Source: an uncultured cyanobacterium (GTDB lineage: Bacteria > Cyanobacteriota > Cyanobacteriia > Cyanobacteriales > CAWUOF01). From it: a DNA stretch of 64,000 nt. The DNA lies in contig CAVUSO010000001.1 in assembly GCA_963744145.1 (NCBI GenBank), positions 1,056,001 to 1,120,000 of the forward strand, given 5' to 3'. The notes below the pieces were generated by a model. It was not told the DNA's origin, made no database searches, and saw only the letters and a program-made list of their open reading frames with translations. Position numbers and translations under genes: made by a program. Positions 1 through 64,000 of this stretch are shown here, one piece after another (position 1 is the stretch's first letter; the number at the start of each line of letters is the position of its first letter).

Positions 1-1
1 T

Positions 2-283
2 GGATGGTTAGACAATTCAATGTCAGCTAATTGGTTGCTAATCGACCAAGATGGTAGTTGGACGATCTCAACACCAGGAGGATACCACGCTGAGGGAATA
101 ATAAATATACCTAGTTTTGACAACCAGGAATATGTTAAAACCAAGGTTAACTATGGATATGGTTGTGAGTGCTTAAATGTTGTCACAGATAGCAGTCAGA
201 TGAGAATTGTCAGCATCGAAAATGGTAAAGTATTAGCATTAAGTATTTGTCGTACCGATCCCTATTTGCCAAAAAAACATTAG
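2..283 (+). CDS. DUF4087-like small secreted protein, 5'-truncated by the window edge
   Basis: Frame open from base 2 (GWLDNSMSANWLLIDQDGSWTI...GGYHAEG...NYGYGCECL); the GWxDN/WxxDxDG/YGYGC pattern is typical of DUF4087. Confidence 0.65.
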   Translation, partial: GWLDNSMSANWLLIDQDGSWTISTPGGYHAEGIINIPSFDNQEYVKTKVNYGYGCECLNVVTDSSQMRIVSIENGKVLALSICRTDPYLPKKH

Positions 284-307
284 GAATAGAAATTAAATAA
301 TTCGATT

Positions 308-800
308 AGGAAAACACTTTTTCACAGTTTTTAGCCTTCGCTTAACTCGCTGTTTAACTATTTGTAGATAGACATAAGGAAGTTCATTCAATTGTTTTAA
401 TCAAGCATTTTTATAGGCCGCTAATTTATCCGTTGTTATTCTTAATAGATGGCTGTAATCCCATCTGCATAATTCTTTTAACTGTTTAACGTTGGTAGGG
501 GCGTATTGCAATACGCCCCTACTGTATAGTTAGTTCGGGAACCAATCTCAAAGTTTATCCAGAATTTAGTCGCTGATTCCAGGCTAACAAATACCCAGAG
601 CTGACGCTGCTTATTTTTTAGATATGACCAGAGTTCGTCCAATTGTAAATACTGAATTATTAGTCCAATCTGGCTAGCAAAAAAATGAACCTGTTCACTT
701 TTGTCCGCTACCGCTAATATCCATCTTTCAATTGTTCTGGAATCTTTTTCTAAAACATCTGCAATCTGTTCTGCCGATCATCCATAAGTAACTAATTTGA
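308..800 (-). pseudogene. IS1-family transposase remnant with stops and a frameshift, interrupted by a REP-like palindrome
   Basis: Manual minus-strand translation gives AEQIADVLEKDSRTIERW (HTH)...LQLDELWSYLKNKQRQLWVF, then in another frame RITTDKLAAYKNA*; DELWSY and TDxxxxY are IS1 DDE motifs. Confidence 0.75.
495..522. repeat. Perfect 28-bp GTAG-type REP palindrome GTAGGGGCGTATTGCAATACGCCCCTAC
   Basis: Perfect inverted repeat; identical copy at 56333-56360. Confidence 0.9.
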
Positions 801-1038
801 CGGTTTAAACTTCACTGGCGATCGCCAAGGAACACCATCCAACATTTTGACCGACAACCCGGATCAAACCATTGATCAATCGTTGTTAGTGGGTCGATGC
901 CCCCTAGTGTTCTGGCCTGATTTTGATTTTATGTTGTAGCTATTATACCTGAATAAGACCCATTTTACCAACACCTGCACCATTTAGCAGGGAGTACCAA
1001 AAAGTCGATGAATTGATGATGACAATCAACCAGGATTT

Positions 1039-1100
1039 GTAGGGGCGGGTTCACCGATGAATTTATCACACACAAATAACTTTGATGAACCCGCCCAGCA
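1039..1100. repeat. GTAG-type REP-like inverted repeat (GTAGGGGCGGGTTCA...TGAACCCGCCC)
   Basis: Complementary arms separated by a spacer; related elements near 11431-11493 and 30916-30980. Confidence 0.7.
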
Positions 1101-1279
1101 TCACAGATCACCTTGATGAACCTACCCAATCTGACATGGCCAGACAACGCTGCCATACTTCATAAACCTGGAGTAGGCAGTAGATTCATGCTCTCTTTTT
1201 TACCAGATTCTCAGTTCATCTGCATTGAGAGTAGGAAAAGTTTATGATCGCGAGCATAACCTTTTTGCAGGAACTGAAT

Positions 1280-1705
1280 ATGCTTGATATTGGACTAACA
1301 CATATCGCTCTACCAGTATCGGATATTGACCGAAGTATTGAGTTCTATACAACTTATGCTGGAATGCAGGTTGTGCATCATCGCACTGATCCAGAAGGAG
1401 GGTCTGCCGTCGTCTGGTTAACTGATTTTACTCGACCATTTGCGATCGTTCTGATTCAGACCAACTCAGTGCATCCTGTACTCTCTCCATTTGCCCATCT
1501 AGGAATTGGCTGTAAGAGCCGCGAAGCTATGAACGCACTTTGTAACCAGGCTGACCAAGCAGGAATATTAGTGGAAGAACCTAAAGATTCTGGGTATCCT
1601 GTTGGCTATTGGGCATTTTTGCGAGATCCCGATGGTCACACTCTGGAACTATCCTATGGTCAAGAGATTGGACTGACCGTGAATCAAAAATTGGCTAGTT
1701 TATAA
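1280..1705 (+). CDS. VOC/glyoxalase family protein
   Basis: LTHIALPVSDIDRSIEFY, HLGIGC and FLRDPDGHTLELSY motifs; ATG at 1280 preferred over 1244. Confidence 0.9.
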   Translation: MLDIGLTHIALPVSDIDRSIEFYTTYAGMQVVHHRTDPEGGSAVVWLTDFTRPFAIVLIQTNSVHPVLSPFAHLGIGCKSREAMNALCNQADQAGILVEEPKDSGYPVGYWAFLRDPDGHTLELSYGQEIGLTVNQKLASL

Positions 1706-1734
1706 TTATATATAGATGGGGATCAGCTATTCTC

Positions 1735-2070
1735 CTAAGTAAGTGGGTGGAAAAGTTTATCAGTATGTAACGAAAAGTTAACCCGTGGGGGGAGAGTTAA
1801 ATTTAACCAATTCTCTTAAACCACTGCATCCTACTTGATCTGAAATCTAATGATGTTTGCATAAACTATTAATTTTGGAGCAACTTCTTTAACTAATTTG
1901 AGTCGTTGAGATTCATCATCATCTAAATCTTTCTGATTTTTAAGTAACACATATTTACTCTTAATTAATCCGCCTAATATTGGCGATTTTTCTTGTTGAT
2001 TTTCCAATGGCTGCTAATGGTGATGCAAGGCTTTTGAGTTATTTTACACCTCTTTCTTGCACCTGACTAG
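1735..2070 (-). pseudogene. ISL3-family transposase fragment with probable element end
   Basis: Minus-strand fragment ILGGLIKSKYVLLKNQKDLDDDESQRLKLVKEVAPKL resembles cyanobacterial ISL3 transposases; no intact ORF. Confidence 0.6.
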
Positions 2071-2244
2071 GTTTCTATAGGGCGGTAATCTATATGTTGC
2101 TAACATGGTGCGCTCCACACAGTTTCCCAAATAGCAGCGGGCAAGTTCCCCATTATTTCTAGTTCTGTGACTAACTAGTTGGCTTTGTCTATGGTGGCGA
2201 TCGCGATCTGCTCAACCAACCCCCAAGCAGCACCAAACACAGAC

Positions 2245-2322
2245 TAATACCAATTTCATAAATTAGCACTACAGATGATATATATAGACTATCTGTAGTC
2301 ATAATTGTCAGAATTGGTATTA
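2245..2322. mobile_element. Short MITE-like element, TIR TAATACCAATT/AATTGGTATTA, internal hairpin ACTACAGAT/ATCTGTAGT
   Basis: Terminal inverted repeats visible; same TIR core at 51875-52117. Confidence 0.6.
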
Positions 2323-2324
2323 AT

Positions 2325-3506
2325 CTATGGTGAAACTAGATCAAACTCAGGTTTGATCGTGGCGTAGGCCCAATCTAACCACGGGAGTAACGCTTCAATG
2401 TCTGTCGTTTCTACCGTAGCCCCGCCCCAAATCCTCAGTCCTGGAGGTGCAGCACGGTAAGAGGCAATGTCGAAAGCTACGTCCTGCTTCTCTAGAAGCT
2501 TTGCTAGTTTTTGGATGTATTCTGCCTGCTGTTGTGGACTTAAAACAGTAAACGAAGCATCGACAATCTTCAAACAGATGGATGTACAAGAGCGAATTGC
2601 TGGTTTCTCGGCTAAAAAATCTACCCAGCTACTTTGCTCAACCCAGTTGACAATTGTGGCCAGGTTTGCTTCACTGCGGCGAATCAACTCTGGCAGTCCG
2701 CCGATACTTTCTGCCCACATTAACCCGTCGATCGCATCTTCTACACACAGCATCGATGGTGTGTTGATCGTCTCTCCTTTAAAAATGCCTTCAATGAGTT
2801 TGCCTTTTTGTGTGAGGCGGAAAAGTTTTGGTAGAGGTCAAGCAGGTTGATAGCTTTCGAGGCGTTCCACGGCACGGGGTGAAAGTACAATTACACCATG
2901 TTGTGCTTCCCCACCCAATACCTTTTGCCAGGAATAGGTCACTACATCCAACTTATCCCACGGTATATCCATAGCGAACACAGCCGATGTGGCATCACAG
3001 ATGGTAAGTCCAGTACGGTCGGCGCTGATCCAGTCGCCATCAGACACCCTGACACCGGAGGTTGTACCATTCCACAAAAACACTACGTCTCGATTAAAGT
3101 CAACTTCATTTAGGTTGGGTAAACTGCCATAGGGTGCCTTCAGGAGACGTGCATCAGGCAACTTTAATTCATCAACAACATCTTTGACCCATTCCTGACC
3201 AAAGCTTTCCCATGCCAAGATGTCAAGAGGACGTTGTCCCAGGAGAGACCATAACGCCATTTCCACTGCACCTGTATCGGAAGCAGGAACGATACCCAAG
3301 CGATAGTCAGAAGGAACACCGAGAATTTTCTTAGAGCGTTCGATCACTTCTGTTAACTTAGCTTTGCCAGTGGTAGCGCGATGGGAACGACCAACACAAG
3401 CATTTTCCAGATTGGCCACACTCCAGCCGGGACGCTTCGCGCAAGGCCCAGAAGAAAAATGTGGAATGTGTGGCTTTATTGTTGGGGGTGTAAGATGATT
3501 TGACAT
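2325..3506 (-). pseudogene. serC: Phosphoserine aminotransferase (Methanosarcina/alphaproteobacterial type) interrupted by one in-frame TGA at 2838-2840
   Basis: [46 protein letters not shown] (PLP Lys), then ESYQPA*PLPKLFRLT...TINTPSML in the same frame to the C-terminus. Confidence 0.85.
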
Positions 3507-3794
3507 TGATGTTTAGTGTTGGTGTACGGTATCTGTTAGGTACTAGCTTAAATGATACCTTAATGAAGTTTCAAGACTTTGAGACATATAGTCAATACTT
3601 CCGACAGTTTTTGAGATAGATGCCCAAACCCCGCATTCTGCCAAGTAAAGCGTCTGAAAATCTGATTTCCCCTGAGCAGGTTCGTTCTATTGACTAATGT
3701 TTTAGTGGATACCAGTATAATGACTTTATGTTTACCAACTGATGCGATCGCGAAACTTGGTCTTGAATTGCTTAAAGAAGTTAGTGTTATGCCC

Positions 3795-4823
3795 TCATTT
3801 TACCAATCTAATTAAGTAATATATAATAAACCTTAACAAAGTTAAAGGTGCATAAAAAGCTAAATCAAGTCCTGAAGTGCAGATGATAATTAACTGATGT
3901 ATTGTGCTAATTTTCCCAGATTTTATACCTGTTAATTCTTCCTTTAAACGAGCAACTTGATCTCGCTGTATTCCAATTTCTTTCCCTGAAACCCGTAGGG
4001 CTTTTTCTGTTAATTTAATAGCCTTTTTCTCATTTCCTTCAGCTTGAGCAAGTTCAGCTAATCGATACAGTACCCCAACTTTTGTATCGGTGCGATTAAT
4101 TTTGTGACTAAGTTGTAAACATTCTTTATAATATTTCCTAGCTTCTTGATAATTCCCCTTGAGCAAATACCATCGACCTAAATTGATTAGTGGTGCAGTT
4201 TGATAATAAACATATTCATCTCCCAAAGAGCGATATTTTTCTAGAGCAAGTAAAAGTTCGTTTAAACTAGGAGTTAAATCGGATAACTTCAGGTAGAGAT
4301 TTCCCAAAAGATTATGGATTTCCGCTAAGTGAGCTTGTTGTTTTACCTGTAATTCACGGACTGGATTTTCTTGAGCGGTAATAATATTGAGAGCTAGACG
4401 ATAGGATTTAAGGGCAGAACCAAAACGTCTTTGTCGATGATATAATACTCCTAGATATCGTAAAGATTCACATTGTCCATAAAAATAACTAACGTCTTTA
4501 AACATTCTTAAAGATTCTTTAAAATATGATTTTGCTCGCGCAAATTCTGCATTTTCCATATAATTCCAACCCATTTGGTTTAAGACATCTCCCTGGATGA
4601 TTGTCGTACATTCAAAGACAATATTCGCACCCTGAAAGTAATATTGCCAATATCCGAACTCCCATAAATCTTTACTAATGCGCTCCCACGAATATAAAAT
4701 TAAATAAAATAACTTTCTACTTTTAAGTCGGTCATTTTCTAATAAGAATCGGTCTTTTAAAAGTTTTAGTTCTTGAATACTATTATCTCTGTCATCATTT
4801 ATATTAAAATCAAATTTAGACAT
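3795..4823 (-). CDS. Tetratricopeptide-repeat protein with hydrophobic C-terminal tail
   Basis: Repeated LNQMGWNY/LRYLGVLY/HNLLGNLY/LINLGRWY TPR units; ATG at 4823 lies 10 bp after the caspase-NB-ARC stop. Confidence 0.85.
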   Translation of the reverse strand: MSKFDFNINDDRDNSIQELKLLKDRFLLENDRLKSRKLFYLILYSWERISKDLWEFGYWQYYFQGANIVFECTTIIQGDVLNQMGWNYMENAEFARAKSYFKESLRMFKDVSYFYGQCESLRYLGVLYHRQRRFGSALKSYRLALNIITAQENPVRELQVKQQAHLAEIHNLLGNLYLKLSDLTPSLNELLLALEKYRSLGDEYVYYQTAPLINLGRWYLLKGNYQEARKYYKECLQLSHKINRTDTKVGVLYRLAELAQAEGNEKKAIKLTEKALRVSGKEIGIQRDQVARLKEELTGIKSGKISTIHQLIIICTSGLDLAFYAPLTLLRFIIYYLIRLVK

Positions 4824-4833
4824 AAGGTTTGAT

Positions 4834-6690
4834 TTACTCTCTATTATTAGGTCCGTATTTCCATTGAACGAATTGCTCCAGTTCCTCCAGAGAAGGTTCC
4901 CATTTTTCAACTAAATCATTACGCACACTGGTTCTTACCCAGGGGTGTAAATCATATCGCTTTTCACCTACTATATCTCTAGTTTCTGCGATTAAATACC
5001 AACGGTTAAGTTCATTACTTGCTGTTGACCATTCAGATAAACCCCAACCTTGTGAAATTTCAGCTTGGGTAATACTAGCATTCTTTTGACTAAGAATATG
5101 TAAGAGTCGTTTAGAAGTCTGAGAAAGCGCTTTCCAAGCTGTTTCTAAGGCAAATTTATAAAAGATTTGCACTTCTCCACTTGCTTCTTCTAAAGCAGAT
5201 AGAACTGGGTCGATAGCATCTTGATTATCTACTAAACCAACAACAAAATGTAATGCTAGTGGTGCACCATAAGAAAATTCATGGATACGGTGTAATTCCT
5301 CTTCTGTTGCTTGGATAAGAGCTGGTATTTGTTTATAATTTGCTTCATCAAGTAAAAGTTTTTTTGACCAGATTTCATCTAATCCTGTGATGGGAAGCAA
5401 TTTAACAAATGTAGATTTAGCTTTGACCCGACTGGTTAAAAGCATTCGACTAGGGTTAAGTATTTTGGGGATTTTAGCTAATATATCTGAATAATCTGAT
5501 GTTTCCGCATTGTCTAAAACTATCAGTCGTTTTTTCTCTCTTAGATGTTGCTGAATCCGATTTTCTGAGTTAGAGCATTGTAGTTGAATCGCTATTTCTT
5601 CTACAAATTTATCCCAAGTAAGTGATGCCGATCGCTGACTTTTACTAATTTTACTATCTACTAACTCTGTATCTCTTGCTGTTACCCACAATACATCAGC
5701 AAAAATCTTTTGATCTAAAGCTTTTTTTGCGATCGCTTTTGCTGCTTCTGTTTTCCCATACCCAGGACTACCGCTTAAACAAAATATTGATAACTCTTCG
5801 GGAGATTTCAAATAGTTGATAATTTCGGTGACTAGATCATCTCTTCCCCATACGATTCGACATAGACGATCGGGGATAAATTTTCCTTTGATTTCTGTTT
5901 GTTTTTGAGTATCAATGTAGTTGGTGCTGTTTCCTTGCCAAAAATTAATCTCTGTTCCACTATGAAAATGTACTGGACGCTGAGGATAAGTTTGAAACTG
6001 AGGATGGTTCTGAAATTCAGTTACTACTCCACTGGCAATATCTATATTATTAATATATTTACCAATCCCATAACGTTCCGGTTTTAATACTTCTAATAAT
6101 AAATGAGTTAGCACTCCATGACCATCGACAGCATGAGCTATTTCTGAGTTACGACAAGCGGCGATGAAAGAACGGTTAACAGAAGTTTTTGCAGCTAGGT
6201 TATTGAATCTTTGTAATATCGATTCAGTCAATTGACCGCTGTGACAACAATCTAACCAAACTATCTGTTCAGGAACACTACTTTCCATCAGTTGATCTGC
6301 TAAAAAATCAAAGGGTACTCCCCATCGATCGTCTTCTGGTTTATAGTCACTTGTCCCTAAATACGCGATCGCTTTTCCATAATCATCATTAACTAAACCA
6401 TGTCCAGCAAAAAATAATAGGGCTGTTGTTTTCCCATCTTTAGCTTGAAATAACTCAAAAATCTTATCTTTGAGAGCTTTAGCTTTAACTAATCCTTTCT
6501 GATCTGTTTCAAATTTTCCCTCATCTTCTTTGTCCGGGACTATTGTCACTTCAAATTGACCATACTGTCTGAGTAAATCAGCGATCGCTTGTGCATCTAT
6601 AGCTGCGTAGTCCAGATGACAACTTTTACCATCACGATCTTTGAGGAAAGGATAGCGATTAATCCCTACTACCAATGCTTGTCGGGTCAT
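4834..6690 (-). CDS. Caspase (peptidase C14) - NB-ARC/STAND ATPase fusion with intact His-Cys dyad
   Basis: ALVVGINRY, LLFFAGHG, WLDCCHSG; Walker A GSPGYGKT, Walker B LIVLDNAE, LLTSR, GAPLAL, RYDLHPWVR (MHD-like). Confidence 0.9.
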   Translation of the reverse strand: MTRQALVVGINRYPFLKDRDGKSCHLDYAAIDAQAIADLLRQYGQFEVTIVPDKEDEGKFETDQKGLVKAKALKDKIFELFQAKDGKTTALLFFAGHGLVNDDYGKAIAYLGTSDYKPEDDRWGVPFDFLADQLMESSVPEQIVWLDCCHSGQLTESILQRFNNLAAKTSVNRSFIAACRNSEIAHAVDGHGVLTHLLLEVLKPERYGIGKYINNIDIASGVVTEFQNHPQFQTYPQRPVHFHSGTEINFWQGNSTNYIDTQKQTEIKGKFIPDRLCRIVWGRDDLVTEIINYLKSPEELSIFCLSGSPGYGKTEAAKAIAKKALDQKIFADVLWVTARDTELVDSKISKSQRSASLTWDKFVEEIAIQLQCSNSENRIQQHLREKKRLIVLDNAETSDYSDILAKIPKILNPSRMLLTSRVKAKSTFVKLLPITGLDEIWSKKLLLDEANYKQIPALIQATEEELHRIHEFSYGAPLALHFVVGLVDNQDAIDPVLSALEEASGEVQIFYKFALETAWKALSQTSKRLLHILSQKNASITQAEISQGWGLSEWSTASNELNRWYLIAETRDIVGEKRYDLHPWVRTSVRNDLVEKWEPSLEELEQFVQWKYGPNNRE

Positions 6691-6782
6691 TGACAATTCA
6701 CTACTTGTATTTTAGAATGGTTGCTAAATATTTTATATTTATTCAGCTCATCCAAGCTAGGATCTTAAACAAAACTTCAAGA
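6688..6782 (-). repeat. Copy 1 of a ~95-bp caspase-gene leader; direct repeat with 10511-10605
   Basis: 31-bp exact match TCCAAGCTAGGATCTTAAACAAAACTTCAAG (6751-6781 = 10574-10604), with similarity extending to the caspase ATG. Confidence 0.9.
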
Positions 6783-6784
6783 AT

Positions 6785-6878
6785 GCAGAAATATAATGGA
6801 ATGTAGCATTTGCGCGATCGCCATATCCTCTTGCTGGTACTAGCAGATAAAACAATACTGGACAAACCCAAGAATTAG
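6785..6878 (+). pseudogene. Degenerate copy of the 3' half of antitoxin 8716-8940
   Basis: GCAGAAATATAATGGAATGTAGCATTTGCGCGATCGCC...CTGGACAAACCCAAGAATTAGA aligns by eye with 8818-8924, with an internal deletion and a stop. Confidence 0.75.
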
Positions 6879-6897
6879 AGATAGAGGTAATTTAACC

Positions 6898-7554
6898 ATG
6901 AATCAAATAACTGAAATCAGCTCCAATGAACAGCAAATGATTATCCAATTAAGAACTCTATCCCCTGAAAACCAACAGGTGGTAATTGATTTAATTGGTG
7001 CGTTGCAAGCGATCGCTACCAAATCACAGGAACCTAACCCAGAATTAGAGGATAATGTTAAGATTAGTGTTCATCAGGTATTAGGCAAATCTGATTTAAC
7101 TTTTGAACATGAAGGTCAAGTAATTTACACCCTAATTACTAAAGCGTTTAATCAAGGAAAAAGAGTAGTTTTATCTTTTCACAACGTCCAGAGAATTACT
7201 TGGCTATTTATTACTAAGGCGATCGGTCAGTTGTATGAGCATTTTTCTGAATCTCAGATCCAATCTTGTTTGCATTTAGTTGATCTTACTGAAGAAGATG
7301 TGGAATTTATTAATCATGTGATCGAAACGAAAAAAGAATTTTTAATAAATCCAGAAAAATTCCGACAACCAATGAGTGATGAACGGTTAGAAGAGTTGCG
7401 TCAAAAAAATCCAGAGAATTCTATACTTAAAGTATTGGGTATGTTTAAAGATGATGAAACCTTTGACGATATGTTAGCTAATATAGCGGAGTATCGTCGC
7501 GAATTAGATGAGGAACATTTTCGACAACTTGATGCGGAGTCAGCGGAAAATTGA
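6898..7554 (+). CDS. STAS-like (DUF4325) protein with antitoxin-like N- and C-terminal segments
   Basis: EGQVIYTLITKAFNQGKRVVLSFHNV...FITKAIGQLY is a DUF4325 pattern; LRTLSPENQQVVIDLI and GMFKDDETFDDMLANI resemble small antitoxins. Confidence 0.6.
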   Translation: MNQITEISSNEQQMIIQLRTLSPENQQVVIDLIGALQAIATKSQEPNPELEDNVKISVHQVLGKSDLTFEHEGQVIYTLITKAFNQGKRVVLSFHNVQRITWLFITKAIGQLYEHFSESQIQSCLHLVDLTEEDVEFINHVIETKKEFLINPEKFRQPMSDERLEELRQKNPENSILKVLGMFKDDETFDDMLANIAEYRRELDEEHFRQLDAESAEN

Positions 7555-7619
7555 CTCTAAGAATTACCCACGGAGTCCACAGATACATACTTGACGATTT
7601 TGTAACTAAATTAGGCTGA

Positions 7620-8021
7620 TTATGGAAATAAACCTAAACGAATCCATAATTGTCGCGCTATTAACTGTGCTGGAGAGTTCAGTTCCAGACTTCCAACTGT
7701 TACTCTACCTGTAGCTGTTATTCCGACAATTGTACCAGACTCGGTTTCCACTTGAAAATGCTCATCCCATCGATCTTGTCTTGGGTGAAAAAGGGAAACT
7801 TCCGTGTTAGAGGTAGAATCAAGTCCACTGATGTTAGTCCCTTTACGCAGGTTACAAGAGCGACAAGCTAATGCGAGGTTTGACATTTGATCGTTACCAC
7901 CTCGATAAAGTGGAAGGATATGTTCAACCTCAAAAGGGAAGTTAAATAGGATTTCAGGAGCGCGACAATATTCGCAACAATGATCAGCGCGATCGGCTAC
8001 TAGGGTATAATAAGGGTTCAT
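7620..8021 (-). CDS. HNH endonuclease (putative toxin)
   Basis: CCEYC...FEVEHILP...NLALACRSCNLRKG, LFHPRQDRWDEHF. Confidence 0.9.
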   Translation of the reverse strand: MNPYYTLVADRADHCCEYCRAPEILFNFPFEVEHILPLYRGGNDQMSNLALACRSCNLRKGTNISGLDSTSNTEVSLFHPRQDRWDEHFQVETESGTIVGITATGRVTVGSLELNSPAQLIARQLWIRLGLFP

Positions 8022-8380
8022 TAACTCAATTGTTGGATAAGAGCCGATGTCCGAAATGTAGCCGCTTTAAGTTCGGCTTCGACAAGATGTTCTAATTCTG
8101 CTTGTTGTTTGGCAGAAATAGTTTGTCCGCGATCGCGTGCTGCACGCCATAGGTTCATTAATTCTGATAATTGTTTTTGTTGTTCGGCAGTAAAAAATTC
8201 GTCAGGGTTAAAGCTTTGAATAATTAGTAATACTTTGAAGTTTGTTTCGCCTAACAAAGTAATCAAACCATCTAAAGCTTGACCTGCGGTTGTACCAACA
8301 GACTGTTGATCGCCAGCAATAGCGCGATAAGATTTCTCACCGTTGGGATTAAATACAGGTAGGATAGCAACTGTAGTCAT
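8021..8380 (-). CDS. Small protein translationally coupled to the HNH gene (putative antitoxin)
   Basis: TAATG stop/start overlap with the HNH gene; PDEFFTAEQQKQLSELM...ELEHLVEAEL. Confidence 0.7.
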   Translation of the reverse strand: MTTVAILPVFNPNGEKSYRAIAGDQQSVGTTAGQALDGLITLLGETNFKVLLIIQSFNPDEFFTAEQQKQLSELMNLWRAARDRGQTISAKQQAELEHLVEAELKAATFRTSALIQQLS

Positions 8381-8416
8381 ATCTAGTCCAAAGTTAATTA
8401 ATTATTAATTATAACC

Positions 8417-8646
8417 CAATCCAGTTCAATTAACCGTAGGGGCGTTCGCGTAGCGTGCCGTAGGCATAGCTTCGGGCGATAATTTACTACTTAAATTTTA
8501 CCCTGAGTGTTCCCTGAGCGGAGTCGAAGCTTGCCCTGAGCGTAGCCGAAGGGGGCGGAGTCGAAGGGCCATTAATTTTATATCCAAATACTTCGCCCAG
8601 TTCTTCGCCGAGATTTCCCAAAAAAATCCTTAACTTAACTGTATTG
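8417..8646. mobile_element. MITE-like element carrying nested small repeats
   Basis: Imperfect TIRs CAATCCAGTTCAATTAA/TTAACTTAACTGTATTG; body matches 36356-36490 but has extra GCGTAGCGTGCCGTAGGCAT and CCTGAGCGnAGyCGAAG units. Confidence 0.6.
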
Positions 8647-8715
8647 TGTTATAGTTATCTCTCGGTTAGTGCTATAATTTCAATCGATGATAATTGGAAT
8701 TATATCTTCTAGGCG

Positions 8716-8940
8716 GTGAATATGACTGAGTTACTTGAACGGGCGATCGCGCAATTGAAAACCTTACCAGCTAGTGAACAGGACGCGATCGCTACGATCA
8801 TACTGGAAGAACTTGAAGCAGAAATACAATGGGATGCAGCATTTGCGCGATCGCCAGATATTCTTGCCAAACTGGCAGCTAAAGCAATGACTGAGTACCA
8901 TGCTGGACAAACCCAAGAGTTAGATCCAGAAACACTGTGA
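8716..8940 (+). CDS. Type II antitoxin-like protein
   Basis: MTELLERAIAQLKTLPASEQDAIA...WDAAFARS; GTGA overlap with the downstream toxin. Confidence 0.8.
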   Translation: MNMTELLERAIAQLKTLPASEQDAIATIILEELEAEIQWDAAFARSPDILAKLAAKAMTEYHAGQTQELDPETL

Positions 8941-9206
8941 AATCACAAACAACCAGATCTTTTCGTCAAACATTTGCCGAACTACCAAAGCAAGTGCAAG
9001 ATCAAACACGCGAAGCTTATCGACAATTCAAACGAGATCCTAATTATCCTAGTCTTCACTTCAAAAAGGTACATCCAGAATTATCAATTTATTCGGCTCG
9101 AATTAATAAAAACTATCGAGCCGTTGGACAGTTAGATGGAGATATCGTCATTTGGTTTTGGGTTGGTTCACATACAGATTATGAGCGGTTACTCTCTCAG
9201 TTCTAA
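8937..9206 (+). CDS. RelE/ParE-like type II toxin
   Basis: FAELPKQVQ...YPSLHFKKV...YSARINKNYRAVG...WFWVGSHTDYERLL. Confidence 0.85.
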   Translation: MKSQTTRSFRQTFAELPKQVQDQTREAYRQFKRDPNYPSLHFKKVHPELSIYSARINKNYRAVGQLDGDIVIWFWVGSHTDYERLLSQF

Positions 9207-9283
9207 TTTCACCAACTGATAAGTACGCTAAGAATTAAATAGAAGCGATCGCATTTATGAAACACAGGGAGTGCGATCGCCCC

Positions 9284-9832
9284 TCAAACCCTAACTAGCT
9301 CTCCATTTAAAATATTCAAACAAGCTGGACTTTCATCCATAAAATTGAGGTATAATTTTTCTCCTTCAATAGTAGTCTGAGTAATAATATCTTTGCCGTA
9401 CCTCCAGATTTCTTTACCTGACTCAGTGATGGCAGTTATATCAACTTCTTGAACAATTAACACAATTCCCTGATTTTTGAGGGGTAAGAAATAATAAAAC
9501 AGGGAACTTAATTTGATTCTAAAAGCGATTTGTCGATTTTTTATATTTACTCCTACTACTTCCTGGTTATAGCCGAACATAATAAGATCCAACTCTGGCT
9601 GCATTAATAAATTCGGTTTTAACCCATACCCTTGTGAACAAATGCCAATGCCAAAATAATGCAGTCCTGATGTTTGGGGACGCACAATGGCTGCATAAAA
9701 TTTCTGTTCATAATCATCATCTTCATTGAGTAATATGCTTCCTAAATCACATTGATTTAAAGAGTAAATTAGCTCTTTTTGTGTTGACCATTCTTGCAAT
9801 TCTATCACGTTTTCAGTAAAAGTAATAAACAT
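9284..9832 (-). CDS. Hypothetical beta-rich protein, putative immunity protein for the upstream toxin tip
   Basis: Starts 1 bp after the toxin-like ORF stop; acidic and beta-rich; no catalytic motif recognised. Confidence 0.55.
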   Translation of the reverse strand: MFITFTENVIELQEWSTQKELIYSLNQCDLGSILLNEDDDYEQKFYAAIVRPQTSGLHYFGIGICSQGYGLKPNLLMQPELDLIMFGYNQEVVGVNIKNRQIAFRIKLSSLFYYFLPLKNQGIVLIVQEVDITAITESGKEIWRYGKDIITQTTIEGEKLYLNFMDESPACLNILNGELVRV

Positions 9833-9833
9833 T

Positions 9834-10241
9834 TTAGTTGACTCCAGATTTTAAGAAAATTGTTATAAGTTTATTATTTTGCCAAACTGTCTCCATTCTA
9901 AGAGCGCCTCTTTTTCCCATCAAGAGAGAATCTTTGACAATTCGACCATCTGGTTGCGTTCTAATGATGTTGGTCGAGTCATAGAAAGCAGTTTCGATAT
10001 GGCGTACCATGTAATCCCGGTTTTCTATTGTATCATAAATTCCAATCGATTCTAGGAGTCGGAGCATTTCTCTGCTTCTGATCATGTTATCTGGACTACC
10101 AGTTGCTTGTCCAAAAAGATAAGAAAGCTTTTGAACAATCTTAGCTTGACGATGGGCTTGACGGATATCGGTAATAATAAAAGCGAGAATAATAAATGTT
10201 AGATCGGCAAGCAGAAGAGCTAGTTGAAATTTTGCTTTCAA
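9834..10241 (-). CDS. Polymorphic-toxin C-terminal-like domain (putative RNase), probably an orphan/truncated tip
   Basis: KLSYLFGQATG..NMIRS..L.SIGIYDT..SLLMG..GAL..ETVW..LIT resembles Rhs/CdiA C-terminal toxin tips; weak TTG start. Confidence 0.5.
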   Translation of the reverse strand: MKAKFQLALLLADLTFIILAFIITDIRQAHRQAKIVQKLSYLFGQATGSPDNMIRSREMLRLLESIGIYDTIENRDYMVRHIETAFYDSTNIIRTQPDGRIVKDSLLMGKRGALRMETVWQNNKLITIFLKSGVN

Positions 10242-10290
10242 TGTTGTTATAGTTATCTCTCCATACTTATGTATTCCTGGTCTATTGTAG

Positions 10291-10513
10291 ATTATAGCGT
10301 GATCGCTATTCTTAACTTTCTGGTATTAACGTTATCTCCCATTGGATCGATTTTAAACCTATCAGCGTTACTGACAGGTAATCTTGTCACTTTGAAGTTA
10401 CCGTGAGTTTCGAGGAGATGAGCGATCGCCTCCGCATCAGAAGCCGGTCTTTCCAAATGTTCTTTGATAACAGGATATCGGTTAATCTCAACTACTAATG
10501 CTTCTCACTTCAT
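10291..10513 (-). pseudogene. Truncated caspase N-terminus
   Basis: MK*EALVVEINRYPVIKEHLERPASDAEAIAHLLETHGNFKVTRLP...AITL*; homologous to the starts at 6690 and 18041. Confidence 0.85.
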
Positions 10514-10605
10514 TGACTATTCACTACTTGTATTTTAGAGTATTTGCTGACTATTCTATATTCATTCAACTCCTCCAAGCTAGGATCTTAAACAAAACTT
10601 CAAGG
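10511..10605 (-). repeat. Copy 2 of the caspase-gene leader; overlaps the stop codon of 10600-11385
   Basis: Direct repeat of 6688-6782. Confidence 0.9.
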
Positions 10606-11385
10606 ATTATTAGTTTGTGAAGGGTTATTCGCATCGTCCCACAGTTGTTTAATTCCTTTGTACAAGCCATCATAATATTTTTGGTCTTGATAGCGGGTAA
10701 TAAAAATTACAATGCTTTCATGGGTTGGCTTAAACTCCGATATTAAAGGAGAAATCCTTGCCCATCCTTTAGGTGTTTCTGGATCGACGATCCAAATATT
10801 GCAAGTGGGAAAAGCATCATAAAGAGCATAATGTAACTGTTGCGGGTAAGTTTTTTTTAATTGATCTAGCTGGTCAGTAAAATTCTTTACATCTTGCTTT
10901 AAATCATTCAGCGATCGCTTCGTAAACTCTGCATAACTTTCAGCCATTTTACTATCAGGATCGAAAATCAAAAATTTTATTTTTAACTTGGAATTATTTT
11001 TCAAAGCTTCGTCAATATATACGCTCAATCCTTGACGTACAGCAGTAGAATAGGTTGCGGCTTTAATATAAATAGTATCTTGAACCAAATCCCAAACTTT
11101 ATTAATATCTTTATTAGCAGGTACTTCTCTCCTTCTTAAATATACTGATTCCACTGGTAAACTAATCGCTTTTTGCAATTTAACAATCACCCGTTCAATT
11201 AATTCTTCTTGCAAAAAATTTTTATACAGAGTTTCCACAACTCCGATTGCTAAGGTTGCTGACCCAGCATTGCTCAAGAAATCTTTTGCATATTGATAGC
11301 TACTCGGTATTAATGCTGAAATTAGCATCATCACCAAGCCTACTAAAATAATGACAGCACCTAAGAATTTATGAACAGTTTTCAT
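10600..11385 (-). CDS. Two-TM protein with C-terminal DUF5919/inactive PLD-fold-like domain
   Basis: Two N-terminal hydrophobic helices; DTIYIKA, KIKFLIFDPDS, YDAFPTCNIWIVD, QLWDDA pattern. Confidence 0.6.
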   Translation of the reverse strand: MKTVHKFLGAVIILVGLVMMLISALIPSSYQYAKDFLSNAGSATLAIGVVETLYKNFLQEELIERVIVKLQKAISLPVESVYLRRREVPANKDINKVWDLVQDTIYIKAATYSTAVRQGLSVYIDEALKNNSKLKIKFLIFDPDSKMAESYAEFTKRSLNDLKQDVKNFTDQLDQLKKTYPQQLHYALYDAFPTCNIWIVDPETPKGWARISPLISEFKPTHESIVIFITRYQDQKYYDGLYKGIKQLWDDANNPSQTNNP

Positions 11386-11517
11386 CGGTTTTTATACCAA
11401 TAACTCACGAAATTGCACTTAATTAGTGAGGCAGCGGTGGGTTTATTATGCTGATCTGCCTTTACCAACATTGATCGGTAAACCTGCCCCCACCAACAGA
11501 TCAATTACTGAACCATA

Positions 11518-13014
11518 TTAACCTAATATTATTTTATCATTCACTCCTCGGCATAAAAATTCTCGTACCCTAGCAATAACTTCTGCTTCAGTGCAACGAC
11601 TAGGACGGTAAAATATTGAAATAATAGGATCTTGCAATGTATTGGTACTCTCCATATTTTTGAAATTTAATTCTGATTGATTAGCCTCTTTCTTGGTTAT
11701 TAGTGCTTTCACTGTTTCACCCGGAAGTTTATGCAACCAGACTCCTACCTCTGGATCATAAGTCTCTTCACCACATAGCCATTCAAACATTTTATCTAGT
11801 AAATAAGCATTCATCCGCTTGATGGTAAAGTCACCCCTAGCTTGCAATTGGTAGGGATAAAGACCAAACGTAATAATTTTTAAATCTTTGCCTTTTTCAC
11901 CATAGCTTTTTTCTAAATCACGATCTTTATCCTCTTTCAAATCCTTCAAATACTTGGCAACGGCAAATTGATTTTCTATTTTGGTTTCTGTTTTGGTTCC
12001 TATTTTGGGTTCTATTTTTGTTTCTATTTTGGGTAACTTTTTTTTGAGCTTACCCCATTGTATGCTTAAGTTTTCCAAGGAGCGAGAGCGATCGCTCACT
12101 CCACATATATCAGGCAAAACTTTCATGTATAGTTTCTTATACTCATTATCATGTTTCAGCAAATCATCATTATTCTCAATGAGTTCGTTAATATGAATCA
12201 GAATAAGATGCCTGCCGATCGCCCGACACTGAGGCATACTAGAATTAGTCAATAACCAGCGTACTTCTGTGAGTTTATTTAATTGCTTATCTTCACATTT
12301 TTGCTCGATCCAATCTCGTTTATCCGTAGTATCTGGCAGTTGGGTAGTTGTGCCTTGAATCATATCTGATAGAATGCGTTTAAAGTTGATCAGAATTTCT
12401 TTATACTCGGAGTCAAACACAAGCTTTTGCATACCGTCTTTGACAAAATTAGTGCTGACTAACTCAAGCAATTGCTCATTCATACAAGGTGAGAGCATCT
12501 TGGTGTCTTTACCAATTTTGACATCAACAATGCAATGAGTACAACCGATCGCGATCCGTTTAGATAGAATAGAAGCATAAACAAACGGAAAATTAGTCAT
12601 CAGGTTCGTAGCACGACGAGCATCCATCAACACTTTATCAACGGGTGCTAAAGCGTCTGTTGGCTGACAAATTACGCCTTGTTCTTTTTTACATTCCTGC
12701 ACGATCGCTTCTGCATCGGTAGGAAAAGATAAACCACCACTTTCTAAAATATCCACTGTGCCACAGCTACCACCTTTAGAGGGAAGCTTGGTAACGTACA
12801 TCTTTTTATCTCCCTTTTTGTTATTTTCGCTTGCAGCTACCATCAGCCAGAGATAGCCAAAAATAGGAGTGATATTGGCAACGCATCCTGTTGATGCTAC
12901 ATCCCATCGCTGGGCAATATTTTCGCTTTCCCAAAGTTTTGACAATTGATCAGCTAGTCCCGATCGAGCCATTTCTTTAGTAAATTCATTGAGATTGAGT
13001 TTAATTTCGCTCAT
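11518..13014 (-). CDS. Divergent thymidine/pyrimidine-nucleoside phosphorylase (NP-II, glycosyltransferase family 3) homolog
   Basis: DVASTGCVANIT, GTVDILES, LAPVDK...ARR, ASILSKRIAIG, VDVKIG, LLTN..PQCRAIG and DPEVGVWLHKLPGETV align in order with DeoA/Pdp motifs. Confidence 0.8.
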   Translation of the reverse strand: MSEIKLNLNEFTKEMARSGLADQLSKLWESENIAQRWDVASTGCVANITPIFGYLWLMVAASENNKKGDKKMYVTKLPSKGGSCGTVDILESGGLSFPTDAEAIVQECKKEQGVICQPTDALAPVDKVLMDARRATNLMTNFPFVYASILSKRIAIGCTHCIVDVKIGKDTKMLSPCMNEQLLELVSTNFVKDGMQKLVFDSEYKEILINFKRILSDMIQGTTTQLPDTTDKRDWIEQKCEDKQLNKLTEVRWLLTNSSMPQCRAIGRHLILIHINELIENNDDLLKHDNEYKKLYMKVLPDICGVSDRSRSLENLSIQWGKLKKKLPKIETKIEPKIGTKTETKIENQFAVAKYLKDLKEDKDRDLEKSYGEKGKDLKIITFGLYPYQLQARGDFTIKRMNAYLLDKMFEWLCGEETYDPEVGVWLHKLPGETVKALITKKEANQSELNFKNMESTNTLQDPIISIFYRPSRCTEAEVIARVREFLCRGVNDKIILG

Positions 13015-15782
13015 TTTTTTTCTTCCTGATGTTGAATAATTTTGTCTGGATGGTTTTGCAGTTGGATTAAAATACCGTCAACTTCTGGACGCAGATTTGT
13101 TCCCCGTGCCCCAAGGATAATCTTGTCAAAAACGTCCTTATATGCTTCTTCAGTTTTTGACTGATCGGGAACTTTGGGCATAACTTTTTCCAAATGCCAT
13201 GCTGAAGCTAGAAAAGCAAAAATCGAAGCCCAAGGATCGATATCTGGAAACTTGGAGGAATTGAGGCAATAGGCAGACAGCGCCCATCGGAGTTCTACCA
13301 TATCTAGCTTGCAGGTTTTGAGAGCAAATCGGCGGATCGTCGCGATCGCTTTGAGGGCGTTCCCGATCGGCAAAATCAATGCTTGAGACGCGGCGAGATC
13401 GGGCTTGATTAACTGAGCCACAAAAAATTCTGCACCATTTCCCTCAAATTCCACTGCCCGAAGCGCTAAATCAAGCAGGTGATAATGAAGCTTGTCTTGG
13501 CTACCTTGCGGCAATAGATTAGCCAGATTGACCAAAGAGGGAGTCAAGTGATGATTCCAGATTTCTACTTCCAGTTTGGCGAAGTCATAAGCCACCATGC
13601 CCCGATCCTGCGATCGCTCGAAGTCAATTAACCAACCCACCTGTTCCTGTTCGCTACCAAAGAGTATATTTTGCAGGTTAAAGTCGCCGTGAATAGTTCC
13701 TATATGAGCAGATAGGGTGTAGTGATAGGGAATTTTGGAGCGATCGCCAAAATAATCAAACGGGTTGGGCAATTTGTCTTTAATTCCTGGTAATTTTTCC
13801 AGCAGTTGATTAATTTCCTCACCCTTTGTTGAGAGGGCATCCTTTGTTAAAATGACCTTCTCTGCCAGGGCTACACTGAAAATCTTGTCTTGCATCTTCT
13901 TAACTTCTTGGCTGCGATCGTCCAGACACACCAGCACCTCCACCGGCATTCCCGGACGAATCCAAGTCGCACCAAACCGTTGACAAATATCTCTACCTCT
14001 GCCCCGCAGCTTGATGCGAACTCCCAGATCGGGATGGGCTAACATAACAGAACCTTCACCAAACTCCCCTTCTTGGGCGCTAACTTCTAACAACTGCCAG
14101 CCACAGAGCAAGATTTTCTCAGCATTTTGAAACTTTTGGCGATCGCCCCAAGAGGAAATATCTTCTTTGCCGGTTTTAATATCTTCTTTGTCGGTTTTCT
14201 TTTGCCTTTCCAGTTCAAACGATGCCAGAGTCCAAGCAGATTTTTCTTTGTACCCCTGAGCAATATAGGATTGCAGAGGCTTCACCTTACGCTCTTTGCC
14301 TTCGCCAGATAGATTAGCACTGTCGCTGGGGATCTCTAAATCGTCAGCAGAAACAAATTCTAAGGGAATCAGAACACCCGATAGAGGTGGTAGCGTGTTA
14401 CCTAGCCACTGCCACAAAGGAAGTTTTTCCGTTGAGAGTTGAGATTGGGCTATTCCAGAGTGAGAAAGGGGTTTGAGGACTTTTTCGAGGGTATTTTGAA
14501 TGCGACTGACGAGGAAATCTCCGCCTGTCGGTTGGTTGAGTTGTTGCTTCATCAAGTCATCCAGGGGACGCAAGCGCTGGTAGTCTTCTGGGAAACCAGC
14601 CAGAGAATACATCAGTGCGCCGGTGGGAATTTGCTCGCTGTTGCTGGGACTGACAACGGGTTTGCGGATGATGGCGGCGGCGTAGCTGTTGAGTCGGGGC
14701 TGGATCACTTGTTGATAAGCAAAATATTCTCTCTGGATGCTCAACCATGAACCAATTTTCATAAACCGGGTAGCCTGGTTTTTGGGCTTTAAGAAAAAAG
14801 TGGCTTGTGCGGCTGACTTGCCAGAGGTGAGCAGTTTGACGAGTTCGACTTCATCTCCACTAGGAAATAAGGTAGCAATCAGTGTCAAGAGGGAATCTCC
14901 CTTCGGGCTTTTATCCAGAGGTGGGGTCAAGCCAAGTTGTTTGAAGAATTTTTTGCCAAGGGGAGTGCTGATGTCAATTTTGAACTGGTTAGTAAAGGGA
15001 TTATCTTGATATGCGCTGTATAAGGTTTTAGCCGTTTCTTCTAAGTGATGTTCCAAACTGAGGTAGTGGAGAGGCTCGATCTGTTTTTCAACTTCATTAG
15101 CATTCTGTTGGGTAGAGCTATCATTATCATCTCTATGATGGGTTTGGTTTTTGTAGAAGCACCAAGATGCTCCATAGGATAAGCCTTTCTCTAGGTATTT
15201 GAGTTCTTTAATACCTGTAAATAAGAAAGAGGGAATTTCTGGATATTTCTGAGAAAGAATGTGGATGGCACGGTATCCCATGATTTTCCATTTTTCCTCT
15301 TCCTCTTCCTTTGGAATAAAATCAGTCAGGGTGGGTTTCCACTCAAAATCGACTATAAATGCCGCAATATGAGGGCGATCGCGTTCTACCTGGTCAAAGG
15401 TTATTGTAGAGGCAATTAATTCGTAACTAGGCTCTGTATTATTGCTAGGAATCCAAAGCGGTGGTGCTTTGACATCAAAGACTAATGATAAGCTGTTTAG
15501 GTTTAGACAAAATCCTTTTAAAATCTCTTCCAGATCACTATCACGATCATCACACTTGATTTTTTTGAGACAGTAATATTTGCCAATTTTTTTATCATCT
15601 GTCTTAAAATCTCGGACTATATATATATTTTTTTCGATGTCGAAAGTAACGTAGTTATTATAGTCGTCAAAAACATAAATAACTGGTTTGAGACCACCCA
15701 GGGTAATATAAAAGCTCCGGTATAGGCTCTTTTGGATAGCTTTGATATCATCTGGAATTAAATGGGACAATAGCGATGTCAT
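13011..15782 (-). CDS. Receiver (REC) domain fused to an APH/choline-kinase-like phosphotransferase (TCAD9-like)
   Basis: REC: IYVFDD, FIVDFEW, PEIPSFLFTG, GASWCFYK; kinase: SGKSAA, FMKIG, REY, IHGDFNLQNIL, WLIDFE, YDFAKLE. Confidence 0.8.
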   Translation of the reverse strand: MTSLLSHLIPDDIKAIQKSLYRSFYITLGGLKPVIYVFDDYNNYVTFDIEKNIYIVRDFKTDDKKIGKYYCLKKIKCDDRDSDLEEILKGFCLNLNSLSLVFDVKAPPLWIPSNNTEPSYELIASTITFDQVERDRPHIAAFIVDFEWKPTLTDFIPKEEEEEKWKIMGYRAIHILSQKYPEIPSFLFTGIKELKYLEKGLSYGASWCFYKNQTHHRDDNDSSTQQNANEVEKQIEPLHYLSLEHHLEETAKTLYSAYQDNPFTNQFKIDISTPLGKKFFKQLGLTPPLDKSPKGDSLLTLIATLFPSGDEVELVKLLTSGKSAAQATFFLKPKNQATRFMKIGSWLSIQREYFAYQQVIQPRLNSYAAAIIRKPVVSPSNSEQIPTGALMYSLAGFPEDYQRLRPLDDLMKQQLNQPTGGDFLVSRIQNTLEKVLKPLSHSGIAQSQLSTEKLPLWQWLGNTLPPLSGVLIPLEFVSADDLEIPSDSANLSGEGKERKVKPLQSYIAQGYKEKSAWTLASFELERQKKTDKEDIKTGKEDISSWGDRQKFQNAEKILLCGWQLLEVSAQEGEFGEGSVMLAHPDLGVRIKLRGRGRDICQRFGATWIRPGMPVEVLVCLDDRSQEVKKMQDKIFSVALAEKVILTKDALSTKGEEINQLLEKLPGIKDKLPNPFDYFGDRSKIPYHYTLSAHIGTIHGDFNLQNILFGSEQEQVGWLIDFERSQDRGMVAYDFAKLEVEIWNHHLTPSLVNLANLLPQGSQDKLHYHLLDLALRAVEFEGNGAEFFVAQLIKPDLAASQALILPIGNALKAIATIRRFALKTCKLDMVELRWALSAYCLNSSKFPDIDPWASIFAFLASAWHLEKVMPKVPDQSKTEEAYKDVFDKIILGARGTNLRPEVDGILIQLQNHPDKIIQHQEEKK

Positions 15783-15801
15783 GTTGATAAATTCACCTTA
15801 A

Positions 15802-16374
15802 TCAAAACTTATCTTTATTTTCGTGCAAGTATTTAAATGTATCAAACATTAGTTGTTTTTCTTCTTTTCTGTTTGTTTTACCACTAATTGTTAAATCTTC
15901 AAATTGTTTCCAATTAAAATCAGGATCGGTTGGATTTCTTGAACAACACATATCAGGCTTTTCATTAGGTTTATCTCCAGTTGCATAAGCAATGACATCT
16001 TCAATATCATGAATAGTTACTTCAAATTCATCTAGCTCAGTTTTGCGAAAGATTCGCTCTCCCAAATCCCTTCTTTCTGGTTTTCCCGGGCTGGCAAACC
16101 AAAATATTTTGTCAGCTTGAATTTTACTATCTGTCCATATTTCTTCATTACTAGAGTGAATAAATACCACTAACATTTTCGGTAATTGTTTTATTTCATT
16201 CTCATCCAGATTCCCTTCAGTTTTAGGTTTATGTTTCTTGATTTTACCTATATCTGAAACCACATAAACTTCAGTAAATTTACTAGGCAAAATAATTTCA
16301 CTCCATTTCTTCCATCTGTCGATAACGCTATCAACCAAGCAGAATGTTAGTATATTTGTGTTTGCCGATGTCAT
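15802..16374 (-). CDS. Hypothetical protein, probable degenerate stand-alone receiver domain
   Basis: Strand pattern FCLVD / LVVFIH / IFWFASPG / IFRK fits a REC fold with Asp replaced by His; operonic spacing 17-19 bp. Confidence 0.5.
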   Translation of the reverse strand: MTSANTNILTFCLVDSVIDRWKKWSEIILPSKFTEVYVVSDIGKIKKHKPKTEGNLDENEIKQLPKMLVVFIHSSNEEIWTDSKIQADKIFWFASPGKPERRDLGERIFRKTELDEFEVTIHDIEDVIAYATGDKPNEKPDMCCSRNPTDPDFNWKQFEDLTISGKTNRKEEKQLMFDTFKYLHENKDKF

Positions 16375-16391
16375 AAGTCAATTTTCTCCTT

Positions 16392-18041
16392 TTACTTTTC
16401 TTTTTCATTAATAAAAGAAATAGCAACTAATCTAAGTGTATCCTCTTCCATGTAAATTGAACTAGGGCTAAAAAAACCTTTGTCGCTAATCAACAAATTC
16501 ATCCACAAGCTTATTATTGCTTCTCTTGTATTACCAACAGGTTTAGGAGTATAAATATTTTTCGCCAGAGCGGATACTTTTTTAGCTAAACTTTCCGTTT
16601 CTCTTGGGGCAGGCTCATCAGCAGGCCATTTAAAGACAATGTTTAATGCAGTTCCCTTGTACTGGAAGAACGCTTTGCTTACCATAGATGTTTCTGCTGA
16701 ATCCCGTTGCTGAAATAAATGAAAAAACAATTGACATAAAGCGATCGCTGATGACTGAGCTGTGTCTACATCTTGCCGATGAAATAAAGGTGATTTTGCT
16801 GCACTGAGATCTTGCCAGTCAACCCTTTGAGTCAGAAATTGTATATCCATATCTTTCCAAGCTAGACGGTGTGCCATAAGTGCTAATAAATAAGCTGCTC
16901 CAACTGAAATATGGCGACTTCTTTTAGGATTATCTTGGCCTAAAAAATAACTACCACAAAGATGCTTAAGGGATTCATGTAAGTTCTTAACAGAATTTTC
17001 ATTCCACCAATGCTCAGGAAAAGTAAATCCAAGAGCTTTTTGAATTTCTTCTTTATATTTATCAACCTCATATTTAATGTCAGCGTTAGTCTGACTTTCT
17101 TGAAAATGTTTAGCGATTTTTTGAGATTCATGTTCCAATATAAAGTCTTTCTTAACATCCGATGCTGAAAACCAGTTAGCTGTTGAATTCCATAGTTGTT
17201 TCAGTGTTATTTCTATAGAACTAGAATATGAGTAGATTGAATCAGGAACACCTCCATTTTTTGTAAGAATAATAGGATGATCACTATTTCTTACCATTGG
17301 GCGTTGAGGCTTATCAAAATTTTTTTCTACTATAAAATTTTCATCCGGTCTGTCTTCAATAAACTCTTTAAGTATATGGCTAGTAATCCAATCACGAGAC
17401 TTTGATAATTTAGGGTTAAGACCTTCGATAAGAGCTTTGACTAGGGGGCTACGATCATCTGCATCAGCATAGAGTGGCTCTTCTACGTTGGATGAGACAA
17501 TCCAGCAGCGATCGCGCCCTGGTTTATCTTCATCATCTTCAGGAAATTCCAATAGTTCTCCACTATGGCCACAAACTAGCCAAACAACTTGTTGGGGAAC
17601 AGGACTTTTTTTCAGCAATCCACGCAACCATTGGAGAGAAACGCCCCACGCTGGCTTACCTTTGCTATTTTCGCTTTTAGTATCGCTAGTTGCTAGAAAT
17701 CCTTCAAAGTTACCTGACTGGTTTGTTCGGCGAAGACCGATTCCGGTAAAAAATAGCAGGGCTGTATCAGGTATACTTTCTTTGGCTGCGAATAAATCTG
17801 TAATGGCAGTTACCAAATCTTTTTGCCTTACCAATCCATTAGGATCGAATTGCCATTCATCGAGTCCAAACGGCAGTCGCTTGACTTCAAAGCCGCCATA
17901 TATTTCCAAGAGACGGGCGATCGCTTCTGCATCTCTAACAGGCGTAGTTAATTTCGGAGTAAGGCCATCCTTATCCTTGAGCTGGGGATACTTATTTATA
18001 CCGACAACTAATGCTTGTCTCCTCATGTCTGCTACATCCAT
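16392..18041 (-). CDS. Pseudo-caspase (dyad mutated) fused to an uncharacterised C-terminal domain, possibly a degenerate histidine-kinase/GHKL fold
   Basis: ALVVGINKY...DAEAIARLL; FTGIG replaces FAGHG and LVCGHSG replaces LDCCHSG; ~280-aa unknown C-terminus. Confidence 0.8.
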   Translation of the reverse strand: MDVADMRRQALVVGINKYPQLKDKDGLTPKLTTPVRDAEAIARLLEIYGGFEVKRLPFGLDEWQFDPNGLVRQKDLVTAITDLFAAKESIPDTALLFFTGIGLRRTNQSGNFEGFLATSDTKSENSKGKPAWGVSLQWLRGLLKKSPVPQQVVWLVCGHSGELLEFPEDDEDKPGRDRCWIVSSNVEEPLYADADDRSPLVKALIEGLNPKLSKSRDWITSHILKEFIEDRPDENFIVEKNFDKPQRPMVRNSDHPIILTKNGGVPDSIYSYSSSIEITLKQLWNSTANWFSASDVKKDFILEHESQKIAKHFQESQTNADIKYEVDKYKEEIQKALGFTFPEHWWNENSVKNLHESLKHLCGSYFLGQDNPKRSRHISVGAAYLLALMAHRLAWKDMDIQFLTQRVDWQDLSAAKSPLFHRQDVDTAQSSAIALCQLFFHLFQQRDSAETSMVSKAFFQYKGTALNIVFKWPADEPAPRETESLAKKVSALAKNIYTPKPVGNTREAIISLWMNLLISDKGFFSPSSIYMEEDTLRLVAISFINEKEK

Positions 18042-18082
18042 TACAATTACAATTGGTATGGTATCTCAACATTAACACGATT

Positions 18083-18568
18083 ATGTCTCATTATGAATCT
18101 GAAGCCTATCCATCTGCTACATCGACTCCTGCTGCCACCAGTACACTATTAGCTCTGTTACTGGCTCTGAAAAACCTAGAATCCCATCTCAACAAAAATG
18201 AACTAGCACAACTCTATGAAATAGGCGAACAACTAAAACTTGACCCAGATGATTGGGAGTTTATCTATGATGGGTTAAAAAGCATTGTTGAAAGCAACAC
18301 TTCTCTCAAGGAAGCTTTTCAATCTGCATACGCTCGCGTCCTAGATGACGATGAGAGTGTTATTAGGAAAGATGTGATCTCTTCATTGGAGATTCGCGGT
18401 TATGTCGATAATGAACAAGATTTGGTCAGTAGAGCAGTTATTTATATTACAACTAGGTTACTTAAAAGTGACGATCTGCAAACCACAGCCAGAAACCTAA
18501 ACCTACCTTTTTCGATTACGGATACGGATAGGGACTTCAGAACAATCTCCATAATAGAACGTAGATAA
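18083..18568 (+). CDS. Caspase/CHAT-associated small helical protein, paralog 1
   Basis: TLLALLLALKNLE...EIGEQLKLDPDDWEFI shared with 18759-19199; divergent from a caspase start. Confidence 0.75.
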   Translation: MSHYESEAYPSATSTPAATSTLLALLLALKNLESHLNKNELAQLYEIGEQLKLDPDDWEFIYDGLKSIVESNTSLKEAFQSAYARVLDDDESVIRKDVISSLEIRGYVDNEQDLVSRAVIYITTRLLKSDDLQTTARNLNLPFSITDTDRDFRTISIIERR

Positions 18569-18581
18569 GGAGAATCGGCTG

Positions 18582-18693
18582 ATTCAGCATCCTGTACCGC
18601 ACTCATTAAATGTTGAGCCTCACTCATCGGCGTTTTCTTAAAAAGGTAGCAATTGATACCAACCACTAATGCTTGTCGCTTTATCTCACCCAT
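18582..18693 (-). pseudogene. Truncated caspase N-terminus
   Basis: MGEIKRQALVVGINCYLFKK...HLMSAVQDAE, after which homology ends. Confidence 0.8.
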
Positions 18694-18758
18694 ATCGACT
18701 TATATCATCCATATAGACTAAAATTGACCTAACTCATTTATGATACCACCATTAGTTT

Positions 18759-19199
18759 ATGGACACAATCTTTCGCGACAAAACATTGCTAGCCCTCTTA
18801 TTAGCTTTGAGAAACCTGGAAGACCCACTTAGCCAATTTCAACAGGCCCAGCTACATGAGGTAGGTGAACAACTAAAGCTTGACCCAGATGATTGGGAGT
18901 TTATTGAAGAGGGGTTGCTGGCTGTTGTTACTAGCAATACATTGCTCAATAAAGAGTTTGAAACTGCCAAAGCTAAATTAGATTCTGTGGATAATATCCA
19001 AGAACTCCTACCTACTGACAACGATATAGATGAGAAGATTTTTCTCAAGATAGAGAGACGTGGGAATAACACCGAACAAGAGGAAAATAGGCCACCGATT
19101 GTAAAAATAACTTGTAAGTTTTTAAAAGATGATGATCTAGCCAAAATAATCAAAAAATCAAGTTGGATTGAGCGAGTTTTGAACAGCCTAAATTATTAA
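18759..19199 (+). CDS. Caspase/CHAT-associated small helical protein, paralog 2
   Basis: TLLALLLALRNLE...EVGEQLKLDPDDWEFI; 49 bp upstream of the CHAT gene and divergent from the caspase remnant. Confidence 0.8.
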   Translation: MDTIFRDKTLLALLLALRNLEDPLSQFQQAQLHEVGEQLKLDPDDWEFIEEGLLAVVTSNTLLNKEFETAKAKLDSVDNIQELLPTDNDIDEKIFLKIERRGNNTEQEENRPPIVKITCKFLKDDDLAKIIKKSSWIERVLNSLNY

Positions 19200-19248
19200 T
19201 CATCAAAAAATCAAGTTGTCGGGGTGGTAGTTATACCAGGTAAAACCT

Positions 19249-22200
19249 ATGGTTAAACTTGTCTTAAATTTCAGACAGGGAAGTTTTGAAAAGGGATTTG
19301 ATGCGACCCTGGAAATAAGCGATCGCGATCGCATTTCCACAATACAGGGTCAACTACCACCACAGCCCACCCTACCCAAAATCTATGAAGATTGGCAAAA
19401 TATCTTTAATACATACGATTTAGGAGAGGAAGAAATTGTCAAAGAAAAAGCAAAACCTCTGCGCGAGGATTTGAACACCTGGCTAAATTCGGAATTGTTT
19501 AGTCCGATTAAATCTAAATTAGCAGAAATTTTCACATCATCTGAAGAAGTTCGCTTGTTAGTTCAAGCCGAAAACTATCAACTCTGGCGACTTCCTTGGG
19601 AGCAATGGGACTTTTTCGCTAATTATCCCCAACTTGAAATAGCATTGAGTTCCCCAGTATCTAAATCTATCAAAAGATGTCCCCTGAATCAACCAAAAAC
19701 TAAAATTAGAATTTTATGTATTCAATGTAACACTAAGAAAATTGATACGGAAATTGATATCAAAGCCTTAAAAACTTTTTTCCAAGATCAGGCAGATATA
19801 AAATATGTTAGCAAGCCTAGTAAGAAAGAACTGTCTCAATATTTGAGAAATAAAAAAGGTTGGGATATGATCTTTTTTGCGGGTCATTCTAGCACGGATA
19901 GCCAGCAAAGAGGTATCCTTGAAATTAACGATGAAGAAAATTTGACAATTCCTGAATTAAAGTATGCTTTAAGAGCAGCGATCGCTCTGGGCTTAAAATT
20001 AGCAATTTTCAATTCCTGTGATGGTTTAGGATTAGCCAGAAACTTAGCTGACTTGCAAATCCCTAGCGTAGTTGTTATGCGAGAACCAGTTCCCGATCAA
20101 GTAGCTCAAGTATTTGTCGAAGAATTTCTTAAACAATTTGCCAACAATGAATCATTATATGCTTCAGTGCGACAAGCACGGGAAAGTTTAAAAACCCTAG
20201 AAAATCAGTATCCTTGTGCTAGCTGGTTACCTGTAATTTGTCAAAATCCAGCCGAAGATGCGATCGCTTATGAGGGGTTACTAAATGGATTAAATACCGA
20301 TACAAACTGGGAAGGAGCTTGTCGTACTCTACTCACTCTGGATGCGATTAAACGGCTCGAATCAAATATGTTGACAAATAAAAAGGGTATAGAAATTGAC
20401 GATATTTATGTTCCCCCTAACTTAGATTTAGTCAAACGATTTAAGAAAAAAGATCCAAAGGAGTTATCCCAGGAAGAACAAGAACAGCAAAAAAGAGAAA
20501 ATCAGTTTCTCGATATTTATCAAGAGGATAATTTTTTCAAACAAGTAATCGAGTCGGGAAGAAGTATTTACAGCCAAGGGCGCAGATTAGCAATTATTGG
20601 CGAAGCAGGGATCGGCAAAAGCCTATTTTTACAACGGCTCGGACGAATGGATTGTCTGGGAGTCAAACACTACCCATCAAGTTGTGATCTGGGTATCTTT
20701 AGCTGACTTGAAAACAGCGCAAAGTCTGGAAGACTATCTCCAGCAAAATTGGCTTGAACGCGCCAAACAACAAGTAAAGATTCCCGCAAATAATCAAGAA
20801 GATTTAAGATTGCTATTTGCATCAAGACGAGTATTCTTGCTGTTAGATGGAGCCGATGAAATGCCTGTCCGCATTGGTAATCCTCTCGAAGTAATTGTCA
20901 GACAGCTCGCTACTTCTGAGTGGATTTCTCAAGCAAGGATTTTACTAACTTGTCGCGTCAATGTCTGGGAAGCCAACCAAAATATTTTGCAAAATTTCGA
21001 TGTTTACCGTCACTTAGATTTTAGCGATCGCGCTCAATATGGTCAACCGATTAACCAAGTAGAAGCCTTTATTTCTGGTTGGTTTAATGGTAGTAAACAA
21101 CAAAGAAAAATTGGTCTAAATTTGCGCCAAGAGTTAGAGCAAGAAGGCAAGCAAAAAATTAAAGATTTGACCAAAAATCCCTTGCGGTTATCATTGCTAT
21201 GTTTAGTGTGGGAAGAGCAGGGGAGGTTGCCAGATACTAAAACAGAACTTTATCAGCAATTTGTCGAGGAAATTTATAAATGGAAGCAACAGCAATTGAA
21301 GCTAGATAAATCCAAAATAGAAAATTTAAACAAAAAATTAGCAGAGTTAGCAAAACAAACGTTAGATCAAAAAAACATATTACCTCGACAAAAATTGTCA
21401 GACAATCTACCTCTAGCAGAAATAGAACTACTGTCTCCATTTCGGATTTCTCATGTTTTAGCAAGGTTAACTCTTGGTAAGGATTTTGACTTAGCACTAA
21501 AGTTGGGTTGGTTGAATCAGGTAGGAGTCTCGCCAAACAAAACAGAGGAACCCATCTATGCCTTTTTGCATCCGAGTTTCCAGGAATATTTTGCGGCACA
21601 AGCTATTGCTTTTGATCAGTGGAATTATTTTTTAGACAGCGGCAACGAGATTCATCGAGTTTTTGAGCAGAAGTGGCGGGAAGTAATTTTGTTTTGGTTT
21701 GGACGACCTAGTGAGAAAAATATTGATAATAAATACTGGAAAGAAAGTTTTATCACAAGGATTTGGAAATATAACGATTTTTGTAAGGGATTTTATGCAT
21801 TTAAAGCACGGCTTTTAACGGCGGAAGCTTTGGGAGAATTTAGAGATTGTAGTGATGAAATAGCAGAAAAAATAATAGCTGAAGTCGTTAAATTTAGCAT
21901 TTGCTATTATATTGATGAAAATGATTTTTCCTTACCTGAACAGGCAATAAGAGAGAGAGGTTATGCAGCACTATTGCAAATAAATAGTAGCAAATTTAAA
22001 GATTATTTAGTCAAACTTCTAAGTCGTCTTCCGCTAGATCACATAGTTAGTCGTTCTGAGATTGCTGATGTTCTAGCACAATTAGATCCTGGTAATCAAG
22101 AAGCTATTAATACTCATCTTGATTTGATCAAAACTGTTAAGACTGGAGATTATAACTTTGCCTGTGGGCTTATTCGCTATAGTTCAATGAAAAAAATCCA

Positions 22201-24134
22201 GCAAATAGCTCATGGGAATGCTGTTGCTATTAAAGAGTTAAAACAGCTATTATATAGGTCTCAAGATGAGCATGAGCGGGCGCGTATTGCTACTACTTTA
22301 GTAATAATTGCTAGTAAGGAAATAGCAGAAAAAGGTTTGAACACCTTAATTGAGTTATTATATAATTGCCTACCAGATTATGTTTTATCTTATTTAGATT
22401 ATTTTGAAATGATTGCCATTAATAATTTCGATCCTGATACAAAAATAATGGTGGTTGAACGACTGACTAAATTACTTAATCCTATTGAATACAGACAATT
22501 GCCTAGTGAGTGGAAATTGAATAGACACAAAATTCCTTGGTATGAAAACTCTTCACATCAAAATACTTATAGTCATCTTAAAATTTCCGCTTTTACACAG
22601 TATTTACGGATTAGTATAGTTGCAGCTCTTAGTTTATTAAAAATTCAGCCAGAACATAAAGCTGCGGTCAGAACATTGGTTGAGTTCCTAGCAATTGATC
22701 CCAACAAGTATCCTTTAATCCAGCATATTGATGCGAATCATATCTGTCAGATAATTGCTTATCAAATAGAAAACTCTCGTATTGATAATCAAACGCTTAT
22801 CAATACCTTGAGTGAATATATCACAACGATTGATGATCAAGATGCTTTGTTGTGGTCCTGTTAACCTTTTAGGAAAAGTAGCCGCCGGTACAAATGATGA
22901 AGGTGCTATTATTGCCCTAAATTCACAACTACAGACAACCTCGGAGTCTAACCGGAAAATATCTTATACTTTTCCGAACATAGCTCATACTTTGGGAAAA
23001 GTAAACCCAGGTAACCCTGATGCTATACAAGCTCTTACTAAATTAATACGTTTTCCAATTACTAATCGTCATGAGGTTTCTGAACTTTCCGAATCGATAA
23101 GATTACTTGGAGCAATCGATCTAAACAATCCAGAAGCCACTAAAGCTCTAATTAAATTGCAACAGTTTGCTCAATCTAGATTGGATGATTTTATTAAACG
23201 GTTTGACATCAAACCGGAAAATGTGGATCAGGCTCTCTCTGAATTGTTGAGCGAATACTGTAAAAAATTTGGGTACGAATCTAAAATAACAGAAGTTGTA
23301 AGAGAAGCTTCAGGAATACATACACTATTCATCGAAAATATTAAAATTTTTGCAGAGATCAATCGTGAAAATACAGAATCCATAAACTTTTTAACAAAAC
23401 TGCTAGCCCATCCTGAAGAACGAATCCGTTTTGAAGCAGCTTTGAGTTTGGCAAAAGTTGACCCAGGCAATTTAAACGCACTCAATGCACTGGTTGTAAT
23501 ATACCGTACTGCTAAGACAAAATACTATTTTGAATTTGATGGTTCGTTACCTAATCAGTTACTAGAAATTAGAGATCCTCAACGCCGTAAAAATCTGATT
23601 GGAGCTATCACTGAAATAATAGAGACTGAACCACCATCCGAATGCTATTATATTGCTGAAGCTTTGGCTAAAGCCGATCCGGGAAATGACCGGGCAGTGA
23701 CAACCTTGCTCGATTACTTGCAAAATCCCCTAAATGACCCACTTAGAGCTAGCGCTACGAGAAAAATAATTAAAACTTTAAAAGCAACTTTGCGAGAAGA
23801 ACAATTTAAACAAATAGTAAGTAGATTTAAAAATCCTCTATTCGATGCCGAGAGTAACAATGATACAGAACAATTTGAAATCTACTATGAACTCTTCTTG
23901 CATTGTGCTGAAAATATTAGCTATCGTGACTTCTTTCAAGCTTTGCACTATAACTCGGGTTTCATTAGTAATATGAAACCCTCTACGCATGCACGAGTTA
24001 TAGCGATCATTATAGCAGGCGAAGCATGGATGAAGATGAGCAGTTGCGTATCTATAATCAAAAGGTTATTATTGTTTGTGTATAAACGGTTATATGCTGT
24101 GTGGATATTTATCATTCGTTTTTTAGACAGGTAA
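19249..24134 (+). pseudogene. CHAT protease - NACHT - HEAT-repeat NLR-like gene, copy 1, with two +1 frameshifts (~20643 and ~22858; real or sequencing error)
   Basis: Three overlapping ORFs collinear with intact paralog 25292-30457; CTCGGACGAATGG versus paralog CTCGGCGAATGG; one extra base in TGGTCCTGTT. Confidence 0.85.
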
Positions 24135-24394
24135 CGTAAATAAATCAATAGCTACACAACACTCCCCTATCTGTTCTATGGGGCGATCGCGACCAATAAA
24201 TCATCACTCTTCTGAGTTTAGTTCTGATTACTGGTTTGTTAGCAGAAAGCGAGGGCTAAAACCCCTACTACAAACAATGTTTAACCTGCACTTTCCAGCG
24301 TTCCTAATCCCAAAAGTGTAGCTCTTGTTACTGACATGATCTGAACAAGTTCGGTTGCTAGTTGAAGCTGAGAGCGATCGCTATACTCATCAAA

Positions 24395-24706
24395 TCACCT
24401 TTGATAAACAGAAAGAGCAAAATCTAAGACTTCACGCTTGCGTTCCTCTGATAAACGGGAAACTACAGCATTTACCTGCTCAGATAGGGGCAGCCAACTC
24501 TTAGTTTTCGCTTTCCAAACCACAATTAACTGTTCAGATAATAGTGTACACAACGCAACAGTTTCCCCATCTTGATTGCTAAATTCAACTTCATACTCAT
24601 TATGATCAAAACACTCCACAATGGCTCCCTGAATCCCTGCAAGAAGATTATATTCAGGTAAATCTACTAATAACTCAATGACATCAAATAATTCTGGCTC
24701 AATCAT
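24395..24706 (-). CDS. DUF4926 protein (putative immunity/antitoxin)
   Basis: PELFDVIELLVDLPE..L.AG..GAIVE..YEVEFSNQDGET. Confidence 0.85.
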   Translation of the reverse strand: MIEPELFDVIELLVDLPEYNLLAGIQGAIVECFDHNEYEVEFSNQDGETVALCTLLSEQLIVVWKAKTKSWLPLSEQVNAVVSRLSEERKREVLDFALSVYQR

Positions 24707-25053
24707 TCTTGTTTCCTCACATATAACGTTACTAATCTAGCCACATCACTACCAGGCTCAACGATCCAACCCGTCCGAACAATCTCTTGCTGTCCCTCTT
24801 CTAGCCCTCTAACCTCCAAATCTACCTGATAGCGTTGTCCGTGTTCATCTGTACGCTGCAAAATTGCTTCAGTTTCTAAGGCTTGAACCAAAATCTGTTG
24901 TAGTAGGGATTGATAGTTATCTTTAGTAAAACCTAGATGACGCTCGAACATGACAGCTTTATCAGCCCCTTTGGGATTATCCAAGTTAAGTGAGTATTCT
25001 GTCAGCTTACGAGGATCGATAACCAAGCGGCGGACAATATCTCCGAGCTTCAT
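24703..25053 (-). CDS. DUF6883 protein (putative BECR-type RNase toxin)
   Basis: IDPRKLTEYSLN..NPKGADKA..F...LGFT..GQRYQVD..VRTGWIV..RLVTLYV; ATGA overlap with DUF4926. Confidence 0.8.
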   Translation of the reverse strand: MKLGDIVRRLVIDPRKLTEYSLNLDNPKGADKAVMFERHLGFTKDNYQSLLQQILVQALETEAILQRTDEHGQRYQVDLEVRGLEEGQQEIVRTGWIVEPGSDVARLVTLYVRKQE

Positions 25054-25291
25054 ATTTACCTGCTCATTGCCTAGCAAAAACATAAATTGGCTGCCACTAG
25101 CTAATCATTATAGCCTAATTGACCTTTATGACTCTTTTTTTCCAAATTTTGTCAATTTATCTGATCCAGATCGACTAAAATTGATTTAGCTCATTTATAA
25201 TACCACAATAACTAGGACATACTTGAGCAAAAAAAACTGTGTTGCTTGTATTTGTAGTAATTATTCTGACTAATCACCGATGGTTAAACCG

Positions 25292-28200
25292 ATGGTTAAA
25301 CTTGTCTTAAATTTCCAGCAAGGAAGTTTTACAAAGGGATTTGATGCGACCCTGGAAATAAGCGATCGCGATCACATTTTCACAATACAGGGTCAACTAC
25401 CACCACAGCCCACCCTACCCAAAATCTACGAAGATTGGCAAGATAGCTTTAACAAGAAAGATGGTTTCGTAGAGGAAGAAGTCAGAAAAAAAGCCAAATC
25501 TGTACAAGAGAATCTGAATACCTGGCTAAATTCGCAGTTGTTTAGTCCGATTAAATCTAAATTAGCAGAAATTTTCACATCATCTGAAGAAGTTCGCTTG
25601 TTAGTTCAAGCCGAAAACTATCAACTCTGGCGACTTCCTTGGGAGCAATGGGATTTTTTTGCTCATCATCCTCAACTGGAAATAGCCTTAAGTTCCCCAG
25701 TATCTAAATCGATCAAAAGATGTACGCTAAATCAACCAAAAACTAAAATTAGAATTCTATGTATTCAAGGTAATACTAAGGGAATCAATACGGCAATTGA
25801 TATCGAAGCTTTACAAACATTTTGCCAAGATAAAGCAGATATCAAACTTTGCCAACAACCCAGCCGCAAAGAACTATCGATCTGTTTAAGAGATAAAAAG
25901 GGTTGGGATATTATATTTTTTGCGGGTCATAGTAGCACCGATAGTCAGCAGACAGGTCGAATTGATATTAACGAGCGGGAAAGTTTGACGATCCCCGATT
26001 TAAAGTATGCTTTAAGAGCAGCGATCGCCCTGGGCTTAAAATTAGCAATTTTCAATTCCTGTGATGGTTTAGGATTAGCCAGAAACTTAGCTGACTTGCA
26101 AATCCCTAGCGTAGTTGTTATGCGAGAACCAGTTCCCGATCAAGTAGCTCAAGTATTTGTCGAAGAATTTCTTAAACAATTTGCCAACAATGAATCATTA
26201 TATTCTTCAGTGCGACAAGCGAGGGAAAGTTTAAAAAACCTAGAAAATCAATATCCCTGTGCTAGTTGGTTACCTGTAATTTGTCAAAATCCAGCCGAAG
26301 ATGCGATCGCTTACCAGGAATTACTGAGTGGACTAAACACCGAAACAACTTGGGAAGGAGCTTGTCGTACTCTACTCACCTTGGATGGGATTAAGCGGCT
26401 GGAATTAAATATGTTAACAAAAAAGAAGGGTCTAGAAATTGATGATATTTATGTTCCTCCTAACTTAGATTTAGTCAAACGATTCAAGAATAACCACCCA
26501 CAGGAGCTATCTCAGGAAGAACAAGAACAGCAAAAACGAGAAAATCAATTTCCCGATACTTATCAACAGGATAATTTTTTCAAACAAGTAATTGAGCGGG
26601 GTAGAAGTATTTACAGCCAAGGACAGAGATTAGCAATTATTGGCGAAGCAGGGATCGGCAAAAGCCTATTTTTACAACGGCTCGGCGAATGGATTGTTTG
26701 GGAATCAAATACCACCAATCAAGTTGTAATCTGGGTATCTTTAGCTGACTTGAAAAGAGAGCAAAGTCTGGAAGACTATCTTCAGCAAAATTGGCTTGAA
26801 TACGCCAATCAGCAAGTAAAAATTCCCGCAACTAATCGAGAAGATTTAAGGGCGCTATTTGCATCAGGACAAGTATTCTTGCTATTAGATGGCGCGGATG
26901 AAATGCCCGTCCGCCTTGGTAATCCTCTCGAAGTAATTGTCAGACAGATCGCTACTTCCTCGGTGGTTTCCCAAGCAAGGATTTTACTAACTTGTCGCGT
27001 CAATGTCTGGGAAGCCAACCAAAATGTTTTGCAAAACTTTGATGTTTACCGTCACTTAGATTTTAGCGATCGCGCCAAATATGGACGAACAATTAACCAA
27101 GTAGAAGCTTTTATTGATCGTTGGTTTAATGGTAGTGAACAACAAAGAAAAATCGGTCTAAATTTACGCCAAGAGTTAGAGCAAGAAAGCAAGAAAAAAA
27201 TTAAAGATTTAACCAAAAATCCCTTGCGTTTATCATTGCTATGTTTAGTGTGGGAAGAGCAGGGGAGGTTACCAGATACTAAAACTGAACTTTATCAGCA
27301 ATTCGTCGAGGAAATTTATAAATGGAAGCAACAGCAATTACAGCTAGATCAAGCCAAAATAGAAAGTTTAAATAAAAAATTAGCAGAATTGGCAATAAAA
27401 ACCTTAGATCAGAGCAGACAAAACTTGGTTAAATGGGTAATGTCCAGATGGGAAATGTCCCGTGCAGAAAAAAGTAACATACCTCTAGCAGAAGCGATGA
27501 TCAATTGGTCAGGCAATTCACTACTTCTATCGAGAATGGGACCACAAGAGTCGCCTTTTCGGATTCCTTACTTTATAGCATGGTCAATTTTAGGTAACAA
27601 TGATGATTTTGCGATCGCAGAAAAATTAGGTTGGTTGAATCAGGTGGGAGTGTCAGCAATTAATCCACAGGAGCGAATTTATGCTTTTTTACATCCAACT
27701 TTCCACGAATATTTTGCGGCACAAGCGATTACTTTTGAGCAGTGGAATTATTTTTTAGATCACCATAACTTTTTCACTAACCATCCCGCTTATGGGACGT
27801 ACCGAATTTTTGAGCAGCAGTGGCGGGAAGTGATTTTATTTTGGTTTGGACGACCTACTGAGGAAGGTACTTACGATAAAGTCTGTAAAGAAAGCTTTCT
27901 CCAAGAGCTTTGGGAGTTTAGAGATAAGTGTAAGGGATTTTATTCTTTGCAAGCACAGCTTTTAGCAGCTACGGCTTTGGGAGAATTTAGAAATTGTAGT
28001 GATGAAATAGCAGAAAAAATAATCCCTGAAGTAATTCAATATAGCTTTGTAATTGAGAAAAGTAATTTTTTACCTTACGATACAGTCATAAGAAGAGCTT
28101 ATTTTGCGCTGTTACAAACAAATAGTAGCAAAGTTAAAGATTATTTAGTTGAACTCCTAAGTCGTATTCCACTAAATCATAGAGTAACTCGATATAACAT

Positions 28201-30457
28201 TGCTAATGTTATATCAGAATTTTATCCTGGCAATGAAGAAGCCATTAATACTTATCTGAACTTGATTCAAATTGATAGGGATGATTTTCATCAAATAAAA
28301 ATTCAATTTTATGCTAAAGAAAAATTGGCAGAAGTTGCTCATGGTAATCGCAAAGTTATAAATTATTTATGGCAGCAATTTTATCGAAATCATAATCAAG
28401 ATAATAGAGAAATAAATGCTGTTATTCTAGGGATTATTGCTAGCGGGAAAATTGATGTAGTAAAAAAAGCGATTGAAACTTTAATTGAAATACTATTTAC
28501 TTGTTCAGAAGAATCTTATTCTTATAGTTTCTATGAATATTTTGAAGAGATAGCTTTGGAAAATATCGATATAAATGTTACTCAAAAAGTCATTGAATAT
28601 CTAACTTACTTACTGGAAACTAAAGAATATAAAAATTTACCTTGGTTAACACCCATGCAGCGGCAAAACCTTCCTTGGTACGAGCAATCAGATGATTCGG
28701 AGGATTGTAAAAGCATAGCTTTTACTCGATATCAACAGATTCGCTTGTGTGCTGCTCAAGCTTTATTCAAGATTAATCCAAACAATCTAGATGCAGTTAT
28801 TACATTAGCTGACTTGATAAAAATTGAAGAATATTATCCTTTCGTTAATGATAAAGATGCAGATTTTATTCGTAGTTCAGCTGTGGAGATATTAGAAAAA
28901 TTTGGGGTTGATAATCAGGTTGTTATCTCGGTTTTAAGCGAGGGTATAGTCAATATTGAAAATGATAATACATTGCGAATTACTGCCGATACTTTAGGAA
29001 AAGTAGCTGCTGATACTAATAATGAATGTGCGATCGAAGCTTTGATTGCACGAATACATAAAACTGAAGATTTATGGAGAGGAAAACAACTTGCTGAAAT
29101 TTTGAGTAAAATTCAACCAAGTCATCCAGAAGCGATTAGATTTTTGCATGAATTAATACTCTCCACATTAAAAAATAATCAACGGGATGAACCTCTAATT
29201 TTAACTGCGGCTAAGGCTTTGGGAACAATTTCACCAAATAATACCCAGGCAATCAATACTTTAATGGAATTACAACAGTTGATTCAAGATCGATTAGATG
29301 ATTTGCTCAATCAGTTAGGGATCAGTTATAAAAATATGGCTGCTTCTACTATTAATGAAATATTAGAAGGAAATTGTAATATTTATGAAGATACTTTTAC
29401 TAGAAATAATTTGTTGAGAGACATATCAAAAACATACATAATCCTAAGAAGATCTATAAAAAATTTAGGTGAATTAACTTACAGTAATGCCAAAGTTATT
29501 GATAGGTTAACAAATTTACTAAGATATCCAGGAGAACAAGTACAGTATGAAGCAGCTTCGAGTTTGGCAAAAATTGACCCCGGTAATTCAAAAGCACTCG
29601 ATACACTGATTGAAATACACCGTAATGCTAAGAGCGAATTCCTTCGCGATCAAGCAGGTGGGATCTTCCAGTTTTTAGCAAATCAAGTACGAGAAATTAG
29701 CGATAGTCAACGGCGTGAAACACTCATTAATGCTATCATTGAAATCATGGAGACACACCCGCACCCATATCAAAGATATCATACGGCTCAAGCTCTAACT
29801 GAAGTTCTTCCCGGTAACGATCAAGTAGTGTCTACTCTACTGGATTTGTTAAATAATTACCCAGAGGTATATCAAGAAAAAATTATTAATACTTTGAAGG
29901 AAACCTTAAGAGGTAAGCAGTTTCAGCAAATAGTTATAGCTTCTAAAAATCCCCTAGAAGATGCTGATAAAAATCATAATGTTAATCTCTTTAAAAACTA
30001 CCACGAACTTTTGTGTTTTTGTGCTGAAAATCTCAGCTATCCTGACTTCTTTCGAGCTTTTCACAATCAATCGGATTTCGAGCATTTGAAACCCTCTATG
30101 CTTCTGGGTAGAGCGATCACACTGATAATTTATTTCCAGGCTAAGGTTAGCTTTTATGTGTCTCAAGTTCGAGAACATCCTTATTATCTAATTTTTGATA
30201 TTTTGCAATTACTGTTTATCGGTATCAAGTGGTCATTAAAATTAGCTGCACTTACTCTTTTTACTCCTTTATTTATGATTTTTTTGTTAATATTTGGGAT
30301 TTTTAATATAAAACTATGGTCTCAATTATTTTATATCCTCAAATCATTTATAGTATTTTTATCGGGACTTATTGTAAGTTTATTCTTTTTTCTGTATGGA
30401 TTGTTATATGCTTTGTGGATACTTATAATTCGTTTTTTAGATAGGTGGCGAAACTAA
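25292..30457 (+). CDS. CHAT protease - NACHT - HEAT-repeat NLR-like protein with C-terminal TM helices, copy 2 (intact)
   Basis: LPWEQW, FFAGHS, FNSCDGLG, WLPVI (CHAT); GEAGIGKS, LLLDGADE, LTCR, NPLRL, FLHPTFHEYFAA (NACHT); HEAT-like repeats; long hydrophobic tail; alternative start 25280. Confidence 0.92.
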   Translation: MVKLVLNFQQGSFTKGFDATLEISDRDHIFTIQGQLPPQPTLPKIYEDWQDSFNKKDGFVEEEVRKKAKSVQENLNTWLNSQLFSPIKSKLAEIFTSSEEVRLLVQAENYQLWRLPWEQWDFFAHHPQLEIALSSPVSKSIKRCTLNQPKTKIRILCIQGNTKGINTAIDIEALQTFCQDKADIKLCQQPSRKELSICLRDKKGWDIIFFAGHSSTDSQQTGRIDINERESLTIPDLKYALRAAIALGLKLAIFNSCDGLGLARNLADLQIPSVVVMREPVPDQVAQVFVEEFLKQFANNESLYSSVRQARESLKNLENQYPCASWLPVICQNPAEDAIAYQELLSGLNTETTWEGACRTLLTLDGIKRLELNMLTKKKGLEIDDIYVPPNLDLVKRFKNNHPQELSQEEQEQQKRENQFPDTYQQDNFFKQVIERGRSIYSQGQRLAIIGEAGIGKSLFLQRLGEWIVWESNTTNQVVIWVSLADLKREQSLEDYLQQNWLEYANQQVKIPATNREDLRALFASGQVFLLLDGADEMPVRLGNPLEVIVRQIATSSVVSQARILLTCRVNVWEANQNVLQNFDVYRHLDFSDRAKYGRTINQVEAFIDRWFNGSEQQRKIGLNLRQELEQESKKKIKDLTKNPLRLSLLCLVWEEQGRLPDTKTELYQQFVEEIYKWKQQQLQLDQAKIESLNKKLAELAIKTLDQSRQNLVKWVMSRWEMSRAEKSNIPLAEAMINWSGNSLLLSRMGPQESPFRIPYFIAWSILGNNDDFAIAEKLGWLNQVGVSAINPQERIYAFLHPTFHEYFAAQAITFEQWNYFLDHHNFFTNHPAYGTYRIFEQQWREVILFWFGRPTEEGTYDKVCKESFLQELWEFRDKCKGFYSLQAQLLAATALGEFRNCSDEIAEKIIPEVIQYSFVIEKSNFLPYDTVIRRAYFALLQTNSSKVKDYLVELLSRIPLNHRVTRYNIANVISEFYPGNEEAINTYLNLIQIDRDDFHQIKIQFYAKEKLAEVAHGNRKVINYLWQQFYRNHNQDNREINAVILGIIASGKIDVVKKAIETLIEILFTCSEESYSYSFYEYFEEIALENIDINVTQKVIEYLTYLLETKEYKNLPWLTPMQRQNLPWYEQSDDSEDCKSIAFTRYQQIRLCAAQALFKINPNNLDAVITLADLIKIEEYYPFVNDKDADFIRSSAVEILEKFGVDNQVVISVLSEGIVNIENDNTLRITADTLGKVAADTNNECAIEALIARIHKTEDLWRGKQLAEILSKIQPSHPEAIRFLHELILSTLKNNQRDEPLILTAAKALGTISPNNTQAINTLMELQQLIQDRLDDLLNQLGISYKNMAASTINEILEGNCNIYEDTFTRNNLLRDISKTYIILRRSIKNLGELTYSNAKVIDRLTNLLRYPGEQVQYEAASSLAKIDPGNSKALDTLIEIHRNAKSEFLRDQAGGIFQFLANQVREISDSQRRETLINAIIEIMETHPHPYQRYHTAQALTEVLPGNDQVVSTLLDLLNNYPEVYQEKIINTLKETLRGKQFQQIVIASKNPLEDADKNHNVNLFKNYHELLCFCAENLSYPDFFRAFHNQSDFEHLKPSMLLGRAITLIIYFQAKVSFYVSQVREHPYYLIFDILQLLFIGIKWSLKLAALTLFTPLFMIFLLIFGIFNIKLWSQLFYILKSFIVFLSGLIVSLFFFLYGLLYALWILIIRFLDRWRN

Positions 30458-30559
30458 ATCAAGAGCTATACAAAACTCCCCTATCTTTTCTATTAGGCGA
30501 TCACGATCCTGCTCAAATTATCGCCAACTCTATCATAACACTTTTACATCTTTTATACC

Positions 30560-30740
30560 TGATAATTCTATGCTGATTCTATAGATAATTTAGATAATTC
30601 TACGCTGATTCTATGGATAATTTCTACAATTCTCTGCTCATTCTACCCTGATTCTATGGATAATTTCTCCAATTCTCTGCTAATTCTACCCTGATTTAAC
30701 AGTTTTCTATGAACATAAAGCTAATTCTCTGCTAATTCTA
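30560..30740. repeat. Degenerate ~11-bp ATTCT-core tandem array including a 43-bp duplication
   Basis: CTGATT recurs at 30605, 30648 and 30691; TTCT recurs every 10-11 bp. Confidence 0.8.
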
Positions 30741-30979
30741 TGGTGACGAGAGAGTTTCTACTAATAAAATCGAGAATCATTCGTTGATTCTCCGAAGTTT
30801 ATTCAGTAATTATCCGATCATCTATGTAAAATTCTACAGTAATTCTACAGCCATGTATATAAATTTCTATTTATTACAGTGTTTACAGCATATTCCCGAT
30901 TTATAGTGTGATGGTTGTGGTGGGGCGGATTCACGCCAGAAGTTTGCCCCACCGACAACGGCTCAAAACCCGCTCCGCT

Positions 30980-31282
30980 TCACTGCTGCACCAACCAAGT
31001 CTGTAACTCTTCCACCGTGGAAAAGTCTAGTAACTCCTCAGCCAATGCTTCCAATTGCTCCAGTGACAAACGAGTAATTTGCTGTTGCAAGGTTTCATCT
31101 AAGGGTCCGACACGACGATTTAACAGGCGCAATACTAACTGCACTTCTCCTGCTAGTCGTCCTCGTTGTTCACCTCGTCGTTCACCTTCTTGCAAGCCTT
31201 TTTGCAAACCTTCTTGCAAACCTTTTTGTAAACCTTCTTGCAAAATTTGCTGATACCAAGGAGACTCTATTAAGACTGTCAG
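30980..31282 (-). pseudogene. C-terminal fragment of an Rpn-family protein (DUF4351) with 12-bp tandem repeats
   Basis: LTVLIESPWYQQILQEGLQKGLQEG...LRLLNRRVG...LSLEQLEALAEELLDFSTVEELQTWL; N-terminal nuclease domain absent. Confidence 0.8.
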
Positions 31283-31457
31283 CCTTAGTTTGAGAAATCT
31301 GACTAAAAGTTTTACCTAAGTTTGCCACATCTTTGACTCTTGGGATCATTTCTTGAGCGCGAACTAATTCAGGCTGATTCGATGATGGAGTTGTTGAGGT
31401 AAACGCAAATTGATGTTCGCGTTCTACCTCAATCAATTGAGTTTGGTTGAACTAGCA

Positions 31458-31676
31458 ATGTTTTTCAGTAAGGACAAACCGGAACTATTTCCTGAAGCGA
31501 TCGATGGTATTGTTGATGAAACGATTTCTTCTATGCAGCCCGGAAGAGTCAAGTGTCTAGGGAGTTATTGGCCAGCAAGACTTTACCAATTTGAGCGTCC
31601 AGTAACTCTAATTCCTGAGCAAACTGTATCTGTTGTTGGTCGTGTCGGAATTACTTTGCTGGTAATTCCGATGTAA
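31458..31676 (+). CDS. Stand-alone NfeD-like C-terminal OB-fold protein
   Basis: GIVDETI...GRVKCLGSYWPARL...VSVVGRVGITLLVIP. Confidence 0.8.
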   Translation: MFFSKDKPELFPEAIDGIVDETISSMQPGRVKCLGSYWPARLYQFERPVTLIPEQTVSVVGRVGITLLVIPM

Positions 31677-31688
31677 TTAGGTTAAGTG

Positions 31689-32420
31689 CTAAATAAAATC
31701 TAGGTCTTCATCACCTTGGGTTGCAGCTAGTTCTAGGGCGATCGCTCGCAATAAAGGTAATCCTTTTCGCTTCCAAAAAGAGTTGATTGTTTGAATATTG
31801 ATGTTAAACTCTCTGGCGATCGCTGTCATTTTGTCTGGTGTTTGTTGCAATAATAATCGTTTTCCCACTGATTGACAGTTACAATTAGGATGTTTTTGCG
31901 GATGACATTGTTGCAGTTTTCCTTCTGGATCTTTCTCAATATATCGTTTTAACTTGGTAGCAAAACGCTGCTTTTTTTCCTGCTCAATTTTTTCAATGTA
32001 GTTTTCAATCCCTTCGCAAGTTATTAAATTTGGCTCTTTGGTATTTAATACGCTATCTAAGGGAATAAATGGCTGAGAATTTCGACCGTATAAAGTGAGA
32101 ATTTGATACCAAAGATAACGGTTAATCCAGATTAATAAGCTTCCTTCAATTGATGAACATCTTGGCTCAAAATTGGGAAGGTTTTTGATGAACCATTGCC
32201 AAGTTTTATTGAGAGCTTCTAAATAGTCTGGATGGGAAGATTTATACAGTCCGGGTGATTTTTGTAGCTCAATTAGTAGTCGTTTAATTGCCTGTTTCCA
32301 TTGAGAAGTAGTTGGAGAATATTCGTAAGCAATTAGGATGAGTTCACAGAGTTTTTTATCTTTGGCACTGTCGTTACAATGTCGCTCTAATCTTTCTCGA
32401 AATTCTTTTATGCTATCCAT
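31689..32420 (-). CDS. Cyanobacterial sigma-70-like alternative sigma factor
   Basis: EALNKTWQWFIKNL..FEP, WINRYL, IEKDPEG, C-terminal HTH TAIAREFNINIQTINSFWKRK. Confidence 0.7.
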   Translation of the reverse strand: MDSIKEFRERLERHCNDSAKDKKLCELILIAYEYSPTTSQWKQAIKRLLIELQKSPGLYKSSHPDYLEALNKTWQWFIKNLPNFEPRCSSIEGSLLIWINRYLWYQILTLYGRNSQPFIPLDSVLNTKEPNLITCEGIENYIEKIEQEKKQRFATKLKRYIEKDPEGKLQQCHPQKHPNCNCQSVGKRLLLQQTPDKMTAIAREFNINIQTINSFWKRKGLPLLRAIALELAATQGDEDLDFI

Positions 32421-32633
32421 AAATTTATCCTCAATCAAATTTTGATGCACAGTTACCCCCGATCGCGCTGGACTCAAATACCTTGAGAGGGTTTTAAGTC
32501 CTGACTGTTTCATCTTGATTTGAGGCTGAATTAGTTCTAGATTGAGAAATAATTAAAATAGTTAAATATCTGTCAGATTTGTGTAAAACTTGTGATCAGG
32601 ATGGAAAGCAAAAAGCCCCAGGAGGTTCTAGCT

Positions 32634-35600
32634 ATGTCGCGATCGCTTAAAGTCGCACCAGAGTACATTACCAAAGTTAAAGCTGCTGTGCAAAGGGCGA
32701 ATTATCCCAGTCAGAAAGAGTTAGCTCTAGACTTGAATCTCTCTCGTCCCACTGTTGTCAATTACTTGAACGGTAAACCAGTTGATGTCACGAATTTTAT
32801 CGAAATTAGTATAAGATTGGGACTAGATTGGCAAGAAATTAGCTGTTTAGAAGACCCAGGTAAAGATATCTCCAACCCGAAAAATTCTGTCCAGATCATC
32901 AATACTTACCAAGACTGGGGAGATGCTCCTGATGTTTCTTTTTTCTGTGGAAGGGAAAATGAAAGAACTACTATCCAAAAATGGATCATGCAAGATGGTT
33001 GTCGTCTGGTGGTACTATTGGGAATGGGTGGTATTGGTAAAACCGCTTTATCTGTACGGATTGCTCAAGAAATTGCTAGTGAATTTAATTATATTATCTG
33101 GCGTAGTCTTAAGAATGCACCACCTATTTCTGACATATTAACAGTATTAATCAGATTTCTCTCGAGCCAAAAAGAAACTAATTTGTCTACCAATTTTGAA
33201 GACCAGATATCGCAGTTAATTGAATATTTACGCATTTATCGGTGTTTAGTAGTTCTAGATAATGCTGAATCAATTTTGCCCAACAGTACAGAACAATATC
33301 GTCAGGACTTTGAAGGTTATGGTAAACTAATCAAACGCATTGGTGAAACACCTCATCGTAGTTGTTTGTTGCTCACCAGTCGGGAAAAACCTAGAGAATT
33401 AGCAGCGTTAGAAGGTGAAACATTACCTGTTCGCTCTTTCCAGTTAATAGGTTTACAACCATCAGATGGACAGGAGATTTTAAAAGCTAAAGGTTTATCA
33501 ATTGGTTCGATAAATGACGGCTCGAAAGAACTAATCAACCGTTGCGCTGGTAATCCTTTAGTATTAAGCATAATTGCTACTAATATTCAAGATTTGTTTG
33601 ATGGCAATATTGAAGAATTTTTAAAGCAAGAGACTATTATATTTGATGACATTCGCGTTCTTTTAGAGCAACAAATTAATCCCCTTTCTGAATTAGAAAA
33701 GCAAATCATGTATTGGTTAGCGATCGAGAGAGAACCTATTTCTAGCCAAGTATTACAAGATAATATTATCTCCCCAATATCCTTAAAAAAATTGGATTCT
33801 CTTACTGCTTTAGTGCGTCGTTCTCTCATTGAAAAGAGTGAGGGCAATTTTACCCAGCAATCGGTTGTGATGGAATATATGACCGCCAGAATTATTGAGG
33901 AAGTTTGTCAAGAAATTCAGACAGGTAACCTGGTATTTTTGCACAGCTATACTCTGATTAAAGCAACAGCAAAAGACTATATTCGATCAATTCAAAAAAC
34001 CTTAATTCTTAAACCCATTGCTGACCAACTCTTAACTGTTTATGTTACCCAGCAATCTGTGATCGAGCAACTCAAAAATATTCTTGATCTACTCAGAAAA
34101 AATTATGCTGGCAAACCCAGTTATGCTGGTGGAAATATGATCAATTTGCTGGCCTATTGTCAAGCTGATTTAACTGATTATAATTTTTCTTATTTAACAA
34201 TTTGGCAAGCATTTCTGAGGGATATTAATTTACATAATTGTAATTTCAGTTACACTGATTTAACCAAATCTATTTTTACTGAAACGATGACTAATATTTT
34301 CACAGTAGCATTCAGTCCGGATGGAAAACTGATCGCTACTGGTGATGAGTCTGGTGAAGTTCATTTGTGGAAAGTTTCTAGTGGTCAAAAACTTTTTAAT
34401 TGTCAAGAGCATCTCCGTGTAGTTAGGTCAGTTGCGTTTAGTCCAGATGGAGAAACTTTAGCGACTGGGAGTTCTGATTCTCTGATCAAATTATGGAATG
34501 TTAAGGATGCTAGGTGCTTTAAGGTTTTAGCAGGACACAGTCATTGGATACATTCAGTTGTATTTAGTCCGGATGGGAAAAATTTAGCTAGTGGTAGTAG
34601 TGATAATACAATTAAATTATGGGATATTACTACTGGTAAATGTCATCTAACTTTAACTGGACATACTAATTTTTTACGAGCAGTTGCTTTTAGTCCGGAT
34701 GGGAAAATTTTAGCGAGTAGTAGTAGCGATCGCGAATTGAGACTCTGGGATATTAAGACGGGGGAATGTCTAACTATTGTCAGTCAAAATGAACAAACTA
34801 TTTACGCTGTTGCTTTTAGTCCTAATGGGAAAATGTTAGCGAGTGGGAGTGGAGACAATAAGGTAAAATTATGGGATATCCAAGATGTTCACAATCTCCA
34901 GTGTTTAGCTACTTTAGAAGAACATACCGATCGCGTTTATACAGTTGCATTTAGTCCAGATGGACAAATTTTAGCTAGCGGTAGTAACGATCACACGATA
35001 AAATTATGGAATCTCCAAGATATTAAGAATATTAAATGTCAAACCACTTGGAGAGGACATACTGGTTGGATACGTTCAATTGCTTTTAGTCCAGATGGAA
35101 AAACTTTAGTTAGTGGTAGTCACGATCAAACTGTAAAATTGTGGGATGTTCGGGATAGTGCTGATGGTAAATGTTTAGCAACTTGGCAAGGAAAAAATGA
35201 CTGGATTCGTTCTGTTGCTTTTAGTGCTAATGGAAATTTTGTTGCTAGTGGTGGTAATGACAAAGTAGTCAGATTGTGGGATATTAGTCAGGGGAAATGT
35301 ATCGCTACTTGGTCTGGACATCAAGATATAGTCTATGCAGTTGCTTTTAGTCCTGATGACAAAATTATTGCTAGTGGTAGTTATGATTGTCAGGTAAAAT
35401 TATGGGATATTAGTAATGGTAAATGTTTAACAACTTTAGCCGGACATACTTATCGAGTCCAAGCGATCGCTTTTAATCCAAAGGGAAATATTCTTGCTAG
35501 TGGGAGTCGCGATCGCACCATCAAATTATGGGATATTACTAATAGTGAGTGTTTAGCAACTTTAATCGGACATACCGATCGAGTTTGTCAAGTTACTTTT

Positions 35601-36176
35601 AGCCCAAATGGCAAAATTCTCGCTAGTAGCGGTTACGACTGTACAATCAAATTATGGGATGTTAGTAAGAGGGAATGTTTGGCAACTTTGTCGGGACATG
35701 AAAGAGAAGTAAATGCGATCGCATTTAGTCCAGATGGTCAAGTTTTAGTCAGTGGTAGTGATGATAATACGCTGCGTTTTTGGGATGTAAATACTCATCA
35801 GTGTCTAGATACTAGATTAGAACCTACTCATTGGATCTATTCAGTAGTTTTCAGCCCAAATGGAAAAATTTTTGCTACTGGTAATGGTGATAAAACTGTG
35901 CGTCTGTGGGATGCTAATACCCATGAATGTTTAGCAATTTTATCAGGACATGAGAATTCGGTACATTCTGTTGCTTTCAGTGCAGATGGTTTAACTCTGG
36001 TAAGTGGTAGCGGAGATAAAACTATCAAATTGTGGGATGTGCAAACGAAAAACTGTGTAAAAACCCTTTCACCACCCAGACCCTATGAAGGGATGAATAT
36101 TACCGGAGCAACCGGTTTAACTGAAGCAACAAAAGCAACTCTTTTTGTTTTAGGAGCAGTGGAAAATCGCGAATGA
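32634..36176 (+). CDS. HTH - NB-ARC - pentapeptide - WD40 repeat protein (NLR-like)
   Basis: AGGAGG RBS at 32620; SQKELA HTH, DWGDAP, GMGGIGKT, VLDNAE, LTSRE, GNPL; about 14 GH...VAFSPDG...LWD repeats; RPYEGMNITG. Confidence 0.95.
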   Translation: MSRSLKVAPEYITKVKAAVQRANYPSQKELALDLNLSRPTVVNYLNGKPVDVTNFIEISIRLGLDWQEISCLEDPGKDISNPKNSVQIINTYQDWGDAPDVSFFCGRENERTTIQKWIMQDGCRLVVLLGMGGIGKTALSVRIAQEIASEFNYIIWRSLKNAPPISDILTVLIRFLSSQKETNLSTNFEDQISQLIEYLRIYRCLVVLDNAESILPNSTEQYRQDFEGYGKLIKRIGETPHRSCLLLTSREKPRELAALEGETLPVRSFQLIGLQPSDGQEILKAKGLSIGSINDGSKELINRCAGNPLVLSIIATNIQDLFDGNIEEFLKQETIIFDDIRVLLEQQINPLSELEKQIMYWLAIEREPISSQVLQDNIISPISLKKLDSLTALVRRSLIEKSEGNFTQQSVVMEYMTARIIEEVCQEIQTGNLVFLHSYTLIKATAKDYIRSIQKTLILKPIADQLLTVYVTQQSVIEQLKNILDLLRKNYAGKPSYAGGNMINLLAYCQADLTDYNFSYLTIWQAFLRDINLHNCNFSYTDLTKSIFTETMTNIFTVAFSPDGKLIATGDESGEVHLWKVSSGQKLFNCQEHLRVVRSVAFSPDGETLATGSSDSLIKLWNVKDARCFKVLAGHSHWIHSVVFSPDGKNLASGSSDNTIKLWDITTGKCHLTLTGHTNFLRAVAFSPDGKILASSSSDRELRLWDIKTGECLTIVSQNEQTIYAVAFSPNGKMLASGSGDNKVKLWDIQDVHNLQCLATLEEHTDRVYTVAFSPDGQILASGSNDHTIKLWNLQDIKNIKCQTTWRGHTGWIRSIAFSPDGKTLVSGSHDQTVKLWDVRDSADGKCLATWQGKNDWIRSVAFSANGNFVASGGNDKVVRLWDISQGKCIATWSGHQDIVYAVAFSPDDKIIASGSYDCQVKLWDISNGKCLTTLAGHTYRVQAIAFNPKGNILASGSRDRTIKLWDITNSECLATLIGHTDRVCQVTFSPNGKILASSGYDCTIKLWDVSKRECLATLSGHEREVNAIAFSPDGQVLVSGSDDNTLRFWDVNTHQCLDTRLEPTHWIYSVVFSPNGKIFATGNGDKTVRLWDANTHECLAILSGHENSVHSVAFSADGLTLVSGSGDKTIKLWDVQTKNCVKTLSPPRPYEGMNITGATGLTEATKATLFVLGAVENRE

Positions 36177-36261
36177 ATAGAATTTGAAGAAGATGGGGAA
36201 GTCGAAGGATGGCTGATATTCTGTCCAAATACTTTGCCCTTTTTCACCTAGGTTTGTTATA

Positions 36262-36580
36262 GACCTAACCCCCCAACCCCCTTCCCTGCAAGGGAAGGGG
36301 GAGTAATTAAGATGATTAAATATTTGAGATTGAATCGGATTAATTCTGCTCCTCTCAATAGGGTTCGGTTAATTGTAGGGGTGAAGCATTCGGGCGATAA
36401 TTGATCAGCTCAAACGAGTAATATTAGATCCGAATGCTTCACCCAACTGCCGTCAATATCTCCCAAAATATCTTTAAACGAACCCTATTGGCTCCCCTCT
36501 CACATTGCAGGAAAGGGGGTGGGGGAAAGTTCATTCTGCTCCCCTTTCCTCTTAGGAGAGGGGTTGGGGGAGAGGTTTCT
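36262..36580. repeat. Cluster of cyanobacterial short dispersed palindromic repeats
   Basis: CCCCTTCCCTGCAAGGGAAGGGG, CTCCCCTCTC...GGGGGTGGGGG, CTCCCCTTTCC...GGAGAGGGG. Confidence 0.7.
36356..36490. mobile_element. MITE-like element, TIR CAATAGGGTTCG/CGAACCCTATTG, internal GGGTGAAGCATTCGG/CCGAATGCTTCACCC hairpin
   Basis: Two nested inverted-repeat pairs; same family as 8417-8646. Confidence 0.7.
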
Positions 36581-36633
36581 TGATTGAGATCCTCAAAAAA
36601 AAATCCTTAACTCAATCTGATTGCCTGATCCTC

Positions 36634-36798
36634 TTAAAACAGGGTATAAATAAAGGGGGCAATTACAGAAGACTGACTTAGGATAATTAAAGCTCCTAAG
36701 AAAACCAACGTAATAATCAGAGGTAAGAGCCAATATTTGCGGCGTTCCCGCATAAATGCCCATAAGTCTTTCAGAAAGTCTAATGTCGATTCAAACAT
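36634..36798 (-). CDS. SxtK-like small membrane protein (DUF5989), 54 aa, not in the ORF track
   Basis: Manual translation MFESTLDFLKDLWAFMRERRKYWLLPLIITLVFLGALIILSQSSVIAPFIYTLF*. Confidence 0.9.
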   Translation of the reverse strand: MFESTLDFLKDLWAFMRERRKYWLLPLIITLVFLGALIILSQSSVIAPFIYTLF

Positions 36799-37208
36799 TA
36801 GAAAGGTCGCTCCATACTAACTTTTGATCTTAGTTTACTTTGAACTCGGTAAGTTTCCTGTTCTCTGTGCAAAGTTCGGCGCATTGGATCATCTTTCTTT
36901 AATCGCTTGAACAGTGCTAGTGGGAACAGCACTAGATAAAAAACTACACCTAAAATAATTGGTGTTTGAATCGCACTCATCAACAGTCCAAAACGCATCC
37001 AGATTAAATAAATGGGATTGAGGAGGTTTGGTGCTAAGAACGCTAACGTGCCCAAACCGATCGCGATCGCCCAGGGCCACCAAGGTAAATCGTGATGTCG
37101 GAGCAGTGGGAGCAATAACCCGAATAATCCTGCGATTATACCTCCGAAGAGTAGACCAAAATCGCGTAAGCCTTGACGATCAAGTTTGGGGATGGGATGA
37201 TGGCTCAT
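36798..37208 (-). CDS. SxtJ-family membrane protein
   Basis: LRDFGL, LNPIYLIWMRFG, ILGVVFYLV, DPMRR, SMERPF. Confidence 0.9.
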   Translation of the reverse strand: MSHHPIPKLDRQGLRDFGLLFGGIIAGLFGLLLPLLRHHDLPWWPWAIAIGLGTLAFLAPNLLNPIYLIWMRFGLLMSAIQTPIILGVVFYLVLFPLALFKRLKKDDPMRRTLHREQETYRVQSKLRSKVSMERPF

Positions 37209-37245
37209 GGTTTTTTGGTAATTAAGTAATTTAGTCAAAGGAACT

Positions 37246-39186
37246 CTAATCTAATTCAAATTCCTGCTGCCAAGCATCATCGCGTTGCCAAGGAATTTGT
37301 TCGGTTTTGGCTAGTAAGAAATTTTCTAAAACTAGATAATCCATCTCTGTCCGCATAAAACAACGGTACGCATCTTCGGGAGTGCAAACAATAGGTTCTC
37401 CTCGCACATTAAAAGAAGTATTCACTAACACTGCACATCCGGTTTGTTTTTCAAAATGCGAGATTAAATCATAGTAACGAGGATTAGTTTCTTGATGAAC
37501 TGTTTGAATCCGAGCTGAATAATCCACATGGGTGATCGCCGGAATTTGCGATCGCGGTATATTCAACTTATCAATCCCAAATAGTTCTTGTTGTTCAGTT
37601 GTCATGGGGATGCGTAAATTTTCTCGCACCGCAGCCACTAATAACATATAAGGACTCGGACTATCTATTTCAAAGTAATCTGACACTCGTTCGGCTAAAA
37701 CTGATGGTGCAAAGGGTCGAAAAGACTCGCGATATTTAATTTTCAAATTCATCACGGATTGCATTTTAGTATTCCGTGGATCTCCGATAATCGATCGCCC
37801 ACCTAAAGCTCTTGGGCCAAATTCCATGCGTCCTTGAAACCAGCCAACCACATTCCCATCTGCCAAAATTTCTGCTAAACGAGGCATTAAGACATCATCT
37901 GACAAATGCTGATAATTGGCTTTAACTCCATCTAAATATGTTAAAATTTCTGCATCGCTAAAACGCGGTCCTAAATAAGCCCCCCGCATCGCATCTAAAT
38001 TTTTAGCTTTAACTTTCGTACTTTGCACAGTTCCCACACCAGAAAAATTGTCAGAACTAGCGTTTAATTCATCTGCTAAAACTGATTCAGTCGATAACAA
38101 GCTATCTACATTACGAGGTTGTTCACTGTATTGATACCAAGCTGCTAAAGCCGCTCCTAAAGCACCTCCTGCGTCTCCTGCTGCGGGTTGAATCCAAATA
38201 TCTTTAAATGGTCCTTCTCGCAGAATGCGCCCATTAGCTACACAATTTAAGGCTACACCCCCAGCTAAACATAAATAGTCTGCGGCTAATTCTTTTTGTA
38301 CGGTTCGGCTCAGACGAAGAACTACTTCTTCTGTTACTACTTGAATTGATGCTGCTAAATCCATTTCCCGTTGAGTCAGTTTACCTTCTGCTGGACGTGG
38401 CGGTCCGTTAAACAATTCATTAAACTTTTGATTGGTCATGGTTAAACCAATTGTATAGTTAAAGTAATCCATGTTCAGTCGGAAAGTACCATCATCCTTT
38501 AAGTCAAGCAAGTGAGTGAGGATTTTGTCCACATACTTGGGTTCACCATAAGGTGCCAAACCCATGAGTTTGTATTCGCCAGAGTTGACCTTAAATCCGG
38601 TATAGTAAGTAAAGGCAGAGTACAATAAACCAAGGGAGTGGGGAAAGTCTATTTCCCATTGGGGTTTGAGTTGATTCCCATCACCCAGCCAAATTGATGT
38701 AGTTGCCCACTCTCCGACCCCATCCAAACACATAACTGCGGCTGTTTGGAAAGGACTAGGAAAAAAAGCACTCGCTGCATGAGCTTGGTGGTGTTCGGTA
38801 AAGAGCAGGGAGGGAAGTAGAGCGGTTTTGCATTTCCCCAAAGCTGCTAATTCTTTTTTGAGTAGACTTTTGAGGTAGAGTTTTTCTTTCAGCCAAACGG
38901 GCATAGCAGCTAAAAATGAGGAAAAACCTGCTGGAGCATAGGAAATGTAAGTTTCTAGTAGTCGCTCGAATTTAACTAGGGGTTTATCGTAAAAAACGAT
39001 TTGATCTAGTTCCCGCAGTTCGATTTTTGCTTGTTGGAGACAATAAGCGATCGCATTTTGTGGAAATCTCGCATCGTGTTTCTTCCGGGAAAATCTTTCT
39101 TCCTGGGCTGCTGCGACTATTTCTCCGTTACAAACTAAAGCCGCTGCGCTGTCATGATAATACGCCGAAATGCCGAGTATATTCAT
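37246..39186 (-). CDS. NodU/CmcH-family O-carbamoyltransferase (SxtI-like)
   Basis: GISAYYHDSAAAL, AQEERFSRKKHD, EHHQAHAASAF, GEYKLMGLAPYG, AGGVALNC, EFGPRALG, RESFRPFAP, NTSFNVRGEP. Confidence 0.95.
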   Translation of the reverse strand: MNILGISAYYHDSAAALVCNGEIVAAAQEERFSRKKHDARFPQNAIAYCLQQAKIELRELDQIVFYDKPLVKFERLLETYISYAPAGFSSFLAAMPVWLKEKLYLKSLLKKELAALGKCKTALLPSLLFTEHHQAHAASAFFPSPFQTAAVMCLDGVGEWATTSIWLGDGNQLKPQWEIDFPHSLGLLYSAFTYYTGFKVNSGEYKLMGLAPYGEPKYVDKILTHLLDLKDDGTFRLNMDYFNYTIGLTMTNQKFNELFNGPPRPAEGKLTQREMDLAASIQVVTEEVVLRLSRTVQKELAADYLCLAGGVALNCVANGRILREGPFKDIWIQPAAGDAGGALGAALAAWYQYSEQPRNVDSLLSTESVLADELNASSDNFSGVGTVQSTKVKAKNLDAMRGAYLGPRFSDAEILTYLDGVKANYQHLSDDVLMPRLAEILADGNVVGWFQGRMEFGPRALGGRSIIGDPRNTKMQSVMNLKIKYRESFRPFAPSVLAERVSDYFEIDSPSPYMLLVAAVRENLRIPMTTEQQELFGIDKLNIPRSQIPAITHVDYSARIQTVHQETNPRYYDLISHFEKQTGCAVLVNTSFNVRGEPIVCTPEDAYRCFMRTEMDYLVLENFLLAKTEQIPWQRDDAWQQEFELD

Positions 39187-39422
39187 TCTCTCCTCACCAC
39201 TATTCCTGCCTTGGGCTTTTGACGATTTAGTAGATTGACATATTTTTTTTAAAGAAGTTACTGATTATATCCTAATTTTTGAAAATTGAATGGGATTAGC
39301 AATTTCTCATTTATCTGAGAAAATGCGGGTTGGTAGGAAAAATTCTTGGTTACCGATAAAGTCAGCGATCGAAATCCAGTCTTGCTAAAATTAACTACTG
39401 TTAATGAATTTGAGAAAAACCG

Positions 39423-39878
39423 ATGTGGGGAAGTGCGATCGCAGCTTATTTACATTATTTGGGCTTCATGCTAGCGTTTGGAGCTTTAACTATTGAACAT
39501 CTAACTCTGAAAAAAGATCTCAATGTGACCGAAGCCTGGAGAATTGTAATCGCAGATGCTATTTATGGTCTGTCCGCGGTGATGATTCTGATTACTGGAG
39601 TTTTGCGAGTAATGTACTTTGGTAAAGGAACTGATTATTATCTTAGTAATCCAGTTTTTTATATTAAGGTCGGGCTTTTCATTCTTGTGAGTTTGTTGTC
39701 TCTCTATCCCACCTTTTCCTTTGTGTCCTGGGTGAAGAATTTGCAGGATAGCCAAAGTCCCGAGCTGGAATCACCCCAATTAAAGCGACTCACCTGGTTA
39801 ATCAGAGGAGAGTTGCTTGGGTTAGCACTGATTCCTCTGTTTGCTGCGGTTTTAGCAAGGGGAATTCAGATTTTTTAA
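39423..39878 (+). CDS. DUF2214 membrane protein
   Basis: AYLHYL, DAIYG, TGVLRV..FGKG..YY, SLYPT, IPLFAAVLARG. Confidence 0.85.
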   Translation: MWGSAIAAYLHYLGFMLAFGALTIEHLTLKKDLNVTEAWRIVIADAIYGLSAVMILITGVLRVMYFGKGTDYYLSNPVFYIKVGLFILVSLLSLYPTFSFVSWVKNLQDSQSPELESPQLKRLTWLIRGELLGLALIPLFAAVLARGIQIF

Positions 39879-39950
39879 CGGCTCAAGTCAGATTTTCAGA
39901 AATACGCTAGCTTAGTTAAATATACTATTCAGGTTGAAGGAGAGTATGTT

Positions 39951-40133
39951 ATGTTTCCATTTTGGCTAAATTCATCTTGTCATTCGGGAGAGACGAACTA
40001 CAAATCCCATCGGCAAAATAAATTACAGTTTTTGAAGTGGATGCGAGATAGTCTGGAAACTCGGTTAGCTGCTGTCAATGCGGCGATCGCAACAATAGAA
40101 AGACAAATTAATGAACAAAATCCTTCTAGCTGA
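39951..40133 (+). CDS. Small hypothetical coiled-coil protein
   Basis: GGAG RBS upstream; KLQFLKWMRDSLETRLAAVNAAIATIERQ. Confidence 0.65.
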   Translation: MFPFWLNSSCHSGETNYKSHRQNKLQFLKWMRDSLETRLAAVNAAIATIERQINEQNPSS

Positions 40134-40173
40134 ATTATCTCGAGTAATTCTTGGCTAATTACCAAATAGCTTC

Positions 40174-40256
40174 CCTGACACTGCCGATCGCGGTGTCAGG
40201 CTCCCACAAAAAAAATAAACTCACTCATCTGTAATATATAGGTGTGGGTGAGTTTG
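40174..40256. terminator. Two hairpins between convergent genes (probable terminators)
   Basis: CCTGACAC...GTGTCAGG and AAACTCAC...GTGAGTTT. Confidence 0.5.
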
Positions 40257-40283
40257 GTCTATATTTTCCTCAGATCAGAGGAA

Positions 40284-40640
40284 CTAATTCTGATTCGGAG
40301 TTGATTGATTTTTCAGACTTAAATACTGAAGTCCCCATTGGTGCATAGAATCGAGGACTGGTTTAAGCGTTTCTCCTACAGGTGTAAGAGAATATTCAAC
40401 TTTAGGAGGAACTTGTAAATAGACCTGACGGTAAATAATACCTTCCTGTTCCATTTCTCGGAGTTGTTGTGTCAGCATTTTTTGGGTAATTCCATGTAAA
40501 GCTCGGTGTAATTCCCCAAATCTTTTGACTCCCACAAATAACTCTCGTAAAATTAAAACCTTCCAACGTCCTCCAATCACTTTTAAAGTTGTTTCTACTG
40601 AACAGGTTAAGCGTTCATCATGGTCAGGAGCAGGTTCCAT
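40284..40640 (-). CDS. HxlR/DUF24-family winged-helix regulator
   Basis: CSVETTLKVIGGRWKVLIL, KRFGEL, ITQKMLTQQLRE, VPPKVEYSLT. Confidence 0.95.
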   Translation of the reverse strand: MEPAPDHDERLTCSVETTLKVIGGRWKVLILRELFVGVKRFGELHRALHGITQKMLTQQLREMEQEGIIYRQVYLQVPPKVEYSLTPVGETLKPVLDSMHQWGLQYLSLKNQSTPNQN

Positions 40641-40680
40641 AGTATCTTTTTAGTTAGTATCGTACTTTTAAGTGCATACT
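40641..40680. promoter_or_regulatory. Possible HxlR-family operator between the divergent regulator and pirin
   Basis: Imperfect palindromes GTATCTTTTTAGTTAG and GTACTTTTAAGTGC directly before the regulator start. Confidence 0.3.
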
Positions 40681-40764
40681 TTCCATTTTAGCTGGTTATG
40701 GGTTAAAGTTTACCTAGTAGAAAAAAATTCAATCTGCAAAATCTAGCGGAGATGAGGACTAAAA

Positions 40765-41484
40765 ATGATTACAGTACGAAAATCAGAAGAACGTGGATCT
40801 GCTAATCACGGTTGGCTTAATTCTAATCATACCTTTTCTTTTGCTAATTATTATGATCCTAAATATATGGGATTTCACCAACTCCGGGTTATTAACGAAG
40901 ATCGGGTAAAAGCTAGTAAAGGATTTGCTCCCCATTCCCATCAAGATATGGAAATAATCTCCTATGTACTATCAGGATCTTTAGAGCATAAAGATAGTAT
41001 GGGAAATACTTCAATTATTTATCCAGGGGAAGTGCAGATTATGGGTGCAGGAACTGGAGTCACCCATAGTGAATATAATCATTCCCAAACTGAAGATGTT
41101 CATTTTTTGCAAATCTGGATCTTACCAAATCAAAAAAATTTACCTCCTCGATATGAACAAAAAAAATATTCCCAAGCAGAAAAACAAGATAAATTATGTC
41201 TGATTGTTTCTCCTGATGGTCGGGATGGTTCTGTCACGATTCATCAAGATGTAAACATCTATGCTACCTTATTGGAATCTGGAACTAAAATAGAATATCC
41301 CCTTCCAGCAAATCATCATGTTTGGGTGCAAATTATCCAAGGAGAAATTCTGCTCAATGATCATCTACTTGGAACTGGAGATGCGATCGCGGTTAGTGCA
41401 GAAGACCAGGTAAAAATTGCTGCTCATCAACCGACTGAATTGCTCTTATTTGATTTAGCTGAAGTAGGAAGTTCTCCAGCTTAA
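40765..41484 (+). CDS. Pirin family protein
   Basis: HGWLNSNHTFSFA, LRVINED, HSHQDMEIISYV, HSEYN, FLQIWI. Confidence 0.95.
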   Translation: MITVRKSEERGSANHGWLNSNHTFSFANYYDPKYMGFHQLRVINEDRVKASKGFAPHSHQDMEIISYVLSGSLEHKDSMGNTSIIYPGEVQIMGAGTGVTHSEYNHSQTEDVHFLQIWILPNQKNLPPRYEQKKYSQAEKQDKLCLIVSPDGRDGSVTIHQDVNIYATLLESGTKIEYPLPANHHVWVQIIQGEILLNDHLLGTGDAIAVSAEDQVKIAAHQPTELLLFDLAEVGSSPA

Positions 41485-41813
41485 CTTGGACCTGATTTAT
41501 GGTAGAGAGCTGATTGATAAAGAATTTTTTCTTGATGAGTTTCGATCGTACAGTCAGATAAGGGATAGCTGACACAAGTAACGATATAACCAGCTTCCAT
41601 TTCTGACTTACTCAGAAACTTTTGTTCTTTTTGATTAATGCTACCACTCACTAGTTTAGCCACACAAGCAGAACATTCTCCTTGTTTACATCCAGATGGT
41701 AAACGGATACCAGAGTCTTCAGCTAGATCTAAAATATACTGATCCCCTGGGACTGAGATGATTCGATCAAGTGCGATCGCGGGATTAACTAGACGAACTT
41801 GATAAACTGACAT
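41481..41813 (-). CDS. Plant-type 2Fe-2S ferredoxin
   Basis: LPSGCKQGECSAC...VTCVSYPLSDC. Confidence 0.92.
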   Translation of the reverse strand: MSVYQVRLVNPAIALDRIISVPGDQYILDLAEDSGIRLPSGCKQGECSACVAKLVSGSINQKEQKFLSKSEMEAGYIVTCVSYPLSDCTIETHQEKILYQSALYHKSGPS

Positions 41814-41833
41814 ATTTTAATTCCTACATGAGA

Positions 41834-41862
41834 GCAGAGACGTTCCACCGGAACGTCTCTAC
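41834..41862. repeat. REP-like palindrome GCAGAGACGTTCCACCGGAACGTCTCTAC
   Basis: Near-perfect inverted repeat of the GTAG family. Confidence 0.7.
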
Positions 41863-42298
41863 GATATACCAAAATATCCTTGATATCGATCGCTACTATT
41901 AAAAGACTATCAATTGCTTGGCTGGAACAAAAGTGATTTCGATCACACCTAAACCCAGATCCAATCACTATTAATAGCTGGGAAGATCACAATTTAACTG
42001 AGATTAACATCACAGACTAACCAGCAAAATTAGATGATGATCTTTATAAGATATAAGTTCAAAATAATTGTTTACTCCACAAAGTAGCGGAACTTAATAT
42101 TTATTGAAGATGGGTCAAGCGATCGCATTAACTCGCTACTAAATGTGATCGCTTTTTTATTAAACCAATTGGTAACCCAAATTAAATCTAAATCTCGACC
42201 TAATCGCGAGATAGATTGTAAGAATATCACCGTGGATCTACTAATCTCATTACTTAAAAATCAGGGGATACTAGAGATGTCGAGTTCAGGATTAAGTC

Positions 42299-42514
42299 AT
42301 GGTTCAAATCAAGCTTCTTCCCGGTGCCATTAACGAAATTGTTGCTAATGTCACCGATACCCAGAAAATTACCCAAGCTGACCGTTATGGACTCATGGCT
42401 GCAATTCTGGATGAGTCTATTACTGAAGATGAACGGAGATCAGTCGATCGCCTAATCCGTCTTCTGGTTAAAGGTCGTATTCAAGTTACTAATGAAATCT
42501 CAATGATGCTATAA
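42299..42514 (+). CDS. Small conserved cyanobacterial hypothetical protein
   Basis: LLPGAINEI...ITQADRYGLMAAIL...EDERRSVDRL...GRIQV. Confidence 0.75.
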   Translation: MVQIKLLPGAINEIVANVTDTQKITQADRYGLMAAILDESITEDERRSVDRLIRLLVKGRIQVTNEISMML

Positions 42515-42616
42515 CTGGGAGGCAATATTGTCAATCATGAAACAATATTACCCCCTAGAGTATCATTCTAATCCTGCCATTTCCCGGTCAGTTTGATGAA
42601 GGTAAATATCTCTGAC

Positions 42617-44044
42617 CTAATCCTGAAAATGTTTGATAATCGCTTGAGCAAATTCAGAACATTTGAGCGGTGGTTTGACAGGAGGTTCCATCAATCGTGC
42701 TAAATCATAGGTAACTTCACGATGAGAAATCGCTGCGGCAAGACCCTTTTTAATTAAGTCGGCTGCTTCTTGCCAACCCATGTATTCTAGCATCATTACC
42801 CCGGACAAAATTAAAGAACCTGGGTTGACCCGATCTAAACCAGCGTGTTTAGGAGCTGTACCATGAGTAGCTTCAAAAATTGCACATTCATCACCGATAT
42901 TAGCACCTGGACCCATACCTAATCCACCGACGATCGCAGCAGCAGCATCGGATAGATAATCTCCATTCAAATTCATCGTTGCTAAAATCGAATATTCACC
43001 TGGTCGAGTTTGAATTTGTTGGAAAATACTGTCAGCAATCCGATCATTGACCATGATCTTCTTTTTCCAAACCCCGTTACCGTGAGTTTCCCAGATTGCG
43101 TTCAGAACTGTTTCTACTTCTTGACAAATCTCGGCTTTTTTCTCGGTTGTTAAAGCATCGTAACCAGGCTCAATTTCACGAGCATTTTCTTCTAAGGTAA
43201 TATCTGGTTTACCTTCTTTATTCCCCAGAATCCATGATTCTCGTTCAGTAATACACTCAGCCCTAAATTCGGTAGTCGCTAATTCGTAACCCCAATCCCG
43301 GAAAGCGCCTTCGGTATATTTCATAATATTACCCTTATGTACCAAAGTCACACTTTGCTTAGATGGGGGTAAACGCAAAGCGTGTTTAATTGCACGACGA
43401 ACTAGACGCTGAGAACCAAATTTGCTAATGGGTTTAATCCCGATCCCAGAATCAAGACGGATTTGCTTTTTACCATGTTCTGGAGTTATGGGAATTAATT
43501 TCTGATTGAGAAACTCAATCAGTTGATTACAAGCATCAGTACCTTCTTTCCACTCAATTCCCAGATAGATATCTTCGGTATTTTCCCGATAGATGATGAC
43601 ATCTAATTGCTCTGGGGTTTTGTGGGGTGAGGGAGTACCCGCATAATATTTGCAGGGACGAACACAGCTATAGAGATCATTGATCTGTCGTAGGGCTACA
43701 TTTAAAGAACGAATCCCACCACCGATCGGCGTAGTTAATGGACCTTTAATCGCGACCCCATATTCTTTAATCGCGGTGAGAGTATCTTGGGGTAAATATT
43801 GGTAAGTGCCATATTTTTCGCAGGCTTCATCCCCAGCATAAACTTTGAACCAAGATATTTCTCGTTTGCCATCATAAGCTGTTTTAACTGCGGCATCAAT
43901 CACTGCTTGGGACGCGGGCCAAAGATCTACCCCTGTTCCATCTCCACGAATAAAGGGAATGATCGGATTGTCGGGAACAATCGGTTCACCGTTTTGGAAA
44001 GTAATGCGATCGCCTTTAGTGGGACTGGTAATCTTGTCGTACAT
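42617..44044 (-). CDS. icd: NADP-dependent isocitrate dehydrogenase
   Basis: [53 protein letters not shown]. Confidence 0.98.
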
Positions 44045-44173
44045 ATTGTCCTCTGTTTGAATCTCAGGTTAGCTCACCTAACCTTCTTTGGCAGGCTACC
44101 AGATTATTTCTCGTGACTATGTTTGAATTAAACTTTTTTACAGAAGATGATTGTGGGATAATGTACAGCCAAA

Positions 44174-45097
44174 TTACTTGCCGGCAAACATCGCTTGTTG
44201 TCCTTCCGGGGAAGTTGCATAAGCAGTAAAAGCTTGGGCTCCTGGATTGGGAGGATTTTTATAGGCATAAAATAGTTGTCTTTGATAGGGGTAATTCCCA
44301 GTTCCTGGTGCAATTCCATCGATCGGGATGACTCGGACAGTTTTCTGATTTGCTACTTGAGCATAGGTAGCATACCCAATCCCATTATTGCCCAGAGCCC
44401 GGATTAAACCAGTAGTTTCATCATTTGGTAAGGTCTGAATATTGGTGCCAAAAGCAGCACCCTTAAGAACTAGTTCTTTAAATGCTTGATGGGTTCCACT
44501 AATAGCTGGACGATTAATTACTTGAATCGGTGCTGCTGGACCACCAATGGCTGACCAATTATTAATTTTTCCTTGAAAAATATCTGCGATTTGAGCATTA
44601 GTTAAACCACCAGTAAAAGGGTTTTCCTTTCCGACTACTACAGCGATTTGGTCAAGCGCGATCGGTACTGCTACTAAACCTTGACTTTGTTCTTGTGCTG
44701 TCAAAGGTCGAGATATAGCTGCTAAATCTATTTCACCAGCTAAAAGACTCTGAATACCTTTATCAGAACCAACCGCATTATTAATTACCTTAGTCCCGGG
44801 AAATTTTTGCTGAAAGCCTTGTTTAAGGTTTTCATTAATTGTCACCATACTGGTAGAACCATTAATCTTCACCGTTGTCCCAGTCGGAACTGATTTGGGT
44901 GCAGCTAGTCCTACTATCGGTGCTGATGGTACTGATGTATTATTAGCAGGTGAAGTTGCTGGACTTGTACCTGGTGCTGTCGCTGTTGTAGGTGGAGCTG
45001 CTGGTTTGTTCATAAAAAAGAACCAGTAACCAGCAGCACCGAGGATCAGCAAGATCAAGATAAAAACAATGGGAGGAGGACCGCTTTTTTCAGACAT
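44174..45097 (-). CDS. PstS-family phosphate-binding periplasmic protein with N-terminal TM anchor
   Basis: INGSTSM, GSDKGI, AAISRPL, INRPAISGT, YPYQRQLFY. Confidence 0.88.
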   Translation of the reverse strand: MSEKSGPPPIVFILILLILGAAGYWFFFMNKPAAPPTTATAPGTSPATSPANNTSVPSAPIVGLAAPKSVPTGTTVKINGSTSMVTINENLKQGFQQKFPGTKVINNAVGSDKGIQSLLAGEIDLAAISRPLTAQEQSQGLVAVPIALDQIAVVVGKENPFTGGLTNAQIADIFQGKINNWSAIGGPAAPIQVINRPAISGTHQAFKELVLKGAAFGTNIQTLPNDETTGLIRALGNNGIGYATYAQVANQKTVRVIPIDGIAPGTGNYPYQRQLFYAYKNPPNPGAQAFTAYATSPEGQQAMFAGK

Positions 45098-45119
45098 AAA
45101 ATTGTACTTTCTTGGTAAT

Positions 45120-45821
45120 TTAGTTATTTTTAGAATCTTCCAACATTTTGAGACGACGAGAAATTTCATCATCGATCGTCATTTTTTCCAGATCAGCTTG
45201 CAACTTTTCGGTTGGATTTTCCGAAAGTTCAGCTAAAGAACTTTGTTGTAAATTGCGACGTTCTACCGCATTTTTAGCTGCTTCAAACTGAGATTTAGCT
45301 GAACCGATATCAAATTCGTTGTTAACTTTAGCAATTAGCCCAAGTGCCTCATTCACTTCTGACAAATCTTTCATATTCTGCATATCGGTTTTGTAGCTTT
45401 CCAATTTTAGCCTTTCCCGATTCAGTTTTTCTTTAGCCGCGGTCACTGCTTTTTCAGCTTGTTTGACCATTTCATCCAATTGGGGCAAAATTTGCTCCGT
45501 TTGAATTACTTTTGTCATTGCCATTCTTGCTGCTTCTTCATGACCAGCACTTTGAGCTATTAGTGCTTGTTGCTCGAAGGTTTGCAATTCTTTTACTTTT
45601 GATTCATATTTTTGCTTTGCCCGTTTATATGCACCATCTTGAGTTGCAACTGCGGTGGCTAATTTTTGGACTGACTCTTGCATCGCGTGTAAGGATTCTT
45701 CCGCTACTGCTACAGCCACTTTACCACCTTGCTCGACGGGCATTCCCCAGAGCCAATTCCACACACCAACAATGGTACGACCAGCTTTGTCTCCCATGAT
45801 CCAGTAAATAAATTTTTTCAT
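45120..45821 (-). CDS. PspA/IM30 family protein
   Basis: Long coiled coil; GHEEAARMAM, DDEISRRL. Confidence 0.85.
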   Translation of the reverse strand: MKKFIYWIMGDKAGRTIVGVWNWLWGMPVEQGGKVAVAVAEESLHAMQESVQKLATAVATQDGAYKRAKQKYESKVKELQTFEQQALIAQSAGHEEAARMAMTKVIQTEQILPQLDEMVKQAEKAVTAAKEKLNRERLKLESYKTDMQNMKDLSEVNEALGLIAKVNNEFDIGSAKSQFEAAKNAVERRNLQQSSLAELSENPTEKLQADLEKMTIDDEISRRLKMLEDSKNN

Positions 45822-46130
45822 CTGACTATTTTTCTCCTTGGGACTGTTTATTTAAACTTTTGTCTTTGGCTCCCATGGGCGAAGATTGACTTTTAAAAAT
45901 TACAATTAAATCTATTTTAGTTTAGTAGATTAAGTCAACTTTTCCGCTAAAATTATAATATTAGATTAAGATTATATTAAAGCAAAGTTATAAATATTAA
46001 TCTAGTCCACCTCGAATGATCAACTCAGTGGTAAATAGTTGGGTTAAAGCCCAAAAAGGCGATCGCATCAATTGACCGAATTATAGCTCCTCTGGATGAC
46101 AGAATCAATCTTGGTTAAAAAATCAGGTAT

Positions 46131-47411
46131 TTACGAGTATACGGTCGCACTATTATGGATCATTTTTTCCAATCCAACTTGGAGCGGTAGTGCAATTAAG
46201 AATTCTGTACCTTGACCGGGCTGAGAATAACATTGGAGATGACCACCATGTTGTTGAACTACAATTTGATAACTAATCGCTAATCCCAATCCTGTCCCTT
46301 TACCAACGGGTTTAGTGGTAAAGAAAGGATCAAAAATTTGAGATCGAATAGATTCTTTAATCCCAACCCCATTATCGATAATTTTGATCACTACTTGATT
46401 TTCTACGATTTTGGTATCGATCGTAATTACACCTAATCGAGATAACTGATTGGCTTCGATCGCATCAATAGCATTATTTAAAATCGACAAAAATACCTGA
46501 TTTAATTCGCGAGCATAACATTCAACTAAAGGTAAATTTCCATAATTTTTCACTACAGTAATTTTCTGGTCAGAGTCAAGTTTCAACCGATGCTGTACTG
46601 TCACCAAGGTACTATCAATACCTTCATGGATGTCAACCAGCTTAATCTCAGCTTCATCTAAACGGGAAAAATTGCGGAGAGAAATAACTGTTTGACGAAT
46701 GCGATCGGCTCCAGTTTTCATAGAATGAAATAATTTTGGTAAATCCTGGGCTAAAAAATCCAATTCTAATTCTGCTAATTTTTCCTTAATCTGTAAACTA
46801 GGATGGGGATATTCTTGTTGATAAAGCAGCAGGATTTCCAACATTTGTTGAGTGTAAAATTGAGTATGAGTTAAATTACTATAAATAAACGTAATCGGAT
46901 TATTAAATTCATGGGCAATTCCGGCGACCATTTGGCTTAAACTGGTCATTTTTTCATTTTGCACTAATCGAGATTGTGCTAATTTTAATTGTTCCATGGT
47001 TTGATTTAAATACAAATTAGAATACTGTAAAGCTTTACTCAGACTTTGCAACCGTAAACCCGCACGGACTCGAGCTAGGAATTCTTGCAATTCAATTGGT
47101 TTAGCTAAAAAATCATCGGCACCAGCATCTAATCCGTTCACTCGGTCATTAATTTGTTCTTTAGCTGTTACCAAAATAAAAAAGATCCCAGCTAAATCTA
47201 GGTCAGATTTCAAATATTGACAGAGAGTTAACCCATCCATTTTTGGCATCATCCAATCGCAAATAATTAAATCTGGTCTGGTCTGGTGGATGGTCAATAA
47301 ACCCTCTTCCCCATCAGCCGCAGTAATCACTTCATGACCTTCATTAGATAAGGCATTTTCCAAAACCAACTGGGTGGTAATATCGTCATCAATCACAATA
47401 ATTTTAGCCAT
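46131..47411 (-). CDS. Hybrid REC - histidine kinase
   Basis: IDDD, CDWMMP, AGIAHEFNNP, NQVFLSILNNAID, DNGVG, FFTTKPVGKGTGLGL. Confidence 0.95.
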   Translation of the reverse strand: MAKIIVIDDDITTQLVLENALSNEGHEVITAADGEEGLLTIHQTRPDLIICDWMMPKMDGLTLCQYLKSDLDLAGIFFILVTAKEQINDRVNGLDAGADDFLAKPIELQEFLARVRAGLRLQSLSKALQYSNLYLNQTMEQLKLAQSRLVQNEKMTSLSQMVAGIAHEFNNPITFIYSNLTHTQFYTQQMLEILLLYQQEYPHPSLQIKEKLAELELDFLAQDLPKLFHSMKTGADRIRQTVISLRNFSRLDEAEIKLVDIHEGIDSTLVTVQHRLKLDSDQKITVVKNYGNLPLVECYARELNQVFLSILNNAIDAIEANQLSRLGVITIDTKIVENQVVIKIIDNGVGIKESIRSQIFDPFFTTKPVGKGTGLGLAISYQIVVQQHGGHLQCYSQPGQGTEFLIALPLQVGLEKMIHNSATVYS

Positions 47412-47420
47412 AGGTTTGGT

Positions 47421-50400
47421 CTAATAATGTTGAATAAATGAGTTAACTTGTTGTAACTGTTCTTCCAGAAGAAGCAAAATCTGGGTAGAATCAGTGAGAT
47501 TTTGTTGACGACCAAAATTTTCTAATTGAGCCGCGATCGCCGACAATTGGGTCGCCCCCACATTAGCACTAGCACCCTTAACCCGATGTGCTTGCTGTTC
47601 TAATTCGGAAAAATTCTGAGTCGCGATCGCTTCTCTGAGACCTGCTAAATCAATGATCACGCGATCGGCAAAAGCGCGAAGCAATTTACGTTGAAACTCG
47701 ATCTGACCACCAGAAATCGCATGAAGACGTTGCAAGTCTACTGGTTTCACCATCGTTGAGCATGATTGAGCAGATTCTTGATTTTCCTGACTCGATTGAA
47801 TTGTTAAACCCTTTTTCCCCTGGATTTTTTCCGACCAACGGACTAATGCTACTTGTAACTGTTCTTGATCAAGGGGTTTACTTAAATAATCATCCATTCC
47901 CGCAGCTAGACACTTTTCCCGATCGGCGGGCATAGCGTGGGCTGTCAGGGCAATTATAACTATATTATGGGAAGATTTGCGATTAAGTGCAGCCTCTTTT
48001 TGTCGAATTATTTTAGTAGTTTCATAACCATCAAGTAAAGGCATTTGACAATCCATAAAAATCAAATCATAATGATTTTGACGGAATAAATCTAATACCT
48101 CCTGACCATTATTAGCCAAATCAGCTTCATAACCCAGCAAGCTTAACTGATTTAAAATTACCTGTTGGTTAATCGGGTGATCTTCAGCTAGCAGGATTTT
48201 CAGATTATTTCTAGTTACAGCTCCAGTCAACTGATAATCAGAGGATTCGCGTCTACTTTCTAATACAGAAACAATCCGATTAGCCATTGCTGTTAATAGC
48301 GCATCAAAAAGACGGGAAGCTCTCACTGGTTTAATTAAGTAGCTAGAAACACCAGTTTTTAACAACTCCTCAGCCATATCCCTTTGGTTAATCGAAGTCA
48401 TCAGGATCAGCTTGGTATCAGCTAGAGCAGGATCGGAACGGATCGCTAGGGTAAAATCTAGTCCTTGATATCGAAGTAATTGTTGATCAAAAATCACCGC
48501 ATCATAGGGTTGATTTTGACCAATAGCTAATCGTAACTTAGTCAAAGCTGATTCTCCATCTGCTACTTGATCTAGGTGCATTCCCCAAGATTGGGTCAGG
48601 TAGTAGACTGCTTGTCTGACAGTAGCACTACTATCTGCAACTAATAATTTCAAATCCATCAGTGAAGTGGGTAGAGCTGTAGCATTAGCATCTTTTGGTT
48701 GGTTAAATTTCACCGTAAACCAGAAGGTTGAACCAACTTCAGCAGAACTTTTGACACCGATTTCTCCCCCCATCAAATGGACTAGCTGCTTAGAAATGAC
48801 TAACCCTAAACCTGTTCCTCCATACTGACGAGTGGTTGAAGCATCTACTTGGGAGAACGCTTGGAATAATTTTTGTTGAGCTTCTATGGGAATCCCAATT
48901 CCAGTATCAGAAACTTCAAAGCGAAGTAATACTGTTTTCTTGGTAGTAGATTGCAAATATACTCGTAGCACCACTTCACCAATTGCGGTAAATTTCAGTG
49001 CATTACCCATTAAATTCAGCAGTACCTGACGTAATCTTCCGGGATCTCCTTGTAGGTATCGCGGTACTTCTGGATTAATTAGTACCGCCATTTCTAAACC
49101 CTTATCTTCAGCTTGGGCTGCGAGTAAATCTACTACGGTTTCTAAGCAATTATTGAGTTCAAAATCTAAAGTCTCTAATTGCATTTCCCCAGCTTCAAGT
49201 TTGGAGAAATCAAGAATATCGTTAATAATGGATAGGAGGTGATCACCGCTAATCCGGATCGCTTGCACAAAATCACGCTGTTTTTGAGTTAGGGCTGTTT
49301 TAAATAATAATCCTGCCATTCCTAAGACTCCATTCATGGGAGTTCGGATTTCATGGCTCATGTTAGCGAGAAATTGGGATTTGAGTCGGGAATTTTCTAA
49401 AGCTGCTTCTCGAGCTTTGACTAACTCATCAATTCGATCGGCTGCAATAACAATTCCACCCACTTCTCCATTCGGTTCATACCAGGGATGGATCGCCCAT
49501 CTAATATAGGTTTTAGTCCCATCCGGATTTTGCATCTGATCCTCTGGAGAGGAGAGAATTTCCCCTTTAAGCGATCGCTGATAAGCAGATTTCCATTCAT
49601 CGGGCATTTGGGGAAATATAGTATTATGGTTTTGTCCTAGTAAAGAGGTTGGTGCATCAGCTCCGACTAAACCAAAATCTGTTAGCCATTTATCACTGTA
49701 GGCAATATAACACATTTCCCGATTGAACATCGCCATTGCTACTGGTGCATTGGTGATAATTTGTTGCAGTTGACGATGCTCTCGTTCTAATTTTGCTTCG
49801 GTTTGTTTGCGATCGCTAATATCGCGACCAATATTATAAATATTCGGTCCTGAACTTACTGCTGTCCAAGCGATCCATTTATAGGTGCCATCTTTACAGC
49901 GGAAACGGTTTTCAAAGTTGAGGGTGGGAATACCAGATAGGATTTTTTCTGCTTCTGCTAGACTCAGAGCGAGATCATCTGGATGTAATAAGTCCATCCA
50001 GTTACTAGCTAGCAATTCTTCACAACTGTATCCCAATATTTTTGTTGCTGCTGGGTTAATTTGTTTAAAAGAACCTGCTTGAGTAGAAATAGCAATTATA
50101 TCTAAAGAAAAGTCAAAAAAGCGATTTCTTTCTTCCTCGATTAGTTTGCGATTGGTAATATCTTCAATCACCGCGATCGCATATTCATTTTTGGTGGGAT
50201 TGTTTGGTAGTTCTGGATCTTCTAAGTCTATACTATCATTAGCTAAGGATACAGTTAGGTTGACCCAAATTAGTTGCCCATTTTTGCAACAATAACGCTT
50301 TTCTAGGGAATAGCTAGTAATTTTTTCAGCGAGAAGTTGCTCATAGTTATTTAAGTCTAGGTTTAAATCTTCTGGATAGGTAATATCTTGAAAAGTCATT

Positions 50401-51239
50401 TGGGCAAGTTCGGCTCTACTGTAACCTACGATATCACTAAATTTTTGGTTGAGCCGGAGAAACTTACCGTTAAATCCAATGTGAGCAATTCCCACGGCTG
50501 CTTGCTCAAATGTATCTTGAAATCGCTGCTCATTAGAACGAGATTCAAGCATTTGCGATCGCAATTTGTCGTCAGTACGTTTCAGTAAAAATAAGGCGAT
50601 CGAAGAACCCAATACACCGACGATTGCTGATATGATTAAGATTGCCCAAGTTGTTTCTCGTTCCTGTTCTAATATTTGTTTACGTTCGGTCAATAAACGC
50701 TCTTCTTCATTTAAAAACTGATCAATTTCTTGACGACATTGATCCATTACTACTTTTTCCTCAACTATGCCTTTTTTCAGTAATGCTAAAGTATTACCTT
50801 TTTGATTTTGACTGCTATTTTTCAGAAAATTACTTTGTAAAAGGGTGATTCTTTTGTTTACACAGGTCTCGATTACACCTAATTGTCGAGCCTGAGTAGG
50901 ATTATAGTTGACATATTTATGTAGTTGTTGTAAAGCAGTAGGAATAATACTAATACCTTTTTTATAAGGTCTCAGAAACTGTGGTAAATTAGTTAAATAG
51001 TATCCCCTGACTCCTGTTTCTCCATCAACGAGAGCATTGAGGAGTTTTGTAACTTCAAGTTTCACATTCTGAGTATGTTGGACCCAGTATTCTGCTTCAC
51101 TGGTTTTGAACTGAAACCACCCAAACGCAATCAGGGAAATTGATAGACAAGAAATCGGTAGTGCCGCAGTAAGGGTGCTCCACCAACCCTTTATTTCAGG
51201 AAAATTTTGTTTTTTTACAGTAATTTTGGTGCTGTCCAT
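47421..51239 (-). CDS. CHASE3 - 3xPAS - histidine kinase - REC - REC - Hpt hybrid sensor
   Basis: WVQHT..ETGVRGY (CHASE3), MSHEIRTPMNG, GDPGRLRQ, GGTGLGL, MDCQMP, AHRVKGAS. Confidence 0.95.
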   Translation of the reverse strand: MDSTKITVKKQNFPEIKGWWSTLTAALPISCLSISLIAFGWFQFKTSEAEYWVQHTQNVKLEVTKLLNALVDGETGVRGYYLTNLPQFLRPYKKGISIIPTALQQLHKYVNYNPTQARQLGVIETCVNKRITLLQSNFLKNSSQNQKGNTLALLKKGIVEEKVVMDQCRQEIDQFLNEEERLLTERKQILEQERETTWAILIISAIVGVLGSSIALFLLKRTDDKLRSQMLESRSNEQRFQDTFEQAAVGIAHIGFNGKFLRLNQKFSDIVGYSRAELAQMTFQDITYPEDLNLDLNNYEQLLAEKITSYSLEKRYCCKNGQLIWVNLTVSLANDSIDLEDPELPNNPTKNEYAIAVIEDITNRKLIEEERNRFFDFSLDIIAISTQAGSFKQINPAATKILGYSCEELLASNWMDLLHPDDLALSLAEAEKILSGIPTLNFENRFRCKDGTYKWIAWTAVSSGPNIYNIGRDISDRKQTEAKLEREHRQLQQIITNAPVAMAMFNREMCYIAYSDKWLTDFGLVGADAPTSLLGQNHNTIFPQMPDEWKSAYQRSLKGEILSSPEDQMQNPDGTKTYIRWAIHPWYEPNGEVGGIVIAADRIDELVKAREAALENSRLKSQFLANMSHEIRTPMNGVLGMAGLLFKTALTQKQRDFVQAIRISGDHLLSIINDILDFSKLEAGEMQLETLDFELNNCLETVVDLLAAQAEDKGLEMAVLINPEVPRYLQGDPGRLRQVLLNLMGNALKFTAIGEVVLRVYLQSTTKKTVLLRFEVSDTGIGIPIEAQQKLFQAFSQVDASTTRQYGGTGLGLVISKQLVHLMGGEIGVKSSAEVGSTFWFTVKFNQPKDANATALPTSLMDLKLLVADSSATVRQAVYYLTQSWGMHLDQVADGESALTKLRLAIGQNQPYDAVIFDQQLLRYQGLDFTLAIRSDPALADTKLILMTSINQRDMAEELLKTGVSSYLIKPVRASRLFDALLTAMANRIVSVLESRRESSDYQLTGAVTRNNLKILLAEDHPINQQVILNQLSLLGYEADLANNGQEVLDLFRQNHYDLIFMDCQMPLLDGYETTKIIRQKEAALNRKSSHNIVIIALTAHAMPADREKCLAAGMDDYLSKPLDQEQLQVALVRWSEKIQGKKGLTIQSSQENQESAQSCSTMVKPVDLQRLHAISGGQIEFQRKLLRAFADRVIIDLAGLREAIATQNFSELEQQAHRVKGASANVGATQLSAIAAQLENFGRQQNLTDSTQILLLLEEQLQQVNSFIQHY

Positions 51240-51271
51240 AAAAATCAATTAATTCAGAATAGAAACTCTAC

Positions 51272-51643
51272 TTACCAGTTACAAGCTTTAGCAATCTCAT
51301 CTGCTAAAGTTATCGGATTAAATGGCTTAATAAACACAGCTACAATCCCTTCTTCAGACAAATTAATTTGTTCTAATAACTGAACTTTAGCTGTTAGTAA
51401 AATTACCGGAATAGCATTAGTAGCAGCATTTTCTTTTAGTTTTGCTAAAGTTGACATTCCATCTAAATCCGGCATCATCCAATCGAGAAGAATCAGATCA
51501 GGCTGTTGTGCTTCAGCTTTTTGGAGTCCATCCCGACCCGAATTAGCAATTATCACCTCCCATCCTGCTGTAATTTTCAAAGTTAATTCAATTACACGAC
51601 TCAGACGTTCTTCATCGTCGATCATCAAAATTAGTTTTGTCAT
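51272..51643 (-). CDS. Single-domain response regulator (CheY-like)
   Basis: IDDE, LLDWMMP, LTAK, KPF. Confidence 0.95.
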   Translation of the reverse strand: MTKLILMIDDEERLSRVIELTLKITAGWEVIIANSGRDGLQKAEAQQPDLILLDWMMPDLDGMSTLAKLKENAATNAIPVILLTAKVQLLEQINLSEEGIVAVFIKPFNPITLADEIAKACNW

Positions 51644-51874
51644 TTGTGTTTTCGCGGTTAGATCCTAACCTAGGATACCTAAGATGGGGTACAAAAATTA
51701 TCTGAATCATTGGTTATTTTTATGACTTTTTACATTTACAGCTATAAAAAAATTTATTTTAGCTGTTAACCCCTAATATTAAAGAACAAACTTGAAAAAC
51801 TTGTGAAATTTGCCAGCAAATTGAAACTTGGCAATGACCAGAACACCGTTTATTTAGAAATAGCTGAAGTCTTT

Positions 51875-52117
51875 ATACCAATTTAATGTGAAGTTGCATA
51901 AATTTAGATCCCCCTAAATCCCCCTTGAAAAGGGGGACTTAAGAATTCATGCTCCCCCTGAAAAAGGGGGTTAGGGGGATCAATTCGGGAGCATCTCAGT
52001 TTTGCAAAAACCCTGAAATAGGATGCTGAAACCCCGGTTTTTTCGTTATCTGAGTGATCGATTTGCAAATATGAGATGCACCCATCAATTCTCTGCACCC
52101 TCATCAAAAATTGGTAT
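51875..52117. mobile_element. MITE-like element with TIR ATACCAATTT/AAATTGGTAT and nested CCCCC...GGGGG palindromes
   Basis: TIRs plus internal GATCCCCCTAA...TTAGGGGGATC; same TIR core as 2245-2322. Confidence 0.7.
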
Positions 52118-52371
52118 TAGCATATATACTCATAATGTTACTAAGTAAAATATTAAAAATTTTTGTAGATGAGCCATATTTGTTGTGGTAGGATAATAAG
52201 TGTGCTATTTTATGCTATAAGTAATAATACTGGAGACGGTTTTTGAGTCAAAGCCTGAAACCCTTGATTGAGAAAGCGAAAATAATAGGTTAATGAACCC
52301 CTTATTTTACCGTTAGTAATCAAAAACAGTCTGAAGTATTGAAGAAGTAGATAATAAATGGTGCTAGAAAA

Positions 52372-53424
52372 ATGAGACTTTTAATTGTAGATGATGATCA
52401 TCACCTTGTTCAATCACTAATTAAAGTTCTAGTGCAGCACAATTATGTGGTAGATATTGCTAACGATGGTAAGTCGGGATGGGCTTTAGCAACTGCCTAT
52501 AATTATGATTTAATCATCTTAGATATCATCATGCCACTCATTGATGGGATTAGCCTATGTCAGAAATTACGGCAACAAGGTAGTCAAATGCCAATTTTGT
52601 TACTAACTGGTTGTGATACTCAATTAAACAAGGTAAGTGGGTTAGATGCAGGAGCAGATGATTACATAGTCAAACCTTTCTCTTGGGAAGAATTTCTGGC
52701 TCGAGTGAGGGCGTTATTACGTCGTCGAGATGGAAAGTCTTCACCGACGTTTTTAGAATGGGGAGATTTGCGTTTAAATCTGATTAATTGTCAGGTCACT
52801 TGGCAACAAGAAAAATTATTGTTACGTCCCAAAGAATATGCTTTGTTGGAGCTATTTCTCAGAAATCTGAATCGGGTTTTTAGCTGTAGTGCCATTTTAG
52901 ATCATCTCTGGTCTTGTGAGGATTCCCCAGGGGAAGAAACCGTAAGAGCTCATATTAAAGGATTGCGACAAAAATTGAACAGTGTGGGGATTAAAGATGC
53001 GATCGAAACTGTATATGGTTTAGGTTATCGTTGGAAACCCATCGAAGAAAGTGAAAGCATGGTAGTTCCCGTCACTGCGGAATTAGGACAAGCCAATTGT
53101 GCCATTACCCTCAAAGAAATGTTAGCAGATTCTTGGAAGCAAATTAAACCTGCGGTGTTGGAACAAGTAGCTTGTTTAGCACAAGCAACCACTTGTTTAG
53201 ATGGTGAACTCCAAGAAAAAGCGATCGGATCTGCTCATCAATTAGCTGGGTTAGTGGGGGCTTTTGGTTTTCATCAAGGGACGAAGTTATCTCGGGAAAT
53301 TGAAGCTTTATTACAAAACAAAGCGTTAAAAGACAGTAAAAAAAAGCTGTATTTACAAAACGCGATCGCTGCTTTGCATCGCGAATTATCTGGTGGGTTT
53401 GATCGGGATCTCGAAAATATTTAG
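52372..53424 (+). CDS. OmpR-family response regulator with C-terminal Hpt domain
   Basis: LDIIMP, GADDYIVKP, VRAHIKGLRQKL, IETVYGLGY, AHQLAGLVGAFG. Confidence 0.92.
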   Translation: MRLLIVDDDHHLVQSLIKVLVQHNYVVDIANDGKSGWALATAYNYDLIILDIIMPLIDGISLCQKLRQQGSQMPILLLTGCDTQLNKVSGLDAGADDYIVKPFSWEEFLARVRALLRRRDGKSSPTFLEWGDLRLNLINCQVTWQQEKLLLRPKEYALLELFLRNLNRVFSCSAILDHLWSCEDSPGEETVRAHIKGLRQKLNSVGIKDAIETVYGLGYRWKPIEESESMVVPVTAELGQANCAITLKEMLADSWKQIKPAVLEQVACLAQATTCLDGELQEKAIGSAHQLAGLVGAFGFHQGTKLSREIEALLQNKALKDSKKKLYLQNAIAALHRELSGGFDRDLENI

Positions 53425-53637
53425 TTAAGGACAGTTATTAAATTTTCAGGCGATCGATATAAATATTAATTTTCGAGCCAGATCACAGATAAAACTAACA
53501 CTCGTCATTAGAAAATTTTTTCAAGTTTCACAAGTTTTTCAGAGTTTTTGGGTAAATTACAAGTTAGCTACTATAATTCAGGTCAAATTTACTACCTGAA
53601 TCTGTCCATTGATTGTAATTGTTGCCAAAAATTACCA

Positions 53638-54687
53638 ATGCTAAACCATCAAATCCACTTGGTCATCCAACCCGCAGATCCGGAAACTTCCATGAATCTT
53701 GCTCAATTAGGTTTTGAATCTATATCAGCTATTCCTGAACTGATGTATCAAACTGTAACTGATCAGCAAATTAACCAGATTGCATTGCAGATGGTTAACA
53801 TTTCTGAGAGTCATCAAAATGCTTCCCGATTTATCATAATTGAATATGACAATATCTTTACCTTTAATCATCAGGATCTTTTACTAAAATTCCTCAATGC
53901 TAAACCACTTAGCACTCTCACCATCAGCTATAAATATCGATGGTTTTTAGAACGCTTGGAACGTCGTCATTTTTTTATCAAGTATCAACCTATTTTTAAT
54001 TTACACTCAAAACAAATTGTTAGTCATGAGTGTTTGCTCCGGACAATTTCTGATACGGGTGAATGTATTAGTGGTAAGGAAATTTTTGATGCAGCAATTG
54101 CCACAAAGTCAACTCAAAGATTAGATGAAATAGCACGAGAACTTTGTATTGAATCAATTGGTAACTTTCGGAGAGAGCAACCTTTTTTTATTAATGTGAT
54201 GCCCAATGCTCTTTTAAGTAATCCTCAATCAATTGAAGATAATTTAAAGGATATTCTCAGTTGGCACCTTCAACCCCAGCAAATTATTTTTGAGCTGACT
54301 GAGCTAGAAAGTATCAAAGATAAGCCAAGACTAGCAAAAATCCTTAAGCAAATGCAAACCTGGGGATTTAGAATTGCGATCGATGATTGGTGTGGTTATG
54401 TTCCAAATAATCATTATTTCATGGAATTTCAGCCAGACATTATTAAATTAGACCGTCAATTAGTTCAGAATTGTAGTAACCACAGCTTAAAGCGAATTTT
54501 AATTAAAAGTTTACTTACTTCCGCCCAAGAGTTAGATATTATGGTGATTGCCGAAGGATTAGAAGCAGCAGCAGATATTGAATGTTGTCGTGACTTAGGA
54601 GTAGATTATGGACAAGGTTTTGGGTTAGGTATTCCCCAAATGATTCCAGAATTTATTTGTTCTGATTGTTCACGTTATTGCCTATAA
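53638..54687 (+). CDS. EAL-domain protein (c-di-GMP phosphodiesterase-like)
   Basis: YQPI, HECLLR, FINV, FELTE, IAIDDW, IKLDR, AEGLE, GQGF. Confidence 0.9.
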   Translation: MLNHQIHLVIQPADPETSMNLAQLGFESISAIPELMYQTVTDQQINQIALQMVNISESHQNASRFIIIEYDNIFTFNHQDLLLKFLNAKPLSTLTISYKYRWFLERLERRHFFIKYQPIFNLHSKQIVSHECLLRTISDTGECISGKEIFDAAIATKSTQRLDEIARELCIESIGNFRREQPFFINVMPNALLSNPQSIEDNLKDILSWHLQPQQIIFELTELESIKDKPRLAKILKQMQTWGFRIAIDDWCGYVPNNHYFMEFQPDIIKLDRQLVQNCSNHSLKRILIKSLLTSAQELDIMVIAEGLEAAADIECCRDLGVDYGQGFGLGIPQMIPEFICSDCSRYCL

Positions 54688-54742
54688 TTATATTTGACCA
54701 TTAATGACACAATTTTTTAAGGAAAATGAATAATATGGATTT

Positions 54743-56248
54743 ATGATTGAAAATGTAACCAATGGCTTATTATCAGAAGAGATTCTAAAAGATAGCGAAG
54801 AAGCCTATCGTTTGCTATTTAATAATAGCGAGGATATGATCTTTGTCCATGAACCAAATACCAATTTTATCACGGTCAACTATGCTGCTTGTCAGAGATT
54901 GGGATATAGTTATGAGGAATTATGTTCCCTCAAACCAAGTCAGATAATTAATCAGCAATCAATAGAGGAAGGATCTTTAGTAATGGAGCGGTTATTAGCA
55001 GATAAGCATGCTCTATTTGAAGTCATAGTTATTACTAAGAATCAGACTGAAATTTTAGTAGAAATGAATTCTCATTTTTTTATTTTTCAAGGAAAACAAA
55101 CTATATTATCTATTGCTCGTGATATCACTCACCGCAAGCTAGTAGAAGAAAATTTACGTCGGAGTGAAGCTCGATTTCGGCAAATTTTTACTAATGCGCC
55201 AATTGGGATTTTTTTTGCTAATTTAGATGGACAATTGCTCCAAGTAAACCAAACCCTTTGTGATTTATTAGGTTACAGTGAGGCTGAACTCAAAACTAGG
55301 CGTTTTCAAGAATTTACTTACCTAGCCGATCAAGACCGGGAAGCATTACTTCATCAGAGACTTTTAAGAGGAGAAGTTTCTAGTTATAAATTAGAAAAAC
55401 GCTATGTGAAATCTAATGGTGAAACGATATGGGTAATGGCTACTCGCAGTTTATTACAAGATCCCGATAGTAAACAAATCGGGATATTAGCCATGGTTGA
55501 AAATATCACGGAACGGTTTGCTATAGATCAAATGAAAGACAATTTTATTTCGATCGTCAGTCACGAAATGCGAACACCTTTAACTTCTATTCGTGGTGCT
55601 TTAGGATTACTAGCAACTGGAAAATTAGGTACTTTAGCTGCCGATGGGGAAGAGTTGTTAAATATTGCGCTATTAGAATCGCAACGTTTGGTGCGCTTAG
55701 TCAGTGATATTTTAGATTTAGAGCGTCTGAGATCAGGATATCTAACTTTAGTTAAAGAAAACTGTGATCTGGCAGATTTAATGTGGAAAGCATTTCATAG
55801 TATTAAAGCCCTTGCTGAAACTGAGAGGATTACGGTAGAAGTTACACCGCTCACCTACAAGGTTTGGGTGGATAGCGATCGCATTATTCAAGCTTTGACT
55901 AATTTACTGAATAATGCCATTAAATTTTCTCCGGCTCACAGTCAAATTTGGTTTCGGGCTGAGCCCCGCGATCGCCAAGATCAATTGGCACCGGGACAGT
56001 CACCCTTTATTTTGATCACTGTCAAAGATCAAGGGAGAGGAATTCCCTTAGACAAATTGGAAACAATTTTTGAACCCTTTGAACAGGTAGACGCGTCTGA
56101 TTCACGACAAAAAGGAGGAACCGGCATGGGGTTAGCAATTTGTCGCAGCATTGTCAAACAACATGGGGGGGAAGTTTGGGCAACGAGTCAACTAGAAGTA
56201 GGTAGTTGTTTTTTGATCATGCTACCAATTTTTATCAAAGGTATGTAG
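54743..56248 (+). CDS. PAS-PAS histidine kinase
   Basis: Two PAS/PAC units; VSHEMRTPL, NLLNNAIKFS, DQGRG, GGTGMGL. Confidence 0.95.
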   Translation: MIENVTNGLLSEEILKDSEEAYRLLFNNSEDMIFVHEPNTNFITVNYAACQRLGYSYEELCSLKPSQIINQQSIEEGSLVMERLLADKHALFEVIVITKNQTEILVEMNSHFFIFQGKQTILSIARDITHRKLVEENLRRSEARFRQIFTNAPIGIFFANLDGQLLQVNQTLCDLLGYSEAELKTRRFQEFTYLADQDREALLHQRLLRGEVSSYKLEKRYVKSNGETIWVMATRSLLQDPDSKQIGILAMVENITERFAIDQMKDNFISIVSHEMRTPLTSIRGALGLLATGKLGTLAADGEELLNIALLESQRLVRLVSDILDLERLRSGYLTLVKENCDLADLMWKAFHSIKALAETERITVEVTPLTYKVWVDSDRIIQALTNLLNNAIKFSPAHSQIWFRAEPRDRQDQLAPGQSPFILITVKDQGRGIPLDKLETIFEPFEQVDASDSRQKGGTGMGLAICRSIVKQHGGEVWATSQLEVGSCFLIMLPIFIKGM

Positions 56249-56332
56249 TTGCGCTTTAGTGTTCTGATCGCAACTACACCAATTTTTATCCAAATTTAGG
56301 CGTTGCTGATTTACGGTATGAATAAATAATTT

Positions 56333-56360
56333 GTAGGGGCGTATTGCAATACGCCCCTAC
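56333..56360. repeat. Second identical copy of the 28-bp REP palindrome
   Basis: Identical to 495-522; lies within a degenerate GGCGTTGCTGATT-ended element. Confidence 0.9.
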
Positions 56361-56440
56361 TAGATTTTCTAATTATATCATGTCTGGAAGATTAACCAAT
56401 GCCCAAATTTAACTGTCCTTACCTAAATCGATCAACTTAT

Positions 56441-57481
56441 TTAGTGAGCCATTTTGCGATCGCGTTTCATTTTCAGGAATAAGCCACCTAAGAACATCCC
56501 AGCGATCGTGGTTGGTTCTGGTACAGCTGAGTTTGAAACTGGATTTTCTGTATCCGTTGGTGCTGCTACTGATTGACCACCAGGAAGTGTAGATTTATCA
56601 AACTCGAAGGCGATCGTGTTTGTCCCGGTGAATAGACTAGAATTATAGCCAGTATTCAGCAACGCTTGGGTCAGAGAACCTGTTGATAAGAAAGAAATTG
56701 TCGAGAGAAATGTTCCTGTGGAAATCCCATTTTGGGAAAATGTATTGTCTTGGCCGTTATTATTATAGTAGGTATCGCTTAAATCGCCAAAGTTTACTGT
56801 TCCATCTGGATTTAGTGAACTATTACTAGATCCGGTTCCAGCCCAACCTTTGACATCGTTTTCGTAACGAGTAATTCCACCATAAGCAGTTGTGTAGCCG
56901 TCTTTTTGTCCAGTCAAGCTTTGGGTTGTTACATCACTATAAAGACCAACACCTAAATTCGGATTATTCCCATTTTGAGCATTATCAGCATTAGCTGAAG
57001 CAAAACGAACTCCAAACAAATTCCCAGCAGCTTCTGCTTGATCAAAGGTTTGACCTTGGAAATTGAAGAATAAGTCACCCCATCCTATTTGCCCACCTGT
57101 AACACCAGGGGCATCAGCGTCAGCATATCCAGTTAATGGCATATTGGCGTTTAAAGCAACAATGATGCTAGTGGCAGTTTCTAGAACACCTATACCTCTA
57201 ATTTGATAAGGGTTAACACCATTAGGTCCGCCAAAACCGTAGCTACCATCTGCACCATTATTGGTGTTATTCGTTGCATACTGCCAACCTGTATTGCTAT
57301 CAGTAGTATGGTATGCGTCAGTACCGTTCACATTAAGACCAACGTTATCGTTGTCACACTCCAGGGATACACTGAAGGTAGTTCCAGTACTTAATACTCC
57401 AGCTTGGGCTTGTCCAGTTAGAGCCAACAAGCTTAATGTTGCCATACTGGTTCCGAGTAAAGTTTTGCGAATGACGTTCAT
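56441..57481 (-). CDS. PEP-CTERM exosortase-dependent surface protein (XDD3-like)
   Basis: Signal peptide ending AQA; IGWGDLFFNF; VPEPTT + TM + basic tail KMKRDRK. Confidence 0.9.
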   Translation of the reverse strand: MNVIRKTLLGTSMATLSLLALTGQAQAGVLSTGTTFSVSLECDNDNVGLNVNGTDAYHTTDSNTGWQYATNNTNNGADGSYGFGGPNGVNPYQIRGIGVLETATSIIVALNANMPLTGYADADAPGVTGGQIGWGDLFFNFQGQTFDQAEAAGNLFGVRFASANADNAQNGNNPNLGVGLYSDVTTQSLTGQKDGYTTAYGGITRYENDVKGWAGTGSSNSSLNPDGTVNFGDLSDTYYNNNGQDNTFSQNGISTGTFLSTISFLSTGSLTQALLNTGYNSSLFTGTNTIAFEFDKSTLPGGQSVAAPTDTENPVSNSAVPEPTTIAGMFLGGLFLKMKRDRKMAH

Positions 57482-57905
57482 TTGATTGCTCCTGTTTACT
57501 TAATTAATATGTGTAGACTGGTAGTTCCGATTTTAAAGATATGTTAAAAATCTTAGAACTTGGTTAAATCTCTTTCGTTATGTCTAATCTGTCATATCTG
57601 TTAGGAAATCACAAGTACATTGGTGTCATTTTTACTAAAAAAATATATTTTTCCTGCTAATATTGAAGATTTCCCTAAGCCAGGTTAAATCAGTATTGGT
57701 ACGGTTGACTTAATTTTTATGCAGCATCAATTGCTAGTAAAACCCTGCTTCTGAGGTGAGTAATTAAAAATCTTTGAGCGAATTATTTTCAATCACAAAC
57801 GAATATTGTCAATAATGTTTATTAGTTTTTGAGCGAATAATCTAAAAATTAACTCTGATGGTCTAAATTAGGGTTTAAACAAAGAATATTTGGCAATTTA
57901 TCTTA

Positions 57906-58403
57906 ATGGCAGAAATGATTCCAGGTGTTTATGATTTGAGGGAACTACAACAGACGATCGCCTCTAGACCAAAAGATTGGCGTCCCTTGGTATTTACGAA
58001 TGGCTGTTTTGACCTCCTCCATGCGGGTCATGTCCGATACTTACGCGCAGCTAAAGCTTTGGGTCGATCGCTAGTAGTGGGATTAAATAGTGATCGATCA
58101 GTTCAAACCATCAAACCCCACCAACCGGGATTGCCCGATCGCCCGATTGTCCCAGAACTGCAACGAGCAGAGGTACTAGCGGCACTTAAATCCGTTGACG
58201 CAGTGGTAATTTTTGAGGAATTGGTCGCTAATGCTATGATCGAAGCCCTGAAACCAGATATTTATGTTAAAGGAGGTGACTATCAAATCGAAAATCTGCC
58301 CGAAGCACCTATTGTCCAAGCTTATGGGGGGCAGATTGAATTAGTAAAAATTACTATCCCAAGTTCGACCACAGGGATAGTTAGCCGAATTTTGCACTCG
58401 TAA
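57906..58403 (+). CDS. rfaE2: RfaE domain II-type (ADP-heptose) nucleotidyltransferase
   Basis: FTNGCFDLLHAGH, GLNSD, KGGDY, STT. Confidence 0.9.
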   Translation: MAEMIPGVYDLRELQQTIASRPKDWRPLVFTNGCFDLLHAGHVRYLRAAKALGRSLVVGLNSDRSVQTIKPHQPGLPDRPIVPELQRAEVLAALKSVDAVVIFEELVANAMIEALKPDIYVKGGDYQIENLPEAPIVQAYGGQIELVKITIPSSTTGIVSRILHS

Positions 58404-58443
58404 TGGTTAATAATAGGTAAAAACCCTGACTAAAAATATTTTT

Positions 58444-59175
58444 ATGACTGAATCTCGGCTTTCTGAAATTCCAGAATCTGCTAGGTCGATCGCCACTCTG
58501 AATACCAGGTTAAAGTCTGGATCAGAAAAAAATCAACTACAGCTCATCCAAGAGCTAGCTGCTGATTCCCAATGGGATGTGTTAATGGAATTTTTCCGAG
58601 AGCGCTCTCGGGAAACTTCCAATTTAGTCCTAGGGAAAGCTTATCAAGTTTTATTAGCCGCTAATGACCCACAAGTAACCGAATTTTTGCAAACTTATTG
58701 GCCCATAGGAGTAGTGCCGTTACATTCTGAGTGCAACCTAGATTATCACCCTTTACAACAATTGCTAGCTAAACAAGAATTTCAAGCCGCCGATCAACTA
58801 ACTTTACAAAAGCTGTGTGAACTAGCTGGAGCGGAAGCTGTGCAAAGAAAATGGCTATATTTTACCGAAATTGACCAATTGCCAATTCTCGATCTCCAAA
58901 CCATCAATTCTCTGTGGTTAACTTATTCAGAAGGGAAATTTGGCTTTTCCGTCCAGCGTGAAATCTGGTTAAGCGTTAGTCAAACTTGGGAAAAATTATG
59001 GCCAAAAATTGGCTGGAAAAATGGTAATAATTGGACTCGCTATCCCCAGGAATTTACCTGGAATTTAACTGCTCCGCGAGGTCATTTACCCCTAACTAAC
59101 CAATTGAGAGGAGTAAGAGTGATCAACTCACTACTGAATCACCCAGCTTGGACAAATAAAATTCCGCTCGGATAA
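58444..59175 (+). CDS. gun4: GUN4 tetrapyrrole-binding Mg-chelatase regulator
   Basis: DYHPLQQLL, RKWLYFTE, SEGKFGFSVQREIW, APRGHLPLTNQLRG. Confidence 0.93.
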   Translation: MTESRLSEIPESARSIATLNTRLKSGSEKNQLQLIQELAADSQWDVLMEFFRERSRETSNLVLGKAYQVLLAANDPQVTEFLQTYWPIGVVPLHSECNLDYHPLQQLLAKQEFQAADQLTLQKLCELAGAEAVQRKWLYFTEIDQLPILDLQTINSLWLTYSEGKFGFSVQREIWLSVSQTWEKLWPKIGWKNGNNWTRYPQEFTWNLTAPRGHLPLTNQLRGVRVINSLLNHPAWTNKIPLG

Positions 59176-59248
59176 AAATACTAGAATTACTAGGTTGAGC
59201 GGAGCGAAAATCCTCCCAGAACAATAGATATAGGAAATCACTGAAAGA

Positions 59249-60646
59249 ATGAATTCTCTGTGGCAACAATTGACTTTATCAACATTATCAATCCAGGAAT
59301 GGCGATCGAACAGCTATTTATATCGTTTGGTTGGCTCCCTCCAAAATTGGCGATCGGGTAGTTTTCTGATTGCTTGGGGTGATGCGATCGCGACCTTATT
59401 GGTGAGTTTAGTATTTGTTTTAGCGCCGTTTGTAACATCTAATGATTTGATCGGGTTATTATTGTTTGCTTGTGGGTGTTTTTGGTTATTACTCACCTTG
59501 TCAGATCAGGGCAAATTGAGTATTACTCCCATTCATTTGTTAGTGTTGCTTTACTGGGGAATTGCCACAGTAGCAACCAGTATGTCACCAGTCAAAACTG
59601 CGGCTTTTGTCGGTTGGGGTAAACTCACCCTATATTTGTTGTTTTTTACCTTAATGGCGCGAATATTGCGATCGCCTCGGATTCGTTCTTGGTTAATTAC
59701 TCTTTATTTGCATATTTGTTTAATTGTCAGTGTATATGGAGTCAGACAATGGATTGAAGGAGTAAAACCCCTAGCTACTTGGAACGATCCGATGTCATCC
59801 ATGGCGAAAGAAACCAGGGTATATAGTTATTTGAATAATCCGAATCTATTGGGAGCTTATCTATTACCAGCGATCGCCTTATCCTTAGCTGCATTTTTTA
59901 CCTGGCGCGGTAAAGGACCAAAAGCCTTAGCCTTAACCATGTTAATTGTCAATTGTGCTTGTTTGCGTTATACAGGTAGTCGTGGTGCTTGGATTGGTTT
60001 CCTATTTCTGATCATTGCCTTTGGCATCTTATTATGGTTCTGGTGGCGCAATTATTTACCACCCTTTTGGCGCACTTGGTCTTTACCAATCGGACTGGTA
60101 AGTTTTATTGGTGGTTTACTATTAGTGATAGTTGTGGTTGAGCCTTTACGCAATCGGGTATTAAGTATTTTTGCCGATCGAGATGATAGTAGTAATAATT
60201 TCCGTCGCAATGTCTGGGATGCGGTATTAATGATGATCGCTCATCGTCCGATTCTGGGAATTGGACCGGGAAATACAGCGTTTAACAAGATTTATCCTAT
60301 ATATATGCACCCTCGCTTTAGTGCTTTGAGTGCTTATTCGATTTGGCTGGAATTGTTAGTGGAAACTGGAATAATTGGGTTTAGTGCCTTTATGTGGTTG
60401 CTGGTGGTAACCTTTAACCAAGGTTGGACGCAGTTATTGCGGTTACGACAAATTAATAGTCAAGAAGTATATTGGTTAATCGCAGCGATCGCCACTATGG
60501 TAGGGATGCTTTGTCATGGAGTGGTAGATACGGTCTGGTATCGACCAGAAATTAATACTCTTTGGTGGTTAATGATCGCGATCATCGCTAGTTACCATGT
60601 CCTACCACAGTCGGAACCAATTCCGGAAAATGAGCCAGCGAGCTAA
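59249..60646 (+). CDS. ictB: IctB / O-antigen-ligase-family membrane protein
   Basis: LATWND, RVYSYLNNPNLL, SRGAW, DSSNNFRRNVW, GIGPGN, ALSAYS. Confidence 0.92.
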   Translation: MNSLWQQLTLSTLSIQEWRSNSYLYRLVGSLQNWRSGSFLIAWGDAIATLLVSLVFVLAPFVTSNDLIGLLLFACGCFWLLLTLSDQGKLSITPIHLLVLLYWGIATVATSMSPVKTAAFVGWGKLTLYLLFFTLMARILRSPRIRSWLITLYLHICLIVSVYGVRQWIEGVKPLATWNDPMSSMAKETRVYSYLNNPNLLGAYLLPAIALSLAAFFTWRGKGPKALALTMLIVNCACLRYTGSRGAWIGFLFLIIAFGILLWFWWRNYLPPFWRTWSLPIGLVSFIGGLLLVIVVVEPLRNRVLSIFADRDDSSNNFRRNVWDAVLMMIAHRPILGIGPGNTAFNKIYPIYMHPRFSALSAYSIWLELLVETGIIGFSAFMWLLVVTFNQGWTQLLRLRQINSQEVYWLIAAIATMVGMLCHGVVDTVWYRPEINTLWWLMIAIIASYHVLPQSEPIPENEPAS

Positions 60647-60721
60647 CCCTTTTTATTTGTCAATCTGGTAAATAACTGCTAGAATAGATGATCTAATCTG
60701 CACTCAAAATTAACCGCACAG

Positions 60722-61830
60722 ATGTTAGAACTGCTAGATATTAAACGCGAAATCGAAATCTTGTCCCGACAGCCTGGGGAAAACCCAGGACTATCTTTGA
60801 CTTACCTGCTTTACAAGCTAAAATCAAAGACCTAGAACAGATCGCAGCTCAACCAGGGTTTTGGGATGACCAAACTGTAGCTCAACGGATTCTCCAGGAA
60901 CTCAATGATCTCAAATCCCACTTAGAACAATTTCAACAGTGGCAAGTTGGTCTGGAGAATACTACTGTTGCTTTAGAATTACTAGAGCTTGAAGCCGATG
61001 AAATCTTGTTTGCTGAAGCAATCAGCACCATCTCCCAACTCAGTCGGGATTTAGATTTGTGGGAACTGCAACAACTATTATCTGGTCCCTACGATGAAAG
61101 TGGTGCTGTCCTCACGATTAATGCTGGTGCTGGTGGGACTGATGCTCAAGATTGGGCAGAAATGTTAATGCGAATGTATACCCGTTGGGGAGAAAACCGG
61201 GGTTATCAAGTACATTTAACTGAAATTTCTGAAGGTGATGAAGCGGGAATTAAATCGGTTACCTTGGAAATAAACGGGCGTTATGCTTATGGCTATCTCA
61301 GAGGAGAAAAGGGAACTCATCGCTTAGTCAGAATTTCCCCATTTAATGCTAATGGTAAACGTCAAACCAGTTTTGCTGGGGTGGAAGTAATGCCGATTTT
61401 AGATCAATCGGTACAATTAGATATTCCTGATAAGGATTTGGAAATTACTACTTCCCGCGCTGGAGGTAAAGGTGGTCAAAACGTTAATAAGGTAGAAACT
61501 GCGGTCCGGATTGTTCACAAACCAACTGGGTTAGCTGTACGTTGTACCGAAGAACGTAGTCAGTTACAAAATAAGGAAAAAGCTCTAGCTCTATTAAAAG
61601 CAAGATTGTTAGTGATTGCTCGAGAACAACGCGCTCAAGAAATTGCTGAAATTCGTGGTGATATGGTGGAAGCTGCTTGGGGTACTCAAATTCGTAACTA
61701 TGTATTTCATCCTTATCAATTGGTCAAAGATTTACGCACTAATTTGGAAACAACTGCGATCGCTGATGTCATGAATGGGAATTTAGATTTGTTTATTGAA
61801 AAATATTTGCGGCAAACTCCCCTAGAATAG
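60722..61830 (+). CDS. prfB: Peptide chain release factor 2 with programmed +1 frameshift site CTT-TGA-C (60795-60801) and an additional extra base near 60765-60767
   Basis: [23 protein letters not shown]-terminus [15 protein letters not shown]...LGKTQDYL*D. Confidence 0.95.
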
Positions 61831-62067
61831 TTGACAAGAGCAAAAATTATCTCAACCGTTTAAATCCAGCTCAGTTTGAACGCTAAAAATTTACGTATAT
61901 ATGCTGAGATCCGTAAATTAGAAGTTCCATAGTTCCGTAAAACAACTATGGCTAAAAAGAATCACCACTAGGGAAAATAGGATATAGGTGGCAAAAGGCT
62001 TTTTTTTGTTTTTGAAACGCTCAAATCCATCAGAGAGAATTTGTTTGTGTAACAGAGGATTTTTACG

Positions 62068-62850
62068 ATGGCAGCTCAATCCGCTCTTCGGTGTCGAGGA
62101 ATGGAACTCCTGGTTGCTTACCACCAGAACCCATCCATCGCTATTCGCAATCAACTGGTGCGGTTGAATGTTGGTTTAGTTCGGAAAATTGCCCATAGAG
62201 TTAGTCATCAATGTTCCGAACCCTATGAAGATTTAGAACAAATTGGCTATCTAGGTTTAATTCGTGCGATCGAACGTTTTAACCCTACCCAAGGTGCTGC
62301 ATTTAGTTCTTTTGCGGTTCCCTATATTCGTGGTGAAATGCTGCACTTCTTGCGCGATCGCAGTCCTGCTGTAAAAATACCCCGTCGTTGGCAAGAATTG
62401 CAAAAACATGGGCAAAAGGTTAAAGAAGAGTTAACACTTGATCTTGGTCGTTTACCCAAAGATACCGAAATCGCTGAAAAATTAGGCGTATCTGTCCATG
62501 AATGGCGTGAAAGTAAGCTCGTTGTGCAAAATTGTAAACCTTTAAGTCTAGATGCGACCATTGGTCAGCAATTTGATTGTCCCATCACCTTGGGAGATGC
62601 ACTTCCTGATGCTCGCGATCAAGAACGTCAGCAATTAGAAGAGGAAAGACAGCAAATTCGTTCAGCTCTGACCCAGTTAGAAGAAAATACCAGAACTGCG
62701 ATCGAAAGTGTCTTTTTCCTTGATGTTTCTCGGAAAGAAGTGGCTAAACAAATTGGTGTCAGTCCTATGACAGTTACCCGCTCCTTACAAAAAGGAATTA
62801 AGCAGTTAGTATCCTTATTACAACAACAGGTCTTTCAACCTGAAGTTTAA
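62068..62850 (+). CDS. sigF: Group 3 sigma factor SigF
   Basis: RNQLVRLNVGLVRK, EDLEQIGYLGLIRAIERF, PYIRGEMLHFLRD, GVSPMTVTR. Confidence 0.92.
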   Translation: MAAQSALRCRGMELLVAYHQNPSIAIRNQLVRLNVGLVRKIAHRVSHQCSEPYEDLEQIGYLGLIRAIERFNPTQGAAFSSFAVPYIRGEMLHFLRDRSPAVKIPRRWQELQKHGQKVKEELTLDLGRLPKDTEIAEKLGVSVHEWRESKLVVQNCKPLSLDATIGQQFDCPITLGDALPDARDQERQQLEEERQQIRSALTQLEENTRTAIESVFFLDVSRKEVAKQIGVSPMTVTRSLQKGIKQLVSLLQQQVFQPEV

Positions 62851-62950
62851 TCTATGCTTGGTTCTGCTGGCCATCATGCTAATTGGTGAATTGCGCTTGA
62901 ATTTATTTTTTGTCACCCTGACGAATAGCCAATTAGCCATTATGACTATT

Positions 62951-63244
62951 TTAAGCTAATAAGTAATTTTTCACATAATCCCATTGTTCATTTAAATAAT
63001 ATTCTTTAATAATATCTCGCAATTCCACCGCAAATACCAATTCATCATCCGTAGGATCAGCAGACCCTGATCCTTCTGGTTGAGATTCAGATAACCAAGC
63101 AACTTGCTTCATCGATTGGATTGAATCGAGAACGCCTACAATACAGTGATGCTTATATACCCAATCTACTAGATCAGGAACCACTGCCGCATCAGTTCGA
63201 TGATTGGCTATTTCTTCAGAAAGCGCATTAGTAGGGGTTTGCAT
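62951..63244 (-). CDS. Hypothetical protein
   Basis: 97-aa ORF filling the gap between sigF and the regulator; no motif recognised. Confidence 0.6.
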   Translation of the reverse strand: MQTPTNALSEEIANHRTDAAVVPDLVDWVYKHHCIVGVLDSIQSMKQVAWLSESQPEGSGSADPTDDELVFAVELRDIIKEYYLNEQWDYVKNYLLA

Positions 63245-63487
63245 GGTTAATTTAAACAGGCACTCCAGCCCACGTATTTAATTCAGATTACTTATTCTCC
63301 TTCATTATTGCCTTAGATGCGGTGATGCTGTTATCCACATTTATGTGACAACAAAGGTCATTAACTGTGATATAAATCACTTACTAGGTGATTTTTAGAT
63401 CCTTTAGGTGCTATCTTAACATAAATGAAAAGATTAGAGATCAAATAAATTAGAGATGGCTAATGGCTAATGGCCATTAGCCATGAT

Positions 63488-64000
63488 CTAAAATCTCAAG
63501 TCCCTCTGGCCATTGACAGCCGTGCGCTGACCGTTTCTTCTTTCTCCATCTAACATCCTGGGTATCGATGGCTGTCGGCGATCGCTAGAGTTATCTGTCC
63601 CGCCAGGACCGGCTGCCAAAACTTCTAGATTAAATCGATAGCCAACATTACGGACTGTTTGAATCAGACTGGGCTGTCGCGGATCGACTTCAATTTTTTT
63701 GCGGAGGGATAAAACGTGAGTATCGATAGTACGCGGGTTATCAATGGCATCTGGCCAAGCTCGTTGGAGTAATTCAGAACGAGTCAAAGCCATACCTCCC
63801 GCTTGGGCTAAAACATAGATCAAGCTGAACTCTTGGGGAGTCAGATCAATAAATTCATCTTTGAACCGAACCCGACGTTGAACCAGATCAATTTTTAGAT
63901 CGCCATAATCTAAAGATACTGGTGGCGTGATCGTGCGGTGGCGACGCAATAGAGCCTCAACACGGGCTAAGAACTCTTGCATCCCAAAGGGTTTGGTTAA
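63488..64000 (-). CDS. OmpR-family response regulator, 5'-truncated by the window edge
   Basis: LTKPFGMQEFLARVEALLRR, LTPQEFSL, RTIDTHVLSLRKKIE, TVRNVGYRF. Confidence 0.93.
   Translation of the reverse strand, partial: LTKPFGMQEFLARVEALLRRHRTITPPVSLDYGDLKIDLVQRRVRFKDEFIDLTPQEFSLIYVLAQAGGMALTRSELLQRAWPDAIDNPRTIDTHVLSLRKKIEVDPRQPSLIQTVRNVGYRFNLEVLAAGPGGTDNSSDRRQPSIPRMLDGERRNGQRTAVNGQRDLRF

Follow-up and report, generated by a model that had tools for sequence, protein, structure and literature searches.

A rare cyanobacterial gene cassette combining a pseudo-caspase, a receiver-like domain fused to a TCAD9 kinase, and a thymidine phosphorylase homologue

Background

The Detocs system is described as comprising the sensor kinase DtcA, the receiver DtcB, and DtcC, in which a receiver is joined to a PNP (Rousset et al., bioRxiv 10.1101/2023.01.24.525353). 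In ternary conflict systems the TCAD9 domain is placed on the effector side (PMC10910872). Kaur et al. (2020, PMC7159879) describe the vWA-MoxR-VMAP systems as enriched in multicellular cyanobacteria and as containing caspase-type modules and inactivated enzyme domains. In Klemencic et al. (2019, PMC6426788), pseudo-orthocaspases fall mainly into the YS and YN variants, which lack C-terminal domains.

The locus considered here lies in a 64,000-nucleotide stretch of DNA from an uncultured cyanobacterium, hereafter the window. As proposed in a first-pass annotation of this DNA, it consists of five co-directional genes, all minus-strand ORFs, and the spacing given there is likewise confirmed, with 17 bp between genes 1 and 2, 19 bp between genes 2 and 3, an overlap of 4 bp (ATGA) between genes 3 and 4, and 132 bp between genes 4 and 5:

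Gene 1 (P0001, 549 aa), 16392..18041, minus strand: pseudo-caspase (residues ~6-260) followed by a C-terminal domain, CTD (~267-549)
Gene 2 (P0002, 190 aa), 15802..16374, minus strand: free-standing N-terminal domain, NTD, an adaptor-like domain
Gene 3 (P0003, 923 aa), 13011..15782, minus strand: receiver-like domain (~30-220) and TCAD9/APH-type kinase (~311-870)
Gene 4 (P0004, 498 aa), 11518..13014, minus strand: divergent full-length thymidine/pyrimidine-nucleoside phosphorylase homologue (NP-II)
Spacer between genes 4 and 5 (132 bp), 11386..11517, minus strand: imperfect hairpin
Gene 5 (P0005, 261 aa), 10600..11385, minus strand: membrane protein with a hydrophobic N-terminus

Comparison with described systems

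Detocs and the cassette are both small operons with a receiver fused to an enzymatic effector, and in each the final activity plausibly comes from an enzyme of the nucleoside-phosphorylase type. The cassette differs in having no detectable histidine kinase and no stand-alone receiver with an acceptor Asp, and in the presence of an additional pseudo-caspase protein. Moreover, its receiver is fused to the kinase rather than to the phosphorylase, and the phosphorylase is of the NP-II type (thymidine phosphorylase fold), whereas that of Detocs has the NP-I PNP fold. Of the Detocs-like three-part skeleton originally proposed, the response regulator with an effector output is present in gene 3, where a receiver-like domain is combined with a kinase; the sensor kinase sought in gene 1 and the stand-alone receiver sought in gene 2 were not detected.

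The cassette shares the TCAD9 kinase family with the vWA-MoxR-VMAP systems, and also an enrichment in multicellular cyanobacteria, a caspase-type module, and an inactivated enzyme domain. Among the ORFs of the window and of four related genome loci (L001-L004), none was recognized as a MoxR, vWA, or VMAP gene. A further difference is that the TCAD9 domain of the cassette follows a receiver-like domain and has an NP-II homologue as its partner. The supplementary neighbourhood tables of that study (Kaur et al. 2020, PMC7159879) may include the cassette. Gene 1 resembles the pseudo-orthocaspases (PMC6426788) in possessing a p20-type caspase fold devoid of the His-Cys dyad and in its presence in multicellular cyanobacteria; it is distinguished from the YS and YN variants by a specific CTD, placement in a kinase-phosphorylase operon, and other residues at the dyad positions. 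PADLOC returned only a weak caspase match, and no such system was found in the literature searched, in line with the initial impression that this combination was not a described one.

Phyletic distribution and domain fusions

The order of genes 1-4 is retained in three of the four related genome loci (L001, L002, and L004), a recurrence in three Oscillatoria genomes. The remaining locus, the gammaproteobacterial L003, ends inside the cassette; here the kinase is fused to the phosphorylase, and the upstream set lacks the pseudo-caspase, being composed of an RtcR/PspF-like AAA+ regulator and a 1041-aa protein of no assigned kind. Kinase-phosphorylase fusions are seen in 9 of 51 relatives, and the equal size of the longest contigs in ten pairs of kinase and phosphorylase relatives (two of which correspond to L001 and L004) points indirectly to linkage. 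The co-location of genes 1-4 in three of four loci, reinforced by domain fusions, amounts to more than chance; these genes are the conserved unit, and gene 5 lies outside the conserved core. Gene 4 is carried by only 4 of 185,579 species genomes, 3 of them Oscillatoria, so that this conservation rests on few independent lineages. The distribution in the protein collection is similarly very patchy, with 25 (gene 4) and 53 clusters in 5.8 billion. The cassette is rare and found mostly in filamentous cyanobacteria.

The pseudo-caspase and the CTD

The interpretation of gene 1 as a pseudo-caspase is well founded: it matches Pfam Peptidase_C14 (2.6e-07) and reaches 43.5 bits with the NCBIfam model caspase_w_EACC1 (cut-off 140), and its AF2 model (pLDDT 87.2) retrieves MALT1 and metacaspases in Foldseek at about 3e-08. 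Its true start is probably Met6. Both catalytic motifs are altered, FFAGHG to FFTGIG (His to Ile) and DCCHSG to VCGHSG (Cys to Gly). Among six aligned caspase copies of the system, two of which come from a single L001 protein, the catalytic His is lost in all six and the Cys in five, whereas both are intact in all five neighbouring caspase-STAND/WD40 genes included in the same comparison. The pseudo-caspases joined to the CTD form a clade of their own (support 92/95), with I, Q, R, or K at the His position and G, S, or A at the Cys position, and are not copies of each neighbour. The second caspase copy in gene 1 of L001 groups with the neighbouring active caspases.

The 280-aa CTD defines a family with 70 representatives at E <= 1e-3, and only 8 of 54 CTD proteins have the caspase N-domain. 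It has no similarity to Pfam families and no match in a PDB profile search. A histidine-kinase-like fold, which the first-pass annotation had also assigned to gene 1, finds no support in Pfam, hhalign, PDB profiles, or Foldseek. HisKA and HATPase_c are not matched in Pfam searches with genes 1-5 at E <= 1 or with sub-regions at E <= 10, and hhalign comparison of the CTD family with three histidine kinases of the same window gave E 0.49 and a probability of 0.1%. In Foldseek searches with the whole gene 1 model, which are dominated by the caspase domain and could therefore miss a very remote likeness, only caspase-type matches rise above noise; two viral 'histidine kinase' rows (E 0.042 and 0.11, probabilities 0.35 and 0.16) are within it. 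The CTD histidines H304 and H355 are invariant or near-invariant, and in the AF2 model H304 lies in a loop rather than a long helix of the DHp type. The second half of the CTD is modelled as a helix, a hairpin, two helices, and a hairpin. Many members of the family start with 'hhhhDD', and hhalign aligns 17 columns with a receiver profile (P 0.0028).

The detachable NTD and the receiver-linked kinase

Gene 2 has no match in Pfam, Atlas, or PDB. Its residues 1-143 match the N-terminus of the kinase ORF in frame in L001, L002, and L004 (tblastn), and an HMM of this NTD matches the N-termini of kinase-family proteins in 22 of 51 relatives, as well as, in 7 proteins of the CTD family, the region that immediately follows the CTD (E 1e-18 to 1e-26). 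The invariant residues of the NTD are R20, H73, G97, I108, R110, and P140, and it lacks a conserved acidic acceptor. The proposal that gene 2 encodes a degenerate, stand-alone receiver is not upheld, given that Pfam, Atlas, and hhalign yield no receiver signal and that the same domain is the N-domain of the kinase in those 22 relatives. Judged by these sequence relationships, gene 2 is a detachable N-domain of the gene 3 protein that was split off in the window's clade only. It is not a fresh pseudogene because the split is kept across this clade of 7 clusters.

Gene 3 was correctly read as a receiver-kinase fusion, combining an APH-type kinase with a receiver-like domain that has all five phospho-acceptor residues. 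The kinase matches Pfam TCAD9 (PF19974) at 1.7e-51 (176 bits, cut-off 40) and is not new, being already catalogued under that name, which derives from the vWA-MoxR-VMAP ternary conflict systems; the APH/Kdo match includes Pfam APH at 24.2 bits against a cut-off of 23.2. Its K, E, HGD, N, and DF residues are kept in all 51 relatives. Pfam Response_reg itself gives no match; the receiver residues D39, D40, D145, T189, and K211 (P0003 numbering) are kept in at least 49 of the 51 relatives and, in the AF2 model of the L001 orthologue (pLDDT 85.2), are positioned at the ends of strands 1, 3, 4, and 5. This domain carries a large insertion, and its Foldseek matches are PleD (4.3e-04), PorX, and ARR1.

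The kinase part retrieves 5-methylthioribose kinase (8.6e-05), followed by maltokinase and APH(3'). In structure, gene 3 comes closest to the APH/ELK small-molecule kinases (5-methylthioribose kinase, maltokinase, APH(3'), choline kinase), with which it shares the bilobal fold, the HGDxxxxN motif, DFE, the Mg-binding Asp, and the Lys-Glu pair; identity is 9-12%, and gene 3 differs in its large insertions and N-terminal receiver-like module. Of these relatives, 5-methylthioribose kinase and maltokinase are anomeric sugar kinases.

The NP-II phosphorylase homologue

The description of gene 4 as a thymidine phosphorylase homologue holds over nearly its whole length. It matches NCBIfam Y_phosphoryl (1.3e-15) and the PDB profile 1brw (1.5e-16), and hhalign of its family with three thymidine phosphorylases gives a probability of 99.6% and E 5e-24 over 345 columns, aligning residues 2-474 of gene 4 with 38-409 of DeoA, so that both the alpha/beta core and the C-terminal domain are included. 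It is homologous to DeoA, PyNP, and the archaeal AMP phosphorylase of the NP-II family. The divergence is nonetheless considerable: identity is about 30%, over the core only, the first ~37 residues of DeoA are missing, and there are family-specific insertions. Y_phosphoryl yields 57 bits where its cut-off is 409, and all 7 NCBIfam models matched fall far below their cut-offs (269-570). The canonical deoA sits with deoC and deoB, whereas gene 4 was never found with either.

Several DeoA/PyNP residues, including K84 and H85, are ones that we take to function in phosphate and nucleoside binding and catalysis. Gene 4 keeps T86, R133, S148, and K152, equivalent to DeoA T123, R171, S186, and K190, along with the equivalents of DeoA S86 and T87, and no fewer than 90% of 25 sequences retain R133, S148, and K152. 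The positions of DeoA K84 and H85 are occupied by V39 and A40. Given the absence of these two equivalents and the scores far below the NCBIfam cut-offs, gene 4 is possibly non-catalytic and may bind a ligand instead.

Gene 5 and the spacer

Relatives of gene 5 make up just 2 further clusters in the protein collection; one of them (62% identity) is on a contig of 8263 bp, a size shared by the contigs of the nearest relatives of the kinase and the phosphorylase. None of the four related loci has gene 5, and by this distribution it is an accessory of the clade to which the window belongs and not part of the core, which speaks against the role of signal-reading effector first envisaged for it. Its assignment to DUF5919 does not stand either: no Pfam family, DUF5919 (PF19319) included, is matched at E <= 1, and the sole lead is the top Atlas cluster (score 0.96), 15% of whose members carry DUF5919. 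The REP-like repeat reported in the 132-bp spacer has no second copy within the window, and the spacer hairpin is unremarkable (z = -1.38), with 16 of 200 shuffled sequences folding equally well.

Genomic neighbourhood

The annotated genes of the window agree with the toxin-antitoxin and NLR-like neighbourhood originally noted:

Caspase-NB-ARC (NLR-like) gene, 4834..6696, minus strand: Pfam NB-ARC and Peptidase_C14, His/Cys dyad intact
ParE-like gene, 8937-9206
Decayed caspase N-terminal fragment, 10298..10516, minus strand: directly downstream of gene 5
Caspase gene 5'-end remnant, 18580..18699, minus strand: upstream of gene 1, in a roughly 650-bp tandem duplication
CHAT/NACHT pieces, 19249-24134
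DUF4926/DUF6883 pair, 24395-25083
CHAT-NACHT-HEAT gene, 25280-30457
WD40 protein, 32592-36176

The cassette is a co-transcribable set among NLR-like genes, and toxin-antitoxin and HNH genes are also found in its surroundings. No transporter or downstream catabolic gene is conserved beside it in the compared loci. In the window, L001, L002, and L004, an active caspase-STAND/WD40 gene is found no more than about 5 kb away from the cassette, and in L004 it belongs to the same tight co-directional run. The caspase-NB-ARC gene at 4834..6696 is a possible upstream partner. Caspase-STAND genes are abundant in these cyanobacteria, and their adjacency to the cassette could be due to chance.

Functional implications

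The retained gene order, together with the chain of fusions linking CTD to NTD, NTD to kinase, and kinase to phosphorylase, suggests that genes 1-4 form one functional unit. We tentatively favour, at a little under even confidence, a reading in which this unit is probably a conflict or anti-virus system, the kinase and phosphorylase of which would jointly act on a nucleoside or sugar phosphate. The dead caspase module and CTD might serve as a sensor or adaptor, possibly engaged or cut by the adjacent active caspase-NLR proteins, and the caspase-CTD signal could pass via the NTD to the receiver-gated kinase; since the fold of neither CTD nor NTD was matched, these sensor and adaptor roles are guesses. 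The kinase and NP-II enzyme may catalyze two coupled reactions of a nucleoside or pentose phosphate, either with phosphorolysis draining (deoxy)nucleosides or with an unusual nucleoside being built by the phosphorylase from what an anomeric sugar kinase supplies. Infected cells would then be predicted to stop growing, and gene 5 may act as a membrane effector in the window's clade. The cassette encodes no phosphodonor for the receiver, which we count against the conflict-system reading, as we do the near-absence of PADLOC matches, the possible lack of catalysis in gene 4, the small number of independent lineages, and the deviating upstream set of L003. A more elaborate version, which we regard as very doubtful, posits a new immune pathway in which the dead caspase is a bait for, or partner of, the adjacent NLR-type caspases, and its release lets the NTD turn on the receiver-gated anomeric sugar kinase, after which the NP-II enzyme would condense the sugar-1-phosphate with a base into an unusual nucleoside, read by gene 5 in the window's clade. 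If true, such a nucleoside would serve either as a second messenger or as an antimetabolite directed against viruses.

In animal cell-death pathways pseudo-caspases pair with active caspases or get cleaved by them, and the cassette could by analogy be an effector arm of its caspase-NLR neighbours. Here, pairing with or cleavage by the adjacent active caspase would free the CTD-NTD link and switch on the kinase as a protein- or self-directed toxin, with the phosphorylase homologue as a non-catalytic ligand sensor. The active caspase-STAND/WD40 gene adjoining the cassette in all four cyanobacterial loci, its tight co-directional run in L004, the affinity of the second L001 caspase copy to such neighbours, the caspase-gene remnants on both sides of the window's cassette, and the loss in gene 4 of two presumably catalytic residues are all consistent with this. 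We nevertheless consider it unlikely, as the CTD-joined pseudo-caspases form their own clade, most CTD proteins lack a caspase module altogether, and the kinase resembles small-molecule rather than protein kinases; furthermore, the conserved nucleoside-binding residues of gene 4 and the kinase-phosphorylase fusions are as compatible with catalysis as with sensing. A distinctly unlikely alternative is a regulated metabolic operon, with a sugar kinase and phosphorylase acting in series in receiver-controlled nucleoside or pentose salvage. MtnK and nucleoside phosphorylases do act in series in known salvage routes, the nearest folds are those of metabolic small-molecule kinases, gene 4 stems from a housekeeping enzyme family, kinase-phosphorylase fusions are typical of consecutive pathway steps, and no defence model is matched. 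Such an operon is hard to reconcile with the extremely patchy distribution (4 of 185,579 species genomes), the obligatory linkage to an inactive caspase module and domains that belong to no known family, the NLR-like, toxin-antitoxin, and HNH neighbours, the lack of conserved transporter or catabolic genes alongside, and the otherwise conflict-related occurrence of TCAD9.

The Detocs-like phosphorelay, wherein the CTD would be a cryptic histidine kinase, gene 2 a buffer receiver, gene 3 the receiver-effector, and genes 4 and 5 the maker and reader of a nucleotide-derived signal, derives its appeal from the intact phospho-acceptor set of the enzyme-fused receiver-like domain in gene 3. The conserved CTD histidines, the 'hhhhDD' starts with the short receiver-profile alignment, the viral Foldseek rows, and a modelled order of elements in the second half of the CTD that we would read as a possible Bergerat-like sandwich could be cited in its favour. 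It appears highly improbable in light of the null results of the HisKA/HATPase_c, hhalign, and PDB profile searches, the noise-level standing of those same Foldseek rows, the loop position of H304 in the model, the nature of gene 2 as a kinase N-domain with neither receiver signal nor acidic acceptor, and the poor conservation of gene 5.

Caspase-gene remnants flanking the cassette

The tandem duplication upstream of gene 1 is apparent from two direct repeats, 17994-18038/18652-18696 (76%) and 18143-18276/18783-18916 (75%). The translation of the remnant within it opens MGEIKRQALVVGIN and then diverges, the match being confirmed by tblastn. The fragment downstream of gene 5 is 44-53% identical to caspase domains (tblastn) and contains an in-frame stop after 'MK'.

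Gene order and domain architecture of the cassette

As the first-pass annotation had described, five co-directional genes occupy positions 10600-18041; the first two spacings are 17 and 19 bp, the third junction is an ATGA overlap of 4 bp, and the last spacing is 132 bp:

16392-18041, minus strand: gene 1 (P0001), ORF of 549 aa
15802-16374, minus strand: gene 2 (P0002), ORF of 190 aa
13011-15782, minus strand: gene 3 (P0003), ORF of 923 aa
11518-13014, minus strand: gene 4 (P0004), ORF of 498 aa
10600-11385, minus strand: gene 5 (P0005), ORF of 261 aa

Gene order and domain fusions show that genes 1-4 constitute, at the sequence level, a single conserved and fusion-linked unit. They occur in the same order in three Oscillatoria genomes, and their products are joined pairwise across relatives by a chain of fusions that runs from the C-terminal domain of gene 1 (CTD) to the domain encoded by gene 2 (NTD), from the NTD through a receiver-like domain to the kinase, and from the kinase to the phosphorylase homologue. 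Ten kinase/phosphorylase pairs whose longest contigs are of equal size are suggestive of the same linkage. Common to the window, L001, L002 and L004 is also an active caspase-STAND or caspase-WD40 gene next to the cassette, and in the window decayed caspase fragments flank it on both sides. The conservation rests on four genome loci, of which three belong to a single family; the exception is the gammaproteobacterial locus L003 (4-4992), in which gene 1 is replaced by an RtcR/PspF-like sigma-54 AAA+ regulator (PADLOC 1e-70) and a protein of 1041 aa matched by neither Pfam nor PADLOC, both lying before a kinase-phosphorylase fusion.

The REP-like repeat claimed for the 132-bp spacer has no second copy within the window: with up to 3 mismatches allowed, the 18-nt core finds no match other than itself, and short-word BLAST of the whole spacer against the window returned only chance matches of 10-14 nt. 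Its hairpin is likewise ordinary (z = -1.38, with equal folding in 16 of 200 shuffles). Promoter and terminator scans stayed at shuffle level, and Rfam and tRNA scans of the region were empty. The GC3 of the kinase gene (13011-15782) is 0.44, versus 0.24-0.34 for the other four genes of the cassette, in a window with a GC content of 0.385.

A predicted pseudo-caspase with a distinct C-terminal domain

The earlier reading of gene 1 as a pseudo-caspase is borne out by the retention of a caspase fold with replacement of the catalytic His and Cys. The fold is recognized by Pfam (Peptidase_C14, 2.6e-07) and in an AF2 model (pLDDT 87.2) that retrieves MALT1 and metacaspases at about 3e-08 in Foldseek. 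The catalytic motifs read FFTGIG and VCGHSG, as against FFAGHG and DCCHSG in the neighbouring caspase-STAND genes of the window and of the Oscillatoria loci L001, L002 and L004; all six system copies compared have I, Q or R at the His position, and five of the six have G or S at the Cys position. The module is thus predicted to be catalytically dead, and pseudo-orthocaspases are a class already known in cyanobacteria, according to passages of PMC6426788. In a phylogenetic tree the CTD-joined caspase modules fall into a single clade of 10 rows (support 92/95), with their active neighbours grouping elsewhere. The gene 1 orthologue of Oscillatoria sp. PCC 10802 (L001, 4315-6660) carries two tandem caspase modules, the first of which (DCCYSG, with Gln at the His position) falls among the active caspases encoded nearby and not with the CTD-linked clade.

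The CTD, comprising the C-terminal 280 residues of gene 1, defines a family of its own, for which a search of a 1.84-billion library found 70 representatives at E <= 1e-3. The caspase N-domain is present in only 8 of 54 CTD-family proteins examined; the N-domains of the others have no Pfam match, 38 CTD-family proteins giving no relevant hit at E <= 0.5. Many of these non-caspase N-domains start receiver-like by eye, and a profile test gave P 0.0028 over just 17 columns. The receiver and kinase references for the profile tests were the two-component genes at 46131-56248, a dense canonical cluster of a receiver-HK, a CHASE3-PAS hybrid kinase with Hpt, a single receiver, a receiver-OmpR-Hpt protein, an EAL protein and a PAS-HK.

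The proposed histidine-kinase likeness of gene 1 was not recovered: the CTD has no such match in Pfam, a PDB profile search gave no hits, and an hhalign comparison with three of the window's histidine kinases reached E 0.49. When the complete gene 1 model was run in Foldseek against PDB and BFVD, only caspase-type matches rose above noise, two viral "histidine kinase" rows having probabilities of only 0.35 and 0.16. The caspase domain swamps such whole-model searches, so that a very remote fold likeness of the CTD may have escaped them.

A detachable N-terminal domain of the kinase

Residues 1-143 of P0002 have a counterpart in L001, L002 and L004 that lies in the kinase reading frame and is continuous with the kinase. 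An HMM of this NTD detects it in 22 proteins of the kinase family, where it is N-terminal, and in seven CTD-family proteins, where it directly follows the CTD (P0109, P0111, P0113, P0122, P0130, P0133 and P0145; E 1e-18 to 1e-26). Gene 2 is accordingly best described, on these fusions, as the detachable N-domain of the kinase, with R20, H73, G97, I108, R110 and P140 as invariant residues. The free-standing form is common to a clade of seven clusters that includes the window, and therefore the split is inherited and not a fresh frameshift; the possibility that gene 2 is a frameshift pseudogene was considered and rejected on the same ground. Its previous designation as a degenerate receiver is not borne out, the NTD having no match in Pfam, Atlas or PDB; a profile test against receivers gave 0.21, a value that speaks neither for nor against it. 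PDB profile searches with the NTD-plus-kinase alignment, and with gene 5, gave nothing or coiled-coil noise.

A receiver-like domain fused to a small-molecule kinase

Gene 3, with 53 relatives, matches Pfam TCAD9 at 1.7e-51 and APH barely above cut-off. Its L001 orthologue, NTD included and sharing 67% identity with P0003 in tblastn, was folded (pLDDT 85.2, pTM 0.82), and the region before the kinase retrieves the receivers PleD, PorX and ARR1 at 4e-04 to 3e-03 in Foldseek. The acceptor residues fall at receiver positions in this model:

D230, D231 (L001 numbering): after strand 1
D332 (L001 numbering): end of strand 3
T375 (L001 numbering): end of strand 4
K416 (L001 numbering): after strand 5

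Their equivalents in P0003 are D39, D40, D145, T189 and K211, and at least 49 of 51 relatives retain them. We accordingly predict a receiver-like domain from the model and the conserved residues, in agreement with the previously proposed receiver-kinase architecture. The Pfam receiver model finds no match in gene 3, possibly owing to an insertion of about 90 residues between strands 1 and 3, and profile comparison of the region with the window's receivers gave E-values of 0.055, 0.074 and 0.011.

The kinase K, E, HGD, N and DF motifs are kept in all 51 relatives; in sequence, both the kinase and the receiver-like acceptor site are intact. The best structural matches in Foldseek are 5-methylthioribose kinase (8.6e-05), followed by maltokinase, APH(3'), choline kinase and PsiK; because these are small-molecule kinases, gene 3 is predicted to be one as well. 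Both 5-methylthioribose kinase and maltokinase phosphorylate the anomeric carbon of a sugar.

A divergent thymidine phosphorylase homologue and an accessory gene

NCBIfam thymidine/pyrimidine phosphorylase models match gene 4 at 1e-15, but with 57 bits against cut-offs of 269-570. The homology proposed earlier is borne out: the family profile retrieves structures of PyNP and thymidine phosphorylase at 1e-16, and hhalign against three thymidine phosphorylases gives a probability of 99.6%, aligning residues 2-474 with DeoA 38-409. This alignment is collinear, and the idea of a circular permutation, hinted at by a weak extra HMM stretch, was dropped. Equivalents of DeoA S86/T87, T123, R171, S186 and K190 are retained, R133, S148 and K152 of gene 4 being at least 90% conserved in the family, and at the positions of DeoA K84 and H85 gene 4 has V39 and A40. 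Taking the DeoA active-site residues to have the roles we assume for them, gene 4 would have a conserved putative nucleoside-binding pocket. The family is tiny (25 clusters; 4 loci in 185,579 species genomes), and in 9 of 51 kinase relatives, as in L003, the homologue is fused to the kinase C-terminus. A tblastn search of plasmids found canonical thymidine phosphorylases only.

Gene 5 has only two other clusters, one of them on a contig of 8263 bp, a length shared by the contigs that carry the nearest relatives of the kinase and of the phosphorylase homologue. None of L001-L004 has gene 5; what comes after the phosphorylase homologue in these loci is unrelated. We regard gene 5 as a clade-specific accessory. 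Its DUF5919 label traces to an Atlas lead only and was not upheld.

Possible functions and relationship to known systems

We tentatively favour, at somewhat below an even chance, the view that genes 1-4 form a conflict system. The dead caspase/CTD protein would act as sensor or adaptor, the NTD would couple it to the receiver-gated kinase, and the kinase and the enzyme of the thymidine/pyrimidine-nucleoside phosphorylase family (NP-II) would catalyse linked reactions whose substrate is a nucleoside or pentose phosphate, with either nucleoside depletion or formation of a new nucleoside as the outcome. No phosphodonor for the receiver is among the cassette's genes. That the cassette is instead an effector arm, with a protein kinase, of the NLR-like caspases nearby seems unlikely: active caspase genes do adjoin it, and the kinase itself most resembles enzymes acting on small molecules. 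The latter resemblance and the phosphorylase homologue would suit a salvage operon for a nucleoside or pentose, which we consider improbable for a unit that also carries the caspase/CTD protein.

A phosphorelay of the Detocs type, as first proposed, strikes us as very doubtful. The receiver-effector part of that layout stands, and is the sole feature shared with Detocs in the parts of its description consulted (10.1101/2023.01.24.525353); the histidine kinase in gene 1 and the degenerate receiver in gene 2 found no support. The kinase domain is already known: a figure legend of PMC10910872 assigns TCAD9 to vWA-MoxR-VMAP ternary systems, and passages of PMC7159879 mention rare active APH-type kinase effectors. 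These systems have the TCAD9 kinase in common with the cassette and differ in their MoxR, vWA and VMAP genes, which are missing from the window and L001-L004. PADLOC 2.0.0, applied as the first-pass annotation had suggested, matched the cassette to no described system and gave only a weak caspase match. Literature searches on DUF5919, and on thymidine phosphorylase or Glycos_transf_3 in connection with phages, found nothing that looks relevant, and the passages retrieved on TCAD9 nowhere describe the cassette.

Should the cassette prove to be a conflict system, the immune effectors directed at nucleotides would include a second phosphorylase family, NP-II, with no structural relationship to the first. 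The cassette would also exemplify a receiver-gated small-molecule kinase at work in immunity, and the pseudo-caspases that are widespread in multicellular cyanobacteria would gain a concrete role. The fusion chain is an unusually clear map of partners, and because it indicates who talks to whom the pathway is directly testable. The CTD and NTD, two domains without a known family, are newly defined and now searchable.

Genomic neighbourhood

The surroundings contain TA-type and NLR-like genes, as had been noted:

4834-6696: caspase-NB-ARC gene
7620-8021, minus strand: HNH gene matching PADLOC PtuB (133 aa, 1e-10)
8937-9206: ParE-like gene
10298-10516, minus strand: decayed caspase N-terminal fragment immediately downstream of gene 5, its frame broken by a stop after "MK"
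18580-18699: decayed caspase 5' fragment upstream of gene 1
19249-24134, plus strand: CHAT, NACHT and HEAT pieces
24395-25083: DUF4926/DUF6883 pair
25280-30457: intact CHAT-NACHT-HEAT gene
32592-36176: WD40 protein

At the position corresponding to the 10298-10516 fragment, L002 has an intact caspase-NB-ARC gene after the phosphorylase homologue. A tandem duplication of about 650 bp at 17994-18916 copies the 5' end of gene 1 (repeats 17994-18038/18652-18696, 76%, and 18143-18276/18783-18916, 75%), and an 83-aa ORF at 18442-18693 has a caspase-like start and then diverges. The overlapping plus-strand ORFs for CHAT (19249-20706), NACHT (20597-22864) and HEAT/NCC-H (22812-24134) look like one CHAT-NACHT-HEAT gene broken in three, with the intact copy at 25280-30457 as its paralogue. 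The PtuB-like protein abuts a matchless 119-aa ORF (together 7620-8380, minus strand), with no PtuA-sized partner. Further away, a carbamoyltransferase lies beside an SxtJ-like protein (36798-39186, minus strand), and a release-factor ORF (61006-61830, plus strand), matched by the PCRF model from position 71 onward only, may correspond to the portion of a prfB gene that lies downstream of a programmed frameshift.

Follow-up and report, generated by a model that had tools for sequence, protein, structure and literature searches.

A thymidine phosphorylase (TP)-like protein with a remodelled active site, encoded beside a TCAD9 protein-kinase-like kinase, was identified in an immune/cell-suicide island of a filamentous cyanobacterium. 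The combination of a divergent TP and a kinase in such an island points to undescribed nucleoside-based conflict chemistry and not to salvage. The chance is judged to be about even that the pair forms a kinase-NP-II module under REC or CARF control that serves in a conflict system and has a pyrimidine nucleoside or nucleotide as its substrate. The window, which is the whole stretch of 64,000 nucleotides that was analysed, contains the following features of the operon.

11518..13014, minus strand: P0001, the TP-like protein with an NP-II fold, 498 aa, ATG start
11973..12032, no strand assigned: 12-nt tandem repeat in five copies within P0001, a Lys/Glu/Thr-rich insert at residues about 329-348
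13011..15782, minus strand: P0002, 923 aa, REC-like domain joined by a helical linker to a TCAD9 protein-kinase-like domain
13050..13142, minus strand: C-terminal end of P0002 (residues 881-911), corresponding to the opening helices of the N-terminal domain in TP-like proteins
15802..16374, minus strand: P0004, 190 aa, N-terminal module of the kinase protein as a separate ORF
16392..18041, minus strand: P0005, 549 aa, caspase fold, first gene of the operon

Fold and active site of the TP-like protein

P0001 was confirmed as a full-length protein of the thymidine/pyrimidine-nucleoside phosphorylase (NP-II) fold, and a very divergent one. All seven of its NCBIfam matches were NP-II phosphorylase models, and every curated cut-off was missed (TIGR02644, E 1.3e-15 and 57.1 bits against a cut-off of 409; NF004490, 54 against 269; NF004747, 39.3 against 559; TIGR02643, 37.7 against 571). 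A sequence search of the PDB returned 7m7k (6e-8) and E. coli TP 1azy (1.2e-7), and alignment of the family profile with a canonical profile using hhalign gave a probability of 99.8 and an E-value of 1.6e-28, with family residues 42-479 placed on canonical residues 60-403. The AF2 model (pLDDT 86.8, pTM 0.91) had PyNP 1brw as its best Foldseek match in the PDB (E 6.9e-13, TM 0.53/0.60), and further matches were 4ga4, 5ep8, and 1tpt. By model, Foldseek, and hhalign, the protein has the three-part NP-II fold, consisting of helical, alpha/beta, and PYNP_C-type C-terminal domains, in which the phosphate/sugar pocket is remodelled and the base pocket is kept. The Pfam model Glycos_transf_3 remained below significance on P0001 (E 0.11; 12.6 bits where the gathering score is 27) and scored 16.6-26.3 bits in those scanned fused relatives that match it. 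The family-3 glycosyltransferase homology proposed in the preliminary description holds through the significant NCBIfam and hhalign matches, although Pfam Glycos_transf_3 alone fails. The Lys/Glu/Thr-rich insert is lineage-specific; it forms a loop with pLDDT 66-70 in the AF2 model and is missing in most rows of alignment A1.

Residues were mapped using the annotated E. coli deoA from CP061270.1, which lies in a deoC-deoA-deoB row. The motifs follow the order of DeoA, as had been described, and the residues kept in P0001 include those of the STG loop (S86=S41, T87=T42), T123=T86, R171=R133, S186=S148, and K190=K152, together with the equivalents of D125, D164, D202, and K204. The reported change of DKHSTGG to DVASTGC was likewise recovered, with K84 and H85 replaced by V39 and A40 and G89 by C44. 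Further changes were S95 to P50, S113 to P78, Y168 to M130, and F210 to K172, and the equivalents of D92 and G114 were also replaced. Relative to E. coli deoA the Gly-rich loop has a two-residue deletion, and hhalign against the canonical profile placed an insert of about 55 residues in the alpha/beta domain of the family. Phosphorolysis of the classical kind may be lost, since K84, H85, and S95 are changed, as is S113 in P0001, and we take these to be phosphate/catalytic residues of TP.

In alignment A1 (25 sequences, P0001 numbering), S148, D164, K166, and G168 were invariant, and S41, T42, K76, R133, K152, and K172 nearly so. The motif columns were filled in 153 of 165 aligned relatives, 55 with the K-H pair and 98 without it. 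The 55 canonical rows carried K-H (55/55), S or T at position 95 (54/55), G114 (53/55), Y168 (54/55), and F210 (49/55). Among the 98 relatives that lack K-H, the replacements were P at S95 (88/98), S or T at G114 (85/98), M at Y168 (80/98), and K at F210 (82/98), and T123 (87/98), R171 (95/98), S186 (97/98), and K190 (91/98) were retained. Judged from these alignments, the loss of K84/H85 is a clade-wide family signature and not decay. Because the replacement residues are conserved and co-vary, the pattern resembles that of a re-specified site rather than one under relaxed selection, and five strongly conserved, co-varying substitutions combined with retained T123, R171, S186, and K190 in 98 representatives favour a working site of altered specificity. 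P0013 and P0024 (the latter being the protein of locus L004) have lost T123, R171, and K190 yet are full length, so that catalysis may not be essential everywhere.

Kinase partner, operon and gene island

In P0002, a protein-kinase-like enzyme of the TCAD9 family that belongs to the small-molecule (APH-like) type, a REC-like receiver occupies about residues 30-215 and the TCAD9 domain, which includes a beta-rich insert, residues 311-844. Pfam matches were TCAD9 (1.7e-51), APH (3.4e-5), and Kdo (3.4e-5). The kinase motifs are intact, with K342, H698, D700, N705, and D720 unchanged across all 37 sequences compared and E352 present in 36 of them. The AF2 model (pLDDT 84.3, pTM 0.88) gave weak Foldseek matches to maltokinase, CheY, APH(3')-Ia, and 5-methylthioribose kinase (best E 1.7e-3) and none at E<=0.001.

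The operon runs with tight spacing from P0005 through P0004 and P0002 to P0001, the last gene. The stop of P0002 overlaps the start of P0001 (ATGA), and P0004 and P0002 are separated by 19 nt and lie in different frames. Residues 1-143 of P0004 align with residues 2-147 of an Oscillatoria sp. PCC 10802 kinase that is 1102 aa long (35% identity, E 1e-19), and P0004 also aligns with the kinases of loci L002 and L004; it had no Pfam, PADLOC, or ESM Atlas match. At the other junction, alignment A2 places the tail of P0002 inside an unbroken stretch of the fused proteins that runs into the W-D-x-A-S-T-G motif, and the L002 TP-like protein has an N-terminal extension resembling the end of the L001 kinase (residues 1068-1100; E 2e-4). 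P0001, P0002, and P0004 are read as one module split into three ORFs in this cyanobacterium. The N-terminal helical domain had been described as shortened; this holds with the qualification that about 30 residues of the domain sit at the end of P0002 (881-911).

Two further candidates were set aside. A programmed -1 frameshift at A_AAA_AAA that would re-fuse the kinase and the TP-like protein was rejected because the L001 junction has an 8-nt gap and no A-run, so the heptamer is not conserved and is probably incidental. The TM protein P0003 (10600-11385), considered as an effector of the module, is separated by 132 nt and is unlike anything downstream in L001-L004. Promoter and terminator scans of 9000-19000 gave counts equal to those in shuffled sequence (28 versus 27.4 and 9 versus 6.9), and a complex prediction for P0001 with residues 690-923 of P0002 scored 0.01, a value that counts neither for nor against binding.

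PF19974 was found in 20 of 20 longer homologs of the TP-like protein, in 12 of 12 that were re-scanned, and, as further fusions, in 18 among 41 scanned. Fusion of kinase and TP-like domain in a single polypeptide was confirmed for 38 proteins, one of them with a CARF domain, and all 38 lack K-H; P0033 is an example of a natural single-chain fusion. Representatives at E<=1e-30 also numbered 38, and 25 of these exceed 1000 aa, with the match at the C-terminal end. Gene context was compared between the window and four other loci, one of which ends at a contig edge. The order pseudo-caspase, kinase, TP-like protein was found in the window and in 3/3 Oscillatoria loci from three genomes, and in the locus of a gammaproteobacterial MAG the kinase and the TP-like protein are fused. 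Across the loci and A2 the two are split at two different points, and the pair is most readily interpreted as an ancestral fusion. A functional tie to the upstream kinase, raised as a possibility in the preliminary description, gains support from the 38 confirmed fusions. Other partners of the TP-like domain were Csx1/CARF together with TCAD9 in one relative (P0160), a SMODS-associated NUDIX domain (P0118), NUDIX (P0085), and a mad8/HerA-like ATPase (P0078). One fusion, P0048, carries an extra Exo_endo_phos (EEP) domain, which implies that the kinase-NP-II pair could be regulatory and not the effector.

P0005 matches Pfam Peptidase_C14 (E 2.6e-7), and both of its catalytic residues (His and Cys) are replaced. 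When the five linked caspase domains were aligned with five neighbouring caspase-STAND/WD40 proteins, the catalytic His was found changed to I, Q, or R in 5/5 and the Cys to G or S in 4/5, with the Cys retained only in the N-terminal copy of L001. From these replacements the operon-linked caspase is predicted to be catalytically dead. A PDB sequence search with its caspase domain gave no matches. The C-terminal part of P0005, about 290 aa, forms a conserved domain that belongs to no known family and had no usable match in the ESM Atlas. Genes for caspase-NB-ARC (4834-6696), CHAT, NACHT, WD40, HNH, and ParE-like proteins surround the operon, and this caspase/CHAT-STAND neighbourhood agrees with the conflict context suggested earlier.

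Relation to phosphorylases and conflict systems

A quick LG+G4 search was performed on 89 chosen rows, from which TrpD and AMP phosphorylase outgroups were absent. P0001 fell within a clade of 30 rows (SH-aLRT 99) that joins a second, kinase-fused clade of 39 rows (support 99), and the 20 canonical rows formed one separate clade (support 100). The Pfam scan covered 47 ORFs of the window, with three antisense or overlapping ORFs left out, and deoB, deoC, cdd, and ribose-1,5-bisphosphate isomerase were absent among these 47, as was any RuBisCO family. On both counts, position in the tree relative to the canonical rows and lack of neighbouring salvage genes, the earlier expectation was upheld, and P0001 is very probably neither a housekeeping nor a salvage enzyme.

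With DeoA/PyNP (1brw, 1azy/1tpt) P0001 has in common the three-part fold, the PYNP_C-like end, and the S-T-G loop, and it differs in its coupling to a kinase, its lack of salvage context, and its shorter N-terminal helical domain. Archaeal AMP phosphorylase (4ga4-4ga6) is a precedent for an NP-II enzyme that takes a nucleotide instead of a nucleoside. It was the second-best Foldseek match of the P0001 model (E 4.2e-12); however, TIGR03327 scored 26 bits on P0001 against a cut-off of 535, and the family profile matched it at 1.1e-4 versus 1.5e-16 for PyNP. The best TrpD match of the model was at E 4.2e-5 and TM 0.34, versus 6.9e-13 for PyNP, and no trpD model was among the NCBIfam matches. A word-index search with the non-canonical, stand-alone relative P0075 gave 15 matches, of which two were named, both automatically as 'pyrimidine-nucleoside phosphorylase', and none was characterised.

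PADLOC-DB 2.0 contained no family matching P0001-P0004, the TP-like or kinase parts of 16 relatives, or the fusions P0031, P0048, P0090, and P0098, and P0005 matched a generic caspase model alone (1.5e-7). In plasmid and phage collections the TP-like family was absent, and partial matches of the canonical deoA type alone were found, in 13 and 3 records. NP-I (PNP-type) nucleosidase effectors belong to defence systems that deplete ATP, such as Detocs, and are under receiver-domain control. The concept of a receiver-controlled immune effector of nucleoside-phosphorylase fold acting on nucleotides is common to both; the differences are that the NP-I and NP-II folds are unrelated, that PADLOC gave no match, and that the kinase is an obligatory partner here.

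The NTP-dependent, TCAD9-bearing conflict systems of the 'ternary' kind (Kaur et al. 2020, PMC7159879) have the Pfam family TCAD9 in common with P0002. As far as they are set out in the text available, the vWA-MoxR ternary system combines a MoxR AAA+/vWA pair with VMAP or iSTAND, of which the operon shares TCAD9 only; no vWA, MoxR, VMAP, or EACC1 gene was found in the operon or among the 47 ORFs scanned. The nucleoside phosphorylases mentioned in that text belong to the purine (PNPase, NP-I) superfamily, and 'thymidine' was not found in it, although the architectures in Figure 1-source data 1 might include the pairing. The EACC1-caspase system is described there as a 5' gene for EACC1, with a single TM, followed by an active caspase-fused protein. 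In contrast, NF047832 ('caspase, EACC1-associated type') scored 43.5 bits on P0005 against a cut-off of 140, the His and Cys of P0005 are replaced, and the gene upstream of P0005 is divergent and without a match. In the accessible text of Altae-Tran et al. 2023 (PMC10910872), CARF-TCAD9 proteins are reported near type III CRISPR loci, and TCAD9 is named in the legend of Figure 6C as one of the proteins linked to CARF/SAVED. P0160, which unites TP-like, Csx1/CARF, and TCAD9 domains, resembles these proteins; P0002 differs in that a REC-like domain is present instead of CARF, and the window showed no CRISPR locus. The word 'phosphorylase' is not in the main text of that paper, and the TCAD9 literature, to the extent that its text is searchable, yielded no mention of a TP-like phosphorylase with a TCAD9 kinase. 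Literature searches likewise found no thymidine phosphorylase in anti-phage defence or conflict systems and, among the papers listed, none in a CARF context, and no description of the pairing of a TCAD9 kinase with a TP-like protein was found in the searchable literature.

Proposed mechanism, alternatives and implications

In the proposed mechanism, P0001, with its nucleoside-phosphorylase fold, and the TCAD9 kinase would be the two halves of a module whose two enzymes were ancestrally fused, with P0004, P0002, and P0001 probably co-transcribed behind the presumably dead caspase-fold protein P0005. An upstream trigger may be read through the pseudo-caspase, perhaps by docking to active caspase-STAND sensors encoded nearby, or alternatively at the REC-like domain, by its phosphorylation or by its binding of a ligand; one relative has CARF in place of this domain. 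The trigger would turn on the kinase-NP-II pair. The NP-II domain would still bind a uracil- or thymine-type base through the equivalents of R171, S186, and K190, and an N-glycosidic bond would be made or broken at the re-tooled phosphate/sugar site, where K84, H85, and S95 are lost and K at F210 and M at Y168 are gained. Before or after the glycosidic step, the kinase would phosphorylate the same small molecule. The output may be depletion of the nucleoside/nucleotide pool, or an unusual nucleoside or sugar-phosphate serving as toxin or signal. A more specific version is put forward only tentatively, its probability being well below even: that the pair is a new immune effector chemistry, in which the two enzymes, activated via REC, CARF, or a pseudo-caspase adaptor, would successively process a pyrimidine nucleoside/nucleotide, or else free pentose plus base, either to destroy the nucleotide pool or to make a non-canonical nucleoside or sugar-bisphosphate that acts as replication poison or second messenger.

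That P0001 is an ordinary pyrimidine-nucleoside salvage enzyme (Pdp/DeoA), divergent in appearance alone, is very improbable: the exclusively NP-II NCBIfam matches and the PyNP fold match suit such an enzyme, and the far-missed cut-offs, the absent K-H motif, the clade apart from the 20 canonical rows, the window without deo or cdd genes among the 47 ORFs, and a TCAD9 kinase always fused to or adjoining the TP-like domain all speak against it. A ligand-sensing pseudoenzyme is possible but somewhat doubtful. Here a non-catalytic TP-like domain would bind a pyrimidine nucleoside, nucleotide, or base and gate the kinase, whose phosphorylation of a protein or small molecule would be the real output. 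Loss of the K84, H85, and S95 equivalents, the full-length proteins P0013 and P0024 that also lack T123, R171, and K190, the kinase catalytic residues as the most invariant part of the fusion, and the effector-like EEP domain of P0048 are consistent with such a role. Set against it are the conserved and co-varying replacements (P95, M168, and K210), the eight kept equivalents (T123, D125, D164, R171, S186, K190, D202, and K204), and P0160, which already has a dedicated sensor (CARF) beside its TP-like and kinase domains.

The pair might also be biosynthetic and lie outside conflict, the kinase converting sugar and ATP to a sugar-1-phosphate that is then joined to a base, giving a specialised nucleoside as secondary metabolite or modified nucleoside precursor. 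Two of the best matches of the kinase model, maltokinase and 5-methylthioribose kinase, are enzymes whose target is an anomeric hydroxyl, and nucleoside phosphorylases use sugar-1-phosphate as co-substrate; the retained base-binding residues also fit. This explanation is nevertheless unlikely, as the Foldseek matches are weak and APH(3') scores alike, the scan of 47 window ORFs revealed no biosynthetic family near the operon, the partners include a pseudo-caspase and STAND NTPases as well as CARF, SMODS-associated NUDIX, and an ATPase of the mad8/HerA-like kind, and the REC-like input domain suggests switch-like control.

Two themes central to prokaryotic immunity are attack on the nucleotide pool and signalling by molecules derived from nucleotides. 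To our knowledge, the enzymes known for such attack and signals come from other folds, namely NP-I/PNP, deaminases, TIR, cyclases, and NUDIX. The conflict module favoured here would bring in a second nucleoside-phosphorylase fold, NP-II, with coherent re-tooling of five pocket positions, a hard-wired kinase, and receiver or CARF control. If the kinase-NP-II module is active, immune biochemistry would gain a new reaction, the TCAD9 kinase family a function, and NP-II enzymes, which are of interest for nucleoside-analogue biocatalysis, a substrate-specificity code. The pseudo-caspase beside active caspase-STAND genes would parallel, in bacteria, the caspases that serve animals as decoys and adaptors. 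If the proposal is true, the signature x-[P/A]-S-T-G, P95, S/T114, M168, and K210 would mark an uncharacterised, conflict-dedicated branch of NP-II that has been repeatedly recruited by CARF, NUDIX, HerA-like, and TCAD9 modules.

Fold, active site and phylogeny of the phosphorylase-like protein

The operon studied lies on the minus strand of the window and includes the following genes:

16392..18041, minus strand: pseudo-caspase (P0005), first gene of the operon
15802..16374, minus strand: split-off N-terminal kinase module (P0004)
13011..15782, minus strand: TCAD9 kinase (P0002)
11518..13014, minus strand: TP-like protein (P0001)

The P0001 ORF was intact and encoded 498 residues. Its preliminary description as a relative of thymidine and pyrimidine-nucleoside phosphorylases was borne out by NCBIfam, PDB sequence, profile-profile and AF2 fold matches. 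NP-II phosphorylase models accounted for all seven NCBIfam matches (TIGR02644 ranking first at E 1.3e-15), each with a score far under its curated cut-off (e.g. 57 bits vs 409); the Pfam Glycos_transf_3 model was not significant for P0001 (E 0.11) and alone would miss it. In the PDB sequence search the matching region was confined to residues 80-186, with PyNP 7m7k at 6e-8 and E. coli TP 1azy at 1.2e-7; a profile from 25 family members improved this to 1.5e-16 for 1brw. Profile-profile comparison of the family with 18 canonical enzymes (probability 99.8, E 1.6e-28) aligned family positions 42-479 with canonical positions 60-403, spanning the alpha/beta domain and the PYNP_C-type end. The AF2 model was confident (pLDDT 86.8, pTM 0.91), and its top PDB matches were PyNP 1brw (6.9e-13), AMP phosphorylase 4ga4 and TP, with TrpD ranking behind them at 4e-5. 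An in-frame tandem repeat in the gene (12 nt x 5, window 11973-12032) encodes a charged insert peculiar to this lineage, in a loop modelled with low confidence.

Residues were mapped by alignment of P0001 with an annotated E. coli deoA lying between deoC and deoB, and the motif assignments made earlier proved correct and extendable. S86, T87, G88, T123, D125, D164, R171, S186, K190, D202 and K204 were kept. The altered residues were K84 (V), H85 (A), G89 (C), D92 (N), S95 (P), S113 (P), G114 (S), Y168 (M) and F210 (K), and two residues were deleted from the Gly-rich loop. In TP/PyNP structures, phosphate binding involves K84, S86, S95, S113 and T123, and base binding R171, S186 and K190, with H85, Y168 and F210 lining the site.

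A profile search over 1.84 billion representatives yielded 2151 relatives at E<=1e-3, 38 of them at E<=1e-30. The N-terminal halves of 165 relatives were aligned; motif columns were filled in 153, of which 55 carried the K84/H85 pair (K-H) and 98 lacked it.

Table. Active-site residues (E. coli deoA numbering) in relatives with and without K-H
Residue; 55 with K-H; 98 without K-H
S95; S/T in 54; P in 88
G114; G in 53; S/T in 85
Y168; Y in 54; M in 80
F210; F in 49; K in 82
T123 kept; 55/55; 87/98
R171 kept; 55/55; 95/98
S186 kept; 55/55; 97/98
K190 kept; 55/55; 91/98

Because the replacement residues are themselves conserved and co-vary, these alignments point to an active site that was re-specified rather than decayed in the relatives without K-H. 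Exceptions were P0013 and P0024 (the latter from L004, an Oscillatoria locus), which additionally lacked T123, R171 and K190. Stand-alone non-canonical members fell under the curated NCBIfam cut-offs with one borderline exception, P0076; P0094 and P0097, which lacked K-H and kept G114 and Y168, scored above a cut-off. Among four canonical controls, P0104, P0110 and P0102 scored above the TIGR02644 cut-off and P0106 likewise passed.

A tree of 89 rows from 180 proteins, with fragments and most canonical matches omitted, was built by a quick IQ-TREE search (LG+G4) and midpoint-rooted, with neither TrpD nor AMP phosphorylase as outgroup. P0001 fell within a 30-row clade (SH-aLRT 99) in which kinase-fused and stand-alone forms were interspersed; its sister clade was entirely kinase-fused, and the two together (39 rows) had support of 99. 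All 20 canonical rows formed a single clade elsewhere (support 100). The clustering with housekeeping Pdp that would have contradicted the earlier proposal of a rewired active site was absent from this tree.

Kinase partner, fusions and split points

The upstream protein P0002 matched Pfam TCAD9 (PF19974) at 1.7e-51, and the APH and Kdo kinase models also matched within this stretch. The kinase looks active, as judged from sequence, because the beta3 Lys (K342), the catalytic H-G-D..N loop (H698, D700, N705) and the metal-binding D720 were invariant in 37/37 aligned sequences; E352 was present in 36/37. Receiver-type residues were found in the N-terminal part (D-D 27/37, D145 27/37, T/S 25/37, K 28/37). 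Foldseek with the P0002 AF2 model (pLDDT 84.3) gave no match at E<=0.001. CheY-type receivers, maltokinase, 5-methylthioribose kinase and APH(3') were matched weakly, the lowest E being 1.7e-3, and this supports only a predicted small-molecule-type protein-kinase-like fold plus a receiver. A beta-rich insert inside the kinase domain (P0002 ~545-625, window ~13908-14150, minus strand), with H583, P584, G587, R589 and G611 near-invariant across the 37 sequences and no assigned family, could be a substrate-binding module. The kinase gene also contains an in-frame tandem repeat (21 nt x 2, window 14157-14198).

Gene context was drawn from four loci. The order caspase-like gene, TCAD9 kinase, TP-like gene recurred in three Oscillatoria genomes (PCC 10802, O. 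princeps and SIO1A7), and a gammaproteobacterial MAG encoded kinase and TP-like domain in a single ORF. A search among longer proteins found 20 homologs of 1034-1700 aa, all 20 with PF19974 (confirmed in 12/12 on re-scanning), and a scan of 41 representatives added 18 further TCAD9 + TP-like proteins. The K-H motif occurred in 0/38 such fusions. Among the 38 representatives at E<=1e-30, 25 exceeded 1000 aa, with the match at the C-terminal end.

The N-terminal helical domain of P0001 had been described as shortened. Fewer residues do precede the first aligned helix (~41 in the P0001 family vs ~59 in canonical enzymes), but in P0001 most of this ~41-residue stretch lies outside the ORF and is encoded by the last part of the kinase ORF. 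The kinase tail of L001 (Oscillatoria sp. PCC 10802) matched the N-terminal extension of the TP-like protein of L002, another Oscillatoria locus (E 2e-4), and in the fusion alignment P0002 881-911 lay inside a continuous segment running into the S-T-G loop. The split falls before this segment in L002 and L004 and after it in the window and L001. Since these points differ, the pair was split at least twice from a fused ancestor, in agreement with the interspersed forms in the tree.

The P0002 and P0001 ORFs overlap by ATGA. The kinase stop and TP-like start overlap in an A8 run (window 13011-13021, minus strand), where a heptamer A_AAA_AAA in the kinase frame immediately precedes TGA and the ATG is read in frame -1; slippage by -1 here would restore the fused protein. 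This arrangement was not conserved at the L001 junction. The window kinase is split again: P0004 corresponds to the first ~147 residues of the 1102-aa L001 kinase and lies 19 nt from P0002 in a different frame, by either natural fission or a frameshift.

Pseudo-caspase and conflict island

GUN4, two-component systems, prfB and a sigma factor mark the window as chromosomal cyanobacterial DNA. A conflict island at ~3.8 to 36 kb contains a caspase-NB-ARC gene that also has TPR, together with HNH, ParE-like, CHAT, NACHT and HEAT genes and a 1194-aa WD40 protein. The caspase domain was recognized in P0005 and three orthologs (Pfam 2.6e-7 to 2.6e-17):

Window 16392-18041, minus strand
L001 4315-6660
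L002 5116-6702
L004 4737-6260

These were aligned with five caspases from neighbouring genes, each fused to NB-ARC, NACHT or WD40; all five retained both catalytic residues in the motifs G-H-G and C-C-[H/R]-S-G. In the kinase/TP-linked domains the catalytic His was I, Q or R in 5/5 and the catalytic Cys was G or S in 4/5, and this caspase-fold partner is predicted to be catalytically dead. Its C-terminal domain of ~290 aa was conserved in all four loci and had no family match. L001, L002 and L004 each had an active-type caspase-STAND/WD40 gene no more than a few kb away; in the window such a gene lay 11.3 kb from the pseudo-caspase gene, ~5 kb beyond the last operon gene on the downstream side. 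The pseudo-caspase may be an adaptor or decoy for these neighbouring sensors. Caspase-STAND/WD40 genes are common in such islands.

Other features observed were:

Window 7620-8380, minus strand: HNH endonuclease gene and a 119-aa partner with no assigned family
Window 8716-9206, plus strand: 74-aa ORF preceding and overlapping a ParE-like toxin ORF, probably a toxin-antitoxin pair
Window 10600-11385, minus strand: 261-aa protein whose N-terminus carries a membrane segment, 132 nt downstream of P0001 on the same strand; it matched no family, and in L001-L004 the TP-like gene is not followed by a counterpart
Window 19249-24134, plus strand: three overlapping ORFs (CHAT 485 aa, NACHT 755 aa, HEAT+NCC-H 440 aa)
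Window 25280-30457, plus strand: 1725-aa CHAT-NACHT-HEAT-NCC-H protein just downstream, mirrored by this trio, which resembles a paralog that was broken or split into three parts
Window 36798-39186, minus strand: SxtJ-like small protein (Pfam 1.1e-14) adjoining a carbamoyltransferase (N- and C-terminal domains, E 3.9e-124); a pairing that, from these two genes, recalls part of saxitoxin-type clusters
Window 61006-61830, plus strand: release-factor ORF beginning at PCRF profile position 71; a prfB gene with the usual programmed +1 frameshift, its N-terminal part in another frame upstream, would look like this
L003 4-4992 (gammaproteobacterial MAG): two genes upstream of the fused gene, an RtcR/PspF-type sigma-54 AAA+ protein (its AAA+ part alone matched the PADLOC model CARF_AAA_HTH) and a 1041-aa protein with no family; this partner set differs from the cyanobacterial pseudo-caspase

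Possible role of the kinase-phosphorylase pair

TP-like domains with the non-canonical signature were also joined to other partners: Csx1/CARF and TCAD9 (P0160), SMODS-associated NUDIX (P0118, 2655 aa), NUDIX (P0085), a mad8/HerA-like ATPase (P0078), and TCAD9 with an EEP nuclease/phosphatase domain (P0048). For the kinase-NP-II pair, the CARF architecture argues for an output module, whereas the EEP one could argue the opposite. A literature search found no paper in which thymidine phosphorylase is tied to conflict systems or to anti-phage defence. The TCAD9 literature compared mentions no phosphorylase, and the architecture tables of Kaur et al. 2020, outside this comparison, may have catalogued the pair earlier; the part of that paper (PMC7159879) compared here describes related systems with APH-like kinases, receivers and PNPase-superfamily domains.

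An ordinary salvage role for P0001 is very improbable. A biosynthetic kinase-NP-II pair working outside conflict seems a distant prospect beside the island setting and the CARF and NUDIX partners. Less unlikely, and still doubtful, is a TP-like domain that acts as a ligand-sensing pseudoenzyme gating the kinase. The favoured reading, to which we give an even chance as a whole, is a switch-controlled two-enzyme module of kinase and NP-II domain. In such a module the NP-II domain would bind a uracil/thymine-type base and act at its re-tooled phosphate/sugar site, and the kinase would work on the same small molecule. The outcome would be depletion of a pool, or an unusual nucleoside or sugar phosphate.
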